Part shown: positions 1 through 64,000 of the stretch, piece by piece | Layout of the letters: each line of letters begins with the position of its first letter | How positions within the stretch are numbered: position 1 is the stretch's first letter | NCBI GenBank assembly: GCA_903937405.1 | Contig: CAIZZE010000008.1 | Location: 8,641-72,640 of the forward strand | Length of the DNA stretch: 64,000 nt | Origin: an uncultured Alphaproteobacteria bacterium | GTDB lineage: Bacteria; Pseudomonadota; Alphaproteobacteria; Rickettsiales; UBA1997 | Reading direction: 5' to 3' | The notes under the pieces: generated by a model | Databases searched by the model: none | What the model was told of the DNA's origin: nothing | What the model saw: the letters and a program-made list of their open reading frames with translations, nothing else | Program-made: the position numbers and the translations under genes

Positions 1-8785: not shown

Positions 8786-10117
8786 TTAGATTTTGGGCAG
8801 TTGTTCATTTTTATGTTTGTTAAAGATTGAGAAATCACTTGGTTTAAATTCTTTTTTGATGATTTTTTTGGTATAATTCAAGCAGCAGAAGAATAAAAAT
8901 AGTGATAAAATTGCTATCACCGAAAGCCATAAACCTTGCGGCCCAAGGTTTTTCATGATAGCGCCCGTGGCAAAAAGACCAACGATATTTCCAAGTAAAC
9001 TGATTCGTGAAAAAGCGCTATTAACGGCGAGTCGTTGCGTGGGTTTATATTTTTCATTTATCAAAACAATTGCCGGAAGTTTTACTCCAGCAAGTGCGCC
9101 AAACATCAGGAAAAGTAGGGGATAAATTTTATGCGGAAATTGGTTAATATGAAGCATATAAGCAAAAGCGAGGGCGAGAATGGCAGAGAAAATCATTAAA
9201 AACCGGCGACTCATAATATCAGCCAAATAGCCGATTGGAATGTAGAAAATCGTGCCGAAAAGTAAAACTGACAAAAGCAAAGAAGCTTCATCTTTAGGCA
9301 TACCAATTTTAATTCCGTAAATAATTAAAAAGGCGCTGGAAGAAGACATAGCGTAGCTCACGCAAAAAGCGGCGAGCATGATTTTTGGGGAATTTTTTAT
9401 ATAGCGCCAAATTGAAATATTTTTTTCTTCGCGAACTGCGGCATCAAGTTTTTTAAGGCGAGCGAGCGGAATCATTGAGGCGATGTAAAATCCGCTGGCA
9501 ATTACGTAAGTCGAAAAATTATCAAAAGATTGCAAAATATTTAAAAGCACCGGTCCCAAACTATTGCCAAATGCAACCAGCATTGTTCCCATTGAAATAA
9601 TCATCGCTCGCATGTGAGTTGGAGCCAGATCAATCATGATTGTATTGCGGGTTACGCCGCAAATGAAAAAAGAAGTTCCGATGCAAAAAATAATTAAAAG
9701 CCAGAGTAAATAACCCGGATAAACAAAAAGTGTCAGGGCGCAGATTGCCGAAATAATTGAGCCAAGATAAATGCTGTTAATCATGCCGGCTTTACGGCCC
9801 ATTGAGGGAAGAAAGCGCGAGAAAATTACACCAGCGCCAATTTGAGTGGCGGTTGAAAGTGAGATTAAAATTTCATTTTTAACATTGGCTTCAAGTTTAA
9901 GAGCGATCATTACCATCAATATTCCGTAGCCAATTGCTGACAGAAAAATTGAAGAAAAAATTGCTGCTAAATCTTTTACCAAGCTAATCGTCCAGCAAAA
10001 TTCTTTATTGCCAGAAATTGTTTCTGCTGATTTTGTCGGCGGTGGTGTGAAGCCGGAACCGCTGACATCATAGCTTCTAGTTATAGTTTCGTGGTTTGTT
10101 CGAGAATGAGTCAGCAT
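8786..10117 (-). CDS. MFS transporter
   Basis: 443 aa, about 12 hydrophobic segments. Loop motif GRKAGM after TM2 resembles the MFS D-R/K-x-G-R-K/R signature. Confidence 0.7.
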   Translation of the reverse strand: MLTHSRTNHETITRSYDVSGSGFTPPPTKSAETISGNKEFCWTISLVKDLAAIFSSIFLSAIGYGILMVMIALKLEANVKNEILISLSTATQIGAGVIFSRFLPSMGRKAGMINSIYLGSIISAICALTLFVYPGYLLWLLIIFCIGTSFFICGVTRNTIMIDLAPTHMRAMIISMGTMLVAFGNSLGPVLLNILQSFDNFSTYVIASGFYIASMIPLARLKKLDAAVREEKNISIWRYIKNSPKIMLAAFCVSYAMSSSSAFLIIYGIKIGMPKDEASLLLSVLLFGTIFYIPIGYLADIMSRRFLMIFSAILALAFAYMLHINQFPHKIYPLLFLMFGALAGVKLPAIVLINEKYKPTQRLAVNSAFSRISLLGNIVGLFATGAIMKNLGPQGLWLSVIAILSLFLFFCCLNYTKKIIKKEFKPSDFSIFNKHKNEQLPKI

Positions 10118-11548
10118 CTAAATCATTTTTCTAACATCGGTTAAATGTCCGGTTAGAGCTGCTGCCGCCGCCATTGCTGGGCTTAGAAGGTGAGTTCTGC
10201 CGCCGCGACCTTGTCTGCCTTCAAAATTTCGGTTGGAAGTCGAAGCGCATCTTTCGCCAAATTCCAATTTATCAGAATTCATTGCCAAACACATTGAGCA
10301 GCCCGGTTCGCGCCATTCAAAACCTGCTGCGGTGAAAATTTTATCAAGACCTTCTTTTTCAGCTTGCTCTTTAACTAAACCTGACCCCGGAACCACCATT
10401 GCAAGTTTGATATTTGCGGCGATTTTTTTGCCATCAACAATTTTTGCAGCTTCGCGGAAATCTTCAATTCTGCCATTAGTGCAAGAACCAATGAAAACTT
10501 TATCGATTATAACTTCTTCAAGTGGAGTTCCAGCGACGAGACCCATATATTCAAGTGATCTTTTAACAGCTTCTTGTTTGCCGACATCAGAAAAACTTTC
10601 TGGAGATGGAACTTTAGCGGTTATTGGCAAAGCATCTTCTGGGCTGGTTCCCCAAGTTACTTGTGGAGCAATTTCATCAGCATGTAAAATTAATTCTTTG
10701 TCATATTTAGCGCCTTTGTCAGAAGCCAAAGAATCCCAATATTTAACTGCTTTGTCAAAATCTTCATTTTTTGGTGCGAGAGGGCGGCCTTTTAAGTAAG
10801 CGTAAGTAGTTTCATCAGGCGCGATTAATCCAGCGCGAGCGCCAGCTTCAATTGCCATATTGCAAACTGTCATGCGCGCTTCCATTGAAAGCGATTTGAT
10901 TGCTTCTCCCGCATATTCAATAACGCATCCAGTTGCGCCGGCAGTTCCGATTTTTCCGATTACGGCAAGAGTAATATCTTTTGCGGTTACGCCTTTTCCA
11001 AGCTTGCCATCAACGCGAACTAAAAAGTTTTTTGCTGGAGATTGAATTAAAGTTTGAGTTGCTAAAACATGTTCAACTTCAGAAGTTCCAATGCCAAAAG
11101 CCAAAGCACCAAATGCGCCGTGGGTTGAAGTGTGACTATCGCCGCAAACTATTACCATTCCGGGTTGAGTCAAACCTTGCTCTGGTCCAACGATGTGAAC
11201 GATGCCTTGTTTTTTGTCATCTAAATCAAAATATTTAATGCCAAATTCTTTGCAATTTGCTTCCAGAGTTTCAACTTGAATGCGCGAAGTTGCATCTTTA
11301 ATTCCCGAAGTTCCGTGGCCGCGATCGGCAGTTGTGGTTGGAACATTGTGATCAGCAACTGCTAAATGTGCTTCTGGTCTTCTGGGTTTGCGGTGTTTCA
11401 TGCGCAAGCCTTCAAAAGCTTGAGGTGAAGTTACTTCATGGATTAATTGGCGATCAACGTAAATGGCGCTTGAAGAGCCATCGTCGTAAACTAAATGTGA
11501 ATCCCAGATTTTATCGTAAAGAGTTTTAGGCGCAGAAGAGTTAGTCAT
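10118..11548 (-). CDS. leuC: 3-isopropylmalate dehydratase large subunit
   Basis: 476 aa with [38 protein letters not shown] and NRNFEGRQG aconitase-family motifs. Confidence 0.95.
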
Positions 11549-11718
11549 TATGAAGTAAGAAAAATATGTTAGAAATGATGAAATGTATGATCGCGAAGGG
11601 ATTTATTTTTTGCAATTTAAAATTTGTTTTGAAATCAGAAATGTACAAAAAACATCTTGCTTATGGGATGGTTTGATGATCTAGCTTTGTAAAATATTAA
11701 TTAAATTGCGGAGGGGAA

Positions 11719-12244
11719 ATGAGCGTGCATTGTAAAAATAAAATGGAAATTATTTTAAGTCATTTAGAAGAAGCGGTCCTTAAAATGGGAGCCGTTGTTA
11801 AATAAAGTCTTTGGGACTTGATGTTAATGAAGAGCATGGATTTTTTCATCAAATTCTCCATGAATTAGTCGGAGTATTTAGTGCAGATTTGGAATGTGAA
11901 AAAGAAGAAGCAAAAATGGATCGCCATAAAACCAAACAAATTTTACAAAATCTTTTAGATCGATTGGCGCATAAAAGTGCTGAAATTGAAGAGGCGGAAA
12001 TTGAATCTTATTCACTTTCTATAAATGAGCCGACATTGAGCGAAAGAAAAATCATTGATATGATAACAAATTCTTTTGACGAAGCCAATAAATTGGATTT
12101 CTTAAAACATTTTTTAGAAGAAGAAAAAAAGATGATAATCTGAGAAAATTGGTAGAAGCCTTTCAGAATAAGATCGTTAAAATTGAAGAAGGAAAAGGCA
12201 AATTTAAAGAACGGGGTTTGGAAGATTTGGGGCAGAATGATTAA
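11719..12244 (+). pseudogene. possible frameshifted acidic coiled-coil ORF (three frame segments)
   Basis: A strong SD (GGAGGGG) precedes ATG 11719, giving a 28-codon ORF that ends at 11805. A second segment runs 11811-12143 from a TTG start. After an A-run at 12124-12130, a third frame continues to a stop at 12242-12244. No family recognised. Confidence 0.25.
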
Positions 12245-12352
12245 ACATTTCCGCACTTATAAGTAATTGAGGAATAATTCTTGATTTATCTTAAGTTCAA
12301 AGTTGGAATAGTTTTTTTATTTAAAAATTTAATTGAATATACTAAAATAAAA

Positions 12353-13153
12353 ATGAATCTCCTATTTTGCGGTGATGTAGTCGGTCGGGCTGGACGCAAA
12401 ATAGTCACCGAAAATCTCGCCAGAATTAAAGCCGAAAATAAAATCGATTTCACAATCGTAAATTGCGATAATGCTTCTGGCGGATTTGGTGTTAATCGCA
12501 GCGCTGCGCAGGAAATATTAAATGCTGGAGCCGATGTTTTAACTGGTGGCGATCACATTTGGGATCAAAAAGAAATCACCAGTTTCATTAATGATTTTAA
12601 GCGTTTACTGCGCCCCGCAAATTTCCCCAAATCTTGTCCCGGAGTTGGTGTCGGAATTTTTCACACCGCTGATAATCGCAAAGTTTTAGTAATTCATCTT
12701 TTAGGTCAGGTTTTTACCAAATATCACGTTTCATGCCCATTTGAAGAGGCTCAGCAGCTTATTGAAACTCAGGTTTTAAAAAAAGATGTCGATGCAATTT
12801 TTGTTGATTTTCACGCTGAAGCAACTTCAGAAAAAATGGCGATGGGAAAATTTTTAGATGGTAAAGTTAGCGCTGTAATTGGTTCGCACACTCACATTCC
12901 AACTGCCGATTGTCACATCATGAAAAATGGCACCGCTTATCAAACTGATGCCGGAATGTGCGGTGATTATGATTCAGTAATTGGCATGGAAAAAACCGTG
13001 CCGCTTCGTATGTTTTTAGAAAAACGCAAATTCGCCAGAATGGAACCAGCGCAAGGTGAAGCAACTTTATGCGCCACAATTGTTGAAATTGATGATGCCA
13101 CAGGTCTTGCCAAAAAAATATCGCCGATTAAATTTGGCGGAATCTTAAAGTAA
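12353..13153 (+). CDS. YmdB-like metallophosphoesterase (2',3'-cyclic-nucleotide phosphodiesterase family, TIGR00282-like)
   Basis: MNLLFCGDVVGRAGR..., NCDNASGGFG, GGDHIWD, DFHAEATSEK and GSHTHIPTAD motifs. Start moved to ATG 12353. Confidence 0.8.
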   Translation: MNLLFCGDVVGRAGRKIVTENLARIKAENKIDFTIVNCDNASGGFGVNRSAAQEILNAGADVLTGGDHIWDQKEITSFINDFKRLLRPANFPKSCPGVGVGIFHTADNRKVLVIHLLGQVFTKYHVSCPFEEAQQLIETQVLKKDVDAIFVDFHAEATSEKMAMGKFLDGKVSAVIGSHTHIPTADCHIMKNGTAYQTDAGMCGDYDSVIGMEKTVPLRMFLEKRKFARMEPAQGEATLCATIVEIDDATGLAKKISPIKFGGILK

Positions 13154-13172
13154 TCAACAACTTCTCATATTC

Positions 13173-13919
13173 ATGGCCGGTCATTCCCAGTTTGCAAATA
13201 TCAAACATCGTAAAGGAGCGCAAGACGCTAAAAAAGCTAAACGTTTTACCAAAATTCTTCGCGAAATAACTGTTGCCGCTAAAACCGGACAGCCTGATCC
13301 TAACTTCAATCCGCGTTTAAGAAATGCCATGATTGAAGCGCGCGTTAACAACATGCCCAAAGATCGTGTTGATGCTGCAATCAAAAAAGTAATTGCTGGA
13401 AGTGAGGGTGATAATTTCGAAGAAATTCGCTACGAAGGCTACGCTCCGGGTGGAATTGCAATTATTGTTGAAGCTTTAACTGACAATCGTAACCGCACCG
13501 CTTCTGAGGTGCGCAGCATTTTTACTAAAGCTGGAGGCGCTTTGGGCGAAACCGGATCGGTTGGTTTTATGTTTGATCATATTGGTTTAATTCAGTTTGA
13601 TGGCAAAGTTGCGTCGGAAGAAGAAATGTTTGAAGCCGCTTTAGAAGCTGGTGCGCAGGAAGTTGAATCATCAAGCGAACTTCACATTATAATTACACAA
13701 CCAGAAAATCTAGGCGCGGTGCGTGATGCTTTAACCGAAAAATTTAAAGATCCGCTTTCGGCAAAATTTGATTGGAAAGCAAAAAATAGCATGGAAATTG
13801 CTGATTTGGAACAAGCGCAAAAACTTATGAAAATGATTGATGCCTTGGAAGATTGTGATGATGTGCAAATGGTAACTGGCAACTATATTTTCCCCGATGA
13901 AATTGTTGACAAAATTTAA
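13173..13919 (+). CDS. yebC: YebC/PmpR family DNA-binding transcriptional regulator
   Basis: MAGHSQFANIKHRKGAQDAKKAKRFTK... is the canonical YebC N-terminus. 248 aa. Confidence 0.92.
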   Translation: MAGHSQFANIKHRKGAQDAKKAKRFTKILREITVAAKTGQPDPNFNPRLRNAMIEARVNNMPKDRVDAAIKKVIAGSEGDNFEEIRYEGYAPGGIAIIVEALTDNRNRTASEVRSIFTKAGGALGETGSVGFMFDHIGLIQFDGKVASEEEMFEAALEAGAQEVESSSELHIIITQPENLGAVRDALTEKFKDPLSAKFDWKAKNSMEIADLEQAQKLMKMIDALEDCDDVQMVTGNYIFPDEIVDKI

Positions 13920-14062
13920 GGCAACAAAATTTATTTTTTATTAATCCAAACAGAAGAAGTTGAAACTAAACAAGTATTCAAATTGGGTTGATTCAAAATA
14001 AAAAATCACCACTAGCCACCAGATTCGTTGAGAATCGAGAAGTTGGTAATATTCTATAAAGA

Positions 14063-16864
14063 ATGATAAAACTACTAAACAATCGCGAGTTAATGATTAA
14101 TCAAAATCCCGAACAAATAGCCAGAGACGAAATAGACAAGCAACTAAGAGATTGTGGCTGGATAGTTCAAGATATTAAGAAAATAGATCTCTTTGCCACT
14201 CTTGGTGTTGCAGTTAAAGAATATTCAACTGACGTCGGCCCAGCTGACTATGTTTTATTTGTTGGCGGAAAGGCTTGTGGAGTAATTGAAGCAAAGCGTG
14301 AAGAAGAGGGTCACCGAATCAACATTCACGAAGAGCAAGGTGAAAATTACGCCAAATCGCAATTAAAATATTTAAAAAATGAACCACTTCCTTTTGTTTA
14401 CATAAGCACCGGCAAGCTAAATCGATTCACCGATTTCAACGATCCAAAACCAAGAGCGAGAGAAGTATTTAATTTTCATCGCCCCGAAACTCTTAGCCAA
14501 TGGCTTAAAGAAAAATCACTCAGAACAAGATTATTAGATTTGCCAAATCTGCCGACAGAATCTTTGAGAGATTGCCAAATTAGAGCCATCAACAAACTAG
14601 AAATTTCATTCAAAGAAAATCGTCCCAAGGCCTTGATACAAATGGCGACAGGTTCTGGAAAAACTTTCACCGCCATCACCTTCATTTATCGTTTGTTAAA
14701 ATACGCAAAAGCCAAACGAGTTTTATTTCTAGTAGATACCAAGAACCTTGGCGAACAAGCCGAGCAAGAATTTATGTCATTTATCCCCAATGATGACAAT
14801 CGAAAATTTACAGAACTTTACGCCGTTTCTCGCTTAAAATCGAGCCACATTCCAAAAGATAGTCAAGTCTGCATCAGCACAATTCAGCGCCTTTATTCGG
14901 TTTTAAAAGGCAAAGAATTGGACGAAAAAGCTGAAGAAGAAAACCCGCATGAAGCCAAGTGGCAACCAAAAGCAATTCCACCTCTCGAATATGATTCAAA
15001 AATGCCAATCGAGTTTTTTGATTTTATTGTAATCGATGAATGTCACCGCAGCATTTACAATCTTTGGAAACAAGTTTTAGATTATTATGATGCCTTTCAA
15101 ATTGGCTTAACCGCAACTCCAGACAAAAGAACAATTGGCTATTTTAACCAAAACATCGTCAGTGAATATTCTCACGAAATGGCGGTTGTTGATGGCGTAA
15201 ATGTGCCCAGCAAAGTTTTTATCATCGACACCAAAATCACCAAAGAAGGCGCAACCATTCCAGCTTTAGAATATGTTGAACATCGCGAAAAACTAAGCCG
15301 TAAAAAGCGCATCGAATTGCAAGATGAAGATGAGCAATATTCAGGAAAACAGCTTGATCGCGAAATAGTAAACACAAACCAAATCAGAACCGTAATCAAA
15401 ACCTTCAAAGAAAATTTACCTAAAATTTTTATCGATCGCTTTGACAAAGATGGTATTTTTGAAGTTCCAAAAACTTTAATTTTTGCCAAAACCGACAGCC
15501 ACGCAGACGACATCATTCAAATTGTTCGCGAAGAATTTGCCGAAGAAAATAAATTCTGCAAAAAAATCACTTACAACAGCGAAGACCCAAAAAGCACCTT
15601 ATCAGAATTTCGCGGCAGCTTTTATCCAAGAATTGCCGTCACGGTTGATATGATTGCAACTGGCACCGACGTTAAGCCTTTAGAATGTTTGCTTTTTATG
15701 CGCGACGTAAAAAGCCGCAACTATTTTGAACAAATGAAAGGTCGCGGCACCAGAACCATCGATCTCGACACTTTGCGAAAAGTAACGCCAACCGCCAAAC
15801 TAACCAAAGATCACTTTGTTATTTTTGACGCAATTGGCGTTTCAAAAAGCTTAAAAACCGATATTCGCCCTTTAGACAAAAAACCATCAGCGCCTTTAAA
15901 AGATTTGCTTCGCGCCATTGCAGTTGGCGCAAGAGATGAAGAGTTGTTCACCACAATTGCCAGCCGCTTAGCGGGTTTAGACAAACAATTAACTGAAAAA
16001 CAAAAGCTAGAATTTACAAAAAAAGCCAATGGCAAAACAATTTCTCAAGTTGCCAAAGATCTTCTCGAAGCCTTTGATCCAGATATTTTAGAAGAAATTG
16101 CTGACAAAGTAGAAAATGAAAAAGCCAATCAAGTGCCAGAAGAAATCGCAAGAAAAATCAAATTCAAATTTGAAGAACTGCAAAACCAAGCTGCCAAAGT
16201 TTTCACCGGCGAGCTAAATGAATTTATCGAAAACGCTCGCAAAACTCTTGAACAAAAAATTGATCTCAGCAATCCAGACGAAGTAATATTTGCGGGCTGG
16301 AGCCAAGAAAACAAAGACAAAGCCCAAGAATTAATAAACTCTTTTGAAGAGTGGATTTTAGCCAATAAAGACGAACTCAAAGCTTTGCAAATTTTCTACA
16401 ATCAACCCTTTCGCCGCCGCGAACTTAGTTTTGCTGACATCAAGCAAGTTTTAGAAAAATTAAAAACTGAAAAACCAATTCTTAATCCGCTTAATGTTTG
16501 GAAGGCCTTTGAAGCAAATGGAGAATCTGCTGGAGTGGTGGATAACGAACTAACAGCTCTAATGTCGCTAATTCGCAAAAGCAGCGGAATTGACCAAGCA
16601 CTCACCAACTACAATAAAACCGTAGATAAAAACTTTCAAAACTGGGTTTTTAAAAAACAGGCAGGAGCAACAAAATATAATGAAGAACAAATGCAATGGC
16701 TGCGCTTAATTAAAGATCACAACGCCGCCAGCTTTCACATTGAAAAAGACGATTTTGATTTAAACCCTTTCAACGCCAAAGGCGGACTTAGCAAAATGTG
16801 GCAGTTATTTGGCAGTCAAAGCGATGCAATTATTGATGAATTAAATGAGGCTTTGTCAGAATAA
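14063..16864 (+). CDS. hsdR: type I restriction endonuclease subunit R (EcoEI-like, with long C-terminal domain)
   Basis: N-terminal PD-(D/E)xK nuclease (ADYVLF...GVIEAKRE). Helicase motifs MATGSGKT, DECHRS, GLTATP and QMKGRGTR. Followed directly by hsdS and hsdM. Confidence 0.9.
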   Translation: MIKLLNNRELMINQNPEQIARDEIDKQLRDCGWIVQDIKKIDLFATLGVAVKEYSTDVGPADYVLFVGGKACGVIEAKREEEGHRINIHEEQGENYAKSQLKYLKNEPLPFVYISTGKLNRFTDFNDPKPRAREVFNFHRPETLSQWLKEKSLRTRLLDLPNLPTESLRDCQIRAINKLEISFKENRPKALIQMATGSGKTFTAITFIYRLLKYAKAKRVLFLVDTKNLGEQAEQEFMSFIPNDDNRKFTELYAVSRLKSSHIPKDSQVCISTIQRLYSVLKGKELDEKAEEENPHEAKWQPKAIPPLEYDSKMPIEFFDFIVIDECHRSIYNLWKQVLDYYDAFQIGLTATPDKRTIGYFNQNIVSEYSHEMAVVDGVNVPSKVFIIDTKITKEGATIPALEYVEHREKLSRKKRIELQDEDEQYSGKQLDREIVNTNQIRTVIKTFKENLPKIFIDRFDKDGIFEVPKTLIFAKTDSHADDIIQIVREEFAEENKFCKKITYNSEDPKSTLSEFRGSFYPRIAVTVDMIATGTDVKPLECLLFMRDVKSRNYFEQMKGRGTRTIDLDTLRKVTPTAKLTKDHFVIFDAIGVSKSLKTDIRPLDKKPSAPLKDLLRAIAVGARDEELFTTIASRLAGLDKQLTEKQKLEFTKKANGKTISQVAKDLLEAFDPDILEEIADKVENEKANQVPEEIARKIKFKFEELQNQAAKVFTGELNEFIENARKTLEQKIDLSNPDEVIFAGWSQENKDKAQELINSFEEWILANKDELKALQIFYNQPFRRRELSFADIKQVLEKLKTEKPILNPLNVWKAFEANGESAGVVDNELTALMSLIRKSSGIDQALTNYNKTVDKNFQNWVFKKQAGATKYNEEQMQWLRLIKDHNAASFHIEKDDFDLNPFNAKGGLSKMWQLFGSQSDAIIDELNEALSE

Positions 16865-18093
16865 TGATTGAAGAAAGTAAATTGCCGAAAGGCTGGGAAG
16901 TGAAGAAGTTGGGTGAGGTTTGTTTGACAACGAGTGGTGGAACACCAAACAGAGGAAATAAAGAATTCTATGAAGGCGCTATCCCTTGGGTTAAATCTGG
17001 CGAGTTAGACAGAGGTCTAATTTTGGAGACGGAGGAAAGAATTTCTGAAGAGGCAATTAAAAATTCGAGCGCAAAAATATTTCCTAAAGGAACTTTATTG
17101 ATTGCTCTGTATGGTGCGACAATCGGAAAGTTAGCCTTTCTTGGTATAGATGCAGCCTCAAACCAAGCGGTATGCGGCATCTTTAAGAGCGAAAAAATAA
17201 ACTCAAACTATCTGTTCAATTTTCTTTTTTATAAGAAACCAACTCTAGTTAAACAAAGTATTGGTGGTGCCCAGCCAAACATTAGTCAGGGAATTTTAAA
17301 AAATTTAGAAATTCCGATTCCATCAATAGATGAGCAACAAAAAATCGTCACAAAAATTGAAGAGCTTTTTAGTCAGTTAGAAAATGGCAAACAGCAACTT
17401 TTAACCGCACAAAAACAACTAAAAACCTACCGCCAAAGCCTACTAAAAAGTGCCTTTGAAGGCAAACTAACCAATCAAAATCTAAAAGCCGGCGAATTGC
17501 CGAATGGGTGGAAAACGTTAAAAGTTCTTGAGCTTGGAGAAATATCAACAGGATCGACACCGTCAAAATCCAATCCTGCATTTTATTCGAATAAATTTCC
17601 TTTTTACAAACCAACTGACTTAGAAGCTGGGTACAATGTTAGAAAGTCATCGGACAATTTATCGGACTTGGGAATTAAGGAAGCTAGATTTCTTCCAGCT
17701 AACTCAATACTCGTAACTTGTATAGGTGCAACAATAGGAAAAACAGGAATCATTCGGAGAGAAGGAGCTAGTAATCAACAAATAAATACAATTATTCCAT
17801 CAAAAAATCTTGATCCAAATTTTATTTATTACCAAGCGATTGCACCGAAATTTCAGAAGACAATCAAAGACAATTATTCTCAAACAACTTTACCAATTTT
17901 AAATAAGTCAAAATTTCAAAATCTTGAGATGAATATTTGTTCACTTCCCGAACAACAAAAAATAGTCGCCATCTTAGAATCAAAACTAACCATCTGCGAC
18001 AAAATAGAAGAAACCATCAAAACCAGTTTACAACAAAGCGAAACCTTGCGCCAAAGCATTCTAAAAAAAGCTTTTGAAGGGCGGTTGGTTTAA
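16864..18093 (+). CDS. hsdS: type I restriction-modification specificity subunit
   Basis: Two target-recognition domains separated by duplicated conserved helices (EQQKIV...LRQSLLKSAFEGKL and EQQKIV...LRQSILKKAFEGRL). ATGA overlap with the hsdR stop. Confidence 0.9.
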   Translation: MIEESKLPKGWEVKKLGEVCLTTSGGTPNRGNKEFYEGAIPWVKSGELDRGLILETEERISEEAIKNSSAKIFPKGTLLIALYGATIGKLAFLGIDAASNQAVCGIFKSEKINSNYLFNFLFYKKPTLVKQSIGGAQPNISQGILKNLEIPIPSIDEQQKIVTKIEELFSQLENGKQQLLTAQKQLKTYRQSLLKSAFEGKLTNQNLKAGELPNGWKTLKVLELGEISTGSTPSKSNPAFYSNKFPFYKPTDLEAGYNVRKSSDNLSDLGIKEARFLPANSILVTCIGATIGKTGIIRREGASNQQINTIIPSKNLDPNFIYYQAIAPKFQKTIKDNYSQTTLPILNKSKFQNLEMNICSLPEQQKIVAILESKLTICDKIEETIKTSLQQSETLRQSILKKAFEGRLV

Positions 18094-18120
18094 ATTAAAG
18101 AAAATTAAATTATTAAAAAA

Positions 18121-19611
18121 ATGAGCAAAAATACTTCTTCAATAGTTTCAAAAGTTTGGAGCTTTTGTAATCCTCTTCGCGATGTTGGTGTTGGTTATGG
18201 CGACTATTTAGAACAACTTACTTATTTGCTGTTTTTGAAAATGGCTGATGAATATGTCAAGCCTCCGCATAATAGAGAAAATAAAATTCCAGCTGGTTTT
18301 GGTTGGGAAAGTTTAACCAACAAAAAAGGCGCAGAGCTTGAGCTGCATTATTCAAGATTGCTTCGTGAGTTAAGCAGTGAAAAAGGAATTTTGGGACAAA
18401 TTTTTGTTAAGAGCCAAAATAAAATTCAAGATCCAGCAATGCTTGCCAAGATTATTGACATGATTCACTTAGAGCAATGGTTGGTAATGGGCGCTGATGT
18501 GAAGGGTGATATTTATGAAAGTCTTTTAGAGCAAAATGCGCAAGATGTGAAAAGTGGAGCGGGACAATATTTTACGCCGCGTCCTTTAATTAAAGCCATG
18601 GTTGAATGCATTAGACCTTTGCCAAATAAAACAATTGCTGACCCAGCTTGCGGCACTGGCGGCTTCTTTTTAGCGGCTTATGATTATTTGGTTGCCAATA
18701 ATAAGTTTGATAAAGAGCAAAATAAGTTTTTGAAGAACTCAACTTTTTATGGAAATGAAATTGTTGCAAGCACGCGCCGATTAGCTTTGATGAATTTGTT
18801 TTTGCATAATATTGGCGACATTGACAGCGCAAATTTTATTTCTCCTGCCGACGCTTTAATTGCAGCCTCGCCAACAACTTATGATTATATTTTAGCTAAC
18901 CCGCCATTTGGCAAAAAAAGCAGCCAAACTTTTACCAACGAAGAAGGCGAGCAAGAAAAAGATGATTTAACCTACAATCGCCAAGACTTTTGGGCAACCA
19001 CCAGCAACAAACAGTTAAACTTTGTTCAGCATATTAGAACGATGTTAAAAACCACCGGACTTGCTGCCGTTGTGGTTCCAGACAATGTTTTGTTTGAAGG
19101 CGGAGCTGGTGAAACTGTGCGCAAAAAGCTTTTAGAAACAACTGATCTTCACACAATTTTGCGCTTACCAACGGGAATATTTTATGCTCAAGGCGTGAAA
19201 GCCAATGTGATTTTCTTTGATAATAAACCAGCCAGCAAAACCGCTTGGACAAAGGAAGTTTGGGTTTATGATTACAGAACAAACATTCACCACACTCTAA
19301 AAAGAAACCCGCTTAAATTCGAAGATTTAAAAGATTTTATTGAGTGCTACAACCCGCTAAACAGAAATAAACGCAAAGAAACTTTTAATGCAGAAACAAA
19401 CCCCGAAGGGCGTTTTAGAAAATTTTCTTACGAAGAAATTATTGCTCGCGATAAAACCAGTTTAGATATTTCTTGGATTAAAGATAAATCCTTGGCTGAT
19501 CTTGATAATCTTCCAGATCCAGAAATTTTGGCTGAAGATATTATTGAGAATTTAGAAGCTGGGCTTGCGAGTTTTAGAGAGATTGCGGCGGTTTTAAGTA
19601 CAAGTAAATAG
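18121..19611 (+). CDS. hsdM: type I restriction-modification N6-adenine DNA methyltransferase subunit
   Basis: GQYFTPRPL, DPACGTGGF (SAM motif I) and ANPPFG (motif IV, NPPF). Confidence 0.95.
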   Translation: MSKNTSSIVSKVWSFCNPLRDVGVGYGDYLEQLTYLLFLKMADEYVKPPHNRENKIPAGFGWESLTNKKGAELELHYSRLLRELSSEKGILGQIFVKSQNKIQDPAMLAKIIDMIHLEQWLVMGADVKGDIYESLLEQNAQDVKSGAGQYFTPRPLIKAMVECIRPLPNKTIADPACGTGGFFLAAYDYLVANNKFDKEQNKFLKNSTFYGNEIVASTRRLALMNLFLHNIGDIDSANFISPADALIAASPTTYDYILANPPFGKKSSQTFTNEEGEQEKDDLTYNRQDFWATTSNKQLNFVQHIRTMLKTTGLAAVVVPDNVLFEGGAGETVRKKLLETTDLHTILRLPTGIFYAQGVKANVIFFDNKPASKTAWTKEVWVYDYRTNIHHTLKRNPLKFEDLKDFIECYNPLNRNKRKETFNAETNPEGRFRKFSYEEIIARDKTSLDISWIKDKSLADLDNLPDPEILAEDIIENLEAGLASFREIAAVLSTSK

Positions 19612-19633
19612 AGCCAGATTATGAGTATTTTGA

Positions 19634-19929
19634 GGAAAAATTACGACAGATAATGTAAGTTGTGCCAAGCGTTACAGCGTCATTATCCGAGAAATTTTTA
19701 CCAAAAAGACGAAGCTTAATTGGGAGTATAACACTCACTTTTTGACCGCAACTTGGTATTAAATGTTTTGGCAAAAAAACAAACGGCAGAAAAATTTTGT
19801 GAATTAATAAGCCAAAATATTGGCAAATTTGAAATTGCAAAACCTTGGCGTTACGTTATTGTTCCAACTAACCGAATTAAAATTACTGCCACAATCGATG
19901 TTTTGCTTGGCTTTTTGGATAAAAATTAA
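19634..19929 (+). pseudogene. remnant of the C-terminus of a restriction-type helicase/endonuclease subunit (frameshifted, no start)
   Basis: Start-less open frame 19732-19929 reads ...[38 protein letters not shown]...*. This resembles the (AK..AA..WC......W.Y.LV) tail I recall from type III Res / type I HsdR-like proteins. An upstream piece (19634-19762) lies in another frame. Recognition is from memory only. Confidence 0.3.
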
Positions 19930-19981
19930 TGAACTAGCAAAATTCGCGACCAATTCAAAAAAAACTAATCAAAAAAAACTT

Positions 19982-21139
19982 ATGAAACAAATCGAAATTA
20001 CTAAGCAACTTGTTAAAGACCATAATTTAACTGAAGGCGAATATGCCAAAGTTTTAGAAATTTTAGGGCGCGTGCCAACAATTACCGAACTTGGAATTTT
20101 TTCGGCAATGTGGTCGGAACATTGTTCTTATAAATCGACTAAAAAACATTTGAAAACCATGCATACAAGCGCGCCGTGGGTTATTTGCGGACCGGGTGAA
20201 AATGCTGGCGTAATTGATATTGGCGACGGACAAGCCGTAATTTTTAAAATGGAAAGCCACAATCACCCATCTTTCATCGAGCCTTATCAAGGTGCGGCGA
20301 CTGGTGTTGGTGGAATTTTACGCGACGTTTTCACAATGGGTGCGCGCCCAATTGCTAACTTAAACGCGCTGCGTTTTGGCGATATTAATCATCCAAAAAC
20401 CAAACAATTAGTTAACGGCGTTGTTTCTGGAATTGGTGGTTACGGCAATTGTGTTGGCGTTCCAACTGTTGGCGGCGAAGTTACTTTTGATAAAAGTTAT
20501 AATGGCAATATAATCGTAAATGCGATGACGGTTGGTTTAGCTGATTCGGATAAAATTTTCTATTCTGCTGCTTCTGAAATTGGTGCATCAGTGGTTTATG
20601 TTGGTTCAAAAACCGGTCGCGATGGCATTAATGGCGCGGTTATGGCGTCCGACGAATTTAAAGAAGGTGACGAAGATAAACGCCCAACTGTTCAAGTGGG
20701 AGATCCTTTTGCTGAAAAACTTTTACTCGAAGCCTGCATGGAATTGATGCAGTCAGATTGCATTCTTTCAATTCAAGATATGGGAGCAGCTGGTTTGACT
20801 TCTTCATCTTTTGAAATGTCGGGCAAAGGCGGCACTGGAATTGAGCTTAATTTAGAAAATGTGCCGCAACGCGAAACCGGCATGACACCTTATGAAATCA
20901 TGCTTTCTGAATCTCAGGAAAGAATGTTGATGATTATCAAACCGGAACGCGAAGATTTTGCGAAACAAATTTTCGAAAAATGGGGACTTGATTTTGCTGT
21001 AATCGGAATTGTAACTAATAGCGGACGTGTAGTTATTAAAATGAATGGTGAAGTTTACGCCGATATTCCATCAGAACCACTTTCTGAAAGCGCTCCGGAA
21101 TATGATCGCCCTTGGATTGATACTAGAACTAAAAATTAA
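19982..21139 (+). CDS. purL: phosphoribosylformylglycinamidine synthase subunit PurL, N-terminal half only (385 aa)
   Basis: [40 protein letters not shown] and DMGAAGL. Ends at ...[15 protein letters not shown] in the inter-half linker. Start at ATG 19982. Confidence 0.9.
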
Positions 21140-21165
21140 AATAAGATTAGCTGTAAATACAGTGT

Positions 21166-21307
21166 GAGATTTTGGTGATAAGATCGAGCCAGCGTCTCGA
21201 CGACCTAAAATATGTAACGCTCGACGAAAATAAAAAAGTTTAGGTCGTCGAGCAAAGCGCTTCAGCGCGTCGTCGAGACGCTAGCTCGATCTCACCAAAC
21301 CAATCTC
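21166..21307. repeat. 142-bp palindromic element family HP3
   Basis: About 40-bp imperfect terminal inverted repeats, GAGATTTTGGTGATAAGATCGAGCCAGCGTCTCGACGAC ... GTCGTCGAGACGCTAGCTCGATCTCACCAAACCAATCTC, with an inner palindrome GACGACCTAAA...TTTAGGTCGTC. Single copy in this window, 27 bp after the stop of the purL N-half. Confidence 0.85.
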
Positions 21308-21322
21308 TTAAACAAATTCTAA

Positions 21323-22546
21323 ATGAAAATCCTCAAAAAAATTCGCACCTCGCTTTATCTTCAAGTTTTAATTGCTGTAATTTTTGCAATCATTTTTGGC
21401 ATATTTTCCCCACAAGCTGCACAAAACATGAAGCCTTTGGGAGATGGCTTTATTGCCTTAATTAAAATGTGCGTCCCGCCAATTATTTTCTGCACAATTG
21501 TGAGCGGAATTGTTGGTGGCGCTGATTTAAAAAAAATTGGCAAAGTCGGTTTAAAAACTTTGATTTATTTTGAAGTTTTAACCACAATTGCTTTAGTGAT
21601 TGGTTTAGCAGTTTCACATTTTATTGCGCTGGGCAAAGGCATGAATATTGATGTTGCAACTCTTGATCCAAATACAGTTGCAGCTTATGTAAAACCTCAC
21701 TCCGGCTTTGTAGAATTTCTTTTAAACATCATTCCAACCACAATTTTTCAGGCTTTTGTCAGCGGCGAAATTTTGCCAATTTTACTTGTGGCAATTCTTT
21801 TTGGTTTCGCTTTATCAGCCTTAGAAAATCGCTCTAAACTTGTAATTGAAGGCATTCATGAAATTTCAGAAATCCTTTTTAAAATAATTTCTTTCATCAT
21901 GAAGCTCGCACCAATTGGCGCTTTTGGTGCGATGAGTTTTACAATTGGAAAATATGGAATTGATGCGCTTGCGCCTCTCGCAAAGCTGATGCTCGCATTT
22001 TACGCCACCTGCATTTTATTTGTGATTTGTGTTTTGGGTTTGGTTCTAAAAATTTGCGGCTCCAGCATTTTCAAGCTTTTATCTCACATTAAAGAAGAAA
22101 TTTTTTTGGTACTCGGAACTTCATCTTCCGAATCAGCATTACCAGGCGTGATGAAAAAAATGGAAAATTTCGGTTGTCCAAAATCAATTGTTGGTTTGGT
22201 AATTCCCGCCGGTTATTCTTTCAATCTTGATGGCACCTGTATTTATTTTACGATGGCCATTATTTTTATTGCGCAAGCCTTTAATATTGAGCTTTCGGCG
22301 GCGCAGCTTTTAAGTATAATTTTCATTTTGCTTTTCACTTCTAAAGGTGCTGCTGGCGTTACTGGAAGCGGCTTTGTGACTTTGGCGGCAACTTTATCGG
22401 TTGTACATACAATTCCACTAGCCGGACTGGCGATAATTTTAGGAATTGATCGCTTCATGTCGGAAGCGCGTGCGATTACAAATCTCATTGGTAATGCAAC
22501 CGCTTGTGTGGCGGTTTCGAAATGGGAAAAAGAATTTAAGAATTAA
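21323..22546 (+). CDS. dctA: C4-dicarboxylate/amino acid:cation symporter (DAACS family)
   Basis: SLYLQVLIAVIFAIIFG...MKPLGDGFIALIKMCVPPIIFCTIVSGI matches the DctA N-terminus closely. 407 aa, polytopic. Confidence 0.9.
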   Translation: MKILKKIRTSLYLQVLIAVIFAIIFGIFSPQAAQNMKPLGDGFIALIKMCVPPIIFCTIVSGIVGGADLKKIGKVGLKTLIYFEVLTTIALVIGLAVSHFIALGKGMNIDVATLDPNTVAAYVKPHSGFVEFLLNIIPTTIFQAFVSGEILPILLVAILFGFALSALENRSKLVIEGIHEISEILFKIISFIMKLAPIGAFGAMSFTIGKYGIDALAPLAKLMLAFYATCILFVICVLGLVLKICGSSIFKLLSHIKEEIFLVLGTSSSESALPGVMKKMENFGCPKSIVGLVIPAGYSFNLDGTCIYFTMAIIFIAQAFNIELSAAQLLSIIFILLFTSKGAAGVTGSGFVTLAATLSVVHTIPLAGLAIILGIDRFMSEARAITNLIGNATACVAVSKWEKEFKN

Positions 22547-22553
22547 CTAAATC

Positions 22554-24071
22554 ATGGTTTTTAGCTCCAATATTTTTCTCTTCGCGTTTTTACCGCTAAC
22601 GCTGTTTTTCTATTTTTTATTGCCCAAAAAATTGGCGACAAAAAATGTTAGAAACGCCGTTTTACTGATTGCCAGCTTGCTTTTCTACGCTTGGGGCGAA
22701 ATGCATTATTTATGGCTTTTGCTACTTTCCATCACGGCGAATTATTTTTTCGGTATCGCAATTTATAACTCGAAAAAGCCCTCTTTGAAAAAGAGGGTGG
22801 ATGATCGCGTTAGCGATCAGACGGGTGATTTAAAATTAGCATTAAATCCTCCGGCACTGCGTGCCACCTCCTTTTTCAAAGGAGACTTTGTTGTGATCGG
22901 TTTTGCGATTACATTTAACCTAGCGCTGCTCGGTTATTTCAAATATTCCAACTTCTTAATTGAAAATTTAAACCAGCTTTTCTCGCTACAAATCACCAAT
23001 AAAAAAATCAGCCTGCCAATTGGAATTTCATTTTTCACCTTTCACGCTATTTCTTATTTAATCGATATTTATCGTAGAAAATGTCGCCCACAAAAAAATA
23101 TTTTTGATTTGGCGCTTTACATAGCTTTCTTTCCGCAGCTGATCGCTGGACCAATTGTGCGTTATAATTTTATCGAAAAATATTTGACCAAACGCAGTCA
23201 TAATTTCTTCGCTACAACTTATGGAATTCGCCGTTTTATAATTGGTTTGGGCAAAAAAGTTATCATCGCCAATCCACTTGGCGAATTTGCTGATGTGATT
23301 TTTTCTTCGCCTTTAACTGAAATAAATTCACCTTTAGCTTGGGCTGGTCTTGTTTGTTATACATTGCAAATCTATTTCGATTTTTCAGGCTATTCCGACA
23401 TGGCTGTTGGTCTAGCGCGAATGTTTGGTTTCAAATTTCCGGAAAATTTCAATTATCCTTATATTTCAAGATCAATAAAAGAATTTTGGAGAAGATGGCA
23501 CATGTCGCTTTCTGCTTGGTTTCGCGACTATGTTTATATTCCTTTAGGCGGAAATCGCGTTTCAATAACTCGTCAATATTTCAATTTAGTTTTAGTATTT
23601 TTTCTTTGCGGATTGTGGCACGGTGCAAGCTGGAATTTCATAATTTGGGGCATGTTTCACGGCGTATTTTTGGTATTTGAAAGATTAAAAGTTGGACAAA
23701 ATTTTTTAGATTTTATGCCAAAAATCATGCAGAATTTCTATGCGATTTTTGTGGTGATGATTGGCTGGGTTTTTTTCCGCAGTCCTGATTTAACTCATTC
23801 AATTGGCTTTTTAAAAACGATGTTTTTGGGAAATGAAATTGCCGCGATTTCCAATGATGTGGCAAGATTAATGAGATCGCATTTTATCTGGATGTCTTTT
23901 ATTTTGGCCTTGATTGGATTTTCACCTTTGATGAAAAAATTGGTGCAGAAATTTTCTAAAAACAGAATTTTTATGTTGAGTTTTGATGCGGCTTTAATTG
24001 CGATTTTAGTGTTATCTTTAACCAGACTTTCGGCAGCAACGCATAATCCGTTTATTTATTTTCAGTTTTAA
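22554..24071 (+). CDS. MBOAT family O-acyltransferase (AlgI/PatA-like)
   Basis: MVFSSNIFLFAFLP N-terminus, LGYFKYSNF, FFPQLIAGPI, FWRRWHMSLS and the catalytic-His region WHG. Contains an in-frame palindromic insert (see 22779-22884). Confidence 0.9.
   Translation: MVFSSNIFLFAFLPLTLFFYFLLPKKLATKNVRNAVLLIASLLFYAWGEMHYLWLLLLSITANYFFGIAIYNSKKPSLKKRVDDRVSDQTGDLKLALNPPALRATSFFKGDFVVIGFAITFNLALLGYFKYSNFLIENLNQLFSLQITNKKISLPIGISFFTFHAISYLIDIYRRKCRPQKNIFDLALYIAFFPQLIAGPIVRYNFIEKYLTKRSHNFFATTYGIRRFIIGLGKKVIIANPLGEFADVIFSSPLTEINSPLAWAGLVCYTLQIYFDFSGYSDMAVGLARMFGFKFPENFNYPYISRSIKEFWRRWHMSLSAWFRDYVYIPLGGNRVSITRQYFNLVLVFFLCGLWHGASWNFIIWGMFHGVFLVFERLKVGQNFLDFMPKIMQNFYAIFVVMIGWVFFRSPDLTHSIGFLKTMFLGNEIAAISNDVARLMRSHFIWMSFILALIGFSPLMKKLVQKFSKNRIFMLSFDAALIAILVLSLTRLSAATHNPFIYFQF
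22779..22884. repeat. palindromic element family HP5, inserted in frame in the MBOAT gene
   Basis: Arms CCCTCTTTGAAAAAGAGGGTGG and CCACCTCCTTTTTCAAAGGAG are inverted copies, and each is a hairpin. Inner hairpins are GATCGCGTTAGCGATC and GGCACTGCGTGCC. Translated as PSLKKRVDDRVSDQTGDLKLALNPPALRATSFFKG. Confidence 0.75.
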
Positions 24072-24077
24072 TTTTGA

Positions 24078-25169
24078 ATGAAACAAAACAAACTCTTAAT
24101 CACAGCTTTTGCCATAATTCTCGCGCTTCCAGCGTTGGATAGTATTTTTCATTTTTCGCCGGTTAAAGACTTGTTCGAAAAGCGTCAGCCAATTGCAAAA
24201 CCTGATTTTCCACAAAATTTTACCGAGTTAAAAACTTTTCCTAAAAATTTTGAAAAATATTTTAACGATAATTATGGATTTCGCAAAAGTCTGGTTTCGT
24301 TAAACAGTCACATGATGGACAAAGTTTTTGATGAATCTCCAGATGCGCGCGCTGTTGTTGGTAAAGATGGTTGGTTTTATTTTGATAATCATAATTCACT
24401 TCTCGATGCTCGTGGAATGGCGACAATCAGTGATGAAATGATTGAACGCGGCGTAAAATCATTTGGAGAAAACTGGAAAAAAATGCGTGAAAAAAATATC
24501 AATTATTTGCTGATAATTGCCGCCGATAAAAGTACAATTTATCCCGAGTTTTTGCCTGATTATATTAAGCCAAATGAGCCGCACAGAATTGATAAATTTT
24601 TAAATGCGCTAAAAGCAAAATATCCTGATTTTCCCGTAGTTGATTTGCGTCCGACTTTAAAAAAAGCTAAAGAAAACGAAGTAATCTACCACAAAACTGA
24701 TACGCATTGGAACAAGCGTGGCGCTCATTACGGCTATGTTGAAATTGCTAAAGCACTAAAAATAAAACCGCATTTGCGGGAAGATTTTTTAGAAAGAGAA
24801 GATGAATTTATTCGCGGTGATATTTCTGATATTATGGGCGTTGAAACTACAAATCGTAATTATGAATTAACTCCGAAATTCACCCAAACTTACCATCGCG
24901 TTATGCCAACTGCGGCAGAAATTAAGTTTTTTCACAAATTAAATTTCTTCGAAAATTCTAATAAAAATTTGCCGGTTATTTTTGGTTATCAGGATTCTTA
25001 TTTCGGCGATCTATTTGGCTATATGTCAGAACATTTTTCCAAAAGTTTTTATGATAATGAATTTCCTTGTGATCTAAACTATGAAATCCTAAAAAACTAT
25101 CATCCAAACGTTGTGATTCAAGAGTTCTGGGAAGGTAGGGTGGAAGTGGTTTTGAGTCAGTGTAAATAA
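24078..25169 (+). CDS. AlgJ/AlgX-like SGNH-fold O-acetyltransferase partner of the MBOAT protein
   Basis: N-terminal signal/anchor, GKDGWFYF, and YHKTDTHWNKRGA (DTHW catalytic block of AlgJ/AlgX). Confidence 0.75.
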   Translation: MKQNKLLITAFAIILALPALDSIFHFSPVKDLFEKRQPIAKPDFPQNFTELKTFPKNFEKYFNDNYGFRKSLVSLNSHMMDKVFDESPDARAVVGKDGWFYFDNHNSLLDARGMATISDEMIERGVKSFGENWKKMREKNINYLLIIAADKSTIYPEFLPDYIKPNEPHRIDKFLNALKAKYPDFPVVDLRPTLKKAKENEVIYHKTDTHWNKRGAHYGYVEIAKALKIKPHLREDFLEREDEFIRGDISDIMGVETTNRNYELTPKFTQTYHRVMPTAAEIKFFHKLNFFENSNKNLPVIFGYQDSYFGDLFGYMSEHFSKSFYDNEFPCDLNYEILKNYHPNVVIQEFWEGRVEVVLSQCK

Positions 25170-25180
25170 ATTAATTTCAT

Positions 25181-25240
25181 TCTTAACTCTTAAATCAAAA
25201 GCCCTTAAATTCCAAAAATCTTAAATTTTAAATCTCAAAT
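25181..25240. repeat. short tandem CTTAAAT/YCTAAAT-type heptamer motifs in the leader of the purL C-half
   Basis: CTCTTAAATC, CCCTTAAATTCC, TCTTAAATTTTAAATCTCAAAT. The same motif family occurs at 7764-7782, 28691-28718, 47963-47980 and 55364-55443. Confidence 0.5.
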
Positions 25241-25247
25241 TTCCCCA

Positions 25248-26255
25248 ATGTCTAAAGTTCTAGAAAACCTAAAAACACTTCTTCAAGTTCCTGATCTGGC
25301 ATCTAAAAAATGGATCTATGAACAATATGATTCACAAGTAATGAATGACACTCTTTACACCCGCGGCGATGCAGCAATTGTAAGGGTTCATAACACAAAT
25401 AAAGCTTTAGCAATTTCAACTGATTGCACCCCGCGTTATGTCGAAGCTGATCCTTTTGAAGGTGCTAAACAAGCGGTTGCAGAAACTTATCGCAATATTT
25501 CAGCAGTTGGTGGAAAACCTCTCGCAATCACAAATTGTTTGAATTTTGGAAATCCGCAAAAACCAGAAATTATGGGCCAAATTGTTTTGGCAATTCAGGG
25601 AATTACCGAAGCTTGCAAAGCTTTGGATTATCCGGTGGTTTCGGGAAATGTGTCGCTTTACAACGAAACTGATGGCAAAGCAATTCAGCCAACTCCAGCA
25701 ATTGGTGGCGTTGGTTTGTTGAAAGATTTAAATAAAAGATGTGACGCTAAATTTAAAATGGCAGGTGATGCAATTTTTGTAATCGGTAAAAACGAAGGTC
25801 ATTTGGGATGTTCGCTTTATGAACGTGAAATTTTGAAAATTGCGCCGCAAAAAAATCCACCTAAAGTTGATTTAGCTGAAGAAAAAAAGAACTCAGAATT
25901 TATCCGTGAATTGATTGAAAGTTCATCAATAAACGCTTGCCACGATGTTTCGGATGGTGGTCTGTTGGTTGCTTTATTTGAAATGTGTAGTGAAAAATTA
26001 GGCTGCGATCTTGATATTTCAGAATTTGTTGGTGAAGAAAATCAAATTTTATTTTCAGAAGATCAATCACGCTATGTTGTGGCTCTTGATTGTGCAATGG
26101 TTACAGAATTTAAGAAAAAAGCTGAGAAAAAAGGAGTTTCACTTGTTAAAATCGGCGAAACTTCCAAAGAAAAAATTCGTATTTCTGGAGTTGAGGTTGA
26201 AGTTAAAGAATTAACTAAACTTAACGAAATGGTTTTTGAGAAAGCGTTTTTTTAA
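25248..26255 (+). CDS. purL: phosphoribosylformylglycinamidine synthase subunit PurL, C-terminal half only (335 aa)
   Basis: Starts MSKVLENLKTLLQVPDLASKKWIYEQYDSQV. Contains AVAETYRNISAVGGKPLAITNCLNFGNP, VSGNVSLYNET and HDVSDGGL. Confidence 0.9.
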   Translation: MSKVLENLKTLLQVPDLASKKWIYEQYDSQVMNDTLYTRGDAAIVRVHNTNKALAISTDCTPRYVEADPFEGAKQAVAETYRNISAVGGKPLAITNCLNFGNPQKPEIMGQIVLAIQGITEACKALDYPVVSGNVSLYNETDGKAIQPTPAIGGVGLLKDLNKRCDAKFKMAGDAIFVIGKNEGHLGCSLYEREILKIAPQKNPPKVDLAEEKKNSEFIRELIESSSINACHDVSDGGLLVALFEMCSEKLGCDLDISEFVGEENQILFSEDQSRYVVALDCAMVTEFKKKAEKKGVSLVKIGETSKEKIRISGVEVEVKELTKLNEMVFEKAFF

Positions 26256-26278
26256 GCTAGAGTAAGTTTCAAGCTCTT

Positions 26279-26442
26279 ATGGACCCCGTCGTGAAGACGG
26301 GGTGACAGGCTTTAGGCTTGCCCGAAGGAATAAGCTTTAGGCTTAACCGAAGGAGCAAGCTTTAGCTTTGCCCGAAAGAACAAGTTAGAAGTATGTACAA
26401 AAAACATACTCAGTGTCACCCCGTCTTTACGACGGGGTCCAT
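26279..26442. repeat. palindromic element family HP4 with three internal 25-bp tandem repeats
   Basis: Arms ATGGACCCCGTCGTGAAGACGGGGTGACA ... TGTCACCCCGTCTTTACGACGGGGTCCAT. Internal repeats GCTTTAGGCTTGCCCGAAGGAATAA at 26309-26333, 26334-26358 and 26359-26383. Confidence 0.9.
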
Positions 26443-26507
26443 ACGAACTTGAAGAAAATAAAGATTCTGAGGTTTGTTATAAAGCCTCCAAACAGTATTA
26501 TTAATTC

Positions 26508-28691
26508 ATGCCAAGTAAAAATTTTCGCTATGCCGCAATTGCGCTTCGATTTTTAGAAAAAATCCTTGGCTCAAATTTTTCCGTTACCGGAATAGAAAAA
26601 CTGCCGCAACAGCCAATTATGTTTGTGGCTAATCATTTCACACGTTCCGAAACTTTTTTTGTTCCCTACATTTTATACAAACATACCGGCCGTCAAGTGC
26701 GCTGCCTTGCTGACTCTGGTCTTTACCACGGTGCTTTGGGACGTTTTTTGGAATCAGTTGGAACCATTCCTACCAAACATAAAAACCGCGATAATGTAAT
26801 CGTCAAAGACCTCATCACCGGCGAATATGATTGGATGATTTATCCGGAAGGCAGCATGCTCAAAAGCAAAGAAATCAAACATGAGCAGCGTTTCATTAAT
26901 TACACACCTTACCGCGTGGGGCCGGTTCGAACTGGTTCAGCGGTTTTGGCTTTGAAGTCGGAAATTTATCGTGAGGATATTGTTGAGGCTTACGCCAAAA
27001 ACCAAGCTAATGTTTTAAAGAATTTTGAAGAATTTCTTGATGTTCCCTATCAGGAATATTTTAAAGATATTAACACCCACATCGTTCCACTCAATATTAC
27101 CTATTATCCGTTGCGTCCCGGCGTAAATAAAATCCAGAAATTGGCGCAGCGTTTAATTAAAACAATCCCAAAACAAGTTTCCGAAGAATTAGAAATTGAA
27201 GGAAATCTTTTGCTCGGCGCTGAAATAAATATCAGTTTTGGTGATCCGATAAATCTGGCAGATTATGTGAAATCAACGCGCAACTTGGTGAACCAGATTC
27301 CGATTATAAAAGATGAAACCAAAACTAATTTAATTTTACGATACCTGAAATCGCGTTTAACCAGCAATTTTATGGCCAAAATTTATTCTGATATTCAGGT
27401 CAATCTCGATCATCTTTTTGCCGCAAGTTTAAGTTTTATCAAAGATCCAGAAATTGAAATTAGCCGCTTGAAAAGAATAATTTACATGTCAGCGGTGATG
27501 ATCAAAAAGACTGGTAAAAACAGGCTTAATCACAGTATTTTTGAAGAAAATTTATTTAAAATTTTTCTCGATGAACCGCATGTCGAATTTGATAGTGTTT
27601 TCGAACTAGCTAAAAAGCAGGGCGTGATTGAAGAAGTTGGTGATGGCAAAATACAAATCAAAAAAGCGCTACTCGAAAAACAATATGATTTTCATGAAAT
27701 CCGCCTCGAAAATTCTTTGCATGTGATTGCTAATGAATTTTCGTTGCTGGAATTGGGCTGTGATATTGTAAAAAGAAATATCAAAACGCCTGATGATGAA
27801 CTGCGAAGTAAGGTTTTTAATGAAATTTATCATCGTGATCTTGAGTCATTTAATACTGATTATGATATTTATTTTGATGAAAAATTTTCTAAAGATAAAT
27901 CGGTTGGATCACCTTTTTTCTTGGATTCGCGCTGCAAAAATTCGCCACGAGTAAAAAGAGTCGGCGTTGTTATTGCGCATGGATATAAATCGGCACCGCG
28001 TGAAATTGAAGGTTTGGCGCAATTTATTAATGGTTTTGGATTCAAGGTTTATGGCGTACGTTTGAAAGGTCACGGAACCGCGCCAATCAACATGAAAGAT
28101 GTAACTTGGGAAGATTGGTACTACAGCCAACAACGTGGATACGCAGCTTTACAAAATATTTGCTCCAAAATTATTTTGATCGGTTTTTCAACCGGTGGTC
28201 TTTTGAGTTTGCTTTCCTGCGCTAGAAAAAATCATGCTTCTAAAAAATTATTTGCTTTGGTGTCGATTAATTCAGCTTTAAAATTGTGCGATCTTAAAGC
28301 GCGAATGGTTCCTGGAATAAATATATGGAATGAAATGCTGGAGAAGTTAAATATTGAAAGAGGTCGTTTGGAATATGTTGATGATGTTCCAGAAAATCCA
28401 AAAATTAATTATAGCCGCAACTATTTAAAAGGCGTAGAACAGCTTGATAAATTAATGCATGTTTGCGAAAAAAACCTTTCCAAAATCAATACGAAAGCTT
28501 TGATTATTCAGGGCAACAAAGATCCGGTGGTTAACCTGGATAGTGGGAAAACTATTTATGATAAAATTCATTCATCGGAAAAATATTTAGCAGAGTTAAA
28601 TTTTTCAAATCACGTTATTGTTACCGGAGAAGGAAAAGAAGAAGTTTTTCAGGTAATAAGAAAATTTTTGGCGCAATTAAAATTAATTTAA
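26508..28691 (+). CDS. fusion protein: N-terminal lysophospholipid acyltransferase (PlsC/LPLAT)-like domain + C-terminal alpha/beta hydrolase (lysophospholipase/esterase-like)
   Basis: N-terminus: FVANHFTRSE (HX4D/E-type motif) and IYPEGSM (FPEG block). C-terminus: VVIAHGY, nucleophile elbow GFSTGG, GNKDPVV (Asp), SNHV (His). Confidence 0.65.
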   Translation: MPSKNFRYAAIALRFLEKILGSNFSVTGIEKLPQQPIMFVANHFTRSETFFVPYILYKHTGRQVRCLADSGLYHGALGRFLESVGTIPTKHKNRDNVIVKDLITGEYDWMIYPEGSMLKSKEIKHEQRFINYTPYRVGPVRTGSAVLALKSEIYREDIVEAYAKNQANVLKNFEEFLDVPYQEYFKDINTHIVPLNITYYPLRPGVNKIQKLAQRLIKTIPKQVSEELEIEGNLLLGAEINISFGDPINLADYVKSTRNLVNQIPIIKDETKTNLILRYLKSRLTSNFMAKIYSDIQVNLDHLFAASLSFIKDPEIEISRLKRIIYMSAVMIKKTGKNRLNHSIFEENLFKIFLDEPHVEFDSVFELAKKQGVIEEVGDGKIQIKKALLEKQYDFHEIRLENSLHVIANEFSLLELGCDIVKRNIKTPDDELRSKVFNEIYHRDLESFNTDYDIYFDEKFSKDKSVGSPFFLDSRCKNSPRVKRVGVVIAHGYKSAPREIEGLAQFINGFGFKVYGVRLKGHGTAPINMKDVTWEDWYYSQQRGYAALQNICSKIILIGFSTGGLLSLLSCARKNHASKKLFALVSINSALKLCDLKARMVPGINIWNEMLEKLNIERGRLEYVDDVPENPKINYSRNYLKGVEQLDKLMHVCEKNLSKINTKALIIQGNKDPVVNLDSGKTIYDKIHSSEKYLAELNFSNHVIVTGEGKEEVFQVIRKFLAQLKLI

Positions 28692-28718
28692 GATTTAAGT
28701 TTAGGATTTAGGATTTAA
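28691..28718. repeat. tandem GATTTAR heptamers
   Basis: AGATTTAAGTTTAGGATTTAGGATTTAA, immediately after the stop of 26508..28691. Confidence 0.5.
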
Positions 28719-28771
28719 AAAGTGACCTAAGAGCCCGTCTAAAGTCTTTTTAGAAACCCGTTTAATCTTAC

Positions 28772-30085
28772 TTGAAATCAATTCACAAATTCATGAAATC
28801 CAAGCTTACAAAAAGACCAGATCCGGAGATAGACGAGCAGGAAGATGAAGGAGAAAGTGCGGAAGTCGGAGCAAGTGGTCCCGCGATTGCAGCGGCAAAA
28901 AAAAGTAAAATGGCGATAATCGCTGCCTCATCAATTTTGATTACGGTAGTGGTTTATTTTATGTTTTTTAAAGCTGATGAGCCAAAAAAAGAAAATCTTG
29001 AAGAAGTAGCGCCACCACCATCAAGAGTAGCGACAAGCGAGGAAGGAAAATCTCCATTTGAAATTGAAGCTCCAGAAAAAAAAGAAGATGTTTCGTTATT
29101 AGATAAGCCGGCAAAACCTGATGTTCCAACTTTACCGGAACTTCCTGAAGGAATGGAGCCGCAGTCTGAGCAAGTTCTTCCAACGGCAAATCCACAACAA
29201 AATCCTCAAGCTCCGCAGCAATTATTGCCTACGCAAAATATGCCAGGTCAGCAAAATAACAATCCGACGCAGGTTAATCCGCAAAATCCGGAAAAAACCA
29301 AAGATACTGATCCGCGCTATGCTCCAATAATTGTTTTTGGCGGCACGGCGGAGGGCACACCATCTCGTGGCGTTGGTTATGAAAATAATATTGTAAACTT
29401 GAATCAGGATCCGATCAATAAATTACAAAAAAGTAAAACTGGAGTTACTGCGACTTTTATTGGTGATCGTGCTCACACCATTGCTCAAGGTAAATTATTA
29501 AGTGCGGTTTTAGAAACGGCGATTAACACTGAAATTCCCGGCTTTGTGCGCGCAATAATTAGCCGTGATGTTTATGCAGAAGCAGGCAATCAAATTCTGG
29601 TTCCGCGCGGCTCAAGATTATTTGGAACTTATTCCAGTAAAATTACGCGCGGTCAGGGTAGGGTTGAAATAGCTTGGACGCGTTTAATCAGGCCAGATGG
29701 TGTTGACATGTCAGTTAGTTTTAATGCTTCTGATCAATTTGGCAGATCGGGAATTCCGGGAGATGTTGATAATAAATATAGTGCTCTCGTCGCCAATTCA
29801 ATGTTGACAAGTATTCTTGCAGTTGGTGGTGTTTCAGCAGCGCAGAAACTTTTAGGAAGTGGTAGTCAGTTAAATACGACAACAACTAATCCAACTCAAG
29901 GCACAACTACAACTACTGGAAGCGCTGCTAACCAAGCAATTTACGACGTAAGTAAAACAATCATTGATACTGTGGGACAGGTAATTGGATCTACACTTAA
30001 TTCCAATCCGGTTATACGTGTTCCTCAAGGTACCAGAATTACTGTGGTGGTGAATTCTGATATTAACATTCCATCAATGAAATAA
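28772..30085 (+). CDS. virB10: type IV secretion system protein VirB10 (TrbI family)
   Basis: TM segment, Pro/Gln-rich linker, then VPRGSRLFGTYSS...RVEIAWTRLIRPDG...DQFGRSGIPGDVDNKY conserved TrbI core. Confidence 0.9.
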   Translation: MKSIHKFMKSKLTKRPDPEIDEQEDEGESAEVGASGPAIAAAKKSKMAIIAASSILITVVVYFMFFKADEPKKENLEEVAPPPSRVATSEEGKSPFEIEAPEKKEDVSLLDKPAKPDVPTLPELPEGMEPQSEQVLPTANPQQNPQAPQQLLPTQNMPGQQNNNPTQVNPQNPEKTKDTDPRYAPIIVFGGTAEGTPSRGVGYENNIVNLNQDPINKLQKSKTGVTATFIGDRAHTIAQGKLLSAVLETAINTEIPGFVRAIISRDVYAEAGNQILVPRGSRLFGTYSSKITRGQGRVEIAWTRLIRPDGVDMSVSFNASDQFGRSGIPGDVDNKYSALVANSMLTSILAVGGVSAAQKLLGSGSQLNTTTTNPTQGTTTTTGSAANQAIYDVSKTIIDTVGQVIGSTLNSNPVIRVPQGTRITVVVNSDINIPSMK

Positions 30086-30918
30086 TGTCTCAAAAAATTA
30101 TTAACATCCACTTAATTTCTGATTCTACCGGTGAAACTTTAAGTTCAGTGGCGCGCGCAGTTTTATCACAATTTGAAGGTGTTGAATCAAACGATTTCAT
30201 TTGGCCTTTGGTGCGCACCAAGCCTCAGTTGGAAAGGGTTATGGAGTCGATTGCCAAAGATCCGGGAATTGTGATGTATACAATCTTGCATGATGATTTA
30301 ACTGATTCTTTGAAGCGCCATTGTTACGAATTAAAAATTCCCTGTATTCCGGTTTTATCGCACATTATAGCCGAATTTTCTAATTATCTGGGAATGAATA
30401 TTAGCCATACAATCGGTCGCCAGCATTTGCTCGACAGAGAATATTTTTCACGCGTTGAAGCAATAAGTTATACAATTAATCACGATGATGGACAAGCTGG
30501 TTGGGATTTATATGATGCCGATATTGTGATTGTCGGAGTTTCACGAACATCAAAATCGCCAACCTCAGTTTATCTTTCCTGTCGTGGATATAAGACGGGA
30601 AATATTCCATTTGTTTCAATCGAGACAATACCAGCAAGCATTTACGATTTAAAAAAACCTTTAATTGTTGGTCTGACAATTAATCCAGAAAAATTAGTGC
30701 AAATAAGACAAAGCCGTTTAAGTTCGATTGGGCAAGAGTCTGTAAGCGATTATGTTAATATTGAATCGATCAAAAACGAAGTTGCAGAATCAAGAAAGTT
30801 ATTCGCTAAACTGAACTGCCCGGTAATTGATGTTACCAAAAGATCAGTTGAAGAAACGGCAGCCAAAATTATTCAATTGTTACAAGAGAAAAAACTTCGC
30901 GAGAAAACAAATCAGTAA
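30085..30918 (+). CDS. ppsR: pyruvate, phosphate dikinase / PEP synthase regulatory protein (bifunctional kinase/pyrophosphorylase, DUF299)
   Basis: IHLISDSTGETL N-terminus and P-loop-like GVSRTSKSPTS. 277 aa. TAATG overlap with the virB10 stop. Confidence 0.85.
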   Translation: MSQKIINIHLISDSTGETLSSVARAVLSQFEGVESNDFIWPLVRTKPQLERVMESIAKDPGIVMYTILHDDLTDSLKRHCYELKIPCIPVLSHIIAEFSNYLGMNISHTIGRQHLLDREYFSRVEAISYTINHDDGQAGWDLYDADIVIVGVSRTSKSPTSVYLSCRGYKTGNIPFVSIETIPASIYDLKKPLIVGLTINPEKLVQIRQSRLSSIGQESVSDYVNIESIKNEVAESRKLFAKLNCPVIDVTKRSVEETAAKIIQLLQEKKLREKTNQ

Positions 30919-30928
30919 ATTATAAATT

Positions 30929-32386
30929 ATGGTTAAACGTAATATTTTGATTGTTGACGATGAACCTACGCAGCGCAAGGTTCTAGGCAAATTTATAGAA
31001 GATTTGAATCACAACTATTTAGTCATGAGCAGTGGCATGGAAGTGGTAGATTTTTTTATGAATAAAAAAGTCATAAAAGGCCTATCTTGTCATGATATTG
31101 ACGTGATGTTGCTTGATCTTTCAATGCCTGATTTAGATGGTTTAACTGTTTTAAAACAGATTGCTCCAATAAAAGGTGATTTACAGGTAATAGTTCTCAC
31201 AGCCAATAAAGACGTAACTCTAGCTGTTACTGCAATTAATTATGGTGCGATTGATTATATAGTGAAAGGTGAGCGCGACATTTTCGCCCGTGTTACCGCT
31301 TCAATTAATAATGCGATTGAAAAGAAAAACCTGAAATATCAAGTTTCGCACTTGGCTCGCAAAGGCAAAGATCAAGTGGCTTTCTCAGATGTGATCGGGC
31401 AAAGCGAATCAATTTCCAATGCCATCAAACTGGCGAAAAAAGCAGTTAATTCAACAATTCCAATTTTACTTGAAGGACCAAGCGGTTCCGGAAAAGAGCT
31501 TTTGGCCCGTGCAATTCATGGTTCCAGCCCAAGATCAGGAAAACCATTCATAACCGTTGAATGTGATTTATTGAAAAGCAACAACGCCGAAGAAGAACTT
31601 TTTGGTTCGGAAAGAATGCTCGCCGACGGTATGATTAAAAATATCGGTAAAATTCGTGAAGCCATTAATGGCACAATTTTCTTTGAAAGAATCGATTCTT
31701 TGTGCGCCGATTTACAAGTAAAACTTTTGCGTTTTATGCAAGAAGGTGAATTTACTCCAGTTTTGGGAAAATTTCCAATTCGTGCCAATGTTCGCGTGAT
31801 TTCTTCAACTTGTCGCGACATGGAAAAAATGGTTTTGTCGCGTAAATTTCGCGAAGATTTGCGTTACAGAATTTCTTCTTTCCCAATTACGGTTCCATCT
31901 CTTAAAGAGCGCGGCGAAGGCGATATCAGGCTTTTAACCGAAAATTTCTGTCGCGATTTCAGTATTAACGAAAACAAAAAAATCAAAGCCATTAACCAAG
32001 ACACTTTCTACCTGCTCTTTAATTACGATTGGGAAGATAATGTGCGCCAGTTGAAAAACTCGGTGTTTCGCGCCGTAGTGCTTTGCGATGGCGATTTCCT
32101 TAAGCCAGAACATTTCCCGCAATTATTAAATAAAGAAAATAACAGCATTACCAAAGCCAAATCGGCTATCAAAAAAAATTCCGATATTAACAGCGAATTA
32201 ATCGATATTTTTGATGATGAAGGCAAATGCAAAACTGTTGATTTAATCGAAGAAGAAATAATCCGCAGGTTAGTCGACATTTACAACGGCAACCTTTCCG
32301 AAGTTGCAAAACAACTTGATATCGGCAGATCAACAATCTATCGCAAATTAAAAATTCTAAATGAAGGTGAAGATGAGAAAAGTTAA
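30929..32386 (+). CDS. NtrC/NtrX-family response regulator with degenerate AAA+ domain and C-terminal Fis-type HTH
   Basis: Receiver domain (DDEP..., phospho-acceptor context LLDLSMPDLDG). Walker A GPSGSGKE. GAFTGA position reads SERMLADGMIKNI. Walker B position reads FFERID instead of hhhDE. C-terminal HTH is EVAKQLDIGRSTIYRKLK. Confidence 0.8.
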   Translation: MVKRNILIVDDEPTQRKVLGKFIEDLNHNYLVMSSGMEVVDFFMNKKVIKGLSCHDIDVMLLDLSMPDLDGLTVLKQIAPIKGDLQVIVLTANKDVTLAVTAINYGAIDYIVKGERDIFARVTASINNAIEKKNLKYQVSHLARKGKDQVAFSDVIGQSESISNAIKLAKKAVNSTIPILLEGPSGSGKELLARAIHGSSPRSGKPFITVECDLLKSNNAEEELFGSERMLADGMIKNIGKIREAINGTIFFERIDSLCADLQVKLLRFMQEGEFTPVLGKFPIRANVRVISSTCRDMEKMVLSRKFREDLRYRISSFPITVPSLKERGEGDIRLLTENFCRDFSINENKKIKAINQDTFYLLFNYDWEDNVRQLKNSVFRAVVLCDGDFLKPEHFPQLLNKENNSITKAKSAIKKNSDINSELIDIFDDEGKCKTVDLIEEEIIRRLVDIYNGNLSEVAKQLDIGRSTIYRKLKILNEGEDEKS

Positions 32387-33251
32387 AACTGCGGTTTTTC
32401 CAGTTGGTGGTTTAGGCACGCGCTTTTTGCCGGCGACTAAATCAATGCCGAAAGAAATGTTGCCAATTGCCAACAAGCCGATCATTCAATATGCTTTTGA
32501 AGAAGCGCGCGACGCGGGAATTGAAAAATTTATTTTCGTAACTGGGCGCAATAAAAATGCTATCAACAACCATTTTGATCACGCTTATGAACTTGAATCA
32601 AAGCTTGATGAAAAAAATAAATCACAAGAATTAACTCAAGTTATGGGTTGGCTTCCAGAAGCCGGACAAATGGCTTTCGTGCGCCAGCAAAAGCCTTTGG
32701 GTTTGGGTCACGCAATTTGGTGTGCCAGAAATTTCATTGCTCATGATGAAGCTTTTGTCGTGATTTTGGCTGATGAAATGATGATGCAAAGTTCGAATCG
32801 TCCAAGAAATTTTCTTGGTGAAATGATTGATCTTTATCACAAGAAAGAAGTGTCTTCAAGTGTTGTAGCCGTTGATGAAATTGATATGAGCGAAACTCAT
32901 AAATATGGCATTATCAAAAATGAAAGTGATGAAAGAATCATCGATATGATTGAAAAACCTAAATCTGAAGTTGCGCCATCAAATTTAGCAATTACTGGGC
33001 GTTATATCTTACAACCTGAAATTTTCGAATATCTGGAAAAATTTGAAGTTGGCAGTGGTGGCGAAATTCAGCTTACAGATGCAATGAAAGCAATGTGCAA
33101 ACGTCATCCTTATTATTATAAAAAAATTGATGAAGTTCGTTTTGATTGCGGCAATGTTTTAGGCTATCTTGAAGCTAATATTGCTTATGCGATGCATAAT
33201 GAAGCGATCAACGCTGATGTGAAAAAAATTCTGCAAAAATATTCTAAATAA
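32373..33251 (+). CDS. galU: UTP--glucose-1-phosphate uridylyltransferase
   Basis: KTAVFPVGGLGTRFLPATKSMPKEMLPI is the canonical GalU N-terminus. Start at ATG 32373, overlapping the upstream regulator's last codons. Confidence 0.92.
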   Translation: MRKVKTAVFPVGGLGTRFLPATKSMPKEMLPIANKPIIQYAFEEARDAGIEKFIFVTGRNKNAINNHFDHAYELESKLDEKNKSQELTQVMGWLPEAGQMAFVRQQKPLGLGHAIWCARNFIAHDEAFVVILADEMMMQSSNRPRNFLGEMIDLYHKKEVSSSVVAVDEIDMSETHKYGIIKNESDERIIDMIEKPKSEVAPSNLAITGRYILQPEIFEYLEKFEVGSGGEIQLTDAMKAMCKRHPYYYKKIDEVRFDCGNVLGYLEANIAYAMHNEAINADVKKILQKYSK

Positions 33252-33269
33252 TCATTTTATTAAAATCGT

Positions 33270-33364
33270 ATAGATCCTGAAACAAGTTCAGGATGACGTA
33301 GTTGGTGTTAAGTTCGAGTGCAAATTCTCCCACATCGTCATCCTGAACTTGATTCAGGATCTAT
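33270..33364. repeat. HP1 palindromic element (full)
   Basis: ATAGATCCTGAAACAAGTTCAGGATGAC ... GTCATCCTGAACTTGATTCAGGATCTAT, between galU and fabD. Confidence 0.9.
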
Positions 33365-33403
33365 CCAATTTTCAATTCAATAACAACTTCAATTAAACAA
33401 AAT

Positions 33404-34345
33404 ATGAAAACAGCATTCGTCTTTCCAGGTCAAGGTTCTCAAGTGGTTGGAATGGGAAAAGATTTGTATGAAAATTTTGCTCACGCGCGTGAAGTATTTC
33501 AAAAAACTGATGAAATTTTAGGAGTGAATCTTTCTAAAATCATGTTTGAAGGACCGAGCGAAGAATTAACAAAAACTGAAAATACCCAACCAGCTCTAAT
33601 GGCGGTTTCAATTGCACTTACAACAGTTTTAGAAAAAGAATTTGGTAAAAAACTAGAAGATCTTTGTTCATTTGTAGCAGGACATTCTCTAGGTGAATAT
33701 TCGGCATTATGTGCGGCGAAGGCGATTTCACTAGAAGAAACAGCAAAACTTTTACAAGTTCGCGGATCGGAAATGGCAAAATGTGGTGAAAAATCACAAG
33801 GCGCAATGGCGGCAATTTTGGGTGTCGAAATTGAAGTGGCAAAAGAAATCGCAAGAGAAGCAGCGCAAGGTGAAATTTGCCAAGTTGCCAATGACAATTC
33901 AGTTGGACAAGTTGTAATTTCTGGTTCTAAAGCTGCAATTGAACGCGCTTTGGAAATTGCCAAAGCTAAACGCGCCAAACGCGCTATTGCCCTTCCGGTG
34001 AGTGGTGCTTTTCATTCTGATTTAATGTTGGAAGCGCAAAGCAAAATGAAAATTGCTTTGGCAAATGCCAATATTAAAGCGCCAATAATTCCAGTTGTGG
34101 CAAATGTTACCGCAAGTTTGGTGAGCGATCCAAATGAAATTCGTGAGCTACTGGCAAAACAAATTACTGGTTCGGTTAGATGGCGCGAAACCATGCTATT
34201 TATGGCGGCGCAAGGTGTTGAGGAAATTATTGAAATTGGTTCAGGAAAGGTTTTGACTGGAATGGTTGGCAGAACTTGTCCGGGTGTTAAATCTAGATCA
34301 ATCCAGAATACTGAAGATTTGAAGGCTTTTGTAGAAATGCTTTAA
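33404..34345 (+). CDS. fabD: ACP S-malonyltransferase
   Basis: FVFPGQGSQ, GHSLGEYSAL (active-site Ser), VSGAFHS. Confidence 0.95.
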   Translation: MKTAFVFPGQGSQVVGMGKDLYENFAHAREVFQKTDEILGVNLSKIMFEGPSEELTKTENTQPALMAVSIALTTVLEKEFGKKLEDLCSFVAGHSLGEYSALCAAKAISLEETAKLLQVRGSEMAKCGEKSQGAMAAILGVEIEVAKEIAREAAQGEICQVANDNSVGQVVISGSKAAIERALEIAKAKRAKRAIALPVSGAFHSDLMLEAQSKMKIALANANIKAPIIPVVANVTASLVSDPNEIRELLAKQITGSVRWRETMLFMAAQGVEEIIEIGSGKVLTGMVGRTCPGVKSRSIQNTEDLKAFVEML

Positions 34346-34549
34346 ACAGTTTCTTATACCAAGCTGCATTCAAAACATGAGAAGTAGCAAAGAAATTTTG
34401 GTAAAAATCTGCTCGAAGAATGATGATGCGCCACTTGTTACAGCTTACATTCTTTGTCGCAATTTTTCCTCCGAATTTCTTTGCTAAAAACTGTTGCATA
34501 ATAGTGATAATCTAATGAATGTACAGCGGCTCTAAAAAAAAGAGAGAAA

Positions 34550-34625
34550 TGGTGGAGATATGCGGGTTCGAACCGCAGACCCCCTGCTTGCAAAGCAGGT
34601 GCTCTACCAACTGAGCTATATCCCC
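34550..34625 (-). tRNA. tRNA-Ala (anticodon UGC), CCA encoded
   Basis: Reverse complement GGGGATATAGCTCAGTTGGTAGAGCACCTGCTTTGCAAGCAGGGGGTCTGCGGTTCGAACCCGCATATCTCCACCA folds as a cloverleaf of 76 nt. G3:U70 identity pair. Anticodon loop TTTGCAA. Confidence 0.95.
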
Positions 34626-34767
34626 AATGTTTTTTAAAATTCCAAAAACAAGGTCGCGGAAAATAGAATTGACAAACGAATTGTCAAAGTGTTTTTTGCA
34701 AATTAATTGAATTAATTTTTCTGGCTGGTTTAAAAAAATAAAAATCCAAATTCTTCAATTTTTTAAA

Positions 34768-36378
34768 ATGTTAAAAAAAGCTTTTAGTTTAATCGAGTTA
34801 TCAATAGCAATCGTGGTTATCTCAATTCTGATTGTGGGATTTTTAAACGTTTCAAGTGGCAAGAACAGCAATAATAAGGTGAAAATCACCAAAGATCGTA
34901 TAGATATAGTTTATAAATCTCTTGGCGAATTTGTGCTGAAAAATAAAAGATTGCCTTGTCCAGCTTCAATTAAGGCAATTAAAACTAGGGATGCAAATTA
35001 TGGAATTGAAGGAACTGCTGCTGGAATATGCACTTCCGGAACGGGCGTTTATCTTTCAACCGCAAGTGGCGCAACTAATATGGTTTATGGAATGATTCCG
35101 GTTAAATCTTTGGGGTTAAGCAATGATTATGGAGAAGATGGGTTTGGCAGTAAATTTGCTTATATTGTAGATAAAACTTACACAACAGGCGCGACATTTC
35201 CCACTTCCAGCGGCAGCATTTTGATTCAGAAATATATTAATGACGCTTATGTTTCTGATTCCAATAACGCCATTTTTGCCATCATAAGTTATGGGCCAAA
35301 TAAGAGTAGCTCTTTTAATGCTAACTCAAGTTCACAAAATATACTTACTTCAGATGCCGATGAAATGTTTAATGATCCAATAACTTTAAATGATAATGAT
35401 GGCGCCAAAACCGCTGATTTTAGCCAGACATTGGTTAATTCTAGTGAGCGTAGCACTACATTTGATGATATAGTTTTTTACAAAAGTCGTGATCAATTTT
35501 TAAAAGATAGTAAGGCTGCAAATATAGTTAATGGCAATATTACTTCGAGTGCTAATATTACTGCCCAGAATTGTACTGGCGGAGTTATATCTTCAGTTTC
35601 GGGATCGACTGTTCATACCTTTAAAACAAGCGCAACCCTTGATTGTTTAAATAAAGGCACAAGAACAGCGCAACTATTGGTAGTGGCTGGTGGTGGTAGT
35701 GGTGGTGCACATTCCAACACAGATGGTATTGGTGGTGGTGGTGGTGGTGGTGTTTTTTATGCGTCAGAAGTTTCTTTAGATGCTGCTCAATACTATGTCA
35801 CAGTGGGTGCTGGAGCAACAGGATCCTCAGGTCTTGCTGGAAATAATGGTGGTAACAGTTCTTTTAAACAATACAACACTAGCACTGCTTTAGTAACAGT
35901 AGTTGGTGGCGGTGGCGGAGGTGGCAATGGATCTGAAGCCAGACCAGGTGGTTCTGGCGGAGGTGGGTGGCAATCAGGTGGTGCTGGAGGCGCTTCTAAA
36001 ACTGGTAGTAAAGATGTTAGTGTTAGCGGCGATTTCTATGGAAATAATGGAGGTAGCTCTACCGGAAGCGCTGGAGGTGGTGGCGGAGGTGCATCTGCAG
36101 CTGGCGGAAGTGCATCTACTAGCAATGGTGGGGATGGAGGTAGTGGCTTTACATCTTATATTTCTGGCCCTTATTCTGGTTCTGGCCCACTTCCAGTTTA
36201 TGGGTCTGGTGGTGGAGGTAATGGCACTGGCACAAAAGGTCTCGGCGGAACTAATGCTGGCGATGCAGGAACCGCCAATAAAAATGCCGTGAGTAATTTT
36301 GGTGGTGGTGGTGGCGCTGTAAAAGGTAATAATCCCGGTGGCTCTGGTGGTTCAGGAGTGGTCATAATTCGTTACTAA
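34768..36378 (+). CDS. type IV pilin-like protein (class III signal peptide) with C-terminal glycine-rich domain (paralog P1)
   Basis: MLKKA|FSLIELSIAIVVISILIV is a prepilin N-methylation motif with Glu at +5. About 240 aa are shared with P2/P3 (RLPCPAS, VYGMIPVK.LGL, EDGFG.KFAYIVDK, SYG.NKS, FDDIVFYK). aa 269-536 are Gly-rich (VVAGGGSGG...GGSGGSGVVIIRY). Confidence 0.7.
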   Translation: MLKKAFSLIELSIAIVVISILIVGFLNVSSGKNSNNKVKITKDRIDIVYKSLGEFVLKNKRLPCPASIKAIKTRDANYGIEGTAAGICTSGTGVYLSTASGATNMVYGMIPVKSLGLSNDYGEDGFGSKFAYIVDKTYTTGATFPTSSGSILIQKYINDAYVSDSNNAIFAIISYGPNKSSSFNANSSSQNILTSDADEMFNDPITLNDNDGAKTADFSQTLVNSSERSTTFDDIVFYKSRDQFLKDSKAANIVNGNITSSANITAQNCTGGVISSVSGSTVHTFKTSATLDCLNKGTRTAQLLVVAGGGSGGAHSNTDGIGGGGGGGVFYASEVSLDAAQYYVTVGAGATGSSGLAGNNGGNSSFKQYNTSTALVTVVGGGGGGGNGSEARPGGSGGGGWQSGGAGGASKTGSKDVSVSGDFYGNNGGSSTGSAGGGGGGASAAGGSASTSNGGDGGSGFTSYISGPYSGSGPLPVYGSGGGGNGTGTKGLGGTNAGDAGTANKNAVSNFGGGGGAVKGNNPGGSGGSGVVIIRY

Positions 36379-36379
36379 A

Positions 36380-36406
36380 CTTGAGATTTACCATCTCAAG
36401 TTTTTT
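36380..36406 (+). terminator. rho-independent terminator after P1
   Basis: CTTGAGAT (36380-36387) pairs with ATCTCAAG (36393-36400), followed by a T6 run. Confidence 0.65.
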
Positions 36407-36559
36407 ATGACATTGTCAAATTTGTTTCCATCAGTGCAAAGGCGTTTGATTTTTTATTTCTCTTCTACCGAAGAGCCATCTTGAGGTAAGTTGTAATAGC
36501 CCAAACTTTAGGAACCTCTAAAAATTAGAAATAAATTTATGAAATTTTTTTAGAAAAAA

Positions 36560-37507
36560 ATGCAAAAAAAAGCTTACAGTCTAATCGAACTCTCAATCGT
36601 AATTTTAATCATCTCAATCCTGATTAGTGGCGCATTAACGGTTTTTAGTGGTTCGGCAAATAATAAAAAAATCACCACCACCAAAAACCGTATTGATGAA
36701 ATTTACAAAGCTTTGGGAGGATTTTTGCTTGTAAATGGCAGATTACCTTGCCCAGCTTCGATTATTGCAATAAAATCTACTGACGCAACTTATGGAACTG
36801 AAGGAACTGCCGCTGGAAACTGCACGGCTGGTGGTGGAGTTTATGCTTCGGGATCGTCTAATTTGGTTTACGGATTAGTGCCGGTAAAAACTTTAGGATT
36901 ACCAAATGAATATGCTGAAGATGGTTTTGAAGGTAAATTTGCTTACATTGTAGAAAAAAATTTCACCACTAGCTCAAGCTCAACAACTTTCAAAAACGCT
37001 ATTGCAACTGCAACCATGACTTTAAATGAGCTTCCGGGAGGTGTTAGTCAGGTTATTACCAATGATGCAATTTTGGCTTTAGTTAGTTATGGAGCGAATA
37101 AGTCTGGGGCTTTCAATGCTAATGGTACAGTTCAAAACACTCGCTCAAGTGATAGCAGTGAAATGGAAAATGATCTTGGTGCCAGTAACGCTTTTGATAA
37201 AAATCTGGTTTTTAATGCGCCCGATAGTGATGTTTTTGATGACATAGTTTTTTACAAAACTAGAAATTCTTTAGTTTCAGATTTTGATGCATTTTCGCTG
37301 GTTAATTGTTTGGCTGGCACTTTAAATCTTTCATATCCTACGGCAGCAGCATATTCTTGGCCTGAATCTTCTTATAACCAAGTTGTTCTTTCTACAACTT
37401 CATGTCCTGCGCCTTACACAACTACTGTTAGATATCCCACCAGAAGATGTGGTGCTTTCGGAGTTTGGGAAAGTAGCGTTATAAATCCTTGTACTAGTAC
37501 TACGTAA
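36560..37507 (+). CDS. type IV pilin-like protein with C-terminal sushi/CCP-like 4-Cys domain (paralog P2)
   Basis: MQKKA|YSLIELSIVILIISIL class III signal. The shared pilin-like core is as in P1. The last 62 aa have spacing C-x31-C-x14-C-x13-C with STTSCPAPY...PTRRCGAFGVWESSVINPC. Confidence 0.7.
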   Translation: MQKKAYSLIELSIVILIISILISGALTVFSGSANNKKITTTKNRIDEIYKALGGFLLVNGRLPCPASIIAIKSTDATYGTEGTAAGNCTAGGGVYASGSSNLVYGLVPVKTLGLPNEYAEDGFEGKFAYIVEKNFTTSSSSTTFKNAIATATMTLNELPGGVSQVITNDAILALVSYGANKSGAFNANGTVQNTRSSDSSEMENDLGASNAFDKNLVFNAPDSDVFDDIVFYKTRNSLVSDFDAFSLVNCLAGTLNLSYPTAAAYSWPESSYNQVVLSTTSCPAPYTTTVRYPTRRCGAFGVWESSVINPCTSTT

Positions 37508-37509
37508 AA

Positions 37510-38451
37510 ATGATGAAAAAAAATTTAAAAAAAACAGCATTTAGTTTAATCGAAATTTCAATCGTGGTTTTGATTATTGCGATTTTAATCACCGGATCTT
37601 TATCTAGTTCGATTACAGCAATCAATAACGCCAAACTAAAATCAACGCGTGATCGCATGGATGAAATTTACAAAGCCTTGGGAAATTATTTATTGGTTAA
37701 TGGCAAATTACCATGTCCGGCGTCGCTTCTGGAATTAAAATCTAGCTCAGCAACTTATGGAACTTCTGTCGGAACAGCGGGAACTTGTTCTGGAGCCGGA
37801 GTTTATGTTTCTTCAGTCGCGACTAATTTGGTTTACGGAATGGTTCCGGTAAAAACTTTAGGATTGAGTAATGATTTAGCTGAAGATGGTTTTGAAGATA
37901 AAATTGCTTATATTGTAGATAAAAATTTCACCGGCGCAAGCTTTGGAACCGCTACTTCAACTGCAACAATGACAATTAAGGAAGTCTCTGGAAGCTTTAC
38001 AAACACAATTACCACTGATGCGATTTTTGCTTTGGTTAGTTATGGCATTAATAGATCAGGTTCTTTCCCGATTAATTCAGCAACGCAAATTGCTAGATCA
38101 AGTTCTTCTACGGAAATGACAAATGATCTTGATAGCATCAGCAGTCCGACTTTCGACAAGATTTTATTCAGGGAGGCTGCTAATTTTGATGATGTAGTTT
38201 TTTATAAAACCAGAAATAATTTATTGCTTGATTTCGGAGCTTTATCTTTGGTGCCATGTCAGGCTGAAGTGTTAAGTTTAAATTACGGAAGCGCTGCAGA
38301 TTATAACTTTGCCCAAGGTTCGTATGATCAATTGGTGGTTTCAACAACGCAATGTCCTGTTGGCTATAGATCGACTACTAATTATCCAACCAGAAGATGT
38401 GGTGCATTTGGGGCTTGGGATTCGGTGGCGGTAAATCCTTGTACGCCGTAA
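37510..38451 (+). CDS. type IV pilin-like protein with C-terminal sushi/CCP-like 4-Cys domain (paralog P3)
   Basis: KKTA|FSLIEISIVVLIIAIL class III signal. Starts 2 nt after the P2 stop. Same C-x31-C-x14-C-x13-C tail (STTQCPVGY...PTRRCGAFGAWDSVAVNPC). Confidence 0.7.
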   Translation: MMKKNLKKTAFSLIEISIVVLIIAILITGSLSSSITAINNAKLKSTRDRMDEIYKALGNYLLVNGKLPCPASLLELKSSSATYGTSVGTAGTCSGAGVYVSSVATNLVYGMVPVKTLGLSNDLAEDGFEDKIAYIVDKNFTGASFGTATSTATMTIKEVSGSFTNTITTDAIFALVSYGINRSGSFPINSATQIARSSSSTEMTNDLDSISSPTFDKILFREAANFDDVVFYKTRNNLLLDFGALSLVPCQAEVLSLNYGSAADYNFAQGSYDQLVVSTTQCPVGYRSTTNYPTRRCGAFGAWDSVAVNPCTP

Positions 38452-38474
38452 ATTCGGTATATTCACACACGATA

Positions 38475-38502
38475 GTCATCCTGAACTTGTTTCAGGATCT
38501 AT
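38475..38502. repeat. HP1 half-element (single right arm), likely acting as terminator hairpin after P3
   Basis: GTCATCCTGAACTTGTTTCAGGATCTAT followed by TTTTTAA. No left arm is present. Confidence 0.8.
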
Positions 38503-38600
38503 TTTTAATTTGGTATAAAGCAAAAATATCGCGCATAAAAAAATCTGATGAAATTTCTTTCATCAGATTTTTTATTTTAATTTTTAGAAAAAACCAAAGC

Positions 38601-39035
38601 TTACTCAGCTCTAGTAGGTCTTCTATTATCTCTAGAATCTCTATCGCGATTATTATTTCTGTTACCGTGGTTTCTATTTCCCGACCTTTTGTCATTTCTC
38701 ATTCTTCTAGGAGGCTTTCTTGAAAGAACTTTTCTTTCAATTGAAGTAACCAAAAGTGCAAAAATAATTACTGCGGCGTTAATCGCGAATATTTTTACAG
38801 CTAATTCTTTTTCGCCATCCTGAATCAGGTCATAAACCAGATAAAGAACTGCTAAATTGTAAACTAAACCAAATATTTGTCCTAAGCGAAAGCTGAACAC
38901 ATTCGACATTAGATATTTGCTTTGCCATTGATGGCGGTAGTCTTGTTCTTTTTTTACAAGGTCAGGTGATACTGAAGAATTTTCTTGGTCTCGGTCTGAA
39001 TAATAATTTGAAGATCTTTGTCTATTTTCTCTCAT
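38601..39035 (-). CDS. hypothetical 2-TM membrane protein with Arg/Asn/Asp-rich C-terminal tail (possibly DUF2335-like)
   Basis: KKEQDYRHQWQSK followed by two hydrophobic segments resembles my recollection of DUF2335. The tail is RKPPRRMRNDKRSGNRNHGNRNNNRDRDSRDNRRPTRAE. Weak call. Confidence 0.35.
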   Translation of the reverse strand: MRENRQRSSNYYSDRDQENSSVSPDLVKKEQDYRHQWQSKYLMSNVFSFRLGQIFGLVYNLAVLYLVYDLIQDGEKELAVKIFAINAAVIIFALLVTSIERKVLSRKPPRRMRNDKRSGNRNHGNRNNNRDRDSRDNRRPTRAE

Positions 39036-39228
39036 TTTGTTTTAGTTTAAAAGCTGCCAATTCGTTATCTGACACGACTTCATACCTATCTTGACCAAGC
39101 GCATAATGCTCCTGCGCAAAAGGGAATTTTTTAATTCTACCAAGCGCGAAAGTTGGAACTGATGCGAAGCCGGCAATAAATCTGCGCACATATTTCAGCG
39201 CAAGCCGTGTTGATCTGACGAATGACAA
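39022..39228 (-). CDS. hypothetical small protein (TTG start), doubtful
   Basis: 68-codon ORF overlapping the start of 38601..39035 by 14 nt. The start codon is actually TTG. No family recognised. Confidence 0.2.
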   Translation of the reverse strand: MSFVRSTRLALKYVRRFIAGFASVPTFALGRIKKFPFAQEHYALGQDRYEVVSDNELAAFKLKQNERK

Positions 39229-39387
39229 GGGATTTAAGAATTTGAATTATAAGGTTTGGGTTTTTTTAGAAATGGTTGGTGAAGGTTGGCGTTCTATGGG
39301 GAGGAGTTTTAGAAAGCAAAAAGTTTTTTTACCTATGAGAGGTGTTTTTATAAAAATGTTTCAAACGTGAATTCGGGATAAGGTCTG

Positions 39388-39468
39388 ATAGATCCTGAAA
39401 CAAGTTCAGGATGACAGATTGGGCAGATCTTTCCCCCATCGTCATCCTGAACTTGTTTCAGGATCTAT
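39388..39468. repeat. HP1 palindromic element (full, short core)
   Basis: ATAGATCCTGAAACAAGTTCAGGATGAC ... GTCATCCTGAACTTGTTTCAGGATCTAT with a 25-nt core. Confidence 0.9.
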
Positions 39469-39537
39469 AGCAAAGCTCTTAAAACTCGAAGAGTTCTGCT
39501 TTGGTATAGATTATTTTGAGAACGGCCACTGATATTT

Positions 39538-40014
39538 TTACGGATGTAAATTTACCGATTCCGTTTGATCATCGCGGAATTTCTTTAATTTTTCTGCCAA
39601 AACTTCATCTGACAAAGCTAAAATTGCAATTGCTAAAAGAGCGGCATTTTTGGCACCAGCTTCGCCAATTGCCAAACATCCAACTGGAATTCCTGCTGGC
39701 ATTTGAACTATCGAAAGTAATGAATCCATTCCTTTAAGCGCGCGGCTTTCAACTGGAACGCCAAGAACAGGAAGCTCGGTCATTGCGGCGGTCATGCCTG
39801 GTAAATGAGCGGCGCCACCAGCGCCGGCGATAATTACTTTAATGCCATTTTCTTTTGCTGATTCACAAAATTCATAAAGTCTTTTTGGAGTGCGATGTGC
39901 AGAAACAATTTTTGTTTCGTAGGCAACAGAAAAATCATCAAGAACTTTGCAGGCATGCTCCATGGTCACAAAATCTGATTTGCTGCCCATTATAATTGAT
40001 ATTTCAGGTTTCAT
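39538..40014 (-). CDS. purE: 5-(carboxyamino)imidazole ribonucleotide mutase
   Basis: [14 protein letters not shown] and [10 protein letters not shown] motifs. 158 aa. Confidence 0.95.
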
Positions 40015-40052
40015 TATTTTGTAAAAATAAAATTAATATTTGAATAGGGGCT

Positions 40053-43000
40053 CTAAGTACAATCACAATTACCAATTATTGCACAAGATGGAGGACCATA
40101 ATAATCTTTTTCTGGTAGACAGTCGATATTTGCCCATGAAGCATTACCGCCCCAATTATTAGCGCAACCGCATCGACCAAGTACCTGATATTCATTATCT
40201 ACACATTTTAAGAAAAAATTGCTTTCGGTGCCCCCATCATGGTTTTGATGCTGACACCAACTTTGAGTGCCATTGTGGATTGAAGCAAATGGAGTAAAAG
40301 TATATTTTATACCATCTGCTCCATAAATTCCGTAAGTATCGTCACGTTTTTTACCTTTTGTAGCAAAGCAGTAGGTTTTACCAGTTGCTTTGCTGTCTGA
40401 TGAAGTGCAACCCCTGCAAGCTGAGCAAGCATTAGAAACTGATCCCCAAGATCCGCTTGCGTTACAAGTTATTGTTGGAGATATATCTGTTCTATCATAT
40501 GCGTTTCTTCCGCAATTATTGTCATAACTTCCGGTTGTTCCTCGATCTATAGCTTTTCCATATCCAGATGCGCAGGCCAGAGTTATGGTGGTGCCGCCCG
40601 CGGCATAAGTGTTGCCAGAGTAGGTGTGTCCCGCAGGAATATTGTCGCCTGTTGTATTGCAGTATTTCATACATTTCTTGCCGCTATTTGCGATTGCGTC
40701 AAAATAGAGTTGATCGATGTAATTAAATCCATTTGAAGAAGCATAGGAACATGTATAATTTGTGATCGCTGATTTGTTATTAGAGTCAACATAATCTGAT
40801 TCCATATATCCAGTTTTACAAATTTTTGTAGTAGGTGATTCACCAAGCGGAACATAGTGACTGGTTGTATCATAATTTGCGTTACTATCAACATCATCAG
40901 TAGAAGTTACGGTATCATTGTCATCGACAATCATACCATTATTGGCAACGCATTGAGGTACTACATCATCCCATTTATGAGTAGTTCCGTTACATTTTCT
41001 CGCCAAAGCATAATAACCAACACCACTAGAAGCGCCAATTCGATTTCTTTGGTAATGAGTAGCATTTTGACTGGTAAGAATAGGATTAGTTATATAGGCC
41101 GTAACCCCGAAATTTGTATCAGGCCAGTTAACGGTAATAGTTACTGCGTTATTGCTTCCATCATTTGCAGAAGTTGAGTGTTGAGTTCTACCAGCCCCGA
41201 TTCTTGAGTCTCCAGTTCCGACGCCAGTATAAGAATCTACGGAATAGCCAACACATTTATTGACGCAGCTTGAAGAAGTAGTGCTCCAAACATTTGCAGT
41301 TCCATTGGTAATGATGACCGAACGACAAACTCTTTGTGGGAGAGCTTCAACTGCTCGAGTATCATTAGCAAGGTTGGTGGGAATTGTTGTCAATGTGCTA
41401 TTTGTTCCACTATCGGTGCGGTAAGGTCCGCTGTCGCTAATTGTAAATGGAGTGCCGTCTTTATTATTAAGTGCTGGATATGGATATGGATAATAGTCGC
41501 TTTGACAACCGCCATTTCCAGAATCTGTCGTGACCACGCCATCAACCTGACCATTCAAAGGAACTCCGGTTACTTTGTTCCAATAAGCCTTACCACTTCC
41601 TGGAGAAGTTGTTATTGTCGCATCGCATTGAGTAGTGCAAGGATTTATAACTGGACCCCAATTTCCCATGTGATCACAATTACGCGTTGGGCTAATGCCG
41701 CTATCTGGATCGGCAGAAGTTTGGTCAACCCTAAAGAAACCTAAAGATTGATTGCCACCACCACATGATCCAGTTGCAACTGATTCTGTTTGAATACGAA
41801 GCGGGCTTCTTGAAGCATTGGTAGTAGGGAAGGTTGCGCCACCAGAATTATACCATGCTTGCCAATCGCTCGTAGTTGTAGGGTTTGTCGGTAAAGTAGG
41901 GGCGGAACATTGAATTCTGACGCAAGCATTTGTTACAGTTCCCCATTGGCCAATTTGATTGCAAGATCTGGTTGGAGTAGTTCCGCCGGTATAATCTTGA
42001 ATTGGTCCAAAGAATGGTCCGCCGGGATCTGTTGTTGCAACTTTACTGCCGATGGTAGTTGAAGTTGCTCCGGTTTTTTTGAAGCCTGTAATGCAAGAAA
42101 CAAAAGGGTTTGGAGAAGTTGGTGTTTCTAGGAAATCATTGGTTTTAGTGTAAGATGTCCAAGTAGCAAAACCATGTTCTGATCCTTTTGTACCAGAAAG
42201 GGCGTCCGGAGATCGATAGTTTACTTCATTAACTTCAAGCGCTCCATAACCACCTTGATAAAGACCATTTTTATCTGGTCCGGTTGTTGAAACTGCATCG
42301 CAGGTATAGCGTACGCAAGGATTAGTAACGGTTGCATTCCATTGCGCTGCTCCACTAACATTCAGACAACTTCTTTTTGGCGGAGTAACTACGCCGGCGC
42401 CATTTGTAGCAGGGCGCCAGAATCCGGTACAAATTCCTTCAATATCATACATGCCAAAAACTCCAAGTGGGAATTCAGCATGGCCAGTTCCGTCAGTACG
42501 TAATTGATGTGAAATATGAACGACATTACTTGTAACTGAAGATGAAGCGCCGTAAGTAGAATAACCTAATGAAGATTGAGTAAAATCAGGATCGCTTGGG
42601 TTTAAAATATTTGCTGTGGTGTTATAATCAATTGCGCTGCAAATTTGCGGAAGCGGCATGGTAACGCAAAGACCAGCTTCATGGGTAGTCTCAGTTCTAG
42701 CTATTTGATCATCTGCAAGTGTAGCTCCATCTACATAAGCTATACATCTACAATCAGGAGCCTTACCGCCTTCTCGACAAGAAGCTGGGTTGTCTACTAA
42801 GCATTTACCTCGAGTTCCGTCAGTCATTTTGTAAGCTACAATCTTTCTTAATTTTGTTGTAAAGCCAGAGCTGACGCAAATTTCATTGAACCAGCCATAA
42901 TAATTGCCGGTTGCAGCAGCAGAAAGGTTGGTATTGGTCACGGTTGAAGTGTCAGAAGTAGTGTTGCCTTTTTTCTTATTGCATAGCGGTAGCAGAACTT

Positions 43001-45920
43001 CGTTACAATTTTTTCTAACTGCAAGATATGAATCTATTGGTCGTCCGGCATTTTTCTCGGTTTGTATCTTTAATTCATTGGCGATGCATTCGTTAGTAAG
43101 TTGTGAACATTCTTCGCGTTGAACGCAAAGATTATATGATTCAGTCGTGGAGCTACAGGTTGGAATATTAACATTACTATTAGTCAATTTTATTTCTGCG
43201 CTACAGGCATCATCAACTGTGCAACTATTATCAGTTCCATTAGCACCAAATCCACCTAAGTAACGGATCATAATAGAGGAATTGCTGTAAGTACTTGCTG
43301 GGTCGAGATAAACCATCATTTTTTTAGGACCTGTTGCCGGCAATGGTGATGTAGTAGTATTGTTAATTTCCGGTAAAATTCTATCAACACATCCAATTCT
43401 CATTGGGTTAAGGTATGCGCCGTTAATGTCTTTAATTTTACGGTAAAGGCAGAAAATTGGTTTTGATCCTGCATCATCATATTCTTTGCGCACAAAAGTT
43501 TCTAAAGAATAGGTAACATTATTTACAGTGGTGCTTATTGTAGCGCTACCATTAGAATCGCCACCGCTATCTTCATAGCCTGTATATCCTATTCCTAAAC
43601 TAAGTTTTTTTGTAGTGGTGCCAAATTGAAGGATAATTTCTGGATAGTGGAAATCAGTCGGTCCATATTCTTCATTAGCTACACTAGAAATTGAGCCACC
43701 ACGAACTATAGAAGAATTTAGAATATAAAGTGGCGGAGTAAAAAGTTTGGGAGAATTTGTAATATTCGCTAAATTGAAAAGAGGTGGCGTGGCAATTCTC
43801 AATGCAGTTTTGATACATTCCTGCTCTGGAAATAATCGGCTGTCTTTATCTAAATATCCCCTTACTGTGCTACCTAATGGTCGATTATTTTGAATATAAG
43901 GAATATGGTTTGATCCACCGAGTTTGATAGCACGCCATCTGGTGGCTTCGGATTTATCGTCAAAAGAACTTTTGCCGCCATCGCACGATCCATCAGATTT
44001 GCGCAAGCCAGAAATACAAGTTCCATCAATTAATTTTTCAGAATCATCAAGGAAATTTAAGGGGTTGGAGGAATTCGGATATGCTGTTTGACCTTTAACA
44101 TCAAGGAAAGTACAAATTCGGTTACCGGGATATTTGACTGCTCTGATTCTGAGATAATCATCAATAACAGCAGTACAATTTTTGGTGTTACTATTAGAAT
44201 TTAGAAACATATCATCATCCATCATACATTCAGTTGGATCAGCATCGGTTACGGTAAGTTCACGACAAACATCATAGCCACAAACCTGATTTGAACAGTT
44301 ATTGAATGCGCAGCTAATACCACATTCACGGGAACCACAGGTTTCAGATGTTCCGTCATCGGGACGCATTGCATTTTTAAAGCGCAAACAAACAACTAAT
44401 TTATGGGTTCCAGAATTATTAGTAAAGGTAGTTGAAACATAACCTTTGTGGTAGGCAGTGTAATCAGAAACATTGGAATATAAGCTTCCACCATTGCCGC
44501 AAAGATAAATATAACCATTGCCGCGGGAGCCATCGCGAATACCACCACACAGACCAGGAGATCTGGTATGGTCTGGTAATAAATAAGAATGATAATATCC
44601 CAGATCAATTTCTCCTAAAAGTCCCAAATCAATTGTTGGGCGTATACCCCAACCAAAGCTTTCCATTTGTGATGGGGTATAACATAAATTAGCATTCATG
44701 GTTCTCAATATTCCATTTCCATCAATTGATTTATCCATCGGCTTAGGTCTATAAAACCATGAATCCATGGTATCAGAAGTTGAGCCAATTGTTCCGTCAT
44801 CATATGCAGTTGAGGTTATGCATTCAGGTTGGGAGTTATTGGAAGATTGATTGCAATCAATTGTAAGATAACAATAGCTATTGGTGCAAGTTGCTCCTGC
44901 TCCGCTTGAATCGCAAGAATCATTGAGCCCTGTAGGTTCTTTAGCATCAGTTGGGGTGCAGCGATATTGTCTTTTTACAACTGGTTTGCAAGTAACAGTT
45001 GTACAAATACCTGTTTCTACAGAATACTTGGCATTAACATATTTTTCATAATCAGCGGTGTAAGATTCACCTTGATTAGTGATATTTAAAGTATCATCAG
45101 ATCCACAAGAGGATGAGGAAGGAGGGCAGTTGTGAATTTTGCATGTGGTGTTTAAAACCATATAAGGCAATTGTGCCTGAGTAAATTTATAGCATTTTAA
45201 GGTTGATCCATCTGTAGCCGTATCGCCATTACAATATTTTTTTGGTGTGTAAGATGAGTTTGCTGCTACTGCATCTGCTACTGCATCTGATTCTGTTCTA
45301 AATTTCCAATCATTTAGCTCATCAGGAGTCAACAAATTACAAGGAAGTAAATCGCAATTTACAGTTGGAGATGGTGAACTGGTTTGATGGCAGCGCCGAC
45401 CAATAGAATTGGAAGTAGTTGCAGTTACACCGGATTCTGGAGCATCACTAAATCTGATGCAATCGCGGTTATGTACGGCATAGTCAACACCTCTAACGTT
45501 ATGCGGTTCGCGGCTCGGATCAGGATCGGTAAAAGATCTATCGCTACATTCTCTAACGCAATTTTTTCCAGGATTAGCAGTAGAATCAATATCGCTACAC
45601 AAAGGCAAGTCGGACAAGTCAGCGCAATTATAGCGGTGAATTTGACCGGAAGTTAAAACATAGGCTGAACTAACTGCGTAAGTAGCGCTTGGAACTGTTT
45701 GGCAAAGCGGCATTCCGAAAAATTTGCAACCACCATCTTCAATATTAGCATAACCTGGTTTTGGAGTTCCTGCAACATCAGCGCAATCAGGAAGAGCAAC
45801 AGAATGAGTTTGGGGAGAATAGAAAAAAAGTGAAATCCCGAAAATTAAAACGCCAAAACCCGACAAGCGTTTTGCAGCTTTTATGAGTTTAGCGATTTTT
45901 TTAGGATTTATATAATTCAT
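40053..45920 (-). CDS. giant (1955 aa) cysteine-rich secreted/surface protein with repeated sushi/CCP-like modules
   Basis: Uninterrupted 6-kb ORF. Start chosen at ATG 45920 (MNYINPKKIAKLIKAAKRLSGFGVLIFGISLFFY, a signal-peptide-like n- and h-region). The upstream part of the track ORF lies inside murD. Very Cys-, Thr-, Ser-, Asn- and Gly-rich. Repeated C..G[FY]...P[TK]R.C...G.W....N[PA]C modules occur in the C-terminal third. Confidence 0.8.
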   Translation of the reverse strand: MNYINPKKIAKLIKAAKRLSGFGVLIFGISLFFYSPQTHSVALPDCADVAGTPKPGYANIEDGGCKFFGMPLCQTVPSATYAVSSAYVLTSGQIHRYNCADLSDLPLCSDIDSTANPGKNCVRECSDRSFTDPDPSREPHNVRGVDYAVHNRDCIRFSDAPESGVTATTSNSIGRRCHQTSSPSPTVNCDLLPCNLLTPDELNDWKFRTESDAVADAVAANSSYTPKKYCNGDTATDGSTLKCYKFTQAQLPYMVLNTTCKIHNCPPSSSSCGSDDTLNITNQGESYTADYEKYVNAKYSVETGICTTVTCKPVVKRQYRCTPTDAKEPTGLNDSCDSSGAGATCTNSYCYLTIDCNQSSNNSQPECITSTAYDDGTIGSTSDTMDSWFYRPKPMDKSIDGNGILRTMNANLCYTPSQMESFGWGIRPTIDLGLLGEIDLGYYHSYLLPDHTRSPGLCGGIRDGSRGNGYIYLCGNGGSLYSNVSDYTAYHKGYVSTTFTNNSGTHKLVVCLRFKNAMRPDDGTSETCGSRECGISCAFNNCSNQVCGYDVCRELTVTDADPTECMMDDDMFLNSNSNTKNCTAVIDDYLRIRAVKYPGNRICTFLDVKGQTAYPNSSNPLNFLDDSEKLIDGTCISGLRKSDGSCDGGKSSFDDKSEATRWRAIKLGGSNHIPYIQNNRPLGSTVRGYLDKDSRLFPEQECIKTALRIATPPLFNLANITNSPKLFTPPLYILNSSIVRGGSISSVANEEYGPTDFHYPEIILQFGTTTKKLSLGIGYTGYEDSGGDSNGSATISTTVNNVTYSLETFVRKEYDDAGSKPIFCLYRKIKDINGAYLNPMRIGCVDRILPEINNTTTSPLPATGPKKMMVYLDPASTYSNSSIMIRYLGGFGANGTDNSCTVDDACSAEIKLTNSNVNIPTCSSTTESYNLCVQREECSQLTNECIANELKIQTEKNAGRPIDSYLAVRKNCNEVLLPLCNKKKGNTTSDTSTVTNTNLSAAATGNYYGWFNEICVSSGFTTKLRKIVAYKMTDGTRGKCLVDNPASCREGGKAPDCRCIAYVDGATLADDQIARTETTHEAGLCVTMPLPQICSAIDYNTTANILNPSDPDFTQSSLGYSTYGASSSVTSNVVHISHQLRTDGTGHAEFPLGVFGMYDIEGICTGFWRPATNGAGVVTPPKRSCLNVSGAAQWNATVTNPCVRYTCDAVSTTGPDKNGLYQGGYGALEVNEVNYRSPDALSGTKGSEHGFATWTSYTKTNDFLETPTSPNPFVSCITGFKKTGATSTTIGSKVATTDPGGPFFGPIQDYTGGTTPTRSCNQIGQWGTVTNACVRIQCSAPTLPTNPTTTSDWQAWYNSGGATFPTTNASRSPLRIQTESVATGSCGGGNQSLGFFRVDQTSADPDSGISPTRNCDHMGNWGPVINPCTTQCDATITTSPGSGKAYWNKVTGVPLNGQVDGVVTTDSGNGGCQSDYYPYPYPALNNKDGTPFTISDSGPYRTDSGTNSTLTTIPTNLANDTRAVEALPQRVCRSVIITNGTANVWSTTSSSCVNKCVGYSVDSYTGVGTGDSRIGAGRTQHSTSANDGSNNAVTITVNWPDTNFGVTAYITNPILTSQNATHYQRNRIGASSGVGYYALARKCNGTTHKWDDVVPQCVANNGMIVDDNDTVTSTDDVDSNANYDTTSHYVPLGESPTTKICKTGYMESDYVDSNNKSAITNYTCSYASSNGFNYIDQLYFDAIANSGKKCMKYCNTTGDNIPAGHTYSGNTYAAGGTTITLACASGYGKAIDRGTTGSYDNNCGRNAYDRTDISPTITCNASGSWGSVSNACSACRGCTSSDSKATGKTYCFATKGKKRDDTYGIYGADGIKYTFTPFASIHNGTQSWCQHQNHDGGTESNFFLKCVDNEYQVLGRCGCANNWGGNASWANIDCLPEKDYYGPPSCAIIGNCDCT

Positions 45921-47286
45921 CAAAAAGCTTACAGAAGTAGTCTCCGCGCTGTTCAAAATTTTTCCATTGATCGAACGACGCACAAGCGGGTGAAAGTAAA
46001 ATGTTCTTTTCAGATAAGCCAACATTTTTTGCATCAAAAAATGCTTTTTTAAAAGCGCTTTCCAAATCGCCACATTTTTCAAAAGCGACGGAATTTTCTT
46101 TTAAGGTTTTAGCAAATTCTTCGCTGGCATCACCAATCAAATAAGCTTTGTGAATTTTATGAAAAAATGGTGTTAAAATTGAAATGCCGCCTTCTTTGGA
46201 TTTGCCGCCTAAAATCCAGAAAATTTTATTGTAAGCTTTCAGTGCATTTTCAGTTGATTCAGCGTTAGTTGCTTTGCTGTCATTAATAAATTTGATCCCT
46301 TCAATTTCACCAAGCAATTGCAAGCGATGACGCAAGCCACGGAATTTTTTGATGGCAGAAATTATTTTTTCTTCATCACATTTCTGTGAATGTCTAAGGA
46401 AATGACAATAAGTTATGGCGAAAGCGAAAGCCATATTTTGATCATTATGTTCGCCGCGCAGGAAATCAGATTTTAATTCTAAAACTGAGTTAGCGCCGTT
46501 GATTTTATTATATAAATTTCCACCAAAAAGTGCGATACCATTTTCCTGAATTTCTTTGGTAGAAATCGGAACTAAAGTAGCGTGAAAATTTTTATCTTTT
46601 TTTAATTCATCATAAACTTTTTTGGAATTTTCATTATCCACGTCAATTAAAGCGAAATCATCAGCGGTTTGGTTTTGAAAAATTCTTTTTTTGGCTGCAA
46701 TGTAATTTTCAATCGATCCATGGCGATCAATATGATCTGGCGTGATATTTAAAAGTGCCGCGACCTTGAAATGTGAATGCCCAAAAAGATCAAGCTGGTA
46801 AGAAGAAGTTTCAAAAATATAAGAAAATTTTTTTTGATTTTGCGGTAAATCAAAACAAGGAATACCAATATTGCCGCCAATTTCTGAAGCGATTTCTAGT
46901 TCTTTAAAAATAAAACCGCTTAATGCTGTGGTTGTCGATTTGCCGTTGGTTCCGGTGATGGCGATGAAATTATTATTTTCACAATTTTTGCGATAAAAAA
47001 TTTCCAAGTCGCAAGCTAAAGTAGCGCCGGTTTTTTGGCAGATTTCTAAAATTTTATGTGGTTGTGGATAATAAAGTGGAATTCCGGGAGAAAAGACAAT
47101 TACAGTGTCTTTGTCATATTTAATTTCATCAGCTTTAGCAAATTTGATGTGAGGGTTTTTGGTGCTGGCGTCAATAAGTGATTTTTCATTGTCATCGGTG
47201 GCGATAACTTCTTCGCCATTTTGAGCGAGAAAATTTACTGCAGAAATTCCAGAAATTCCCAGACCATAAACAACGTATTTTGTCAT
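45901..47286 (-). CDS. murD: UDP-N-acetylmuramoylalanine--D-glutamate ligase
   Basis: YGLGISG N-terminus, ITGTNGKSTT (P-loop), and overall Mur ligase layout. 461 aa. Confidence 0.95.
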   Translation of the reverse strand: MTKYVVYGLGISGISAVNFLAQNGEEVIATDDNEKSLIDASTKNPHIKFAKADEIKYDKDTVIVFSPGIPLYYPQPHKILEICQKTGATLACDLEIFYRKNCENNNFIAITGTNGKSTTTALSGFIFKELEIASEIGGNIGIPCFDLPQNQKKFSYIFETSSYQLDLFGHSHFKVAALLNITPDHIDRHGSIENYIAAKKRIFQNQTADDFALIDVDNENSKKVYDELKKDKNFHATLVPISTKEIQENGIALFGGNLYNKINGANSVLELKSDFLRGEHNDQNMAFAFAITYCHFLRHSQKCDEEKIISAIKKFRGLRHRLQLLGEIEGIKFINDSKATNAESTENALKAYNKIFWILGGKSKEGGISILTPFFHKIHKAYLIGDASEEFAKTLKENSVAFEKCGDLESAFKKAFFDAKNVGLSEKNILLSPACASFDQWKNFEQRGDYFCKLFDELYKS

Positions 47287-47320
47287 ATATTTTAAATTAA
47301 ATTTGATTAGCTAACGGTGT

Positions 47321-47962
47321 CTAACCGCGCAATTTTTTAATCGCGTTCGCATAATCGCCAGAACCAAAAATATAAGATCCTGAAACTAAAACATCAGCTC
47401 CGGCTGAAGTTACGATTTTAGAGGTTTCTTCGTTAATTCCACCATCAACTTCTAGTTCAATTTTTTTGCCGATTTTATCAATTTTCTTCCGCAAATTTTC
47501 AATTTTTCTTAATTGCGAAGATAAAAATTTCTGCCCGCCAAATCCGGGATTAACGGTCATCACCAAAATTAAATCGAGTTTTTCTAAAACATAATCCAAA
47601 ACATCTTCATGAGTTGAAGGAACAATCGAAACTCCAACTTTTTTGCCAAAAGATTTAATCAAATCAAGCGAACGATCCAAATGAATTGAGGCTTCCGCAT
47701 GAATTGTAATGATGTCAGAACCAGCGTCAGCAAAGGCTTTAATGTGATTGTCGGGATTATTAATCATTAAATGAACATCAAAAGGTAGCGCAGTTTTTTT
47801 GCGCAAATTTTTTACAACTTCATTTCCAATTGTGATATTGGGAACAAAACTTCCATCCATTACATCAAGATGAATATAGTCAGCACCGGCTTTTTCAATA
47901 TTTTGGATTTCTTCTCCAAGACGAGAGAAATCAGCGGAGAGAATGGAAGGAGAAATTTTCAT
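47321..47962 (-). CDS. rpe: ribulose-phosphate 3-epimerase
   Basis: ISPSILSADF, HLDVMDG.FVPN, VMTVNPGFGGQKF and DGGIN. Confidence 0.95.
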   Translation of the reverse strand: MKISPSILSADFSRLGEEIQNIEKAGADYIHLDVMDGSFVPNITIGNEVVKNLRKKTALPFDVHLMINNPDNHIKAFADAGSDIITIHAEASIHLDRSLDLIKSFGKKVGVSIVPSTHEDVLDYVLEKLDLILVMTVNPGFGGQKFLSSQLRKIENLRKKIDKIGKKIELEVDGGINEETSKIVTSAGADVLVSGSYIFGSGDYANAIKKLRG

Positions 47963-47979
47963 AGATTTAGAATTTAGAA

Positions 47980-48405
47980 TTATTTGTTCTTACAGCTTAG
48001 AGCCGTCAAATCATAAATCGGATGTTCTAATCCTGAAATTGAAGGGCTTGAGGCAAACATCCAGCCGTAAAAAATTCTTTTTGGATTTTCGCCGGCTTTA
48101 TTTTCAAAAACTTCTAACAAAATTTTGCTTTCCGGTTTCTGATCGAGAGATGATTGCCAGCATTTATGAGCAATGATTGAAATTTGGCCGAAATTAATTT
48201 TTTCTTCAATGCGCATTTCCATGAGTGAAGATTTGGCGGTAGTTTTATTCATTCCTTGAATTACGGCGGTGTTGTAGAAGCGCGAAGGATCGGCTTTATC
48301 TACAATATTTAATTCCGGCTCTTCAAGTTTTGCTGCTTCTTGCGCTGTTGCAATCGAAGAGAAAAAACTACAAATTAGAAATAAAGAAAAAATTTTATTT
48401 TTCAT
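47980..48405 (-). CDS. DUF2155 domain-containing protein
   Basis: Signal peptide, then GWMFASSPSISGLEHPIYDL near the C-terminus, characteristic of DUF2155 as I recall it. Start moved to ATG 48405. Confidence 0.6.
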   Translation of the reverse strand: MKNKIFSLFLICSFFSSIATAQEAAKLEEPELNIVDKADPSRFYNTAVIQGMNKTTAKSSLMEMRIEEKINFGQISIIAHKCWQSSLDQKPESKILLEVFENKAGENPKRIFYGWMFASSPSISGLEHPIYDLTALSCKNK

Positions 48406-48880
48406 TTGCCTCAACTTTTTTATTATTGGTTTTATCGCCACTGCTGAAAATAAATTTTCCTAAAAGATCTTCAAAATTTACTGAAGATTGCGTGAATTGA
48501 ATTTCTTCGCCTTCTTTTAAAACTTCTTCATCGCCGCCGGGCGTAATTGAAAGATATTTTGAACCCAGCAAACCTTCAGATGAAACCTTGGCGGAACTAT
48601 CGGTCGGAAGTTTTACGTTTGGATCAATCGTAATTTTTAAAGTGGCGCGAAAATCTTTTTCATCAAGAAACTGATTTTCAACTGTGCCGATTTTTACACC
48701 GGAAATTTTGACATCGCTGCCGCTGGCAAGACCATCGATATTTTCAAATTTTGCAATCAAATGATAGCCGCCAAGACCACTTACTTTAGCACTTTTAAGA
48801 GAGCTGAACAAGAAAAAAGCTGCGCATCCTAAAACAAAAGTTCCAACTATTACTTCGAAATAATTATTTGCTTTGTGCAT
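48395..48880 (-). CDS. mlaD: outer-membrane lipid asymmetry maintenance protein MlaD (MCE domain)
   Basis: N-terminal TM, then the MCE core (GLASGSDVKISGVKIGTVE...LPTDSSAKVSSEGLLGSKYLSI). Confidence 0.8.
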   Translation of the reverse strand: MHKANNYFEVIVGTFVLGCAAFFLFSSLKSAKVSGLGGYHLIAKFENIDGLASGSDVKISGVKIGTVENQFLDEKDFRATLKITIDPNVKLPTDSSAKVSSEGLLGSKYLSITPGGDEEVLKEGEEIQFTQSSVNFEDLLGKFIFSSGDKTNNKKVEANEK

Positions 48881-48892
48881 AAAAATGATTGC

Positions 48893-49219
48893 TTAATTGT
48901 TGGGATTCCACGCTTCATATTCAGCGTTGGTTTTTTTTACTATAGAATTTTTCGGTGAATGAGCGCCTTTGGTTCCAGTTAAATTTGGTAAGTGAATTTT
49001 TTGCCAAGAAAAGCGGTGTGTATTAATATTTACCGGCACGATATTGGTGCTGTAATGAATCCAGCCATGCCATTCTGATGGAATTTTCGAAGGCTCGGCA
49101 ATGCCTTTGTAAGCTACAAATCTTTTGCCGCGCTTATTTTGAAAATACTCATTTCCAAATTCATCGCTGCCTATTTTTTGGCAACAAAATTTAATATAAA
49201 GATTGTTAAGAAGATTCAT
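48893..49219 (-). CDS. NADH:ubiquinone oxidoreductase subunit NDUFA12-like protein
   Basis: GSDEFGNEYFQNK...RFVAYKG..EPSKIPSEWHGWIHY matches the NDUFA12 family pattern. Start at ATG 49219. Confidence 0.75.
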   Translation of the reverse strand: MNLLNNLYIKFCCQKIGSDEFGNEYFQNKRGKRFVAYKGIAEPSKIPSEWHGWIHYSTNIVPVNINTHRFSWQKIHLPNLTGTKGAHSPKNSIVKKTNAEYEAWNPNN

Positions 49220-49388
49220 TTTTTCTGATTTTTTGTTTTTGATAATCCGCTCGCAACTTAAGAAAGCGGGTTTCAAAAATCAAAGTGAAATTTAATATTT
49301 TCCGCTTAAGGATTTTTTTAAGTTTGTCTTTTGAAAAGAATGATGAAAAAATCGTCCAACCTTCTTTTTAAAAATTAATTCTTCCAAA

Positions 49389-51506
49389 GTGCAAAAATTT
49401 TATACTGCCTCGAAAGCTTGTCTGACGCTTATTGCTGTAGTTTTTTTTATTTTTAGTTTTGACGCTGCGGCAAAAGAAGCGCGTCCAGTTTCGCAAAAAT
49501 TATGGCAGGGAATTACAGTGGAAGATCTGGAAAATATCAAACAGATCACCGTATTAATTAATCAAAAAAATTACGCAGAAGCCTTACAATATGCGCAAAA
49601 ACTGAAAAAAGCCGAAGCTCAATTGGTGGTTCAAGAGCAAAGTCAAATCATTAAAATCAGGCCTGATTTCTCAGAAGCGGCCACTGATATTATTTTATGG
49701 AATAAATATAGTGGCAAAATTGATCCGAAAAATATTTCCTTTAGTGATATTTCGCGTTTTGCGGTCGATAATGTTTTTTATCCAAATATCAGCGAATTGC
49801 GCCACAATGTTGAGAAAGTAGCAATTGCCAGCAATATTCCTTACCAATCAAGCGAACAATATTTTAACTCAAATCCAGCAGGAACGACCGAATCAAAAAT
49901 TTATTTGCTGCAATCAAAAATTAACTTTTTGACTCGTTCTAAACTCACAGAAAGCGAAAAAGAAAAAGCGCGCCGTGAAATTCATACTTTGATTTCATTA
50001 ATTTGGGTAAAAGAAAATTTTACTACTGAAGATGAGAAAATTTTTCTTGGCAAATATCAAGGACAGTTAAGTCAAATTGATCATGTAAACAGAATAGATC
50101 GTTTGCTTTGGGACGGCAAGAATGGTGATGCCACGCGCATCATGAACTTTGTTGACGAAGATTACCAAAAACTTTTTTCTTCTGTGATCGAATTACAAAA
50201 TTCTCCGAAATATATTGATAAAATTGTGCTAGAAGTGCCGCGTAAATTAAGGTCAAATGAAGGTTTAACTTATCGTCGAGTTTTATGGTATAAATCAAAA
50301 GATAAAGTCGACGATCTTTTGGATTTAATGAAAGATTTAACTTCGAAATCACAATTCCCAGAAAGATGGTGGAGCTTGCGCCGCCTTTATGGACGCGAGA
50401 TGATCAAGCAAAAAAAATTCAAAATCGCTTATAATTTAATTGCCAACCATAATTTACCAACCACTTCTTCTGATTATTGGGAAGCTGAATGGACGGCAGG
50501 TTGGATTGCTCTGCGTTTTATGGATGAGCCAAAAGTTGGTTATGCGCATTTTGAAAATCTTTATAAAAATGTAACTCAACCCGTAACAATTTCACGAGCC
50601 ACTTATTGGCTGGGAATGGCTGCGGATGCGATGGGTAATAAACAAAAAGCAATTGAATGGTATAAAATGTCGGCAAAATATCCGATATTTTTCTACGGTC
50701 AGCTCGGCATTCACAAACATCGCTTGCTTGATGATTTGGGTGCGCAAGATGATATTATTTTGCCAAAAGATCCGGAAATTACTGCGCGTGATCTAAAGAA
50801 AATTTCTGAAAATAAAGCGGCGCAAGTAGCTTATTTACTTGCTGTAACTGGAGACAAAGCTGCGGCCGGAAAAATCTTTGAATGGGTTGTAAGCAACGCC
50901 ACCAGCGATGGACAAATTGCGGTGGTGATGAAATTGATTAATGAAATTGGTGATCGCCAACTTGATGCAAAAATCTCAAGAGTTGCCGCCAAGAAAAATG
51001 TCTTTTTTATCAAAGATAAATTCCAGATTGTTAAAGAAGTTGTAAATGATGAATATGCGCCTTTGGTTCATGCAATTGTTAAGCAAGAAAGTGGTTTTGC
51101 GCCGACGGCTGTAAGTCAAGTTGGCGCTCTTGGTTTTATGCAATTAATGCCGGGAACTGCGAAATTAGTGGCTAAAGATATTGGCATTCCTTACGACAAA
51201 GTAAAACTTTCCAGCGACATTAAATATAACGTGCGCCTTGGTTCGCATTATATCAAGCAATTGATTGATCGTTTTGATGGCTCTGAAATGTTGGCAATTG
51301 CTTCATATAATGCCGGGCCAAATGCAACGCAGCGTTGGATTAATGAATTTTATGATCCGCGCAAAGAAAAAGATCTCGATAAAGTGGTTGATTGGATTGA
51401 ACTCATTACTTACTCTGAAACCAGAAATTATGTACAGCGCATCATGGAAAATTTGATCGTTTACAAATATCTGATGTCACGCGCAAATTATGATGCGGTT
51501 CAGTAG
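49389..51506 (+). CDS. slt: soluble lytic murein transglycosylase (Slt70-like)
   Basis: Signal peptide and a long helical superhelix region. C-terminal SLT catalytic block is VKQESGFAPTAVSQVGALGFMQLMP...ASYNAGP. GTG start. Confidence 0.85.
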   Translation: MQKFYTASKACLTLIAVVFFIFSFDAAAKEARPVSQKLWQGITVEDLENIKQITVLINQKNYAEALQYAQKLKKAEAQLVVQEQSQIIKIRPDFSEAATDIILWNKYSGKIDPKNISFSDISRFAVDNVFYPNISELRHNVEKVAIASNIPYQSSEQYFNSNPAGTTESKIYLLQSKINFLTRSKLTESEKEKARREIHTLISLIWVKENFTTEDEKIFLGKYQGQLSQIDHVNRIDRLLWDGKNGDATRIMNFVDEDYQKLFSSVIELQNSPKYIDKIVLEVPRKLRSNEGLTYRRVLWYKSKDKVDDLLDLMKDLTSKSQFPERWWSLRRLYGREMIKQKKFKIAYNLIANHNLPTTSSDYWEAEWTAGWIALRFMDEPKVGYAHFENLYKNVTQPVTISRATYWLGMAADAMGNKQKAIEWYKMSAKYPIFFYGQLGIHKHRLLDDLGAQDDIILPKDPEITARDLKKISENKAAQVAYLLAVTGDKAAAGKIFEWVVSNATSDGQIAVVMKLINEIGDRQLDAKISRVAAKKNVFFIKDKFQIVKEVVNDEYAPLVHAIVKQESGFAPTAVSQVGALGFMQLMPGTAKLVAKDIGIPYDKVKLSSDIKYNVRLGSHYIKQLIDRFDGSEMLAIASYNAGPNATQRWINEFYDPRKEKDLDKVVDWIELITYSETRNYVQRIMENLIVYKYLMSRANYDAVQ

Positions 51507-51533
51507 TTAAAATCTAATTTGTTTCGACTCTAT

Positions 51534-51616
51534 ATAGATCCTGAAACGAGTTCAGGATGACGACTTTGGCGAGATTTTTTTGATATTTCGTCATCCTGAA
51601 CTCGTTTCAGGATCTA
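51534..51616. repeat. HP1 palindromic element (full)
   Basis: ATAGATCCTGAAACGAGTTCAGGATGAC ... GTCATCCTGAACTCGTTTCAGGATCTA, between slt and purF. The arm mutations are compensatory (G/C pair). Confidence 0.9.
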
Positions 51617-51655
51617 ACGAAGCAACATGTTAATAAAAAAAGACAACAAATATTT

Positions 51656-53083
51656 ATGCCTCTTGACGAACTACATGAAGAATGTGGAATTTTTGCAATT
51701 CACGGATCTCCCGACGCTGCCGTAAATACTGCACTTGGTTTGCATGCTTTACAACATCGCGGACAAGAAGCCGCAGGCATTGTTACTATGACGGGAGATC
51801 TTTATTCGGTGCATTTCGCCGATGGTTTAGTTGCGGATAACTTTACTTCACAAAAAGTTGTAAAAAAACTCGAAGGCACTTCAGCAATTGGTCACGTTCG
51901 CTATTCAACTGCCGGTAAAAAAACCGCCCGTAATTACCAACCAATTTACGCGCAGCTTTCCTGTGGCTTTATGGCTTTAGCTCATAATGGCAACCTTACA
52001 AACGCCGACACATTGCGTAAAAGATTAATTAATCGCGGTGCGATTTTTCAATCAACTATGGACACCGAAGTTATCATTCACCTAATTGCACTTAGCTTAA
52101 AGCCAACTCTTACTGAAAAAATAATTGATGCCACCTCGCAAATTGAAGGAGCATTTTCTTTGGTGATTATTCATGAAGGAAAAATCATCGCACTGCGCGA
52201 TCCTTACGGCGTGCGTCCTTTGGTTCTTGGAAAATTGGGCGACGCTTATGTTGTGGCTTCTGAAACCTGCGCTTTCGATATTATCGGCGCTAAATTTGAG
52301 CGCGATATTGGACATGGCGAAATGATTCTTATTGATGAAAATGGCGTAAAATCCTTAAAACCATTTCCAGAAAAACCATCAAAATTTTGTATTTTTGAAT
52401 ATGTTTATTTCGCACGTCCCGACAGTTCAATCGAAGGGAAAAATGTTTATGAAATGCGTAAAAATATTGGCATTGAATTAGCGCGTGAAATTAAAATTGA
52501 TGCCGATGTTATCGTTCCAATCCCTGATTCTGGTGTTCCGGCGGCAATTGGTTATGCGATGGAATCAAAAATTCCTTTCGAACTTGGAATTATCAGAAAC
52601 CATTATGTTGGTAGAACTTTTATTGAACCTACAGATAAAATCCGCCATTTTGGTGTTAAGTTAAAACACAATGCCAATTTGTCAGTGATTAAAGACAAAA
52701 GAGTGATATTAATTGATGATAGTATTGTGCGCGGAACTACTTCGAAAAAAATCGTGCAAATGATTCGTGATGCAGGAGCAAAAGAAGTTCACATGTTAAT
52801 CGCCAGCCCGCCAACAATTTCACCATGTTTTTATGGCGTTGATACGCCGGATAAAAAAGATTTGATCGCTTCAAGCTCTTCAATTGAGCAGATCAAAAAT
52901 ATAATTGGTGCAGATCATTTGGGTTATATTTCAATTGATGGGCTTTATCGCGCGATTGCTCAGACCAAGCGTGATAATGCTAATCCGCAATATTGCGATG
53001 CTTGTTTTAGCGATGATTATCCAATTCGTTTAACTGATAAAGAAGGAGCAGAGGCTCCGCTTTTGGATTATATGAAAAAATAA
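51656..53083 (+). CDS. purF: amidophosphoribosyltransferase
   Basis: ECGIFAI (N-terminal Cys nucleophile after propeptide), HRGQEAAGI, and DDSIVRGTT (PRPP motif). Confidence 0.97.
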   Translation: MPLDELHEECGIFAIHGSPDAAVNTALGLHALQHRGQEAAGIVTMTGDLYSVHFADGLVADNFTSQKVVKKLEGTSAIGHVRYSTAGKKTARNYQPIYAQLSCGFMALAHNGNLTNADTLRKRLINRGAIFQSTMDTEVIIHLIALSLKPTLTEKIIDATSQIEGAFSLVIIHEGKIIALRDPYGVRPLVLGKLGDAYVVASETCAFDIIGAKFERDIGHGEMILIDENGVKSLKPFPEKPSKFCIFEYVYFARPDSSIEGKNVYEMRKNIGIELAREIKIDADVIVPIPDSGVPAAIGYAMESKIPFELGIIRNHYVGRTFIEPTDKIRHFGVKLKHNANLSVIKDKRVILIDDSIVRGTTSKKIVQMIRDAGAKEVHMLIASPPTISPCFYGVDTPDKKDLIASSSSIEQIKNIIGADHLGYISIDGLYRAIAQTKRDNANPQYCDACFSDDYPIRLTDKEGAEAPLLDYMKK

Positions 53084-53090
53084 AATCTTT

Positions 53091-53309
53091 ATGACTGAAA
53101 AACCTATAAAACCTTTCGAGAAAAAAATCTCAAAAATGTCCTTTGAAGATGCGATGATGCGCCTTGAGGAAATCGTAGAAATTCTTTCTTCCCAAAAAAT
53201 AAATCTCGATTCAATGATCGAACTTCATGAAGAAGGAACTGCTCTCAAAGAGCATTGTACTAAAAGATTGGAAGAAGCGAAGATGAAAATTGAAACAATC
53301 AAAAATTAA
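53091..53309 (+). CDS. xseB: exodeoxyribonuclease VII small subunit
   Basis: 72 aa. SFEDAMMRLEEIVEIL...L..SIELHEEG..L...C is the XseB pattern. Confidence 0.85.
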   Translation: MTEKPIKPFEKKISKMSFEDAMMRLEEIVEILSSQKINLDSMIELHEEGTALKEHCTKRLEEAKMKIETIKN

Positions 53310-53402
53310 TTGCGCTCAATGAAGCAAATATCAATTGACCAATTAGTAAAATCGTTAAATTAATTTTTTTAAACCGCTAAATTCCTGCTATTGAAATTCG
53401 CA

Positions 53403-54005
53403 ATGAAACAAATCCCAAATTTCCTGACCTCATTTCGTCTTCTGGTAATTCCTATTCTCATCCTTTCCTTTTATATTCCGGGCATGGTTGCAAATGTGGT
53501 AGTTGCGGTGCTTTTTGCGATTGCGGCAATTACTGATTATTTTGATGGTTATTTTGCGCGCTCATTAAAAGCCCAATCTAATTTTGGAAGATGCCTTGAT
53601 CCAATCGCCGACAAGCTTCTGGTAATTGTTGCAATTGTGATGTTGATTAATTTTAGCAATCGCGATTTGTGGATTTTAATTCCGGGTTTGATCATTATTT
53701 GCCGCGAAGTTTTGGTTTCAGGATTGCGCGAATTTTTAGCTGAACTTCATGTCAGCGTTCCGGTGAGTAAATTAGCAAAATATAAAACTGCTGTTCAAAT
53801 GACGGCAATTACCGGTTTATTACTTGGTGAAAAAGGCTCGGCTTATACGCTATACTATTGGTTGAGCGGCTGGAGCGAAATGGACATCAAATTTTTATTG
53901 GTGAGTTTTGTAGTTTTTGCCTCAAAGATTCTTTTTACTTTGGCAGCAATTTTGACGGTTGTTACCGGTTATGCTTATTTTCGGGTTGGGTTTAAGAATA
54001 TGTAA
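53403..54005 (+). CDS. pgsA: CDP-diacylglycerol--glycerol-3-phosphate 3-phosphatidyltransferase
   Basis: IPNFLTSFRL and DYFDGYFAR...G..LDPIADK (CDP-alcohol phosphatidyltransferase motif). Confidence 0.9.
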   Translation: MKQIPNFLTSFRLLVIPILILSFYIPGMVANVVVAVLFAIAAITDYFDGYFARSLKAQSNFGRCLDPIADKLLVIVAIVMLINFSNRDLWILIPGLIIICREVLVSGLREFLAELHVSVPVSKLAKYKTAVQMTAITGLLLGEKGSAYTLYYWLSGWSEMDIKFLLVSFVVFASKILFTLAAILTVVTGYAYFRVGFKNM

Positions 54006-54017
54006 ATTCTTATGAGT

Positions 54018-54632
54018 TTAGTTATGTAATTTTCTTCTCTTAAAAAATATATAAACTGCCACAATCCCAACGCAAATCGCAGCGCATCCCAGCACAATTT
54101 CGTGCAGATTATCTTTAATCACTTCCTGATTTCCGCCGATAAAATATCCCAATCCAACCAAGACAATTGCCCAAATTGTTGAGCCTAAAGTTGTGTAGAA
54201 ATAAAAGGCTTTAATATCCATTCTGGCAATTCCGGCTGGAAGAGAAATGAAGTGGCGGAATCCGGGTAAAAGACGACCAATAAAAACGGAGATTGGTCCG
54301 TGATTTTTAAAGAATTTTTCTATTTTGATAATGGTTTTTGGTTTTACCAAAAAATATTTTCCAATGCGAAGTAGAATAGGGCGGCCAATCGCAGCGGCTA
54401 AATAATAACTAAAAATCGCACCCAAAACATTTCCCAAAACTCCTACCAAAACTAAAAGGTAAATATTTATGCTTCCTTGTTGCGCGGCAATTCCGGCGGG
54501 AATCATGATTAATTCGCTCGGAATCGGGATTAATGTGCTTTCGAGAAACATGCCGATGAAGATTCCGATATAACCGATTTGGCTGATAAAGTTTAGAAGA
54601 AAATGAATGGTGGAATCGAAAAGTGCGTGCAT
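54018..54632 (-). CDS. DedA family membrane protein
   Basis: FLESTLIPIPSE, GR.LPGFRHFISLPAGIARM DedA/SNARE-associated motifs. Confidence 0.85.
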   Translation of the reverse strand: MHALFDSTIHFLLNFISQIGYIGIFIGMFLESTLIPIPSELIMIPAGIAAQQGSINIYLLVLVGVLGNVLGAIFSYYLAAAIGRPILLRIGKYFLVKPKTIIKIEKFFKNHGPISVFIGRLLPGFRHFISLPAGIARMDIKAFYFYTTLGSTIWAIVLVGLGYFIGGNQEVIKDNLHEIVLGCAAICVGIVAVYIFFKRRKLHN

Positions 54633-54729
54633 TGATCTGATTTATATTTAATCAAATTCGACTTTCGTTGAATTTGGGTTTGTTTTGAATTGCTACGCGG
54701 CGAGTGAATCGCCGCATCAAGAACTTGTC

Positions 54730-55359
54730 CTAACTCTTCAATTGCTCCGCAACCAATTTCGACAAGTCATCCTTACTTTGTCTCGCAACTCTTTTAGCCT
54801 CAATAATTGAGCGGATTTTTTGGTAAGTGCTGTTCAAATCATCATTCACCAAAATAAAATCATATTCATCATAATGACTGATTTCATCGCGCGCTTTTTT
54901 CATGCGGCTTTGCACAATTTCTTCCGGATCTTGCGCTCGCGAACGCAATCTTCTTTCTAACTCTTGAATTGAAGGCGGTAGGATGAAAATTGAAACTACA
55001 GAATCTTTGTCAAATCTCTCTTTAATTTGTCGCGCGCCTTGCCAATCAATATCAAACAAAACGCAATGGCCGTTTTTTAATTCGCTATCAACCATTTTTC
55101 TTGGCGTGCCGTAATTATAATCGAACACTTCGGCATGCTCTAGAAATTCATCATTTTTTTTCATCGTCACAAATTCATCGGTATTAGTGAAAAAATAATG
55201 TTGGCCGTGAACTTCTTGAGGTCTTTGTTTTCTAGTAGTTGCAGAAACTGAAAGTCGGATTAGCGGATCATTTTGAATTGTCATGCGACAAAGAGTGGAT
55301 TTTCCGGCACCCGATGGAGATGAAATGATGATGAGGAAGGGATGGTGATTTATGAACAT
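54730..55359 (-). CDS. gmk: guanylate kinase
   Basis: SSPSGAGKSTL P-loop, SATTR, and DIDWQGA. Confidence 0.95.
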   Translation of the reverse strand: MFINHHPFLIIISSPSGAGKSTLCRMTIQNDPLIRLSVSATTRKQRPQEVHGQHYFFTNTDEFVTMKKNDEFLEHAEVFDYNYGTPRKMVDSELKNGHCVLFDIDWQGARQIKERFDKDSVVSIFILPPSIQELERRLRSRAQDPEEIVQSRMKKARDEISHYDEYDFILVNDDLNSTYQKIRSIIEAKRVARQSKDDLSKLVAEQLKS

Positions 55360-55363
55360 TTAG

Positions 55364-55443
55364 TGATTTAAGATTTAATGATTTAGGATTTAAGATTTAG
55401 GATGTTTGAGATAAATCCTAAATTCCCTTAAATCCTAAATTCT
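55364..55443. repeat. tandem GATTTAR heptamers followed by their inverted copy (long hairpin) between fabI and gmk
   Basis: TGATTTAAGATTTAATGATTTAGGATTTAAGATTTAGGAT ... ATCCTAAATTCCCTTAAATCCTAAAT. The two halves are near-perfect reverse complements. Confidence 0.7.
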
Positions 55444-55445
55444 TT

Positions 55446-56270
55446 CTATTCGCTTTCGCCTTCTCTAACAATGCTGATGTCTGGTGCATCCGGAGCTTTC
55501 ATACCAACCACGTGATAACCAGCGTCAACGTGTAAAGTTTCGCCGGTAACTCCATTCCCTAAATCAGAAAGAAGGAAAACGCCAGCGCCGCCAACATCTT
55601 GCAAAGATACGTTGCGACGAAGTGGAGAGTTATATTCATTCCATTTGAAGATTAGTCTGAAATCGCCAATTCCGCTTGCAGCCAAAGTTTTAACTGGGCC
55701 GGCAGAAATTGCGTTAACGCGGATATTATCTTTACCCATATCCATTGAAAGGTAACGAACTGAAGCTTCAAGAGCAGCTTTAGCAACACCCATTACGTTG
55801 TAATGAGGCATAACTTTTTCGGCACCGTAATAGCTCAAAGTGATAATACTTCCGCCACCAGCTTTTTTCATTAAAGGTTCAGCTTCTTTAGAAATTGCAA
55901 CTAATGAAAATGCGGAGATATTCATTGTGTTAGTAAAATTTGCCGGAGAAGTGTTTAAATATTTTCCACGTAATTCTTCTTTATCAGAATAAGCGATGGC
56001 ATGAACCAGAAAATCTAATTTTCCCCATCTTTTTTCAAGTTCAACAAAAACTGCTTTAACTGATTCAGGATCAGTAACGTCGCAAGGCAGAACAATATCT
56101 GATCCAACAGATGCAGCTAAAGGCTCAACGCGTTTTTGTAAAGCTTCACCTTGATAAGTGAAAGCAAGTTCAGCTCCATATTTTTTTGCTTCTTCCGCAA
56201 TGCCCCAAGCGATTGAACGGTTATTGGCAACGCCCATGATTAAACCTTTTTTCCCTGCTAGAATTGTCAT
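55446..56270 (-). CDS. fabI: enoyl-[acyl-carrier-protein] reductase (NADH)
   Basis: LAGKKGLIMGVANNRSIAWGIA, YxxxxxxK catalytic region (YNVMGVAKAALE), and SAGP.KTLA. Confidence 0.95.
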   Translation of the reverse strand: MTILAGKKGLIMGVANNRSIAWGIAEEAKKYGAELAFTYQGEALQKRVEPLAASVGSDIVLPCDVTDPESVKAVFVELEKRWGKLDFLVHAIAYSDKEELRGKYLNTSPANFTNTMNISAFSLVAISKEAEPLMKKAGGGSIITLSYYGAEKVMPHYNVMGVAKAALEASVRYLSMDMGKDNIRVNAISAGPVKTLAASGIGDFRLIFKWNEYNSPLRRNVSLQDVGGAGVFLLSDLGNGVTGETLHVDAGYHVVGMKAPDAPDISIVREGESE

Positions 56271-56292
56271 GTTTTTTGAAGTTTGTTGTTAA

Positions 56293-56904
56293 TTAGTTAT
56301 TTTCGTAGAGCCAAGGGGTAACTTGTCTATTACGAGTTTCGAAATTGGTAATTTGTGTTCCTTTTTGCAAGGTTAATCCGATATCGTCAAGTCCTTCGAT
56401 CAAGCAATGCTTTCTAAAAGGATCAACTTCAAATTTATAGATTTTATTTGCAGCGCGAACTTCCTGTTTGACTAAGTCAACAGTAACGCTGTTATTTTCA
56501 TCTTTTGCCAGTTCAAGTAAATCATCAACTTGATTGTGAGGCAAAATAATGGGTAAAATGCTGTTTTTAAAACAGTTGTTAAAAAAAATGTCAGCAAAAG
56601 ATGGCGCAATAATTGCGTGAATTCCAAAATCATTTAAAGCCCAAGGAGCATGTTCACGACTTGATCCGCAACCAAAATTATCGCGGGCGATCAAAATTTT
56701 TGCATTACGATAAGGCGTTTGATTCAAGATAAAATCAGGAATTTCTTTTTCATTTAAATCGTAACGCATTTCATGAAAAAGATTTTTACCAAGACCGGTT
56801 CTTTTAATAGTTTTCAAAAACTGTTTTGGAATGATCATATCAGTATCGATATTAATCAAAGCCATAGGCGCTGCAACTGATGTAATTGAGGTAAATTTTT
56901 CCAT
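56293..56904 (-). CDS. leuD: 3-isopropylmalate dehydratase small subunit
   Basis: [29 protein letters not shown] and IAPSFADIF. Confidence 0.93.
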
Positions 56905-56988
56905 TTGTTTGGATTGTTTATTCGATATGAGAAGAAGTGAAAATAAATCAGCAAAGCTCTAAAATACAAGTCTATTTTGTAGGACCAT

Positions 56989-57912
56989 TCAATAAGAAGC
57001 ATTCACATCAATTAAAATCTGCTTTTTCAGCTCTTCAATTGAGGAAAATTTTTTCTCATCGCGTATAAAATCTATAAATTCGACAAATATTTTTTTGCCA
57101 TAAAGATTTTCGCTAAAATTTAAAATATGAGTTTCAAATAGTGGTATAGAATCTCCGCTGATTGTTGGTTTGATTCCAAAATTAGTAATTGAGGGAAATT
57201 TTTTCCCTAAATGTGCAATAAAAGTTTCGGTTTTATAAACCCCGAATTTCAATTTCATCATATGCGGTTTAACCACTAAATTAGCGGTTGGAAATCCAAG
57301 TTGTGAAGCTAGTTTTCTGCCATTAGTTACAATTCCTGCAATCGTAAAATTTCGGCCTAAAAATTTATTAGCTTCGGTAATTTTCCCATCAGCAATTAGT
57401 TTGCGGATCAAACTTGAAGAACAAGTTTGATCATCAATTTTAACTGCTGAAATTTCACTTAAATCAAAACCAATTTTTTCTGATTTTTCTTCTAAAAGCT
57501 GAAAATTCCCTTGGCGATTTTTACCAAAAATAAAATCGTAACCAATTGTTAAATGCTTTACATTCAAGGTTTGAACAAGAATTTTTTCAATAAAATCATC
57601 AGCAGAAATAGCGGAAAATTTTTGGTTAAAAGGCAAAATAATTACAAAATCAATTTGCTGCTCTTTAAAAATTCTTAATTTTTGCGCCAGACTACCAATC
57701 CTGAAATCACGAGGTTTATCAGCTTTTAAAAAAGTGATCGGATGCGGTTCAAAAGTTAAAACTGCGGAAGATAATTTTTTTTCTTTGGCGATTTTTTTTA
57801 CTTCACTTAGAATTTGCAAATGCCCTAAATGCACGCCATCAAAATTGCCGATTGTAAGCGCAAGGTCGGGAAGTAAGGTTTTTATTTGATTTAGGTTTCG
57901 GATTATTTGCAT
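56989..57912 (-). CDS. ribF: bifunctional riboflavin kinase / FAD synthetase
   Basis: LTIGNFDGVHLGHLQIL (FMN adenylyltransferase) and C-terminal GFPTANL...PLFETHILNF...EFIDFIRDEKKF (riboflavin kinase). Confidence 0.93.
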   Translation of the reverse strand: MQIIRNLNQIKTLLPDLALTIGNFDGVHLGHLQILSEVKKIAKEKKLSSAVLTFEPHPITFLKADKPRDFRIGSLAQKLRIFKEQQIDFVIILPFNQKFSAISADDFIEKILVQTLNVKHLTIGYDFIFGKNRQGNFQLLEEKSEKIGFDLSEISAVKIDDQTCSSSLIRKLIADGKITEANKFLGRNFTIAGIVTNGRKLASQLGFPTANLVVKPHMMKLKFGVYKTETFIAHLGKKFPSITNFGIKPTISGDSIPLFETHILNFSENLYGKKIFVEFIDFIRDEKKFSSIEELKKQILIDVNASY

Positions 57913-57963
57913 TTAATTCAATTGTAGCTCGATTTACGATACATATAAAACATATTTAAACGA

Positions 57964-59667
57964 ATGAAATTTTTTTTGCGAATTTTTTTCTTGGTTTTTT
58001 TTCTTTCTCAAAAAACCTTCGCCGATGATCAATTTCGACACGGCATTTCAACATTTGGCGATTTAAAATATCCGAAAAATTTTACTCACTTTAATTACGT
58101 AAACGAAAACGCGCCCAAAGGCGGCAATGTTAAATTTGGTGCTGAAGGTGGATTTAATAACTTAAATCAATTCATTTTAAAAGGCATTGCGCCATCAGGA
58201 TTGGCTTATCTTTACGACAGTTTAATGGAAGGCAGCGATGATGAAATTTCAGCGCGTTATGGTTTAGTTGCAGAAAGTGTAAAATTGGCAAAAGATAAAA
58301 TGTCGATTCAATTTCGTTTAAGAAAAAATGCTCGTTTTCACGATGATGTTGCAATCACTGCTGATGATGTTGTTTTTACTTTTAATAAATTAATTTCTGA
58401 CGGTCATCCAACCTACAAAATGGCTTTTCGCGATGTAAAAGAAGTTAAAAAAATTAATGATTATGAAGTGAAATTTTACTTCAAAAATAACCATAATCGT
58501 GAGCTTCCGGTTTTGGTTTCAAGTTTGCCGGTTTTGCCGAAACATTATTACGAAAAAGTTGATTTTTCTAAAACAACTCTAACTCCGCCTTTAGGTTCTG
58601 GGCCTTACAAAGTGAAAGAAGTTCAAGCAAATCGTTCAATTGTTTTTGAGCGGGTAAAAAATTATTGGGCTAAAGATTTAGCCGTAAATCGTGGTCGTTA
58701 TAATTTTGATAAAATCACCTTTGATTTTTATCGCGATGTTAATGTTTTAGTCGAAGCTTTTAAGTCGCAAAAATATGATTTACGTCAGGAAAATGTGGCG
58801 CGCAATTGGGCTAATTCCTACAATATCGAAGCCATAAAAAATGGTGAAATAATCAAAAAAGAAATCACTCATCAATTGCCAGCGCCAATGCAAACTTTTG
58901 TGATGAATTTGCGTCGTGAAAAATTCCAAAATCTGGCTCTGCGTCAGGCTTTTACTTATGCTTTTGATTTTGAATGGCTGCGCGATCATATTTTTTACGG
59001 TGCTTACAAACGCACCGAAAGTTATTTCGCCAATTCTGATTTTGCTTTCAAAGATTTTCATTTACCAAAATCAAGCGGTGACGGATTTAACCGCGAAAAT
59101 TTACTGCAAGCTAAAAAAATTCTTGATGAAGCGGGATATAAAATTATTGATGGAATTTTGCGTGATCCCAAAACTAACGAAAAAATTTCAATCGAATTTT
59201 TAATCAACAGCGAATCTTTCGAAATGATCGTCGCTCCTTTTGTAAAAAATTTACGCAAACTTGGAATTGATGCAAAAATGCGTTTTGTTGAGGAAAATCA
59301 ATATCAAACGCGGGTTAATAATTTTGATTTTGATGTAATTGTGGCAGTTTTTGGCCAATCTTTAATTCCGGGCGATGAGCTTTTTTCTTATTTTCATTCT
59401 TCACAAAAAAACATAAAAGGCAGTCGAAATCTAGCAGGTTTGGATGATAAAATAATTGATGAATTGGTTGAGAAAATTACGCGCGCTAAAAACAAAGAAG
59501 AGTTAAAAAATCTTTGTCAGAAACTTGACCAAAGAATGCTTGAAAATTACTACACAACGCCACAATGGCACAACAATACTTACCGCATTTTATATCGCGA
59601 TATTTTCGACATGCCGGAAGTTTCGGCCAAATATTCTTTGGCGGTTGATTCGTGGTGGGTTAAGTGA
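57964..59667 (+). CDS. ABC transporter substrate-binding protein, family 5 (YejA/oligopeptide-like), orphan
   Basis: Signal peptide. FRLRKNARFHDDVAITADDVVFTF and GSGPYKV motifs of peptide/nickel SBPs. No permease or ATPase genes are adjacent. Confidence 0.8.
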   Translation: MKFFLRIFFLVFFLSQKTFADDQFRHGISTFGDLKYPKNFTHFNYVNENAPKGGNVKFGAEGGFNNLNQFILKGIAPSGLAYLYDSLMEGSDDEISARYGLVAESVKLAKDKMSIQFRLRKNARFHDDVAITADDVVFTFNKLISDGHPTYKMAFRDVKEVKKINDYEVKFYFKNNHNRELPVLVSSLPVLPKHYYEKVDFSKTTLTPPLGSGPYKVKEVQANRSIVFERVKNYWAKDLAVNRGRYNFDKITFDFYRDVNVLVEAFKSQKYDLRQENVARNWANSYNIEAIKNGEIIKKEITHQLPAPMQTFVMNLRREKFQNLALRQAFTYAFDFEWLRDHIFYGAYKRTESYFANSDFAFKDFHLPKSSGDGFNRENLLQAKKILDEAGYKIIDGILRDPKTNEKISIEFLINSESFEMIVAPFVKNLRKLGIDAKMRFVEENQYQTRVNNFDFDVIVAVFGQSLIPGDELFSYFHSSQKNIKGSRNLAGLDDKIIDELVEKITRAKNKEELKNLCQKLDQRMLENYYTTPQWHNNTYRILYRDIFDMPEVSAKYSLAVDSWWVK

Positions 59668-59710
59668 TTTTAGATCGAGCTAAAAGCAACAAACAACAAA
59701 CTATAAATTT

Positions 59711-60274
59711 ATGTTCATCCAAACCGAAGAAACCCCAAATCCGGCAACATTAAAATTTATTCCAGACGGTTTAATCGTTTTAGAATCTGGAACTGCTGAA
59801 TTTAAAAATCAAAAACAAGCGGCAACAAAATCTCCATTGGCTTTGCAGCTTTTAGAAATCACAGGAATTGAAGGCATTTTTTTTGGTCGGGATTTTATAA
59901 CTGTGACTAAATCTTCGGATTTACAATGGCCGCAATTAAAAGCAGAAATTCTGTCAACAATCATGGATTTTTACGTTTCAGGAAAGCCAATAATGTTTGA
60001 GCAAAAAGCTGCTGAAACTGGCGCAGTTGAAGAAGATGATGAAATCGTAAAACAAATTAAAGAATTAATCGAAGTTAAAGTGCGCCCAGCTGTAGCAATG
60101 GATGGCGGCGATATCATTTTTCATTCTTTTGAAGATGGAATTGTAAAATTGCAGTTAAAAGGTTCTTGCTCTGGTTGCCCGAGTTCAACAATTACTTTGA
60201 AAAACGGCATTGAAAATATGCTTAAGCATTACATTCCGGAAGTTGTTTCGGTAGAGCAGGTTGAGGACGATTAA
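59711..60274 (+). CDS. NifU family Fe-S cluster assembly protein (Nfu N-terminal domain + NifU C-terminal CxxC domain)
   Basis: MFIQTEETPNPATLKF (Nfu_N), VRPAVAMDGGDI and GSCSGCPSS. Confidence 0.85.
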   Translation: MFIQTEETPNPATLKFIPDGLIVLESGTAEFKNQKQAATKSPLALQLLEITGIEGIFFGRDFITVTKSSDLQWPQLKAEILSTIMDFYVSGKPIMFEQKAAETGAVEEDDEIVKQIKELIEVKVRPAVAMDGGDIIFHSFEDGIVKLQLKGSCSGCPSSTITLKNGIENMLKHYIPEVVSVEQVEDD

Positions 60275-60298
60275 TTTTTAAAAATTCTTCGAACCAAG

Positions 60299-60340
60299 AT
60301 TAAGAGTTCGTAATATGCATCCGTAGCTCAACTGGATAGG
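60299..60340 (+). pseudogene. duplicated upstream region + 5' 23 nt of tRNA-Arg (non-functional fragment)
   Basis: GATTAAGAGTTCGTAATATGCATCCGTAGCTCAACTGGATAG matches 60454-60495 (GATTAAGAGTTTATACTATGCATCCGTAGCTCAACTGGATAG) with 3 mismatches. It lacks the anticodon and T arms. Confidence 0.7.
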
Positions 60341-60472
60341 TTTTTTATGTTGAGCGAAGCTCATAAAACGCGATAGCGTTTTAAATAAAAAACGGGCAAA
60401 GGCTATGCCGCTTGCCCAGTCTCTTGATCGTCTTCGAACGAAGTGAGAAAAGCGATTAAGAGTTTATACTAT

Positions 60473-60549
60473 GCATCCGTAGCTCAACTGGATAGAGTGT
60501 TGCTTTCCGAAGGCAAAGGTTGTGGGTTCAAATCCCGCCGGGTGCACCA
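60473..60549 (+). tRNA. tRNA-Arg (anticodon CCG), CCA encoded
   Basis: GCATCCG TA GCTC AACTGGATA GAGT G TTGCT TTCCGAA GGCAA AGGTT GTGGG TTCAAAT CCCGC CGGGTGC ACCA gives a clean 77-nt cloverleaf. Confidence 0.93.
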
Positions 60550-60580
60550 AAGTTTTAAGTGAGATTGAGAGTTTTTTAAA

Positions 60581-60687
60581 CCCGAGTGGACCCCGTCGTA
60601 AAGACGGGGTGACACCGAGTTAGGATTTACGACGGGTGACACCAAGTAGAGATTGTCACCCCGTCTTTACGACGGGGTCCACTCGGG
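60581..60687. repeat. HP4 palindromic element (second copy)
   Basis: CCCGAGTGGACCCCGTCGTAAAGACGGGGTGACA ... TGTCACCCCGTCTTTACGACGGGGTCCACTCGGG, with an extra partial arm (TTACGACGGGTGACA) in the core. Confidence 0.9.
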
Positions 60688-60720
60688 TTTTAGTTACAGA
60701 TAAAAAATTTAAAATAAATA

Positions 60721-64000: not shown

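What the first reader, a model, noticed from the sequence alone, without database searches (positions are those of the whole stretch)
19982..26255. purL bisected into two intact ORFs by a 4.1-kb three-gene cassette
Seen in sequence: 19982-21139 encodes the N-terminal half of FGAM synthase II (385 aa, ending ...[15 protein letters not shown]). 25248-26255 encodes the C-terminal half (335 aa, beginning MSKVLENLKTLLQVPDLASKKWIYEQYDSQV). The sum of 720 aa is close to the usual single-chain PurL of about 720-740 aa. The break falls in the linker between the two pseudo-symmetric halves of the enzyme. Neither half has a frameshift or internal stop, and the C-half has its own ATG. The intervening DNA is all on the same strand: a 142-bp palindromic element (21166-21307), dctA, an MBOAT O-acyltransferase, an AlgJ/X-like gene, and a heptamer-repeat leader. 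Inference: either a very recent insertion that killed purL, or a functional two-piece PurL. The second is plausible because the halves are structural repeats, and because purE and purF in this window look intact.
Basis: partly seen in the sequence, partly recalled or inferred. Interest (0 to 1): 0.7.

Follow-up and report, generated by a model that had tools for sequence, protein, structure and literature searches.

The report
Naturally two-gene PurL, conserved lineage-wide
The purine-synthesis enzyme PurL is encoded here as two separate genes, and this is an old, selectively maintained split shared by a whole group of uncultured freshwater alphaproteobacteria, not a recently broken gene.

Summary
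The ORF at 19982-21139 encodes the N-terminal half of small PurL (385 aa). The ORF at 25248-26255 encodes the C-terminal half (335 aa). dctA, an MBOAT gene and an AlgX-like gene lie between them on the same strand.

The "recent insertion that killed purL" reading is refuted.
- The 120 best database clusters for each half are all stand-alone half-length proteins (C 329-356 aa, N 377-436 aa).
- Both halves form one monophyletic clade (100% bootstrap).
- dN/dS is 0.04-0.16, with dS from 0.42 to about 2.
- PurL motifs are invariant in 120/120 representatives of each half.
- The break always falls in the variable linker after YDRPW.
- All other alphaproteobacterial loci that cover both halves (75), and 69 soil-metagenome loci, have a contiguous PurL.

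The cassette is not shown to be the cause of the split. In relatives the halves are adjacent (172-bp spacer), separated by 2-5 genes, or unlinked.

Best reading: one ancient gene fission turned the pseudo-dimeric PurL back into a PurM-like heterodimer, so FGAM synthase would have four kinds of subunit (PurS, PurQ, PurL-N, PurL-C). Assembly and activity are inferred, not shown. I found no published description.

The parts
19982..21139 (+). purL-N. It encodes the N-terminal half of small PurL (385 aa): the FGAR-AT linker plus the A1/B1 (AIRS + AIRS_C) unit that holds the catalytic site.
   Evidence: - ORF and domains. TIGR01736 scores 587.6 against a cut-off of 525.75; NF002290 profile positions 1-367.
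- Aligns to 3VIU residues 3-368.
- Motifs SEHCSYK, ESHNHPS, DX4GAXP and DMGAAG are present in 120/120 clade representatives.
- dN/dS is 0.04-0.07.
21166..21307 (.). A 142-bp nested palindromic element in the spacer after purL-N. It belongs to a mobile repeat family and is not a conserved part of the split.
   Evidence: - Structure; fold of the 183-nt spacer that contains it, -81 kcal/mol.
- In the sister species L005, copies sit at other intergenic sites (4565-4705, 6929-6988, 6-54), and an ankyrin gene occupies this site instead.
21323..22546 (+). dctA-type C4-dicarboxylate transporter. It is variable cargo between the halves.
   Evidence: - Pfam SDF E = 1e-108; NF002461 scores 585 against a cut-off of 513.
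- Present between the halves in L005, L085, L089 and L092. Absent in L093 and L094.
22554..24071 (+). MBOAT-family membrane O-acyltransferase (DltB/AlgI-like). It is cargo, and in most relatives it lies just upstream of purL-C.
   Evidence: - Family assignment.
- MBOAT and AlgX precede purL-C in L005, L085, L088, L089, L091, L092 and L094.
24078..25169 (+). AlgX/AlgJ-like SGNH protein, the likely partner of the MBOAT protein in O-acetylation of a surface polymer. It is cargo.
   Evidence: Pfam ALGX E = 2e-21. Its pairing with MBOAT is conserved in the relatives listed for that gene.
25248..26255 (+). purL-C. It encodes the C-terminal half of small PurL (335 aa): the A2/B2 (AIRS + AIRS_C) unit, which in known PurL holds the auxiliary ADP site.
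   Evidence: - ORF and domains: (NF002290 profile positions 388-721).
- Aligns to 3VIU residues 393-696.
- All 120 best database clusters are 329-356 aa, apart from one 270-aa fragment.
- Motifs are invariant in 120/120.
- dN/dS is 0.05-0.16.
39538..40014 (-). purE. It shows another step of the same pathway is intact in this genome.
   Evidence: TIGR01162 scores 213 against a cut-off of 150.
51656..53083 (+). purF. It shows another step of the same pathway is intact in this genome.
   Evidence: TIGR01134 scores 497 against a cut-off of 350.

Best explanation
**What it is.** A single ancient gene fission in the ancestor of a diverse, uncultured, low-GC alphaproteobacterial clade. Its members come from lakes, groundwater and drinking water, and are labelled 'Alphaproteobacteria' or 'Rickettsiales bacterium' MAGs. 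The fission cut small PurL in the variable linker between its two duplicated halves.

**How it most likely works.** Each product is one PurM-like protomer, an A (AIRS) domain plus a B (AIRS_C) domain.
- The two polypeptides most likely associate through their A domains. That would rebuild the central barrel of PurL as a true heterodimer.
- PurL-N would carry the catalytic ATP/FGAR site. PurL-C would carry the auxiliary nucleotide site and the face that meets PurQ.
- FGAM synthase here would therefore have four kinds of subunit: PurS, PurQ, PurL-N and PurL-C.

**The DNA between the halves.** It has since gained, lost and exchanged unrelated genes: dctA, MBOAT/AlgX, ankyrin genes, toxin-antitoxin genes and palindromic repeats. 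In some genomes the halves have become unlinked.

**Shown versus inferred.**
- Shown: the split, its age, its distribution, and selection on both halves.
- Inferred: heterodimer assembly and enzymatic activity.
For: **Distribution**
- The 120 best clusters for the C-half are all stand-alone proteins of 329-356 aa at 72-99% identity, apart from one 270-aa fragment.
- The 120 best clusters for the N-half are 377-436 aa at 85-100% identity, with 379 aa the mode.
- The break is the same everywhere. N-halves end at ...YDRPW(I/V), and C-halves begin 4-8 residues before LENLKxLLQxPDLASKKW.

**Single origin**
- The split clade is monophyletic at 100% bootstrap for the N-half, the C-half and the two concatenated.

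**Controls**
- All 75 other alphaproteobacterial loci that cover both halves have the halves contiguous and in frame.
- 69 of 80 soil-metagenome loci related to P0371 have a contiguous PurL. In ten more the reading frame runs off the contig end, and one gave no qualifying C-half match.
- An ordinary C-half query (P0268) returns fragments of scattered length, 312-592 aa, not a tight length class.

**Selection**
- dN/dS is 0.04-0.07 for the N-half and 0.05-0.16 for the C-half, with dS from 0.42 to 2.08.
- The C/N divergence ratio is 2.65 in the split clade and 1.88 in contiguous PurLs, and the ranges overlap.
- The catalytic and PurM-superfamily motifs are invariant in 120/120 representatives.

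**Structure logic**
- Each half has AIRS + AIRS_C.
- The literature states that the synthetase domain is two gene-duplicated halves with pseudo-2-fold symmetry. The halves form a hydrophobic barrel between them. A1/B1 holds the active site and A2/B2 holds an auxiliary ADP (PMC3815217; PMC13013826).

**Pathway context**
- purE and purF are intact in the window.
- purC and purS lie downstream of purL-C in clade member L086.

**Gene order between the halves**
- The range runs from adjacent (L093, 172-bp spacer), through two to five intervening genes, to unlinked.
Against: - There is no direct evidence of protein-protein assembly, expression or activity.
- I could not scan a whole genome of the clade. 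A second full-length purL or a large purL is therefore not excluded, and purQ was not seen in the DNA I held.
- The C-half evolves somewhat faster relative to the N-half than in contiguous PurLs (2.65 versus 1.88). This could mean mild relaxation.
- The internal tree nodes are weak, so the ancestral gene order is unresolved. The role of the cassette in causing the split is unresolved for the same reason.
Confidence: 0.85

Rival explanations
1. A recent insertion of the dctA-MBOAT-AlgX cassette inactivated purL, and the two ORFs are decaying remnants.
For: The cassette lies exactly between the halves on the same strand. About 10-15 linker residues are missing.
Against: - The same split occurs in at least 120 clusters (90% identity) per half.
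- dN/dS is 0.04-0.16 while dS runs from 0.42 to about 2.
- Motifs are invariant in 120/120 representatives.
- The cassette genes themselves are conserved across relatives whose dS is above 1.
- The halves are adjacent without any cassette in L093.
Confidence: 0.01
2. The split is an assembly or binning artefact: a chimeric contig, or a sequencing frameshift.
For: The source is a metagenome. One related scaffold (L001) seemed to carry a truncated N-half.
Against: - The L001 defect is only a run of N.
- Four independent assemblies are 99.7-100% identical across the region.
- The same split is seen in at least 12 diverged loci from different studies.
Confidence: 0.01
3. The two halves are rejoined into one chain after transcription or translation, for example by a split intein or by RNA trans-splicing.
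For: None directly. It is considered only because split inteins are a known way to make one protein from two genes.
Against: - The N-half ends right after YDRPW, and the C-half begins 4-8 residues before the conserved block. This leaves no room for IntN or IntC segments.
- Pfam finds only AIRS-type domains in both halves.
- Rfam finds no intron in the window.
Confidence: 0.01
4. The halves no longer work together. PurL-N acts alone, for example as a PurM-like homodimer, and PurL-C has taken on another role or is an accessory or regulatory subunit.
For: - The halves are unlinked in several genomes.
- The C-half evolves about 2.6 times faster than the N-half.
- In known PurL, the ADP site of the second half has no proven catalytic role.
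Against: - The C-half keeps its PurL-specific motifs in 120/120 representatives and is under purifying selection.
- Its best matches are always the C-part of PurL.
- In known enzymes the ammonia channel from the glutaminase passes by the second half. A lone N-half would therefore lack the glutaminase docking side.
- The ratio of 2.65 lies within the range seen in contiguous PurLs, 1.42-3.73.
Confidence: 0.1

Closest known systems
Small PurL (FGAM synthase II; TIGR01736 / NF002290) of the PurS-PurL-PurQ complex, e.g. Thermus thermophilus 3VIU and Thermotoga maritima 1VK3/3D54
   Same: - Same domains in the same order: FGAR-AT linker, then AIRS + AIRS_C, then AIRS + AIRS_C.
- Same catalytic motifs.
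- E = 2e-131 (N-half) and 1e-69 (C-half) to 3VIU.
- purS is present in a clade member.
   Different: - It is encoded by two genes instead of one.
- About 10-15 linker residues are absent.
- The C-half falls below both NCBIfam PurL cut-offs. The database names seen for C-halves include 'AIR synthase related protein' and 'hypothetical protein'. One N-half cluster is also named 'hypothetical protein'.
PurM-superfamily homodimers (PurM, ThiL, SelD, HypE)
   Same: - Each half is one A+B protomer.
- The N-half carries the DX4GAXP signature.
- The proposed assembly through the A-domain barrel mirrors the dimers of this superfamily (PMC13013826; PMC3815217).
   Different: - It would be an obligate heterodimer of two diverged paralogous halves.
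- Only one half has a catalytic site.
- It is derived secondarily, by fission of a fused gene, not ancestrally separate.
Other lineage-wide gene fissions of multi-domain enzymes, e.g. the rpoC1/rpoC2 split in cyanobacteria and the split genes of Nanoarchaeum equitans (recalled from general knowledge, not tested here)
   Same: An essential enzyme is cut at a permissive linker. Both pieces are kept under selection, and they are sometimes unlinked.
   Different: - It affects PurL, for which I found no report.
- The cut falls exactly at the seam of an internal duplication, so it undoes an ancient duplication-fusion.

Membership tests
Small PurL (FGAM synthase II) | Domain content: FGAR-AT linker, then two tandem AIRS + AIRS_C units | tested here: met
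   Pfam. The N-half has the linker plus AIRS and AIRS_C. The C-half has AIRS and AIRS_C. Together they cover NF002290 profile positions 1-367 and 388-721.
Small PurL (FGAM synthase II) | A single polypeptide of about 720-740 aa | tested here: not met
   There are two ORFs 4.1 kb apart. The same two-gene state is seen across the clade. This is why I call it a variant and not an ordinary member.
Small PurL (FGAM synthase II) | Score above the curated equivalog cut-offs | tested here: inconclusive
- N-half: 587.6 passes the TIGR01736 cut-off of 525.75, but 641.6 falls just below the NF002290 cut-off of 648.
- C-half: 327.5 and 363.7, below both cut-offs, as expected for half a protein.
Small PurL (FGAM synthase II) | Conserved catalytic and nucleotide-binding motifs (SEHCSYK, ESHNHPS, DX4GAXP) | tested here: met
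   Present in the window's N-half and in 120/120 clade N-halves. The C-half motifs are also present in 120/120.
Small PurL (FGAM synthase II) | Partner genes purS and purQ in the same genome | tested here: inconclusive
   purC and purS lie next to the conserved downstream block in clade member L086. Neither purS nor purQ is in this 64-kb window, and whole genomes could not be scanned.
Small PurL (FGAM synthase II) | FGAR to FGAM activity | not testable with these tools
   This needs biochemistry or genetic complementation.
PurM-superfamily dimer architecture | A protomer made of an A (AIRS) and a B (AIRS_C) domain | tested here: met
   Each half has exactly one AIRS and one AIRS_C domain.
PurM-superfamily dimer architecture | Dimerisation through the A-domain beta-barrel | not testable with these tools
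   Inferred from the PurL pseudo-dimer described in PMC3815217 and PMC13013826. No multimer prediction was available.
Pseudogene / decaying gene | Frameshifts, internal stops, or dN/dS near 1 | tested here: not met
   The ORFs are intact in all 12 diverged loci examined. dN/dS is 0.04-0.16.
Split-intein trans-spliced protein | IntN and IntC (Hint) segments at the break | tested here: not met
   No extra sequence is present at either new terminus. Pfam finds no Hint or intein domain.

The most novel reading that the evidence does not exclude
The fission is more than a neutral cut. In most sub-lineages the order purL-N, then envelope and transport genes (dctA, MBOAT, AlgX), then purL-C persists on one strand. 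This could reflect a selected arrangement. Making PurL-C separately would then set the amount of active FGAM synthase and tie purine synthesis to dicarboxylate uptake or cell-surface O-acetylation. The enzyme would be the first natural four-component FGAM synthase, and it would directly re-create the heterodimeric ancestor of PurL.
Probability: 0.12. Interest if true: 0.75.

Novelty: new variant of a known kind. Interest (0 to 1): 0.55.

Why it matters
**Evolution of the enzyme.** PurL is the textbook case of a PurM-type dimer that became one chain by duplication and fusion. A large natural clade in which the chain has been cut again at that seam, with both pieces kept under strong selection, gives a ready-made system for three questions.
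- How do the halves recognise each other?
- What is the 'vestigial' ADP-binding half for?
- How does the half that faces the glutaminase communicate with the catalytic half?

**Annotation and metabolic inference.** The C-half fails the curated PurL thresholds. Some C-half clusters are named 'AIR synthase related protein' or 'hypothetical protein'. One N-half cluster is also named 'hypothetical protein'. Automated metabolic reconstructions could therefore score this lineage as lacking purL and wrongly infer purine auxotrophy. That matters for a group whose ankyrin and type IV secretion genes suggest host association.

**Genome dynamics.** The gap created by a fission can become a site where unrelated genes and mobile repeats accumulate.

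Tried and rejected
- **Apparent decay of the N-half in L001.** It turned out to be a 100-N scaffold gap.
- **Other split lineages.** I looked among the half-length, Met-starting representatives from the 50%-identity library.
  - P0268 is a singleton whose neighbours are contig-end fragments of scattered length.
  - No close relative of P0371 was found; the best match is 62% identical. Of the 80 loci fetched, 69 have a contiguous PurL, ten run off the contig end, and one gave no qualifying C-half match.
  - No second split lineage was found. P0259 and P0330 were not followed up.
- **Regulatory RNA, promoter or terminator in the spacers.**
  - Rfam gave only two tRNAs in the window.
  - Promoter-like and terminator-like hits are no more frequent than in shuffled sequence.
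- **The palindrome as the agent of the split.** It is a mobile repeat that sits at other sites in the sister species. It is absent from most relatives' spacers. L093 carries an unrelated palindrome at that position.
- **Ancestral gene order from NJ trees.** Internal nodes have 10-60% bootstrap, so the order is unresolved.
- **Literature.** Four searches and three papers gave no mention of a split purL.
- **Taxonomic naming.** Only generic MAG names were available.
- **Not attempted.** Structure prediction of a concatenated or multimeric model.
Full report
**1. The observation**

The window has intact + strand ORFs at 19982-21139 (385 aa from the ATG that homologues use) and at 25248-26255 (335 aa).
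- Pfam finds FGAR-AT_linker + AIRS + AIRS_C in the first ORF and AIRS + AIRS_C in the second.
- The NCBIfam PurL model NF002290 is matched at profile positions 1-367 by the first ORF and 388-721 by the second.
- Between them lie three + strand genes: dctA (21323-22546), an MBOAT acyltransferase (22554-24071) and an AlgX-like SGNH protein (24078-25169).
- The palindrome at 21166-21307 is real. The heptamer repeat before the C-half is weak.

Against Thermus thermophilus PurL (3VIU), the N-half covers residues 3-368 and the C-half covers 393-696. In an alignment with contiguous alphaproteobacterial PurLs, every conserved block on both sides is present. Only about 10-15 residues of a variable linker after the YDRPW motif are missing.

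The region is not an assembly artefact. Four independent metagenome assemblies carry it at 99.7-100% identity. The one apparent truncation is a run of N in a scaffold.

**2. What it is: a lineage-wide split**

Two GTDB species representatives already changed the picture.
- L005 (N-half 97% identical) has the same split. It carries an ankyrin gene where the window has the palindrome.
- L006 (92%) has an N-half of 379 aa ending ...YDRPWI*. This is followed by ruvC and a zapE-like gene, with no C-half nearby.

The protein database shows the split is general.
- The 120 best clusters for the C-half are all stand-alone proteins of 329-356 aa at 72-99% identity, apart from one 270-aa fragment.
- The 120 best clusters for the N-half are 377-436 aa at 85-100% identity. 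The mode is 379 aa.
- The new termini are the same throughout. N-halves end at YDRPW plus one residue, and C-halves start 4-8 residues before LENLKxLLQxPDLASKKW.
- C-halves within the clade diverge down to 62% pairwise identity, in about 28 sub-clusters.

Controls point the same way.
- All 75 other alphaproteobacterial loci that cover both halves have them contiguous and in frame. Three more loci lack a C-half match; two of these end within about 250 nt of the N-half match.
- Of 80 soil-metagenome loci related to another half-length protein (P0371), 69 have a contiguous PurL. In ten more the reading frame runs off the contig end, and one gave no qualifying C-half match.
- A third half-length candidate, P0268, is a singleton surrounded by fragments of scattered length.

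In neighbour-joining trees the split clade is monophyletic at 100% bootstrap for the N-half, the C-half and the two concatenated. It sits on a long stem. This points to one ancient fission.

**3. Selection**

- Pairwise dN/dS is 0.04-0.07 for the N-half and 0.05-0.16 for the C-half. dS runs from 0.42 to 2.08.
- The flanking and cargo genes give similar values.
- SEHCSYK, ESHNHPS, DX4GAXP and DMGAAG in the N-half are each present in 120/120 representatives. So are [DN]X4G[AG]XP, SGNVSLYNE and HDxSDGG in the C-half.
- The C-part diverges 2.65 times as fast as the N-part in the split clade, and 1.88 times as fast in contiguous PurLs. The ranges overlap. Any relaxation after the split is mild.
- purE and purF in the window pass their curated cut-offs.
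- purC and purS lie downstream of purL-C in clade member L086.

**4. The DNA between the halves**

Twelve diverged contexts give a series.

| Arrangement | Locus |
|---|---|
| Adjacent, 172-bp spacer | L093 |
| N - MBOAT - AlgX - C | L094 |
| N - dctA - MBOAT - AlgX - C | window, L092 |
| Same, plus a toxin-antitoxin-like pair | L089 |
| Same, plus an ankyrin gene | L005 |
| Same, plus two NAD_binding_9 genes | L085 |
| MBOAT - AlgX - C, with no N-half within 10 kb | L088, L091 |
| C-half next to secB | L086 |
| N-half with unrelated downstream genes | L006, L090 |

- Downstream of purL-C the gene order is conserved: a PlsC-like acyltransferase/hydrolase, virB10/trbI, a kinase-phosphatase gene (Pfam Kinase-PPPase), an NtrC-like gene, an NTP-transferase and fabD.
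- yebC is usually upstream of purL-N. In the window a type I restriction-modification system sits between yebC and purL-N.
- The cassette is therefore old (dS above 1 between carriers) and variable. It cannot be shown to have caused the split, because the inner tree nodes are too weak to fix the ancestral order.
- The palindrome after purL-N is a mobile repeat. The sister species has copies at other intergenic sites, and L093 has an unrelated palindrome at the same position.

**5. Mechanism**

Published structures describe the FGAM synthetase domain as two gene-duplicated halves with pseudo-2-fold symmetry. The halves share a hydrophobic barrel.
- A1/B1 holds the active site.
- A2/B2 holds an auxiliary ADP.
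- The ammonia channel from the glutaminase passes near that ADP site (PMC3815217; PMC13013826).

The cut lies exactly between B1 and A2, so each gene encodes one PurM-like A+B protomer. The most likely mechanism is non-covalent assembly of PurL-N and PurL-C into the usual pseudo-dimer, which then binds PurS and PurQ.

Covalent rejoining is unlikely.
- There is no room for intein segments at the new termini.
- Pfam finds no Hint domain.
- Rfam finds no intron in the window.

Assembly and activity are inferred, not shown.

**6. Comparison and novelty**

The product works like small PurL and carries all its tested sequence features. It fails the single-chain criterion, and the C-half fails the curated score thresholds. 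This explains database names such as 'AIR synthase related protein' and 'hypothetical protein'.

Four literature searches and three papers, including a survey of archaeal purine genes that lists split genes, gave no report of a split purL. I rate it a new variant of a known kind. Gene fission as such is familiar. This one undoes a classic duplication-fusion and is fixed in a large clade.

**7. Verdict**

- 'Functional two-piece PurL' is supported, with confidence about 0.85 for a selectively maintained two-gene PurL.
- 'Recent lethal insertion' is refuted.
- 'The cassette bisected the gene' is unproven.
- Interest is moderate, 0.55.

Noticed in passing
window 21166-21307; L005 4565-4705, 6929-6988, 6-54: The 142-bp nested palindrome after purL-N belongs to a repeat family that sits at different intergenic sites in the sister species. 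There, copies lie between MBOAT and AlgX, after purL-C, and before purL-N. It looks like a small mobile palindromic (MITE-like) element. Only one copy is in this window.
   Followed up: partly
window 22769-22800 and 22813-22888 (inside the MBOAT gene): The MBOAT gene carries an in-frame, hairpin-rich insertion of 108 nt (36 codons) that is absent from the sister species L005. A 26-nt piece of it recurs on the opposite strand inside the longer MBOAT gene of L092 (7403-7428). It is reminiscent of palindromic elements that insert in frame into coding genes.
   Followed up: partly
L093 9829-10000: In the relative where the halves are adjacent, the 172-bp spacer holds an unrelated long palindrome (spacer fold about -76 kcal/mol), preceded by a partial direct repeat of one arm. 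It sits at the same position as the window's element.
   Followed up: partly
window 14063-19611: A type I restriction-modification system (hsdR, hsdS, hsdM) sits between yebC (13173-13919) and purL-N. In relatives L085 and L093 yebC is the gene just upstream of purL-N, and in L089 and L092 two small genes, one zeta-toxin-like, lie between them. This flank is therefore also a variable insertion site.
   Followed up: partly
L041 about 11117-11461; L049 about 7055-7396: Two contiguous alphaproteobacterial PurLs carry an in-frame insertion of roughly 100 aa in the same inter-half linker. This shows that the linker tolerates large changes.
   Followed up: no
window 26305-26384: A 25-bp tandem repeat (3.2 copies, 78% matches) lies in the spacer after purL-C.
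   Followed up: no
window 28772-30085 and 62316-63245; L091 1-6158: Type IV secretion genes are scattered in the window (virB10/trbI and virB9, far apart). Relatives carry several large ankyrin-repeat genes. Together with 37% GC, this hints at a host-associated (protist-associated?) lifestyle, yet the window encodes leuC/leuD, purE and purF.
   Followed up: no
window 40053-46082 (- strand): A 2009-aa ORF lies next to purE. It was not examined.
   Followed up: no
proteins P0259 and P0330 (50%-identity library): Two further Met-starting, roughly half-length PurL C-part proteins come from other, unidentified organisms. Whether they are true stand-alone halves or truncated gene calls was not checked.
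   Followed up: no

Follow-up and report, generated by a model that had tools for sequence, protein, structure and literature searches.

Rickettsia palindromic elements (RPEs; Ogata et al. 2000, 2002) are described in PMC10969869 and PMC3733652 as palindromes of 100-150 bp that occur in frame in numerous unrelated housekeeping genes and add a peptide segment to their products. The CGTC-tagged REPs are interspersed, multi-copy repeats found chiefly in Alphaproteobacteria (PMC3733652, Di Nocera, De Gregorio and Rocco 2013). Each of these is a small hairpin in which an unpaired CGTC tag, or one of its variants TGTC and CCTC, abuts a stem of 8-9 bp (about 8) whose first two pairs are A/T; the loop has 4-5 nt, and there is a short unpaired tail with the consensus CCA (PMC3733652). 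CGTC REPs occur mostly as inverted dimers with facing tags, either homodimers or heterodimers, and in Halothiobacillus neapolitanus such dimers are enclosed by an outer palindrome (PMC3733652). Certain copies are in frame within genes, a dedicated transposase is not known, and the Rickettsia elements RPE-4 and RPE-6 have been assigned to this class of repeats (PMC3733652).

The element described here was found in an uncultured alphaproteobacterium and not in Rickettsia. It lies in a 64-kb stretch of DNA, referred to here as the window, within an open reading frame of 505 aa for an MBOAT (AlgI/DltB-like) O-acyltransferase (22554-24071, plus strand; Pfam PF03062, E = 1.7e-30). The protein also gives a partial match to the NCBIfam DltB model in a profile search, and an AlgX-like SGNH gene is located downstream at 24078-25169. 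As in the original prediction, a palindromic element of about 105 bp is present in frame in the coding sequence at 22779-22884, where each arm forms a hairpin and two further hairpins lie between the arms; the reading frame is unbroken across the 505 codons. The left arm, CCCTCTTTGAAAAAGAGGGTGG, spans 22779-22800 and the right arm, CCACCTCCTTTTTCAAAGGAG, spans 22864-22884. The core coordinates stand, but the palindrome extends 3-4 nt more on each side than had been proposed, so that the complete element reaches from about 22776 to 22888 with AAG...CTT as its outer flanks; the same flanks, with AAG abutting CCCTC and CTT abutting GAGGG, are found again in other copies of the element. Among the six frames only the MBOAT frame, which is translated as PSLKKRVDDRVSDQTGDLKLALNPPALRATSFFKG, is free of stops. 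The predicted RNA fold of 22770-22895 has an energy of -47.9 kcal/mol, compared with -29.2 +/- 3.6 in 200 shuffles (z = -5.1), none of which folded equally well. An Rfam scan of 22600-23050, with E up to 10, returned only a chance match to vimentin.

The element is formed by two half-units, each about 50 nt long, that are inverted with their tag ends facing. Each half-unit is built from two hairpins, an outer one (CCCTCTTTGAAAAAGAGGG) and, after a TGG/CCA tail, a small inner one, followed by a box, and there are two subtypes: X (CCCTC, box GGGTGATTT), which makes up the left arm, and Y (CCTCC, box GGAGGATTT), which makes up the right. In HMM searches the left half scores E = 1.8e-12 with the family model, and the right half, over 22884-22844, E = 1.8e-11 with a second, Y-type model. 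The copy in the window pairs X with Y, a heterodimer combination present in 18 of the 30 doublets of the same arrangement. It begins with the X-type outer hairpin HP-A, CCCTCTTT-GAA-AAAGAGGG (22779-22797, plus strand), an inverted repeat with 8/8 complementarity that covers HMM positions 1-19. Next to it, on the minus strand, is a CGTC-tagged REP-like inner unit (22798-22823; CGTC + TGATCGC + TAAC + GCGATCA + T + CCA), identified by a tagged-hairpin scan and by covariation, with its hairpin TGATCGC-GTTA-GCGATCA at 22802-22819. The central part (22823-22852) is an imperfect inverted repeat composed of the X box, the loop TTAA-AATTAGCA-TTAA and the Y box AAATCCTCC, and both boxes are conserved throughout the family alignment. 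The right inner unit (22848-22866, plus strand; sequence and Y-type HMM) has the variant tag CCTC(C) followed by the hairpin GGCAC-TGC-GTGCC at 22853-22865, and its CCA tail overlaps the stem. The Y-type outer hairpin HP-A', CCTCCTTT-TTC-AAAGGAG(a), closes the element at 22867-22885 (plus strand; sequence and HMM), its final base being mutated relative to the Y consensus. A third, degenerate unit at 22894-22909, 13/16 similar to the left inner hairpin, was considered and found no support from the HMMs.

The left inner unit agrees with the published CGTC REPs in having the tag, at 22820-22823 on the minus strand, directly joined to the stem TGATCGC, whereas the right unit, with its degenerate tag and 5-bp stem, is a looser fit. 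Inner stems in the family range from 6 to 10 bp with a mode of 8 bp, the left stem of the window having 7 bp. Family loops are of 3 nt (34), 4 nt (45) or 5-7 nt (17); the window has TAAC (4 nt) on the left and TGC (3 nt) on the right. Of 96 units, 87 have TCCA or CCA as their tail, and in the window the left TCCA appears on the plus strand (22798-22801) as TGGA. Among these 96 units there are 48 distinct inner stems, and in 30 family members seven pairs of the inner hairpin show 11-20 double changes each: the structure is conserved while the sequence varies. Like the CGTC REPs, the family is interspersed and multi-copy and forms inverted dimers, with one copy in the window itself. On the other hand, each tagged hairpin is here permanently coupled to a 19-nt outer hairpin and an X-type box, making up a four-hairpin element that measures 105-125 nt, the loop often has 3 nt, and the stems often do not have the two initial A/T pairs, the first pair being usually T-A and the second often C-G or G-C. 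The half-unit search pattern contained the CGTC tag and most family members were thus selected by it; the tag, as GACG, is also present in copies found independently of it (L002, L003, L032, L045, L054 and the window), with the variant GTCG in L094. The window also contains seven classical CGTC REPs from another family, and 8 CGTC-tagged hairpins were observed in it against 0.25 expected from shuffles.

A search of a protein database with the insert peptide yielded no candidate, and the family was therefore traced through DNA. The expectation that the element belongs to a repeat family with both intergenic and intragenic copies was borne out in related contigs but not in the window, where sequence and HMM searches detected no second X/Y copy; the source genome is represented by these 64 kb alone. 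An HMM census of other contigs counted 354 half-units in 221 clusters, 71 of which are inverted doublets, and arrays reach seven units. The half-unit pattern is matched at at least 120 metagenome loci, and single contigs carry several copies; elements from different loci align clearly to each other, and in GTDB genomes the identical outer-hairpin 19-mer occurs at more than 119 loci. Besides the MBOAT gene, in-frame copies are carried by genes for TrmD, LeuRS, an AFG1-like ATPase, a radical-SAM protein and a Pyr_redox_2 oxidoreductase, the last with an orthologous empty site, and by a large adhesin-like ORF whose identity was assigned by eye. This range of hosts upholds the parallel with RPEs that had been drawn from the window copy. 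Doublets with their outer hairpins facing inward were never found within ORFs (0); stop codons were examined as the source of this bias between doublet types and rejected, as the numbers of open frames are similar in both. Close homologues come from uncultured bacteria labelled Rickettsiales, Alphaproteobacteria, Pelagibacterales or Pseudomonadota bacterium, and from no Rickettsia genome. Literature searches by sequence strings retrieved nothing on the element itself and, for its outer module, a single incidental mention in capsule loci of Actinobacillus pleuropneumoniae.

The relation to RPEs may be closer than originally proposed. The NCBIfam/Pfam library includes RPE-domain models, and searches of it with the encoded peptides and host proteins returned no family beyond MBOAT/DltB, so the claim of a different sequence stands for the peptides, the level at which the comparison with RPEs was made. 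It does not extend to the left inner hairpin, which fits the CGTC REPs, a superfamily that includes RPE-4 and RPE-6, and because of this fit the resemblance may be homology and not mere analogy. The element represents a new family of the known REP/RPE kind.

Other classes of bacterial repeats share part of this design. The BIMEs and REPINs of gamma-proteobacteria likewise have two subtypes that alternate in inverted orientation, characteristic linkers, and doublets as well as tandem arrays, of which the present family has examples in L177 (5900-6400) and L193 (8400-8900). BIMEs are extragenic. The present family differs from them in having no GTAG tag and no flanking RAYT gene. When the ORFs of all loci were searched by phmmer with E. 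coli RayT, the sole and weak match was a RAYT-like ORF in L170 (9579-10076; Y1_Tnp 21.6 bits against a cut-off of 23), which is flanked by GGTCGGG...CCCGACC hairpins and not by X or Y units, and no transposase was found between or beside units in the loci examined, which have short flanks. MITEs such as Correia/NEMIS, ERIC and Nezha are similar in being short and non-coding, with terminal inverted repeats, a strong fold and occasional in-frame fusions to host genes. No direct target-site duplication was found, the flanks showing only the inverted AAG...CTT. TTAA was considered as a target duplication around inward doublets of the form TTAAATC...GATTTAA and rejected; it is read as part of the inverted ends, because it is itself palindromic and complementarity continues outward (AGTT...AACT). 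Nor did the stretches between unit pairs 300-3500 nt apart, a small search space, reveal a parent insertion sequence whose ends match.

Comparison with orthologues confirms that the element is an insertion, since those that have no repeat possess a shorter loop and not one of equal length. The loop has 53 aa in the window allele and 15-23 aa in 77 of 120 homologues. Within the same 90%-identity cluster, the 13 other members listed are all insert-free, and 11 of them are full-length proteins of 469 aa, compared with 505 aa in the window. The element adds a net 36 residues to the MBOAT protein between two transmembrane helices. In the AlphaFold2 model it falls in a loop of low confidence, where residues 77-108 have pLDDT < 50 and are flanked by helices 51-72 and 110-143; the loop is inferred to be cytoplasmic because both adjacent loops are rich in K/R. 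That a repeat was misjoined into the MBOAT gene during assembly, as can happen when metagenome assemblers are misled by repeats, has a negligible probability: the exact 505-aa protein recurs on 46 contigs that come from several samples and from independent assemblies of several sources, with ordinary SNP variation nearby, and its frame is intact throughout. The 505-aa MBOAT is a real allele.

How this allele arose is less simple. In a DNA alignment with the insert-free allele L124 the gene is near-identical except at 22757-22913 (plus strand), where the alignment collapses; this block contains the element together with diverged coding sequence, about 22 nt to its left and about 25 nt to its right, and because these 22-25 nt per side also differ from insert-free alleles, the boundaries of the element are inexact to the base. 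The flanking codons read IAIYNSKK / DFVVIGFAIT in the window and ILIHKKS / RNFFITIAII in the insert-free alleles. To judge from the sequence, the pattern is not that of a clean, simple insertion into a present-day empty allele. One possible, though rather unlikely, explanation is that homologous recombination replaced the native loop with about 160 nt from a distant, element-carrying MBOAT allele. Such an import would account for the loss of identity across the whole block, flanking codons included, in an otherwise near-identical gene, and for the fact that the other 13 listed cluster members all share one version of the flanks while the window has another; X and Y elements do occur in the equivalent loop of many more distant orthologues. 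However, no donor allele with the window flanks was present among the 120 homologues, and the codons of the loop are weakly constrained, so that divergence after insertion could have produced the same pattern. Import would in any case alter only the final historical step and not the nature of the element.

Insertions into the same loop are recurrent: they belong to different repeat families and are read in different frames. It is improbable, in our estimate, that the 35-residue cytoplasmic loop or the mRNA structure, for example through a translation pause during membrane insertion, has been co-opted by the MBOAT protein or its operon. The wide and stable distribution of the 505-aa allele, the recurrence of elements in the equivalent loop of many orthologues and in a second loop, and the strong RNA fold would all be compatible with such a role, but the nearest relatives function without the insert, AlphaFold2 gives it no confident fold, and the two synonymous SNPs seen in a population variant both weaken stems, in keeping with neutral decay. 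Moreover, no common insert sequence has been retained in orthologues, because their peptides derive from different frames and element families. We regard the element as selfish or neutral DNA whose translation is incidental, with no sign of benefit to the host.

Very probably, then, the element is a non-autonomous palindrome of the REP/RPE kind that inserted where the MBOAT gene encodes a permissive loop, and it is tolerated there because it is stop-free and has a whole number of codons. An enzyme working in trans would probably recognise the hairpins in single-stranded DNA; the REP-associated HUH/Y1 transposases could serve as a model, although the published CGTC REPs have no dedicated one. 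Genic insertions would be expected to persist only if they are in frame, free of stops and located in loops.

More tentatively, and in our view doubtfully, the outer module (the CCCTCTTTGAAAAAGAGGG hairpin with a GGGGAGATTT-type box, and its inverse about 90 nt away) could be the signature of a mobile palindrome spread across phyla, which would have fused with CGTC-type REPs in one alphaproteobacterial lineage to give a four-hairpin chimera that colonises coding sequences. The taxa included in this equally doubtful reading are Methylococcales, Nitrospirota, Desulfobacterota, Acinetobacter, Pasteurellaceae, Xanthomonadales, Dehalococcoidia and others. If true, this would make the window element the first to connect coding palindromes of the Rickettsia type with a horizontally spreading superfamily of repeats.

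To our knowledge, in-frame palindromic repeats in essential genes have hitherto been regarded as peculiar to Rickettsia and a few other genomes. The same in-frame behaviour is now seen in uncultured freshwater alphaproteobacteria that are probably free-living or associated with protists. In practical terms, such inserts lengthen proteins and yield spurious low-complexity loops in metagenome gene catalogues. With presence and absence alleles at 90% protein identity or more, a modular family and an MBOAT loop that is hit recurrently, this material is well suited to the study of how such repeats spread.

The MBOAT gene at 22554-24071 (PF03062, E = 1.7e-30), which is followed by an AlgX-like SGNH gene, carries at 22779-22884 the palindromic element of the original prediction, which was found as described when the sequence was inspected. 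The left arm, CCCTCTTTGAAAAAGAGGGTGG, is a hairpin by itself (CCCTCTTT/AAAGAGGG, 8/8 complementary); on its 3' side stands the inner hairpin TGATCGC-GTTA-GCGATCA, then the box GACGGGTGATTT, and a short A/T loop leads over to the mirror half, which is formed by AAATCCTCC, GGCAC-TGC-GTGCC and CCACCTCCTTTTTCAAAGGAG. The RNA fold of 22770-22895 reaches -47.9 kcal/mol, where shuffled sequences give -29.2 +/- 3.6 (z = -5.1), and any frame other than that of the gene meets a stop within the element. In a population variant the element has two synonymous changes, both of which weaken stems, and this fits neutral decay after insertion. Exact and mismatch searches, relaxed blastn and an HMM found no second copy in the 64-kb window. 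Positions 22894-22909 (TGATCGGTTTTGCGAT), which encode part of the next helix (VIGFAI), match the left inner hairpin TGATCGCGTTAGCGAT at 13/16 positions and may be the relic of an older unit; the family HMMs detected no unit there.

That the element is an in-frame insertion, as had been proposed, is borne out by the lengths of homologous proteins and by members of the same cluster that lack it. Between the NYFFG and FNLxLLGYFKY motifs the window protein has a loop of 53 aa; in 77 of its 120 best homologues this loop measures 15-23 aa. The 90%-identity cluster of the window protein has 34 members, and the insert is absent from all 13 other members listed, 11 of which are full-length at 469 aa (the window protein has 505 aa). 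The 505-aa sequence was found on 46 contigs, and because contigs from several independent samples encode this same protein with ordinary SNPs around it, an assembly artefact is excluded. At the DNA level, the gene and an allele that lacks the insert (L124) are near-identical outside 22757-22913 and identity collapses within this block, which comprises the element together with about 22 nt of coding sequence on the left and about 25 nt on the right. The codons flanking the insert also differ: they encode IAIYNSKK / DFVVIGFAIT in the window and ILIHKKS / RNFFITIAII in insert-free alleles. The insertion boundaries are therefore accurate only to within a few bases, and two histories would explain the block: divergence of the loop once the element was in place, or recombination that brought in the block as a whole from another allele. 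In the same neighbourhood, purL (FGAM synthase II) is seemingly split into an N-terminal ORF (19820-21139; linker, AIRS and AIRS_C) and a C-terminal ORF (25248-26255; AIRS and AIRS_C), between which lie three genes, encoding an SDF transporter, the MBOAT protein and the AlgX-like protein. This order recurs in contigs L245-L247, and in L003 and L004 the C-terminal half of purL comes after AlgX.

The element belongs to a repeat family, as predicted, with copies in other contigs both between and inside genes. A scan of GTDB (one genome per species) with the 19-nt outer hairpin matched at least 119 loci, and among the matches listed four loci have the full alphaproteobacterial architecture; these come from MAGs labelled Proteobacteria, Rickettsiales and Rickettsia typhi, the last label being probably wrong. 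A metagenome scan with the pattern AAGAGGGTGG-N15-25-GACGGGTGATT matched at least 120 loci, and several contigs held at least four copies within 100-140 kb. The building block of the family is a half-unit of about 53 nt (outer hairpin, TGG/CCA tail, inner hairpin and box; consensus CCCTCTTTGAAAAAGAGGGTGGATCAATCGCTAGCGATTGAGACGGGTGATTT), of which there are two subtypes, Y having CCTCC and GGAGGATTT where X has CCCTC and GGGTGATTT. A census of the retrieved loci with two HMMs gave 354 non-overlapping half-units in 221 clusters, including 30 outward doublets (outer hairpins pointing outward, the arrangement of the window copy), 41 inward doublets (outer hairpins inward, spacer about 15 nt), 130 singletons, and arrays of up to seven half-units in which X and Y alternate in inverted orientation with characteristic linkers (L177, 5900-6400; L193, 8296-8831). 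Such arrays resemble those of BIMEs. In the window copy the left half-unit is X and the right one Y, and since 18 of the 30 outward doublets share this make-up, the X-Y heterodimer is a regular form and no accident.

Rfam has no family for the element region. CGTC-tagged REPs, found mostly in Alphaproteobacteria and usually as inverted dimers, consist of an unpaired CGTC tag, a stem of 8-9 bp, a loop of 4-5 nt and a CCA tail; they are at times intragenic and in frame, lack a dedicated transposase, include RPE-4 and RPE-6 of Rickettsia conorii, and in one case, in Halothiobacillus neapolitanus, occur as dimers within an outer palindrome (PMC3733652). The left inner unit of the window, taken from the minus strand (CGTC-TGATCGC-TAAC-GCGATCA-T-CCA), fits this description, departing from it in its 7-bp stem and in its second pair, G-C, whereas in the right unit the tag is degenerate and the stem has 5 bp. 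Among 96 units, inner-hairpin stems are most often of 8 bp, loops mostly of 3-4 nt, and the (T)CCA tail is present in 87; these units contain 48 distinct stems, and compensatory double changes number 11-20 in each of seven pairs (30 sequences). The tag formed part of the metagenome pattern and can therefore be tested only on copies found independently of it, of which six of seven carry GACG. The window also contains another family of classical CGTC REPs, with seven members (CGTC-ATCCTGAA-CTYGT-TTCAGGAT-CTA), all intergenic, at 492-516, 6358-6486, 33274-33360, 39440-39464 and 51538-51613. They form two clear dimers with the tags inward and a degenerate one (6358-6486), and two units stand alone. 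Tagged hairpins in the window thus total eight, against 0.25 expected from shuffles, which shows that the genome is a host of CGTC REPs. We assign the element to a new family of a known kind, the REP/RPE-like palindromic repeats that can be translated, with the CGTC REPs as its closest described relatives.

The outer part of the element is distributed more widely, and the GTDB genomes with the outer hairpin are labelled as many phyla. Of 132 outer-hairpin matches in the GTDB loci listed, 85 have a GGGGAGATT-type box following at no more than 16 nt, and 30 of these are paired with an inverted copy, which makes elements of about 90 nt (within L005-L123, e.g. L035, 3852-3940, and L078, 1359-1455) in genomes labelled Methylococcales, Nitrospirota, Desulfobacterota, Acinetobacter, Pasteurellaceae, Lysobacter, Dehalococcoidia and others. 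This 46-bp motif has been mentioned incidentally at the borders of Actinobacillus pleuropneumoniae capsule loci (PMC6008488). The alphaproteobacterial element looks like this outer-module backbone with a tagged REP added in each arm, a resemblance that may stem from common descent, horizontal spread or convergence. The flanks of the element only prolong its inverted ends (AAG...CTT) and contain no direct duplication, and no transposase was found between or beside units in the loci examined. When E. coli RayT was compared by phmmer with all ORFs of all loci, one weak match was obtained, in L170 (9579-10076, minus strand; Pfam Y1_Tnp 21.6 bits, below the cut-off of 23). This RAYT-like ORF (region 9340-10330) has a different REP family on both sides (GGTCGGG..CCCGACC and GGTCGGC..GCCGACC); an X doublet (9236-9335) is located about 250 nt away. 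Because structure is conserved while stem sequence varies freely, the recognition that mobilises the element would target the hairpin rather than its sequence, as with REP-associated HUH transposases.

Among the 30 outward doublets, 10 are spanned by long ORFs, as are several single units. Translation and Pfam identified the host genes as those for TrmD (L149 and L196, same site in both), leucyl-tRNA synthetase (L179, between the catalytic and editing domains), an AFG1-like ATPase (L160), a radical-SAM protein (L183), a 1077-aa Pyr_redox_2 protein with two insertions (L032; an orthologue in L158 is without the element) and a further MBOAT protein (L241); a very large ORF in L131, named by eye, is a putative adhesin. 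The same DNA, read in different frames, yields peptides such as PSLKKRVDD..SDQTGD, ALFEKEGG..ETGDL and SFEKGG, and NCBIfam and Pfam recognise none of the encoded peptides. Inward doublets lie within ORFs in 0 of 41 cases, against 10 of 30 for outward doublets (Fisher p = 6.5e-5; p = 0.006 with MBOAT-retrieved loci removed). Stop-codon content does not account for this difference.

In the window protein, AlphaFold2 (29-sequence alignment, mean pLDDT 74) places the insert in a low-confidence stretch (residues 77-108, pLDDT <50) between helices 51-72 and 110-143. This loop would be cytoplasmic by the positive-inside rule, as K and R abound in the native loop (HKKSRN) and likewise in the loop that precedes it by two helices (PKKLATKN). 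Orthologous MBOAT genes with a long loop (L001, L002 and L003) have clearly homologous DNA in the same place, and the L002 copy has perfect inverted ends, CCCTCTTTGAAAAAGAGGGTGG and CCACCCTCTTTTTCAAAGAGGG. Among the orthologues, X and Y copies are translated in different frames, and the orthologues P0003, P0017 and P0072 carry unrelated palindromic inserts in this same loop. The insert peptides of these three (..RHCEHSEAI..CHASLAMT.., ..CHPELSEGS..) are of other families, so more than one repeat family has entered the loop. Given the different frames and the unrelated inserts, the loop either has been struck repeatedly or is among the few sites where insertions persist. A second MBOAT loop, after the conserved FHGxFLVxER helix, has insertions of 15-45 residues in P0012, P0017, P0041, P0054, P0063, P0065, P0070 and P0073 (alignment A1, columns ~480-540, after window residue ~380); the window protein has none there. 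Overall, the reading of the segment as a palindromic insert is supported, and the element is of an ordinary kind, a selfish palindrome that a protein loop tolerates, but constitutes a new family in new hosts.

Follow-up and report, generated by a model that had tools for sequence, protein, structure and literature searches.

A modular pilin-like protein with an exchangeable glycine-rich module of predicted phage tail-fibre type

Modular pilins, glycine-rich receptor-binding domains and the P1 protein

Antigenic and allelic variation of pilins by recombination is known from the pilE/pilS genes of Neisseria and from the pilin allele groups of Pseudomonas. Modular pilins have also been reported from Streptococcus sanguinis, in which PilB bears a vWA and PilC a lectin module (Raynaud et al. 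2021, PMC8179133); such proteins explain how simple filaments gain many functions. The paper also discusses ETEC CofB and GspK, large minor pilins with extra domains that are C-terminal or inserted and are thought to be located at the filament tip. In phages, a glycine-rich domain of Pam3 gp24 was described as recognising the host receptor; it combines a scaffold with variable loops and resembles ALK (7LIR) (PMC9608196). Loops of the glycine-rich domains in S16 and in mycobacteriophages were likewise proposed to bind the host. Finally, environmental Rickettsiales were reported to encode type IV pili, which were proposed to be host-attachment devices (PMC9352585).

In a 64-kb stretch of DNA (the window) of an uncultured, Rickettsiales-like bacterium from freshwater, we analysed P1 (34768..36378, forward strand), a modular pilin-like protein of 536 aa defined by its ORF, domain searches and an AlphaFold2 (AF2) model. 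It consisted of a leader, a pilin module, a linker and a Gly_rich_2 module, in this order, and was modelled as ordered over its full length (mean pLDDT 91.1), with a helix at aa 8-59, an alpha/beta head at aa 60-250 and a low-confidence linker at aa 257-265. Gly_rich_2 and N_methyl were the only Pfam families matching P1 at E<=1. The original prediction had proposed a prepilin-type N-terminus fused to a glycine-rich domain, and both parts were recovered by profile searches (TIGR02532 above its cut-off and Gly_rich_2 at 57 bits); the residues that it quoted (269-536, encoded at 35572-36375) agreed letter for letter with the ORF translation.

P1 can be placed among the modular type IV pilins, a known class, since it joins a pilin module through a short linker to an extra domain that is also found outside pilus biology; Gly_rich_2 is frequent in viral and non-pilin proteins. 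Similar to the modular pilins of S. sanguinis, P1 had a class III signal and a pilin module, a short linker and a bulky domain that is not pilus-specific, and by analogy it would be expected to act in adhesion through a module displayed on the filament (PMC8179133). Unlike them, its graft was Gly_rich_2, which is not among the architectures named as frequent in the sections of PMC8179133 used here, its carrier was large (~250 aa) and without a recognisable solved relative, its leader ended in Ala, and its module was swapped or lost between close strains. The extra domain on a pilin module was also a feature shared with CofB and GspK. GspK-type tip pilins typically lack Glu5, whereas this residue was invariant in the P1 family, and the extra domains differed in fold.

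The fusion had not been recognised as described in the original prediction, and a literature search (PF21722; glycine-rich domain with pilin) found no published description of a Gly_rich_2 module on a pilin. It was not unique, however: the P1 backbone occurred together with the module in 35 or more protein clusters, which came from independent assemblies (ENA, JGI, NCBI, Logan), and six further pilin-type proteins, whose N-terminal sequences differed, also had Gly_rich_2. Elsewhere, the P1-type backbone bore small Cys-rich modules or a C1q domain. What is new here is that a glycine-rich module on a pilin is exchanged as a cassette between close strains, while the class of modular pilins is already known.

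The Gly_rich_2 domain (aa 270-536; 35575..36375, forward strand) was predicted from Pfam, AF2 and Foldseek to combine a TNF-like sandwich with a polyglycine lattice. Glycine made up 32% of the segment quoted in the original prediction (87/271 residues), in comparison to 7% in the N-terminal half of P1 and 4-10% among 18 further ORFs of the window. The Pfam profile (PF21722) matched aa 296-536 nearly end to end (profile positions 12-225 of 226; E=3.8e-15, 57 bits against a cut-off of 24.3), and the domain was modelled as ordered rather than disordered, with a pLDDT above 90. The best-supported structural relatives of this model were Pam3 (7ypx_A, E=1.2e-6) and Bxb1 (9d93_Qa, E=2.2e-7), both with a Foldseek probability of 1.00 and with moderate target-normalised TM-scores of 0.47-0.51 to the Pam3 fibre gp24 and the Bxb1 tail tip. 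An independent profile search also matched Pam3 (E=5e-4); identity to the solved structures was 19-24%. Moreover, 278 viral models matched the domain at E<=1e-3, with an rmsd of 2.5-4 A over 250-300 columns and 30-40% identity. Matches to CCDC6 in the PDB profile search were rejected as poly-Gly artefacts. The likeness to glycine-rich domains that occur in tail fibres of phages, in giant viruses and in hypothetical proteins of bacteria, which the original prediction had suggested, was thus borne out by Pfam, Foldseek and the viral models, and the module is predicted to be a TNF-like and polyglycine domain of the phage tail-fibre type.

The proposed beta-solenoid-like fold, on the other hand, had to be abandoned: DSSP assigned about ten short strands and left aa 380-530 mostly without helix or strand, and the significant Foldseek matches contained no beta-solenoid but TNF-like and polyglycine domains (Pam3 gp24, Bxb1 tail tip, ALK/LTK). 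The absence of collagen periodicity held, since the longest G-X-Y run had only 4 triplets and glycine occurred in GGGG-type runs. These runs were the conserved columns (mean top-residue frequency 0.76) and the intervening segments were variable (0.40-0.49), which is the same pattern as described for Pam3 gp24 (PMC9608196).

The phage counterparts of the domain were gp24 of the cyanophage Pam3 (7YPX/7YFW), gp38 of the Salmonella phage S16 (6F45), and the polyglycine-rich domains of the mycobacteriophages Bxb1 (9D93) and Jabs. [quoted passage not shown] Whereas phage fibres carry the domain on a trimeric tail-fibre shaft, in P1 it was joined to a pilin helix, and unlike in Pam3, no gp25-like chaperone gene was identified adjoining P1. 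The modelled resemblance to the extracellular glycine-rich domain of ALK/LTK was weak (Foldseek E ~1e-3; 8e-4 for ALK 7lir; target-normalised TM-scores 0.18-0.30). P1 had no sequence-profile match to the ALK/LTK domain (Pfam, E<=1) and, unlike P1, ALK and LTK are eukaryotic receptor kinases that bind cytokines.

Exchange of the glycine-rich module at one syntenic locus

Alignment of related alleles placed the glycine-rich module and a 3' tail of ~140 nt in one exchangeable cassette (35557..36517, forward strand; blastn breakpoints and junction alignment). Its 5' junction lay in the linker (aa 257-268, ...NGNITSSANITAQN; 35536..35571, forward strand), which was recognised from the AF2 model (pLDDT below 50 at aa 257-265) and the DNA alignment of alleles; DNA identity among the alleles stopped after ...ACTTCGAGTGCTAAT, at ~35556. 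In two allelic loci (L074 and L076) the cassette was swapped for unrelated sequence, and in a third (L078) it was missing; the cassette-less allele P0122, at the same syntenic site, ended in the linker. When compared by blastn, L074 and L076 were 99.1% identical up to nt 783 of the gene and without similarity across the module, and 98.4% identity resumed 20 nt before the stop codon.

The two parts of the protein differed accordingly in their conservation. Between P1 of the window and the alleles P0003, P0004 and P0005, the pilin modules were 92%, 93% and 91% identical and the glycine-rich domains 49%, 38% and 48%, and P0003 and P0004 shared 99% of the pilin module with 39% of the domain. The relationship was reversed between P0003 and P0008, which had 62% identity in the pilin module and 93% in the glycine-rich domain. 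Thus, the module is an exchangeable cassette with its breakpoint in the conserved linker at one syntenic locus, and the variation seen between strains was replacement of the whole module. Similar to pilin variation in Neisseria and Pseudomonas, the N-terminal part was kept and the exposed C-terminal part was recombined away. Unlike in these systems, a whole autonomous domain of ~270 aa was swapped, and no silent cassettes were found within the 64-kb window.

Within the same pilin family, other members bore the nearest relatives of the window's cassette, and alleles on these members appear to be the donors. No phage donor was found among 50,697 phage genomes (tblastn with the low-complexity filter on), and a scan of IMG/VR gave no relative of this cassette. 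The presence of very different heads, or of no head, on a near-identical carrier at one locus points to selection on binding specificity. The varied or missing glycine-rich domains among related strains suggest a pilus-borne adhesin with changeable specificity, and the alleles themselves are natural swap variants for experiments.

Proposed function, processing and assembly of P1

We consider P1 to be a modular type IV pilin-like subunit with a swappable, externally displayed receptor-binding glycine-rich head, and assign a probability of about 60% to this reading. According to it, a prepilin peptidase would cut off the short basic leader MLKKA and expose Phe1, with Glu5 following. The long hydrophobic alpha1 helix and the head of ~250 aa would then form a carrier module able to enter a type IV filament, and a flexible linker of ~12 residues would join it to the glycine-rich module of ~270 aa, with its TNF-like sandwich and polyglycine lattice. 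This module would sit outside the filament or at its tip, where its variable loops may bind a receptor at the surface of a partner cell or of a substrate. Recombination, 5' in the conserved linker and 3' at or just past the gene end, would replace or remove the module, so strains would exchange the binding head on a carrier that is retained. By inference from these features, display on a pilus as a receptor-binding head is the most likely function of the glycine-rich module.

The P1 family thereby adds to the modular pilins a module characterised so far for the most part in phages, as a receptor-binding head, and in animals, as the ligand-binding domain of ALK/LTK. Since its carriers were environmental and labelled Rickettsiales, a group in which type IV pili were proposed as ancestral host attachment, P1-type proteins are candidate adhesins and would make this proposal testable (PMC9352585). 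More tentatively, and in our view rather doubtfully, freshwater Rickettsiales-like bacteria may tip a type IV filament with a phage-type TNF-like and polyglycine head for recognition of a partner or host, re-target it by cassette swaps at the linker, and take the cassettes from a pool common to the pilin family and, in the end, to phage tail fibres. A re-targeted pilus head would, if true, parallel in cells the host-range switching of phages and offer a molecular handle on early attachment of Rickettsiales to host cells.

The alternative that survived best, although we regard it as unlikely, was that P1 carries a class III signal peptide and needs a type IV filament or a type II secretion-like machine, but is not a usual pilus subunit. 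A surface-anchored binding protein of pseudopilin or bindosome type is conceivable, as is the subunit of a fibre that is very short; binding proteins with class III signal peptides are already known from the archaeal bindosome (PMC4471445). Some sources labelled relatives of P1 as 'type II secretion system protein' or 'GspH family', and the weak N-terminal similarity to GspG and GspH equalled that to pilins, but the source names derive from the N-terminal motif alone. The pilin module (aa 6-256; 34783..35535, forward strand) consisted in the AF2 secondary structure of the alpha1 helix and the alpha/beta head, in which C64 and C88 were invariant. When modelled separately (pLDDT 86, pTM 0.80), it had the same helix and a beta-rich head. 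A Foldseek search of the head against PDB folds gave no significant match (best, gonococcal pilin 2hi2, E=1.4, target-normalised TM-score 0.34), and a profile search matched the N-terminal part only, to Thermus PilA5, a geopilin and PilA (E=4e-4 to 6e-3). The invariant Glu5 and the 52-residue alpha1 helix, however, are filament-packing features, and the bulky, variable, outward-facing module is as described for pilus-displayed modular pilins.

Against the reading as a pilin-like subunit, prepilin peptidase, ATPase, platform and secretin genes were absent from the 64-kb window, and in ~50 Rickettsiales-labelled loci none of them occurred closer than 10 kb to the gene. When the window and 70 loci were searched by tblastn with E. 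coli HofB, HofC, GspD, GspE, GspF, GspO, GspK and GspL, matches were obtained in only four loci, all distant beta- and gammaproteobacterial ones. These distant relatives were the only ones located next to machinery genes, which favours the alternative; their clusters encoded a secretin, a platform protein, a TPR protein and an MshEN-domain ATPase.

The same absence of nearby machinery would also be expected if the N-terminus were unprocessed, so that the helix is only an inner-membrane signal anchor and the glycine-rich domain is periplasmic. This reading, which we consider improbable, arises because Ala replaces the critical Gly at position -1. The leader peptide MLKKA (34768..34782, forward strand) has its predicted prepilin-peptidase site after Ala5, with Phe at +1 and Glu at +5. 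The N-terminus (MLKKA followed by FSLIELSIAIVVISIL) scored 22.2 bits with TIGR02532, above the cut-off of 16.3, and 19.3 bits with Pfam N_methyl (PF07963), slightly below the cut-off of 21.2, which was passed by several members of the family. The mature part started with F6-S-L-I-E10-LSIAIVVISILIVGF, and thus had Phe at +1, Glu at +5 and ~21 hydrophobic residues; F6, L8, E10, L11 and S12 were invariant among 23 homologues, and Glu at +5 was conserved family-wide.

Ala at -1 reportedly was the sole substitution that still permitted some cleavage in the work of Strom and Lory from 1991. Position -1 was occupied across the P1 family by Ala (137/147) or Gly (10/147) and by no other residue, and position +1 by Phe (135/147) or Tyr (12/147); P1 and its two paralogues in the window all had Ala instead of the class III Gly. 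Bacterial class III leaders were said to end invariably in Gly, and Gly at this position was called absolutely critical for prepilin processing (review PMC4471445). The deviation of the family is nevertheless one residue, still small, and the conservation of Ala or Gly (the two smallest residues) at -1, Phe or Tyr at +1 and Glu at +5 suggests that a peptidase and assembly motif, not a generic anchor, is under selection. Swapping of the module between strains is also hard to square with a periplasmic protein, and the pilin-like subunit remains our preferred reading. The family-wide Ala at -1 is a test case for the specificity of prepilin peptidases.

Genomic setting and sequence features of the module

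P1 was located in conserved, housekeeping synteny: TrbI, a kinase, a sigma-54 regulator, GalU, FabD, a tRNA, P1, P2 and P3. The paralogues followed P1 on the forward strand and were identified by ORF and domain searches. P2 (315 aa, 36560..37507) had a P1-type backbone, 51% identical to the P1 module, and a small Cys-rich C-terminal module instead of the glycine-rich domain, and P3 (313 aa, 37510..38451) had the same architecture as P2 and was 45% identical to the P1 module. No other ORFs with class III signal peptides were present in the window. A tRNA-Ala(UGC) gene was located on the reverse strand just upstream of P1 (34550..34625). In one related strain, an island with Peptidase_S24 repressor-like and HTH_17 genes started at the 3' end of the tRNA-Ala.

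A sigma-54 promoter was looked for upstream of P1 because an NtrC/PilR-type regulator was encoded three genes upstream; no convincing TGGCAC-N5-TTGC site was found in 34626-34767, and a sigma-70 scan upstream of P1 gave results at chance level. A 76-nt segment upstream of the tRNA, which matched elsewhere in L074, was dropped since it had no second copy in the window.

That the glycine-rich part is a fragment of a phage tail fibre, joined to the pilin by misassembly or a recent prophage insertion without a functional fusion, was very improbable. Gly_rich_2-type domains are far commoner in viral proteins, and the repressor-like island at the adjacent tRNA-Ala would suit an insertion. However, the intact fusion recurred in the 35 or more protein clusters described above, P1 lay in conserved synteny with no phage genes near it in the window, and the closest relatives of the cassette were on the same pilin family rather than in the phage genome collection or IMG/VR.

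Length polymorphism of the GGN tracts had been suggested as a check for phase or length variation. A perfect (TGG)7.7 tract, encoding the invariant run G322-G328, was found by TRF at 35730..35752, and two shorter or imperfect TGG tracts were found at 35678-35707 and 36300-36314 (all on the forward strand). In comparison to a 99.8%-identical strain (L073), the domain had neither an indel nor a substitution, so no such variation was seen in this comparison of two strains. These repeats would favour a disordered, low-complexity linker of variable phase or size, but we give this reading next to no weight: triplet repeats cannot switch the reading frame, the glycine runs were the most conserved columns of a domain that did not change between the two strains, and both the high pLDDT and the nearly complete Pfam match indicate an ordered domain.

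Polyglycine-II type structure is known from the snow-flea antifreeze protein, and the related MAGs were of lake origin, but an ice-binding or antifreeze lattice on a fibre in cold lake water is scarcely credible, since the domains that matched best in structure, those of receptor-binding phage proteins and of ALK/LTK, have a TNF-like sandwich and are not flat polyglycine bundles, and the extreme diversity of cassettes is unlike what is expected for a single invariant ligand such as ice.

An ORF of 129 aa in an alternative frame (35903..36292, forward strand) had been dismissed in advance as a shadow of the GGN-rich DNA, and the ORF list and codon reading agreed that it is not a gene. It started with TTG, and its Val/Ala/Leu/Glu-rich translation is what GGN codons give when read out of frame. 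Long open alternative frames (90-106 codons) were present in the other cassette alleles as well; they were not the same ones, as would be expected of a shadow ORF. Finally, RNA folding revealed a terminator-like hairpin directly 3' of the P1 stop codon and inside the cassette tail (36377..36406, forward strand), with an 11-bp stem followed by a U-run (-11.5 kcal/mol, z=-5.3).

Architecture of P1 and the predicted fold of its glycine-rich domain

The pilin-like protein P1 (536 aa) was encoded by the ORF at 34768-36378 (+), and residues 269-536 (nt 35572-36375) as quoted in the original prediction matched its translation exactly. Glycine made up 32% of this C-terminal segment, in runs from GGG up to GGGGGGG, compared with 7% of the N-terminal half and 4-10% of 18 other ORFs in the window. 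As had been stated, collagen periodicity was absent (the longest G-X-Y run was four triplets) and the 129-aa ORF at 35903-36292 was a shadow of GGN codons read in a shifted frame. Alternative open frames of similar extent, consisting of different ORFs, were also present in other alleles of the exchangeable cassette (the glycine-rich module and its 3' tail). In the Pfam search that the original prediction had proposed, Gly_rich_2 (PF21722) matched aa 296-536 over nearly the full model (E=3.8e-15; 57 bits, cut-off 24.3). The N-terminus, MLKKA/FSLIELSIAIVVISIL, passed NCBIfam TIGR02532 (22.2 bits, cut-off 16.3) and fell narrowly under the cut-off of Pfam N_methyl (19.3 bits, cut-off 21.2). The predicted fusion was thus confirmed well above the chance level. 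Directly 3' of the stop codon there was a strong hairpin with a U-run (-11.5 kcal/mol, z=-5.3).

The AlphaFold2 model of P1, likewise proposed beforehand and based on an alignment of 121 sequences (mean pLDDT 91.1), consisted of a helix spanning aa 8-59, an alpha/beta head spanning aa 60-250, a linker of low confidence (aa 257-265) and a C-terminal domain (aa 270-536). In this last domain, the strands were short and numbered about ten, and DSSP assigned neither helix nor strand to the majority of residues. Since its pLDDT was mostly >90, the glycine-rich region was predicted to be folded rather than disordered. Moreover, no GGN tract, including the perfect (TGG)7.7 repeat, differed in length from the nearly identical locus L073, so the length polymorphism suspected at the outset did not appear in this comparison. 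Given the model confidence and the constant tract length, it was unlikely that the glycine part was a disordered variable tract.

In the PDB, Foldseek ranked two phage structures first, the tail tip of mycobacteriophage Bxb1 (9d93, chains Qa and Qb, with E between 2e-7 and 1e-6) and the fibre protein gp24 of cyanophage Pam3 (7ypx_A, E=1.2e-6, target-normalised TM-score 0.51). The glycine-rich domains of ALK/LTK came next (E ~1e-3, low TM-scores). Viral predicted structures gave 278 matches at E<=1e-3, typically with rmsd of 2.5-4 A, 250-300 columns and 30-40% identity, from sources including cyanophages, Pelagibacter phage, prasinoviruses and Halorubrum phage. Independently of structure, Pam3 gp24 was also matched by sequence profile (E=5e-4). 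Thus, the domain had been rightly placed among those of phage, giant-virus and hypothetical bacterial proteins, but the label "beta-solenoid" was not supported; the nearest folds were those of the Bxb1 tail tip and Pam3 gp24. The gp24 unit has been described as a TNF-like sandwich whose strands continue into a lattice of glycine-rich motifs in four layers; its distal tip is hypervariable and serves host recognition, and the unit has been likened to S16 gp38 and ALK (PMC9608196). Recent mycobacteriophage work named the same unit the polyglycine-rich domain and proposed host binding by the loops at its tip. In an alignment of P1-type domains, the conserved columns were the Gly runs and a few hydrophobic strand residues, and the segments separating the runs were variable and indel-prone. 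The same pattern of conserved glycine scaffold and variable segments has been described for Pam3 gp24. By its model, the P1 glycine domain was predicted to belong to this fold class.

The carrier family and its genomic context

The N-terminal part of P1 was compatible with a type IV pilin, having a prepilin motif and a 52-residue helix, with Phe+1 and Glu+5 both invariant. Position -1 was atypical, with Ala in P1 and its tandem paralogues P2 and P3; across the carrier family, 137 of 147 members had Ala and the other 10 had Gly. In this respect P1-P3 differed from bacterial leaders as portrayed in a standard review, where the terminal Gly is described as invariable and critical (PMC4471445). 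Modelled separately, the P1 head (pLDDT 86, pTM 0.80) had no significant match among solved pilins, the best being gonococcal pilin and CofA with E>1. Because of the Ala at -1 and the head without a solved counterpart, we called this part, with its putative processing, a pilin-like carrier module from a so far uncharacterised family.

Both P2 (36560-37507) and P3 (37510-38451) lay in tandem 3' of P1, with terminator-like sites also found 3' of P3. They shared with P1 the prepilin motif and the head of ~250 aa (51% identity for P2, 45% for P3), and a small Cys-rich module replaced the glycine domain. This four-Cys module (..CPxxY..RYPTRRCGAFGxW..NPC) was placed between pilin module and glycine domain in relatives of the P0019 type (P0019 aa 279-321); at all three positions it weakly resembled the Pfam hormone receptor domain HRM, below threshold (20-23 bits, cut-off 26.2). 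Only P1, P2 and P3 had class III signals among the ORFs of the window.

The carrier family comprised at least 155 protein clusters. Carrier-only members (<280 aa) formed 10 of them, about 100 had the Cys-rich module as in P2/P3, and 35 had the glycine-rich domain, some with Cys-rich inserts between. One cluster each had a different Cys-rich module (P0015) and a C1q domain (PF00386; P0230), which is another TNF-like fold. In addition, Gly_rich_2 was found on six further proteins of pilin type that differed in N-terminal sequence, and canonical Gly/Phe sites were present in three of these proteins. Judging from the 35 clusters and these six carriers, the pilin-Gly_rich_2 fusion was recurrent and not an assembly accident. 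It was therefore unlikely that the glycine part came from misassembly or a prophage fragment; against the latter, the window cassette had no close relatives in phage genomes or IMG/VR, and the nearest cassettes were on other pilin-family members. The glycine-rich domain itself was already known, and sequence databases listed its combination with a pilin under names that were generic and automatically assigned. We found no literature mention of the combination, in keeping with the original prediction, which had not recognised it as described.

The gene content of the window was that of an ordinary chromosome (purine synthesis, aconitase, SHMT, MurD, NtrC-type regulator), and no pilus or T2SS machinery genes were found within it. 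A scan of GTDB species genomes revealed 68 related loci, almost all in MAGs from lakes or other aquatic sites that carried a Rickettsiales or Alphaproteobacteria label; some labels were clearly wrong ('Rickettsia typhi', 'Rhizobium'). Machinery genes were absent within 10 kb of every Rickettsiales-labelled locus and adjoined only four relatives, distant beta- and gammaproteobacterial ones, as a cluster of secretin, TPR protein, ATPase with MshEN domain and platform protein. At a distant gammaproteobacterial locus (L060, 3-10765), such a cluster ended with a pilin weakly similar to the P1 carrier (27% over ~147 aa) and was followed by four ORFs without Pfam match; we take it to resemble an MSH-type pilus cluster. 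According to published work, including PMC9352585, type IV pili are encoded by environmental as well as basal Rickettsiales, and they have been proposed to serve for attachment to the host. Also in the window, a type I restriction-modification system was complete, with genes for R, S and M (14063-19611), and a TrbI/VirB10-family gene (28772-30085) stood alone, with no other type IV secretion genes adjoining.

Allelic cassette exchange between strains

Compared separately, pilin modules and glycine domains were strongly incongruent in their identities. Namely, the window allele had 92% pilin and 49% Gly identity to P0003, 93% and 38% to P0004, and 91% and 48% to P0005; P0003 and P0004 had 99% and 39%, and P0003 and P0008 had 62% and 93%. 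The alleles shared one syntenic site (TrbI, kinase, sigma-54 regulator, GalU, FabD, tRNA-Ala, P1, P2, P3). At the DNA level, the related loci L074 and L076 were 99.1% identical through gene nt 783, had no detectable similarity across the glycine module, and regained 98.4% identity 20 nt before the stop codon. The 5' junction was within the conserved linker, after ...N-I-T-S-S-A-N (window ~35557), and relative to L074 the window cassette extended to ~36517, including its own terminator hairpin. The L078 orthologue P0122 (263 aa) terminated in the same linker without a cassette. There were no silent cassettes in the window. This allelic cassette exchange was new in the present analysis, and the strain-level swapping at a conserved linker, along with the family-wide Ala at -1, added to the interest of the fusion.

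In comparison to L073, the window was 99.78% identical over 21.6 kb (37 mismatches), and the glycine domain had no substitution or indel. Eighteen of these mismatches were within 244 nt of the pilin head (35115-35358, P1 codons 116-197), causing 8 amino-acid changes, and several variant residues were common to other alleles; this looked like a small recombination patch inside the carrier module. In L076, the strain whose cassette is that of P0004, the part homologous to the window began ~9 nt past the 3' end of tRNA-Ala (window 34550-34625). The DNA upstream (L076 1-1862) coded for a repressor-like protein with Peptidase_S24 and for an HTH_17 protein, suggesting that an island, or a prophage of which a remnant is left, had integrated at this tRNA beside the pilin locus. 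In the cassette-less L078, a 437-aa ankyrin-repeat gene (9168-10481) was inserted 3' of the P3 orthologue. Ankyrin-repeat proteins are typical of bacteria interacting with eukaryotic cells.

Proposed role of P1 and other features of the window

The best-supported reading placed P1 among the modular type IV pilins, in which a module is grafted onto a carrier pilin as described by Raynaud et al. (PMC8179133). The leader would be cleaved after Ala5, and the carrier would be incorporated into a filament via alpha1. The glycine module would then be exposed on its flexible linker, probably displayed at the tip, where it may mediate binding. Characterised members of its domain family are receptor- or ligand-binding heads, and a specificity determinant would be expected to be replaced wholesale, as this module was, between strains that are otherwise nearly identical. 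Of the main alternatives, it was rather improbable that P1 is instead a T2SS-like or bindosome-like surface protein, and quite improbable that it is an unprocessed membrane anchor; use of the glycine lattice as an ice-binding surface was also unlikely. The significance of the modular pilin would be greater if P1 is a pilus adhesin setting partner specificity in early-branching Rickettsiales.

The 21-nt palindrome ATCCTGAACTTGTTTCAGGAT was present in 10 copies in the window, with 0 expected (492-512, 560-580, 6455-6475, 33274-33294, 33340-33360, 38478-38498, 39392-39412, 39444-39464, 51538-51558 and 51593-51613). All checked copies were between ORFs, one copy was just 3' of the P3 stop codon, and most formed inverted pairs 50-70 nt apart; the palindrome looked like a family of REP/BIME-type repeated extragenic palindromes. 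Finally, a giant ORF of 2009 aa (40053-46082, -) without Pfam match had a strain-dependent length, with 1955 aa in L073 and ~1980 aa in L078, where it was cut by the locus end.
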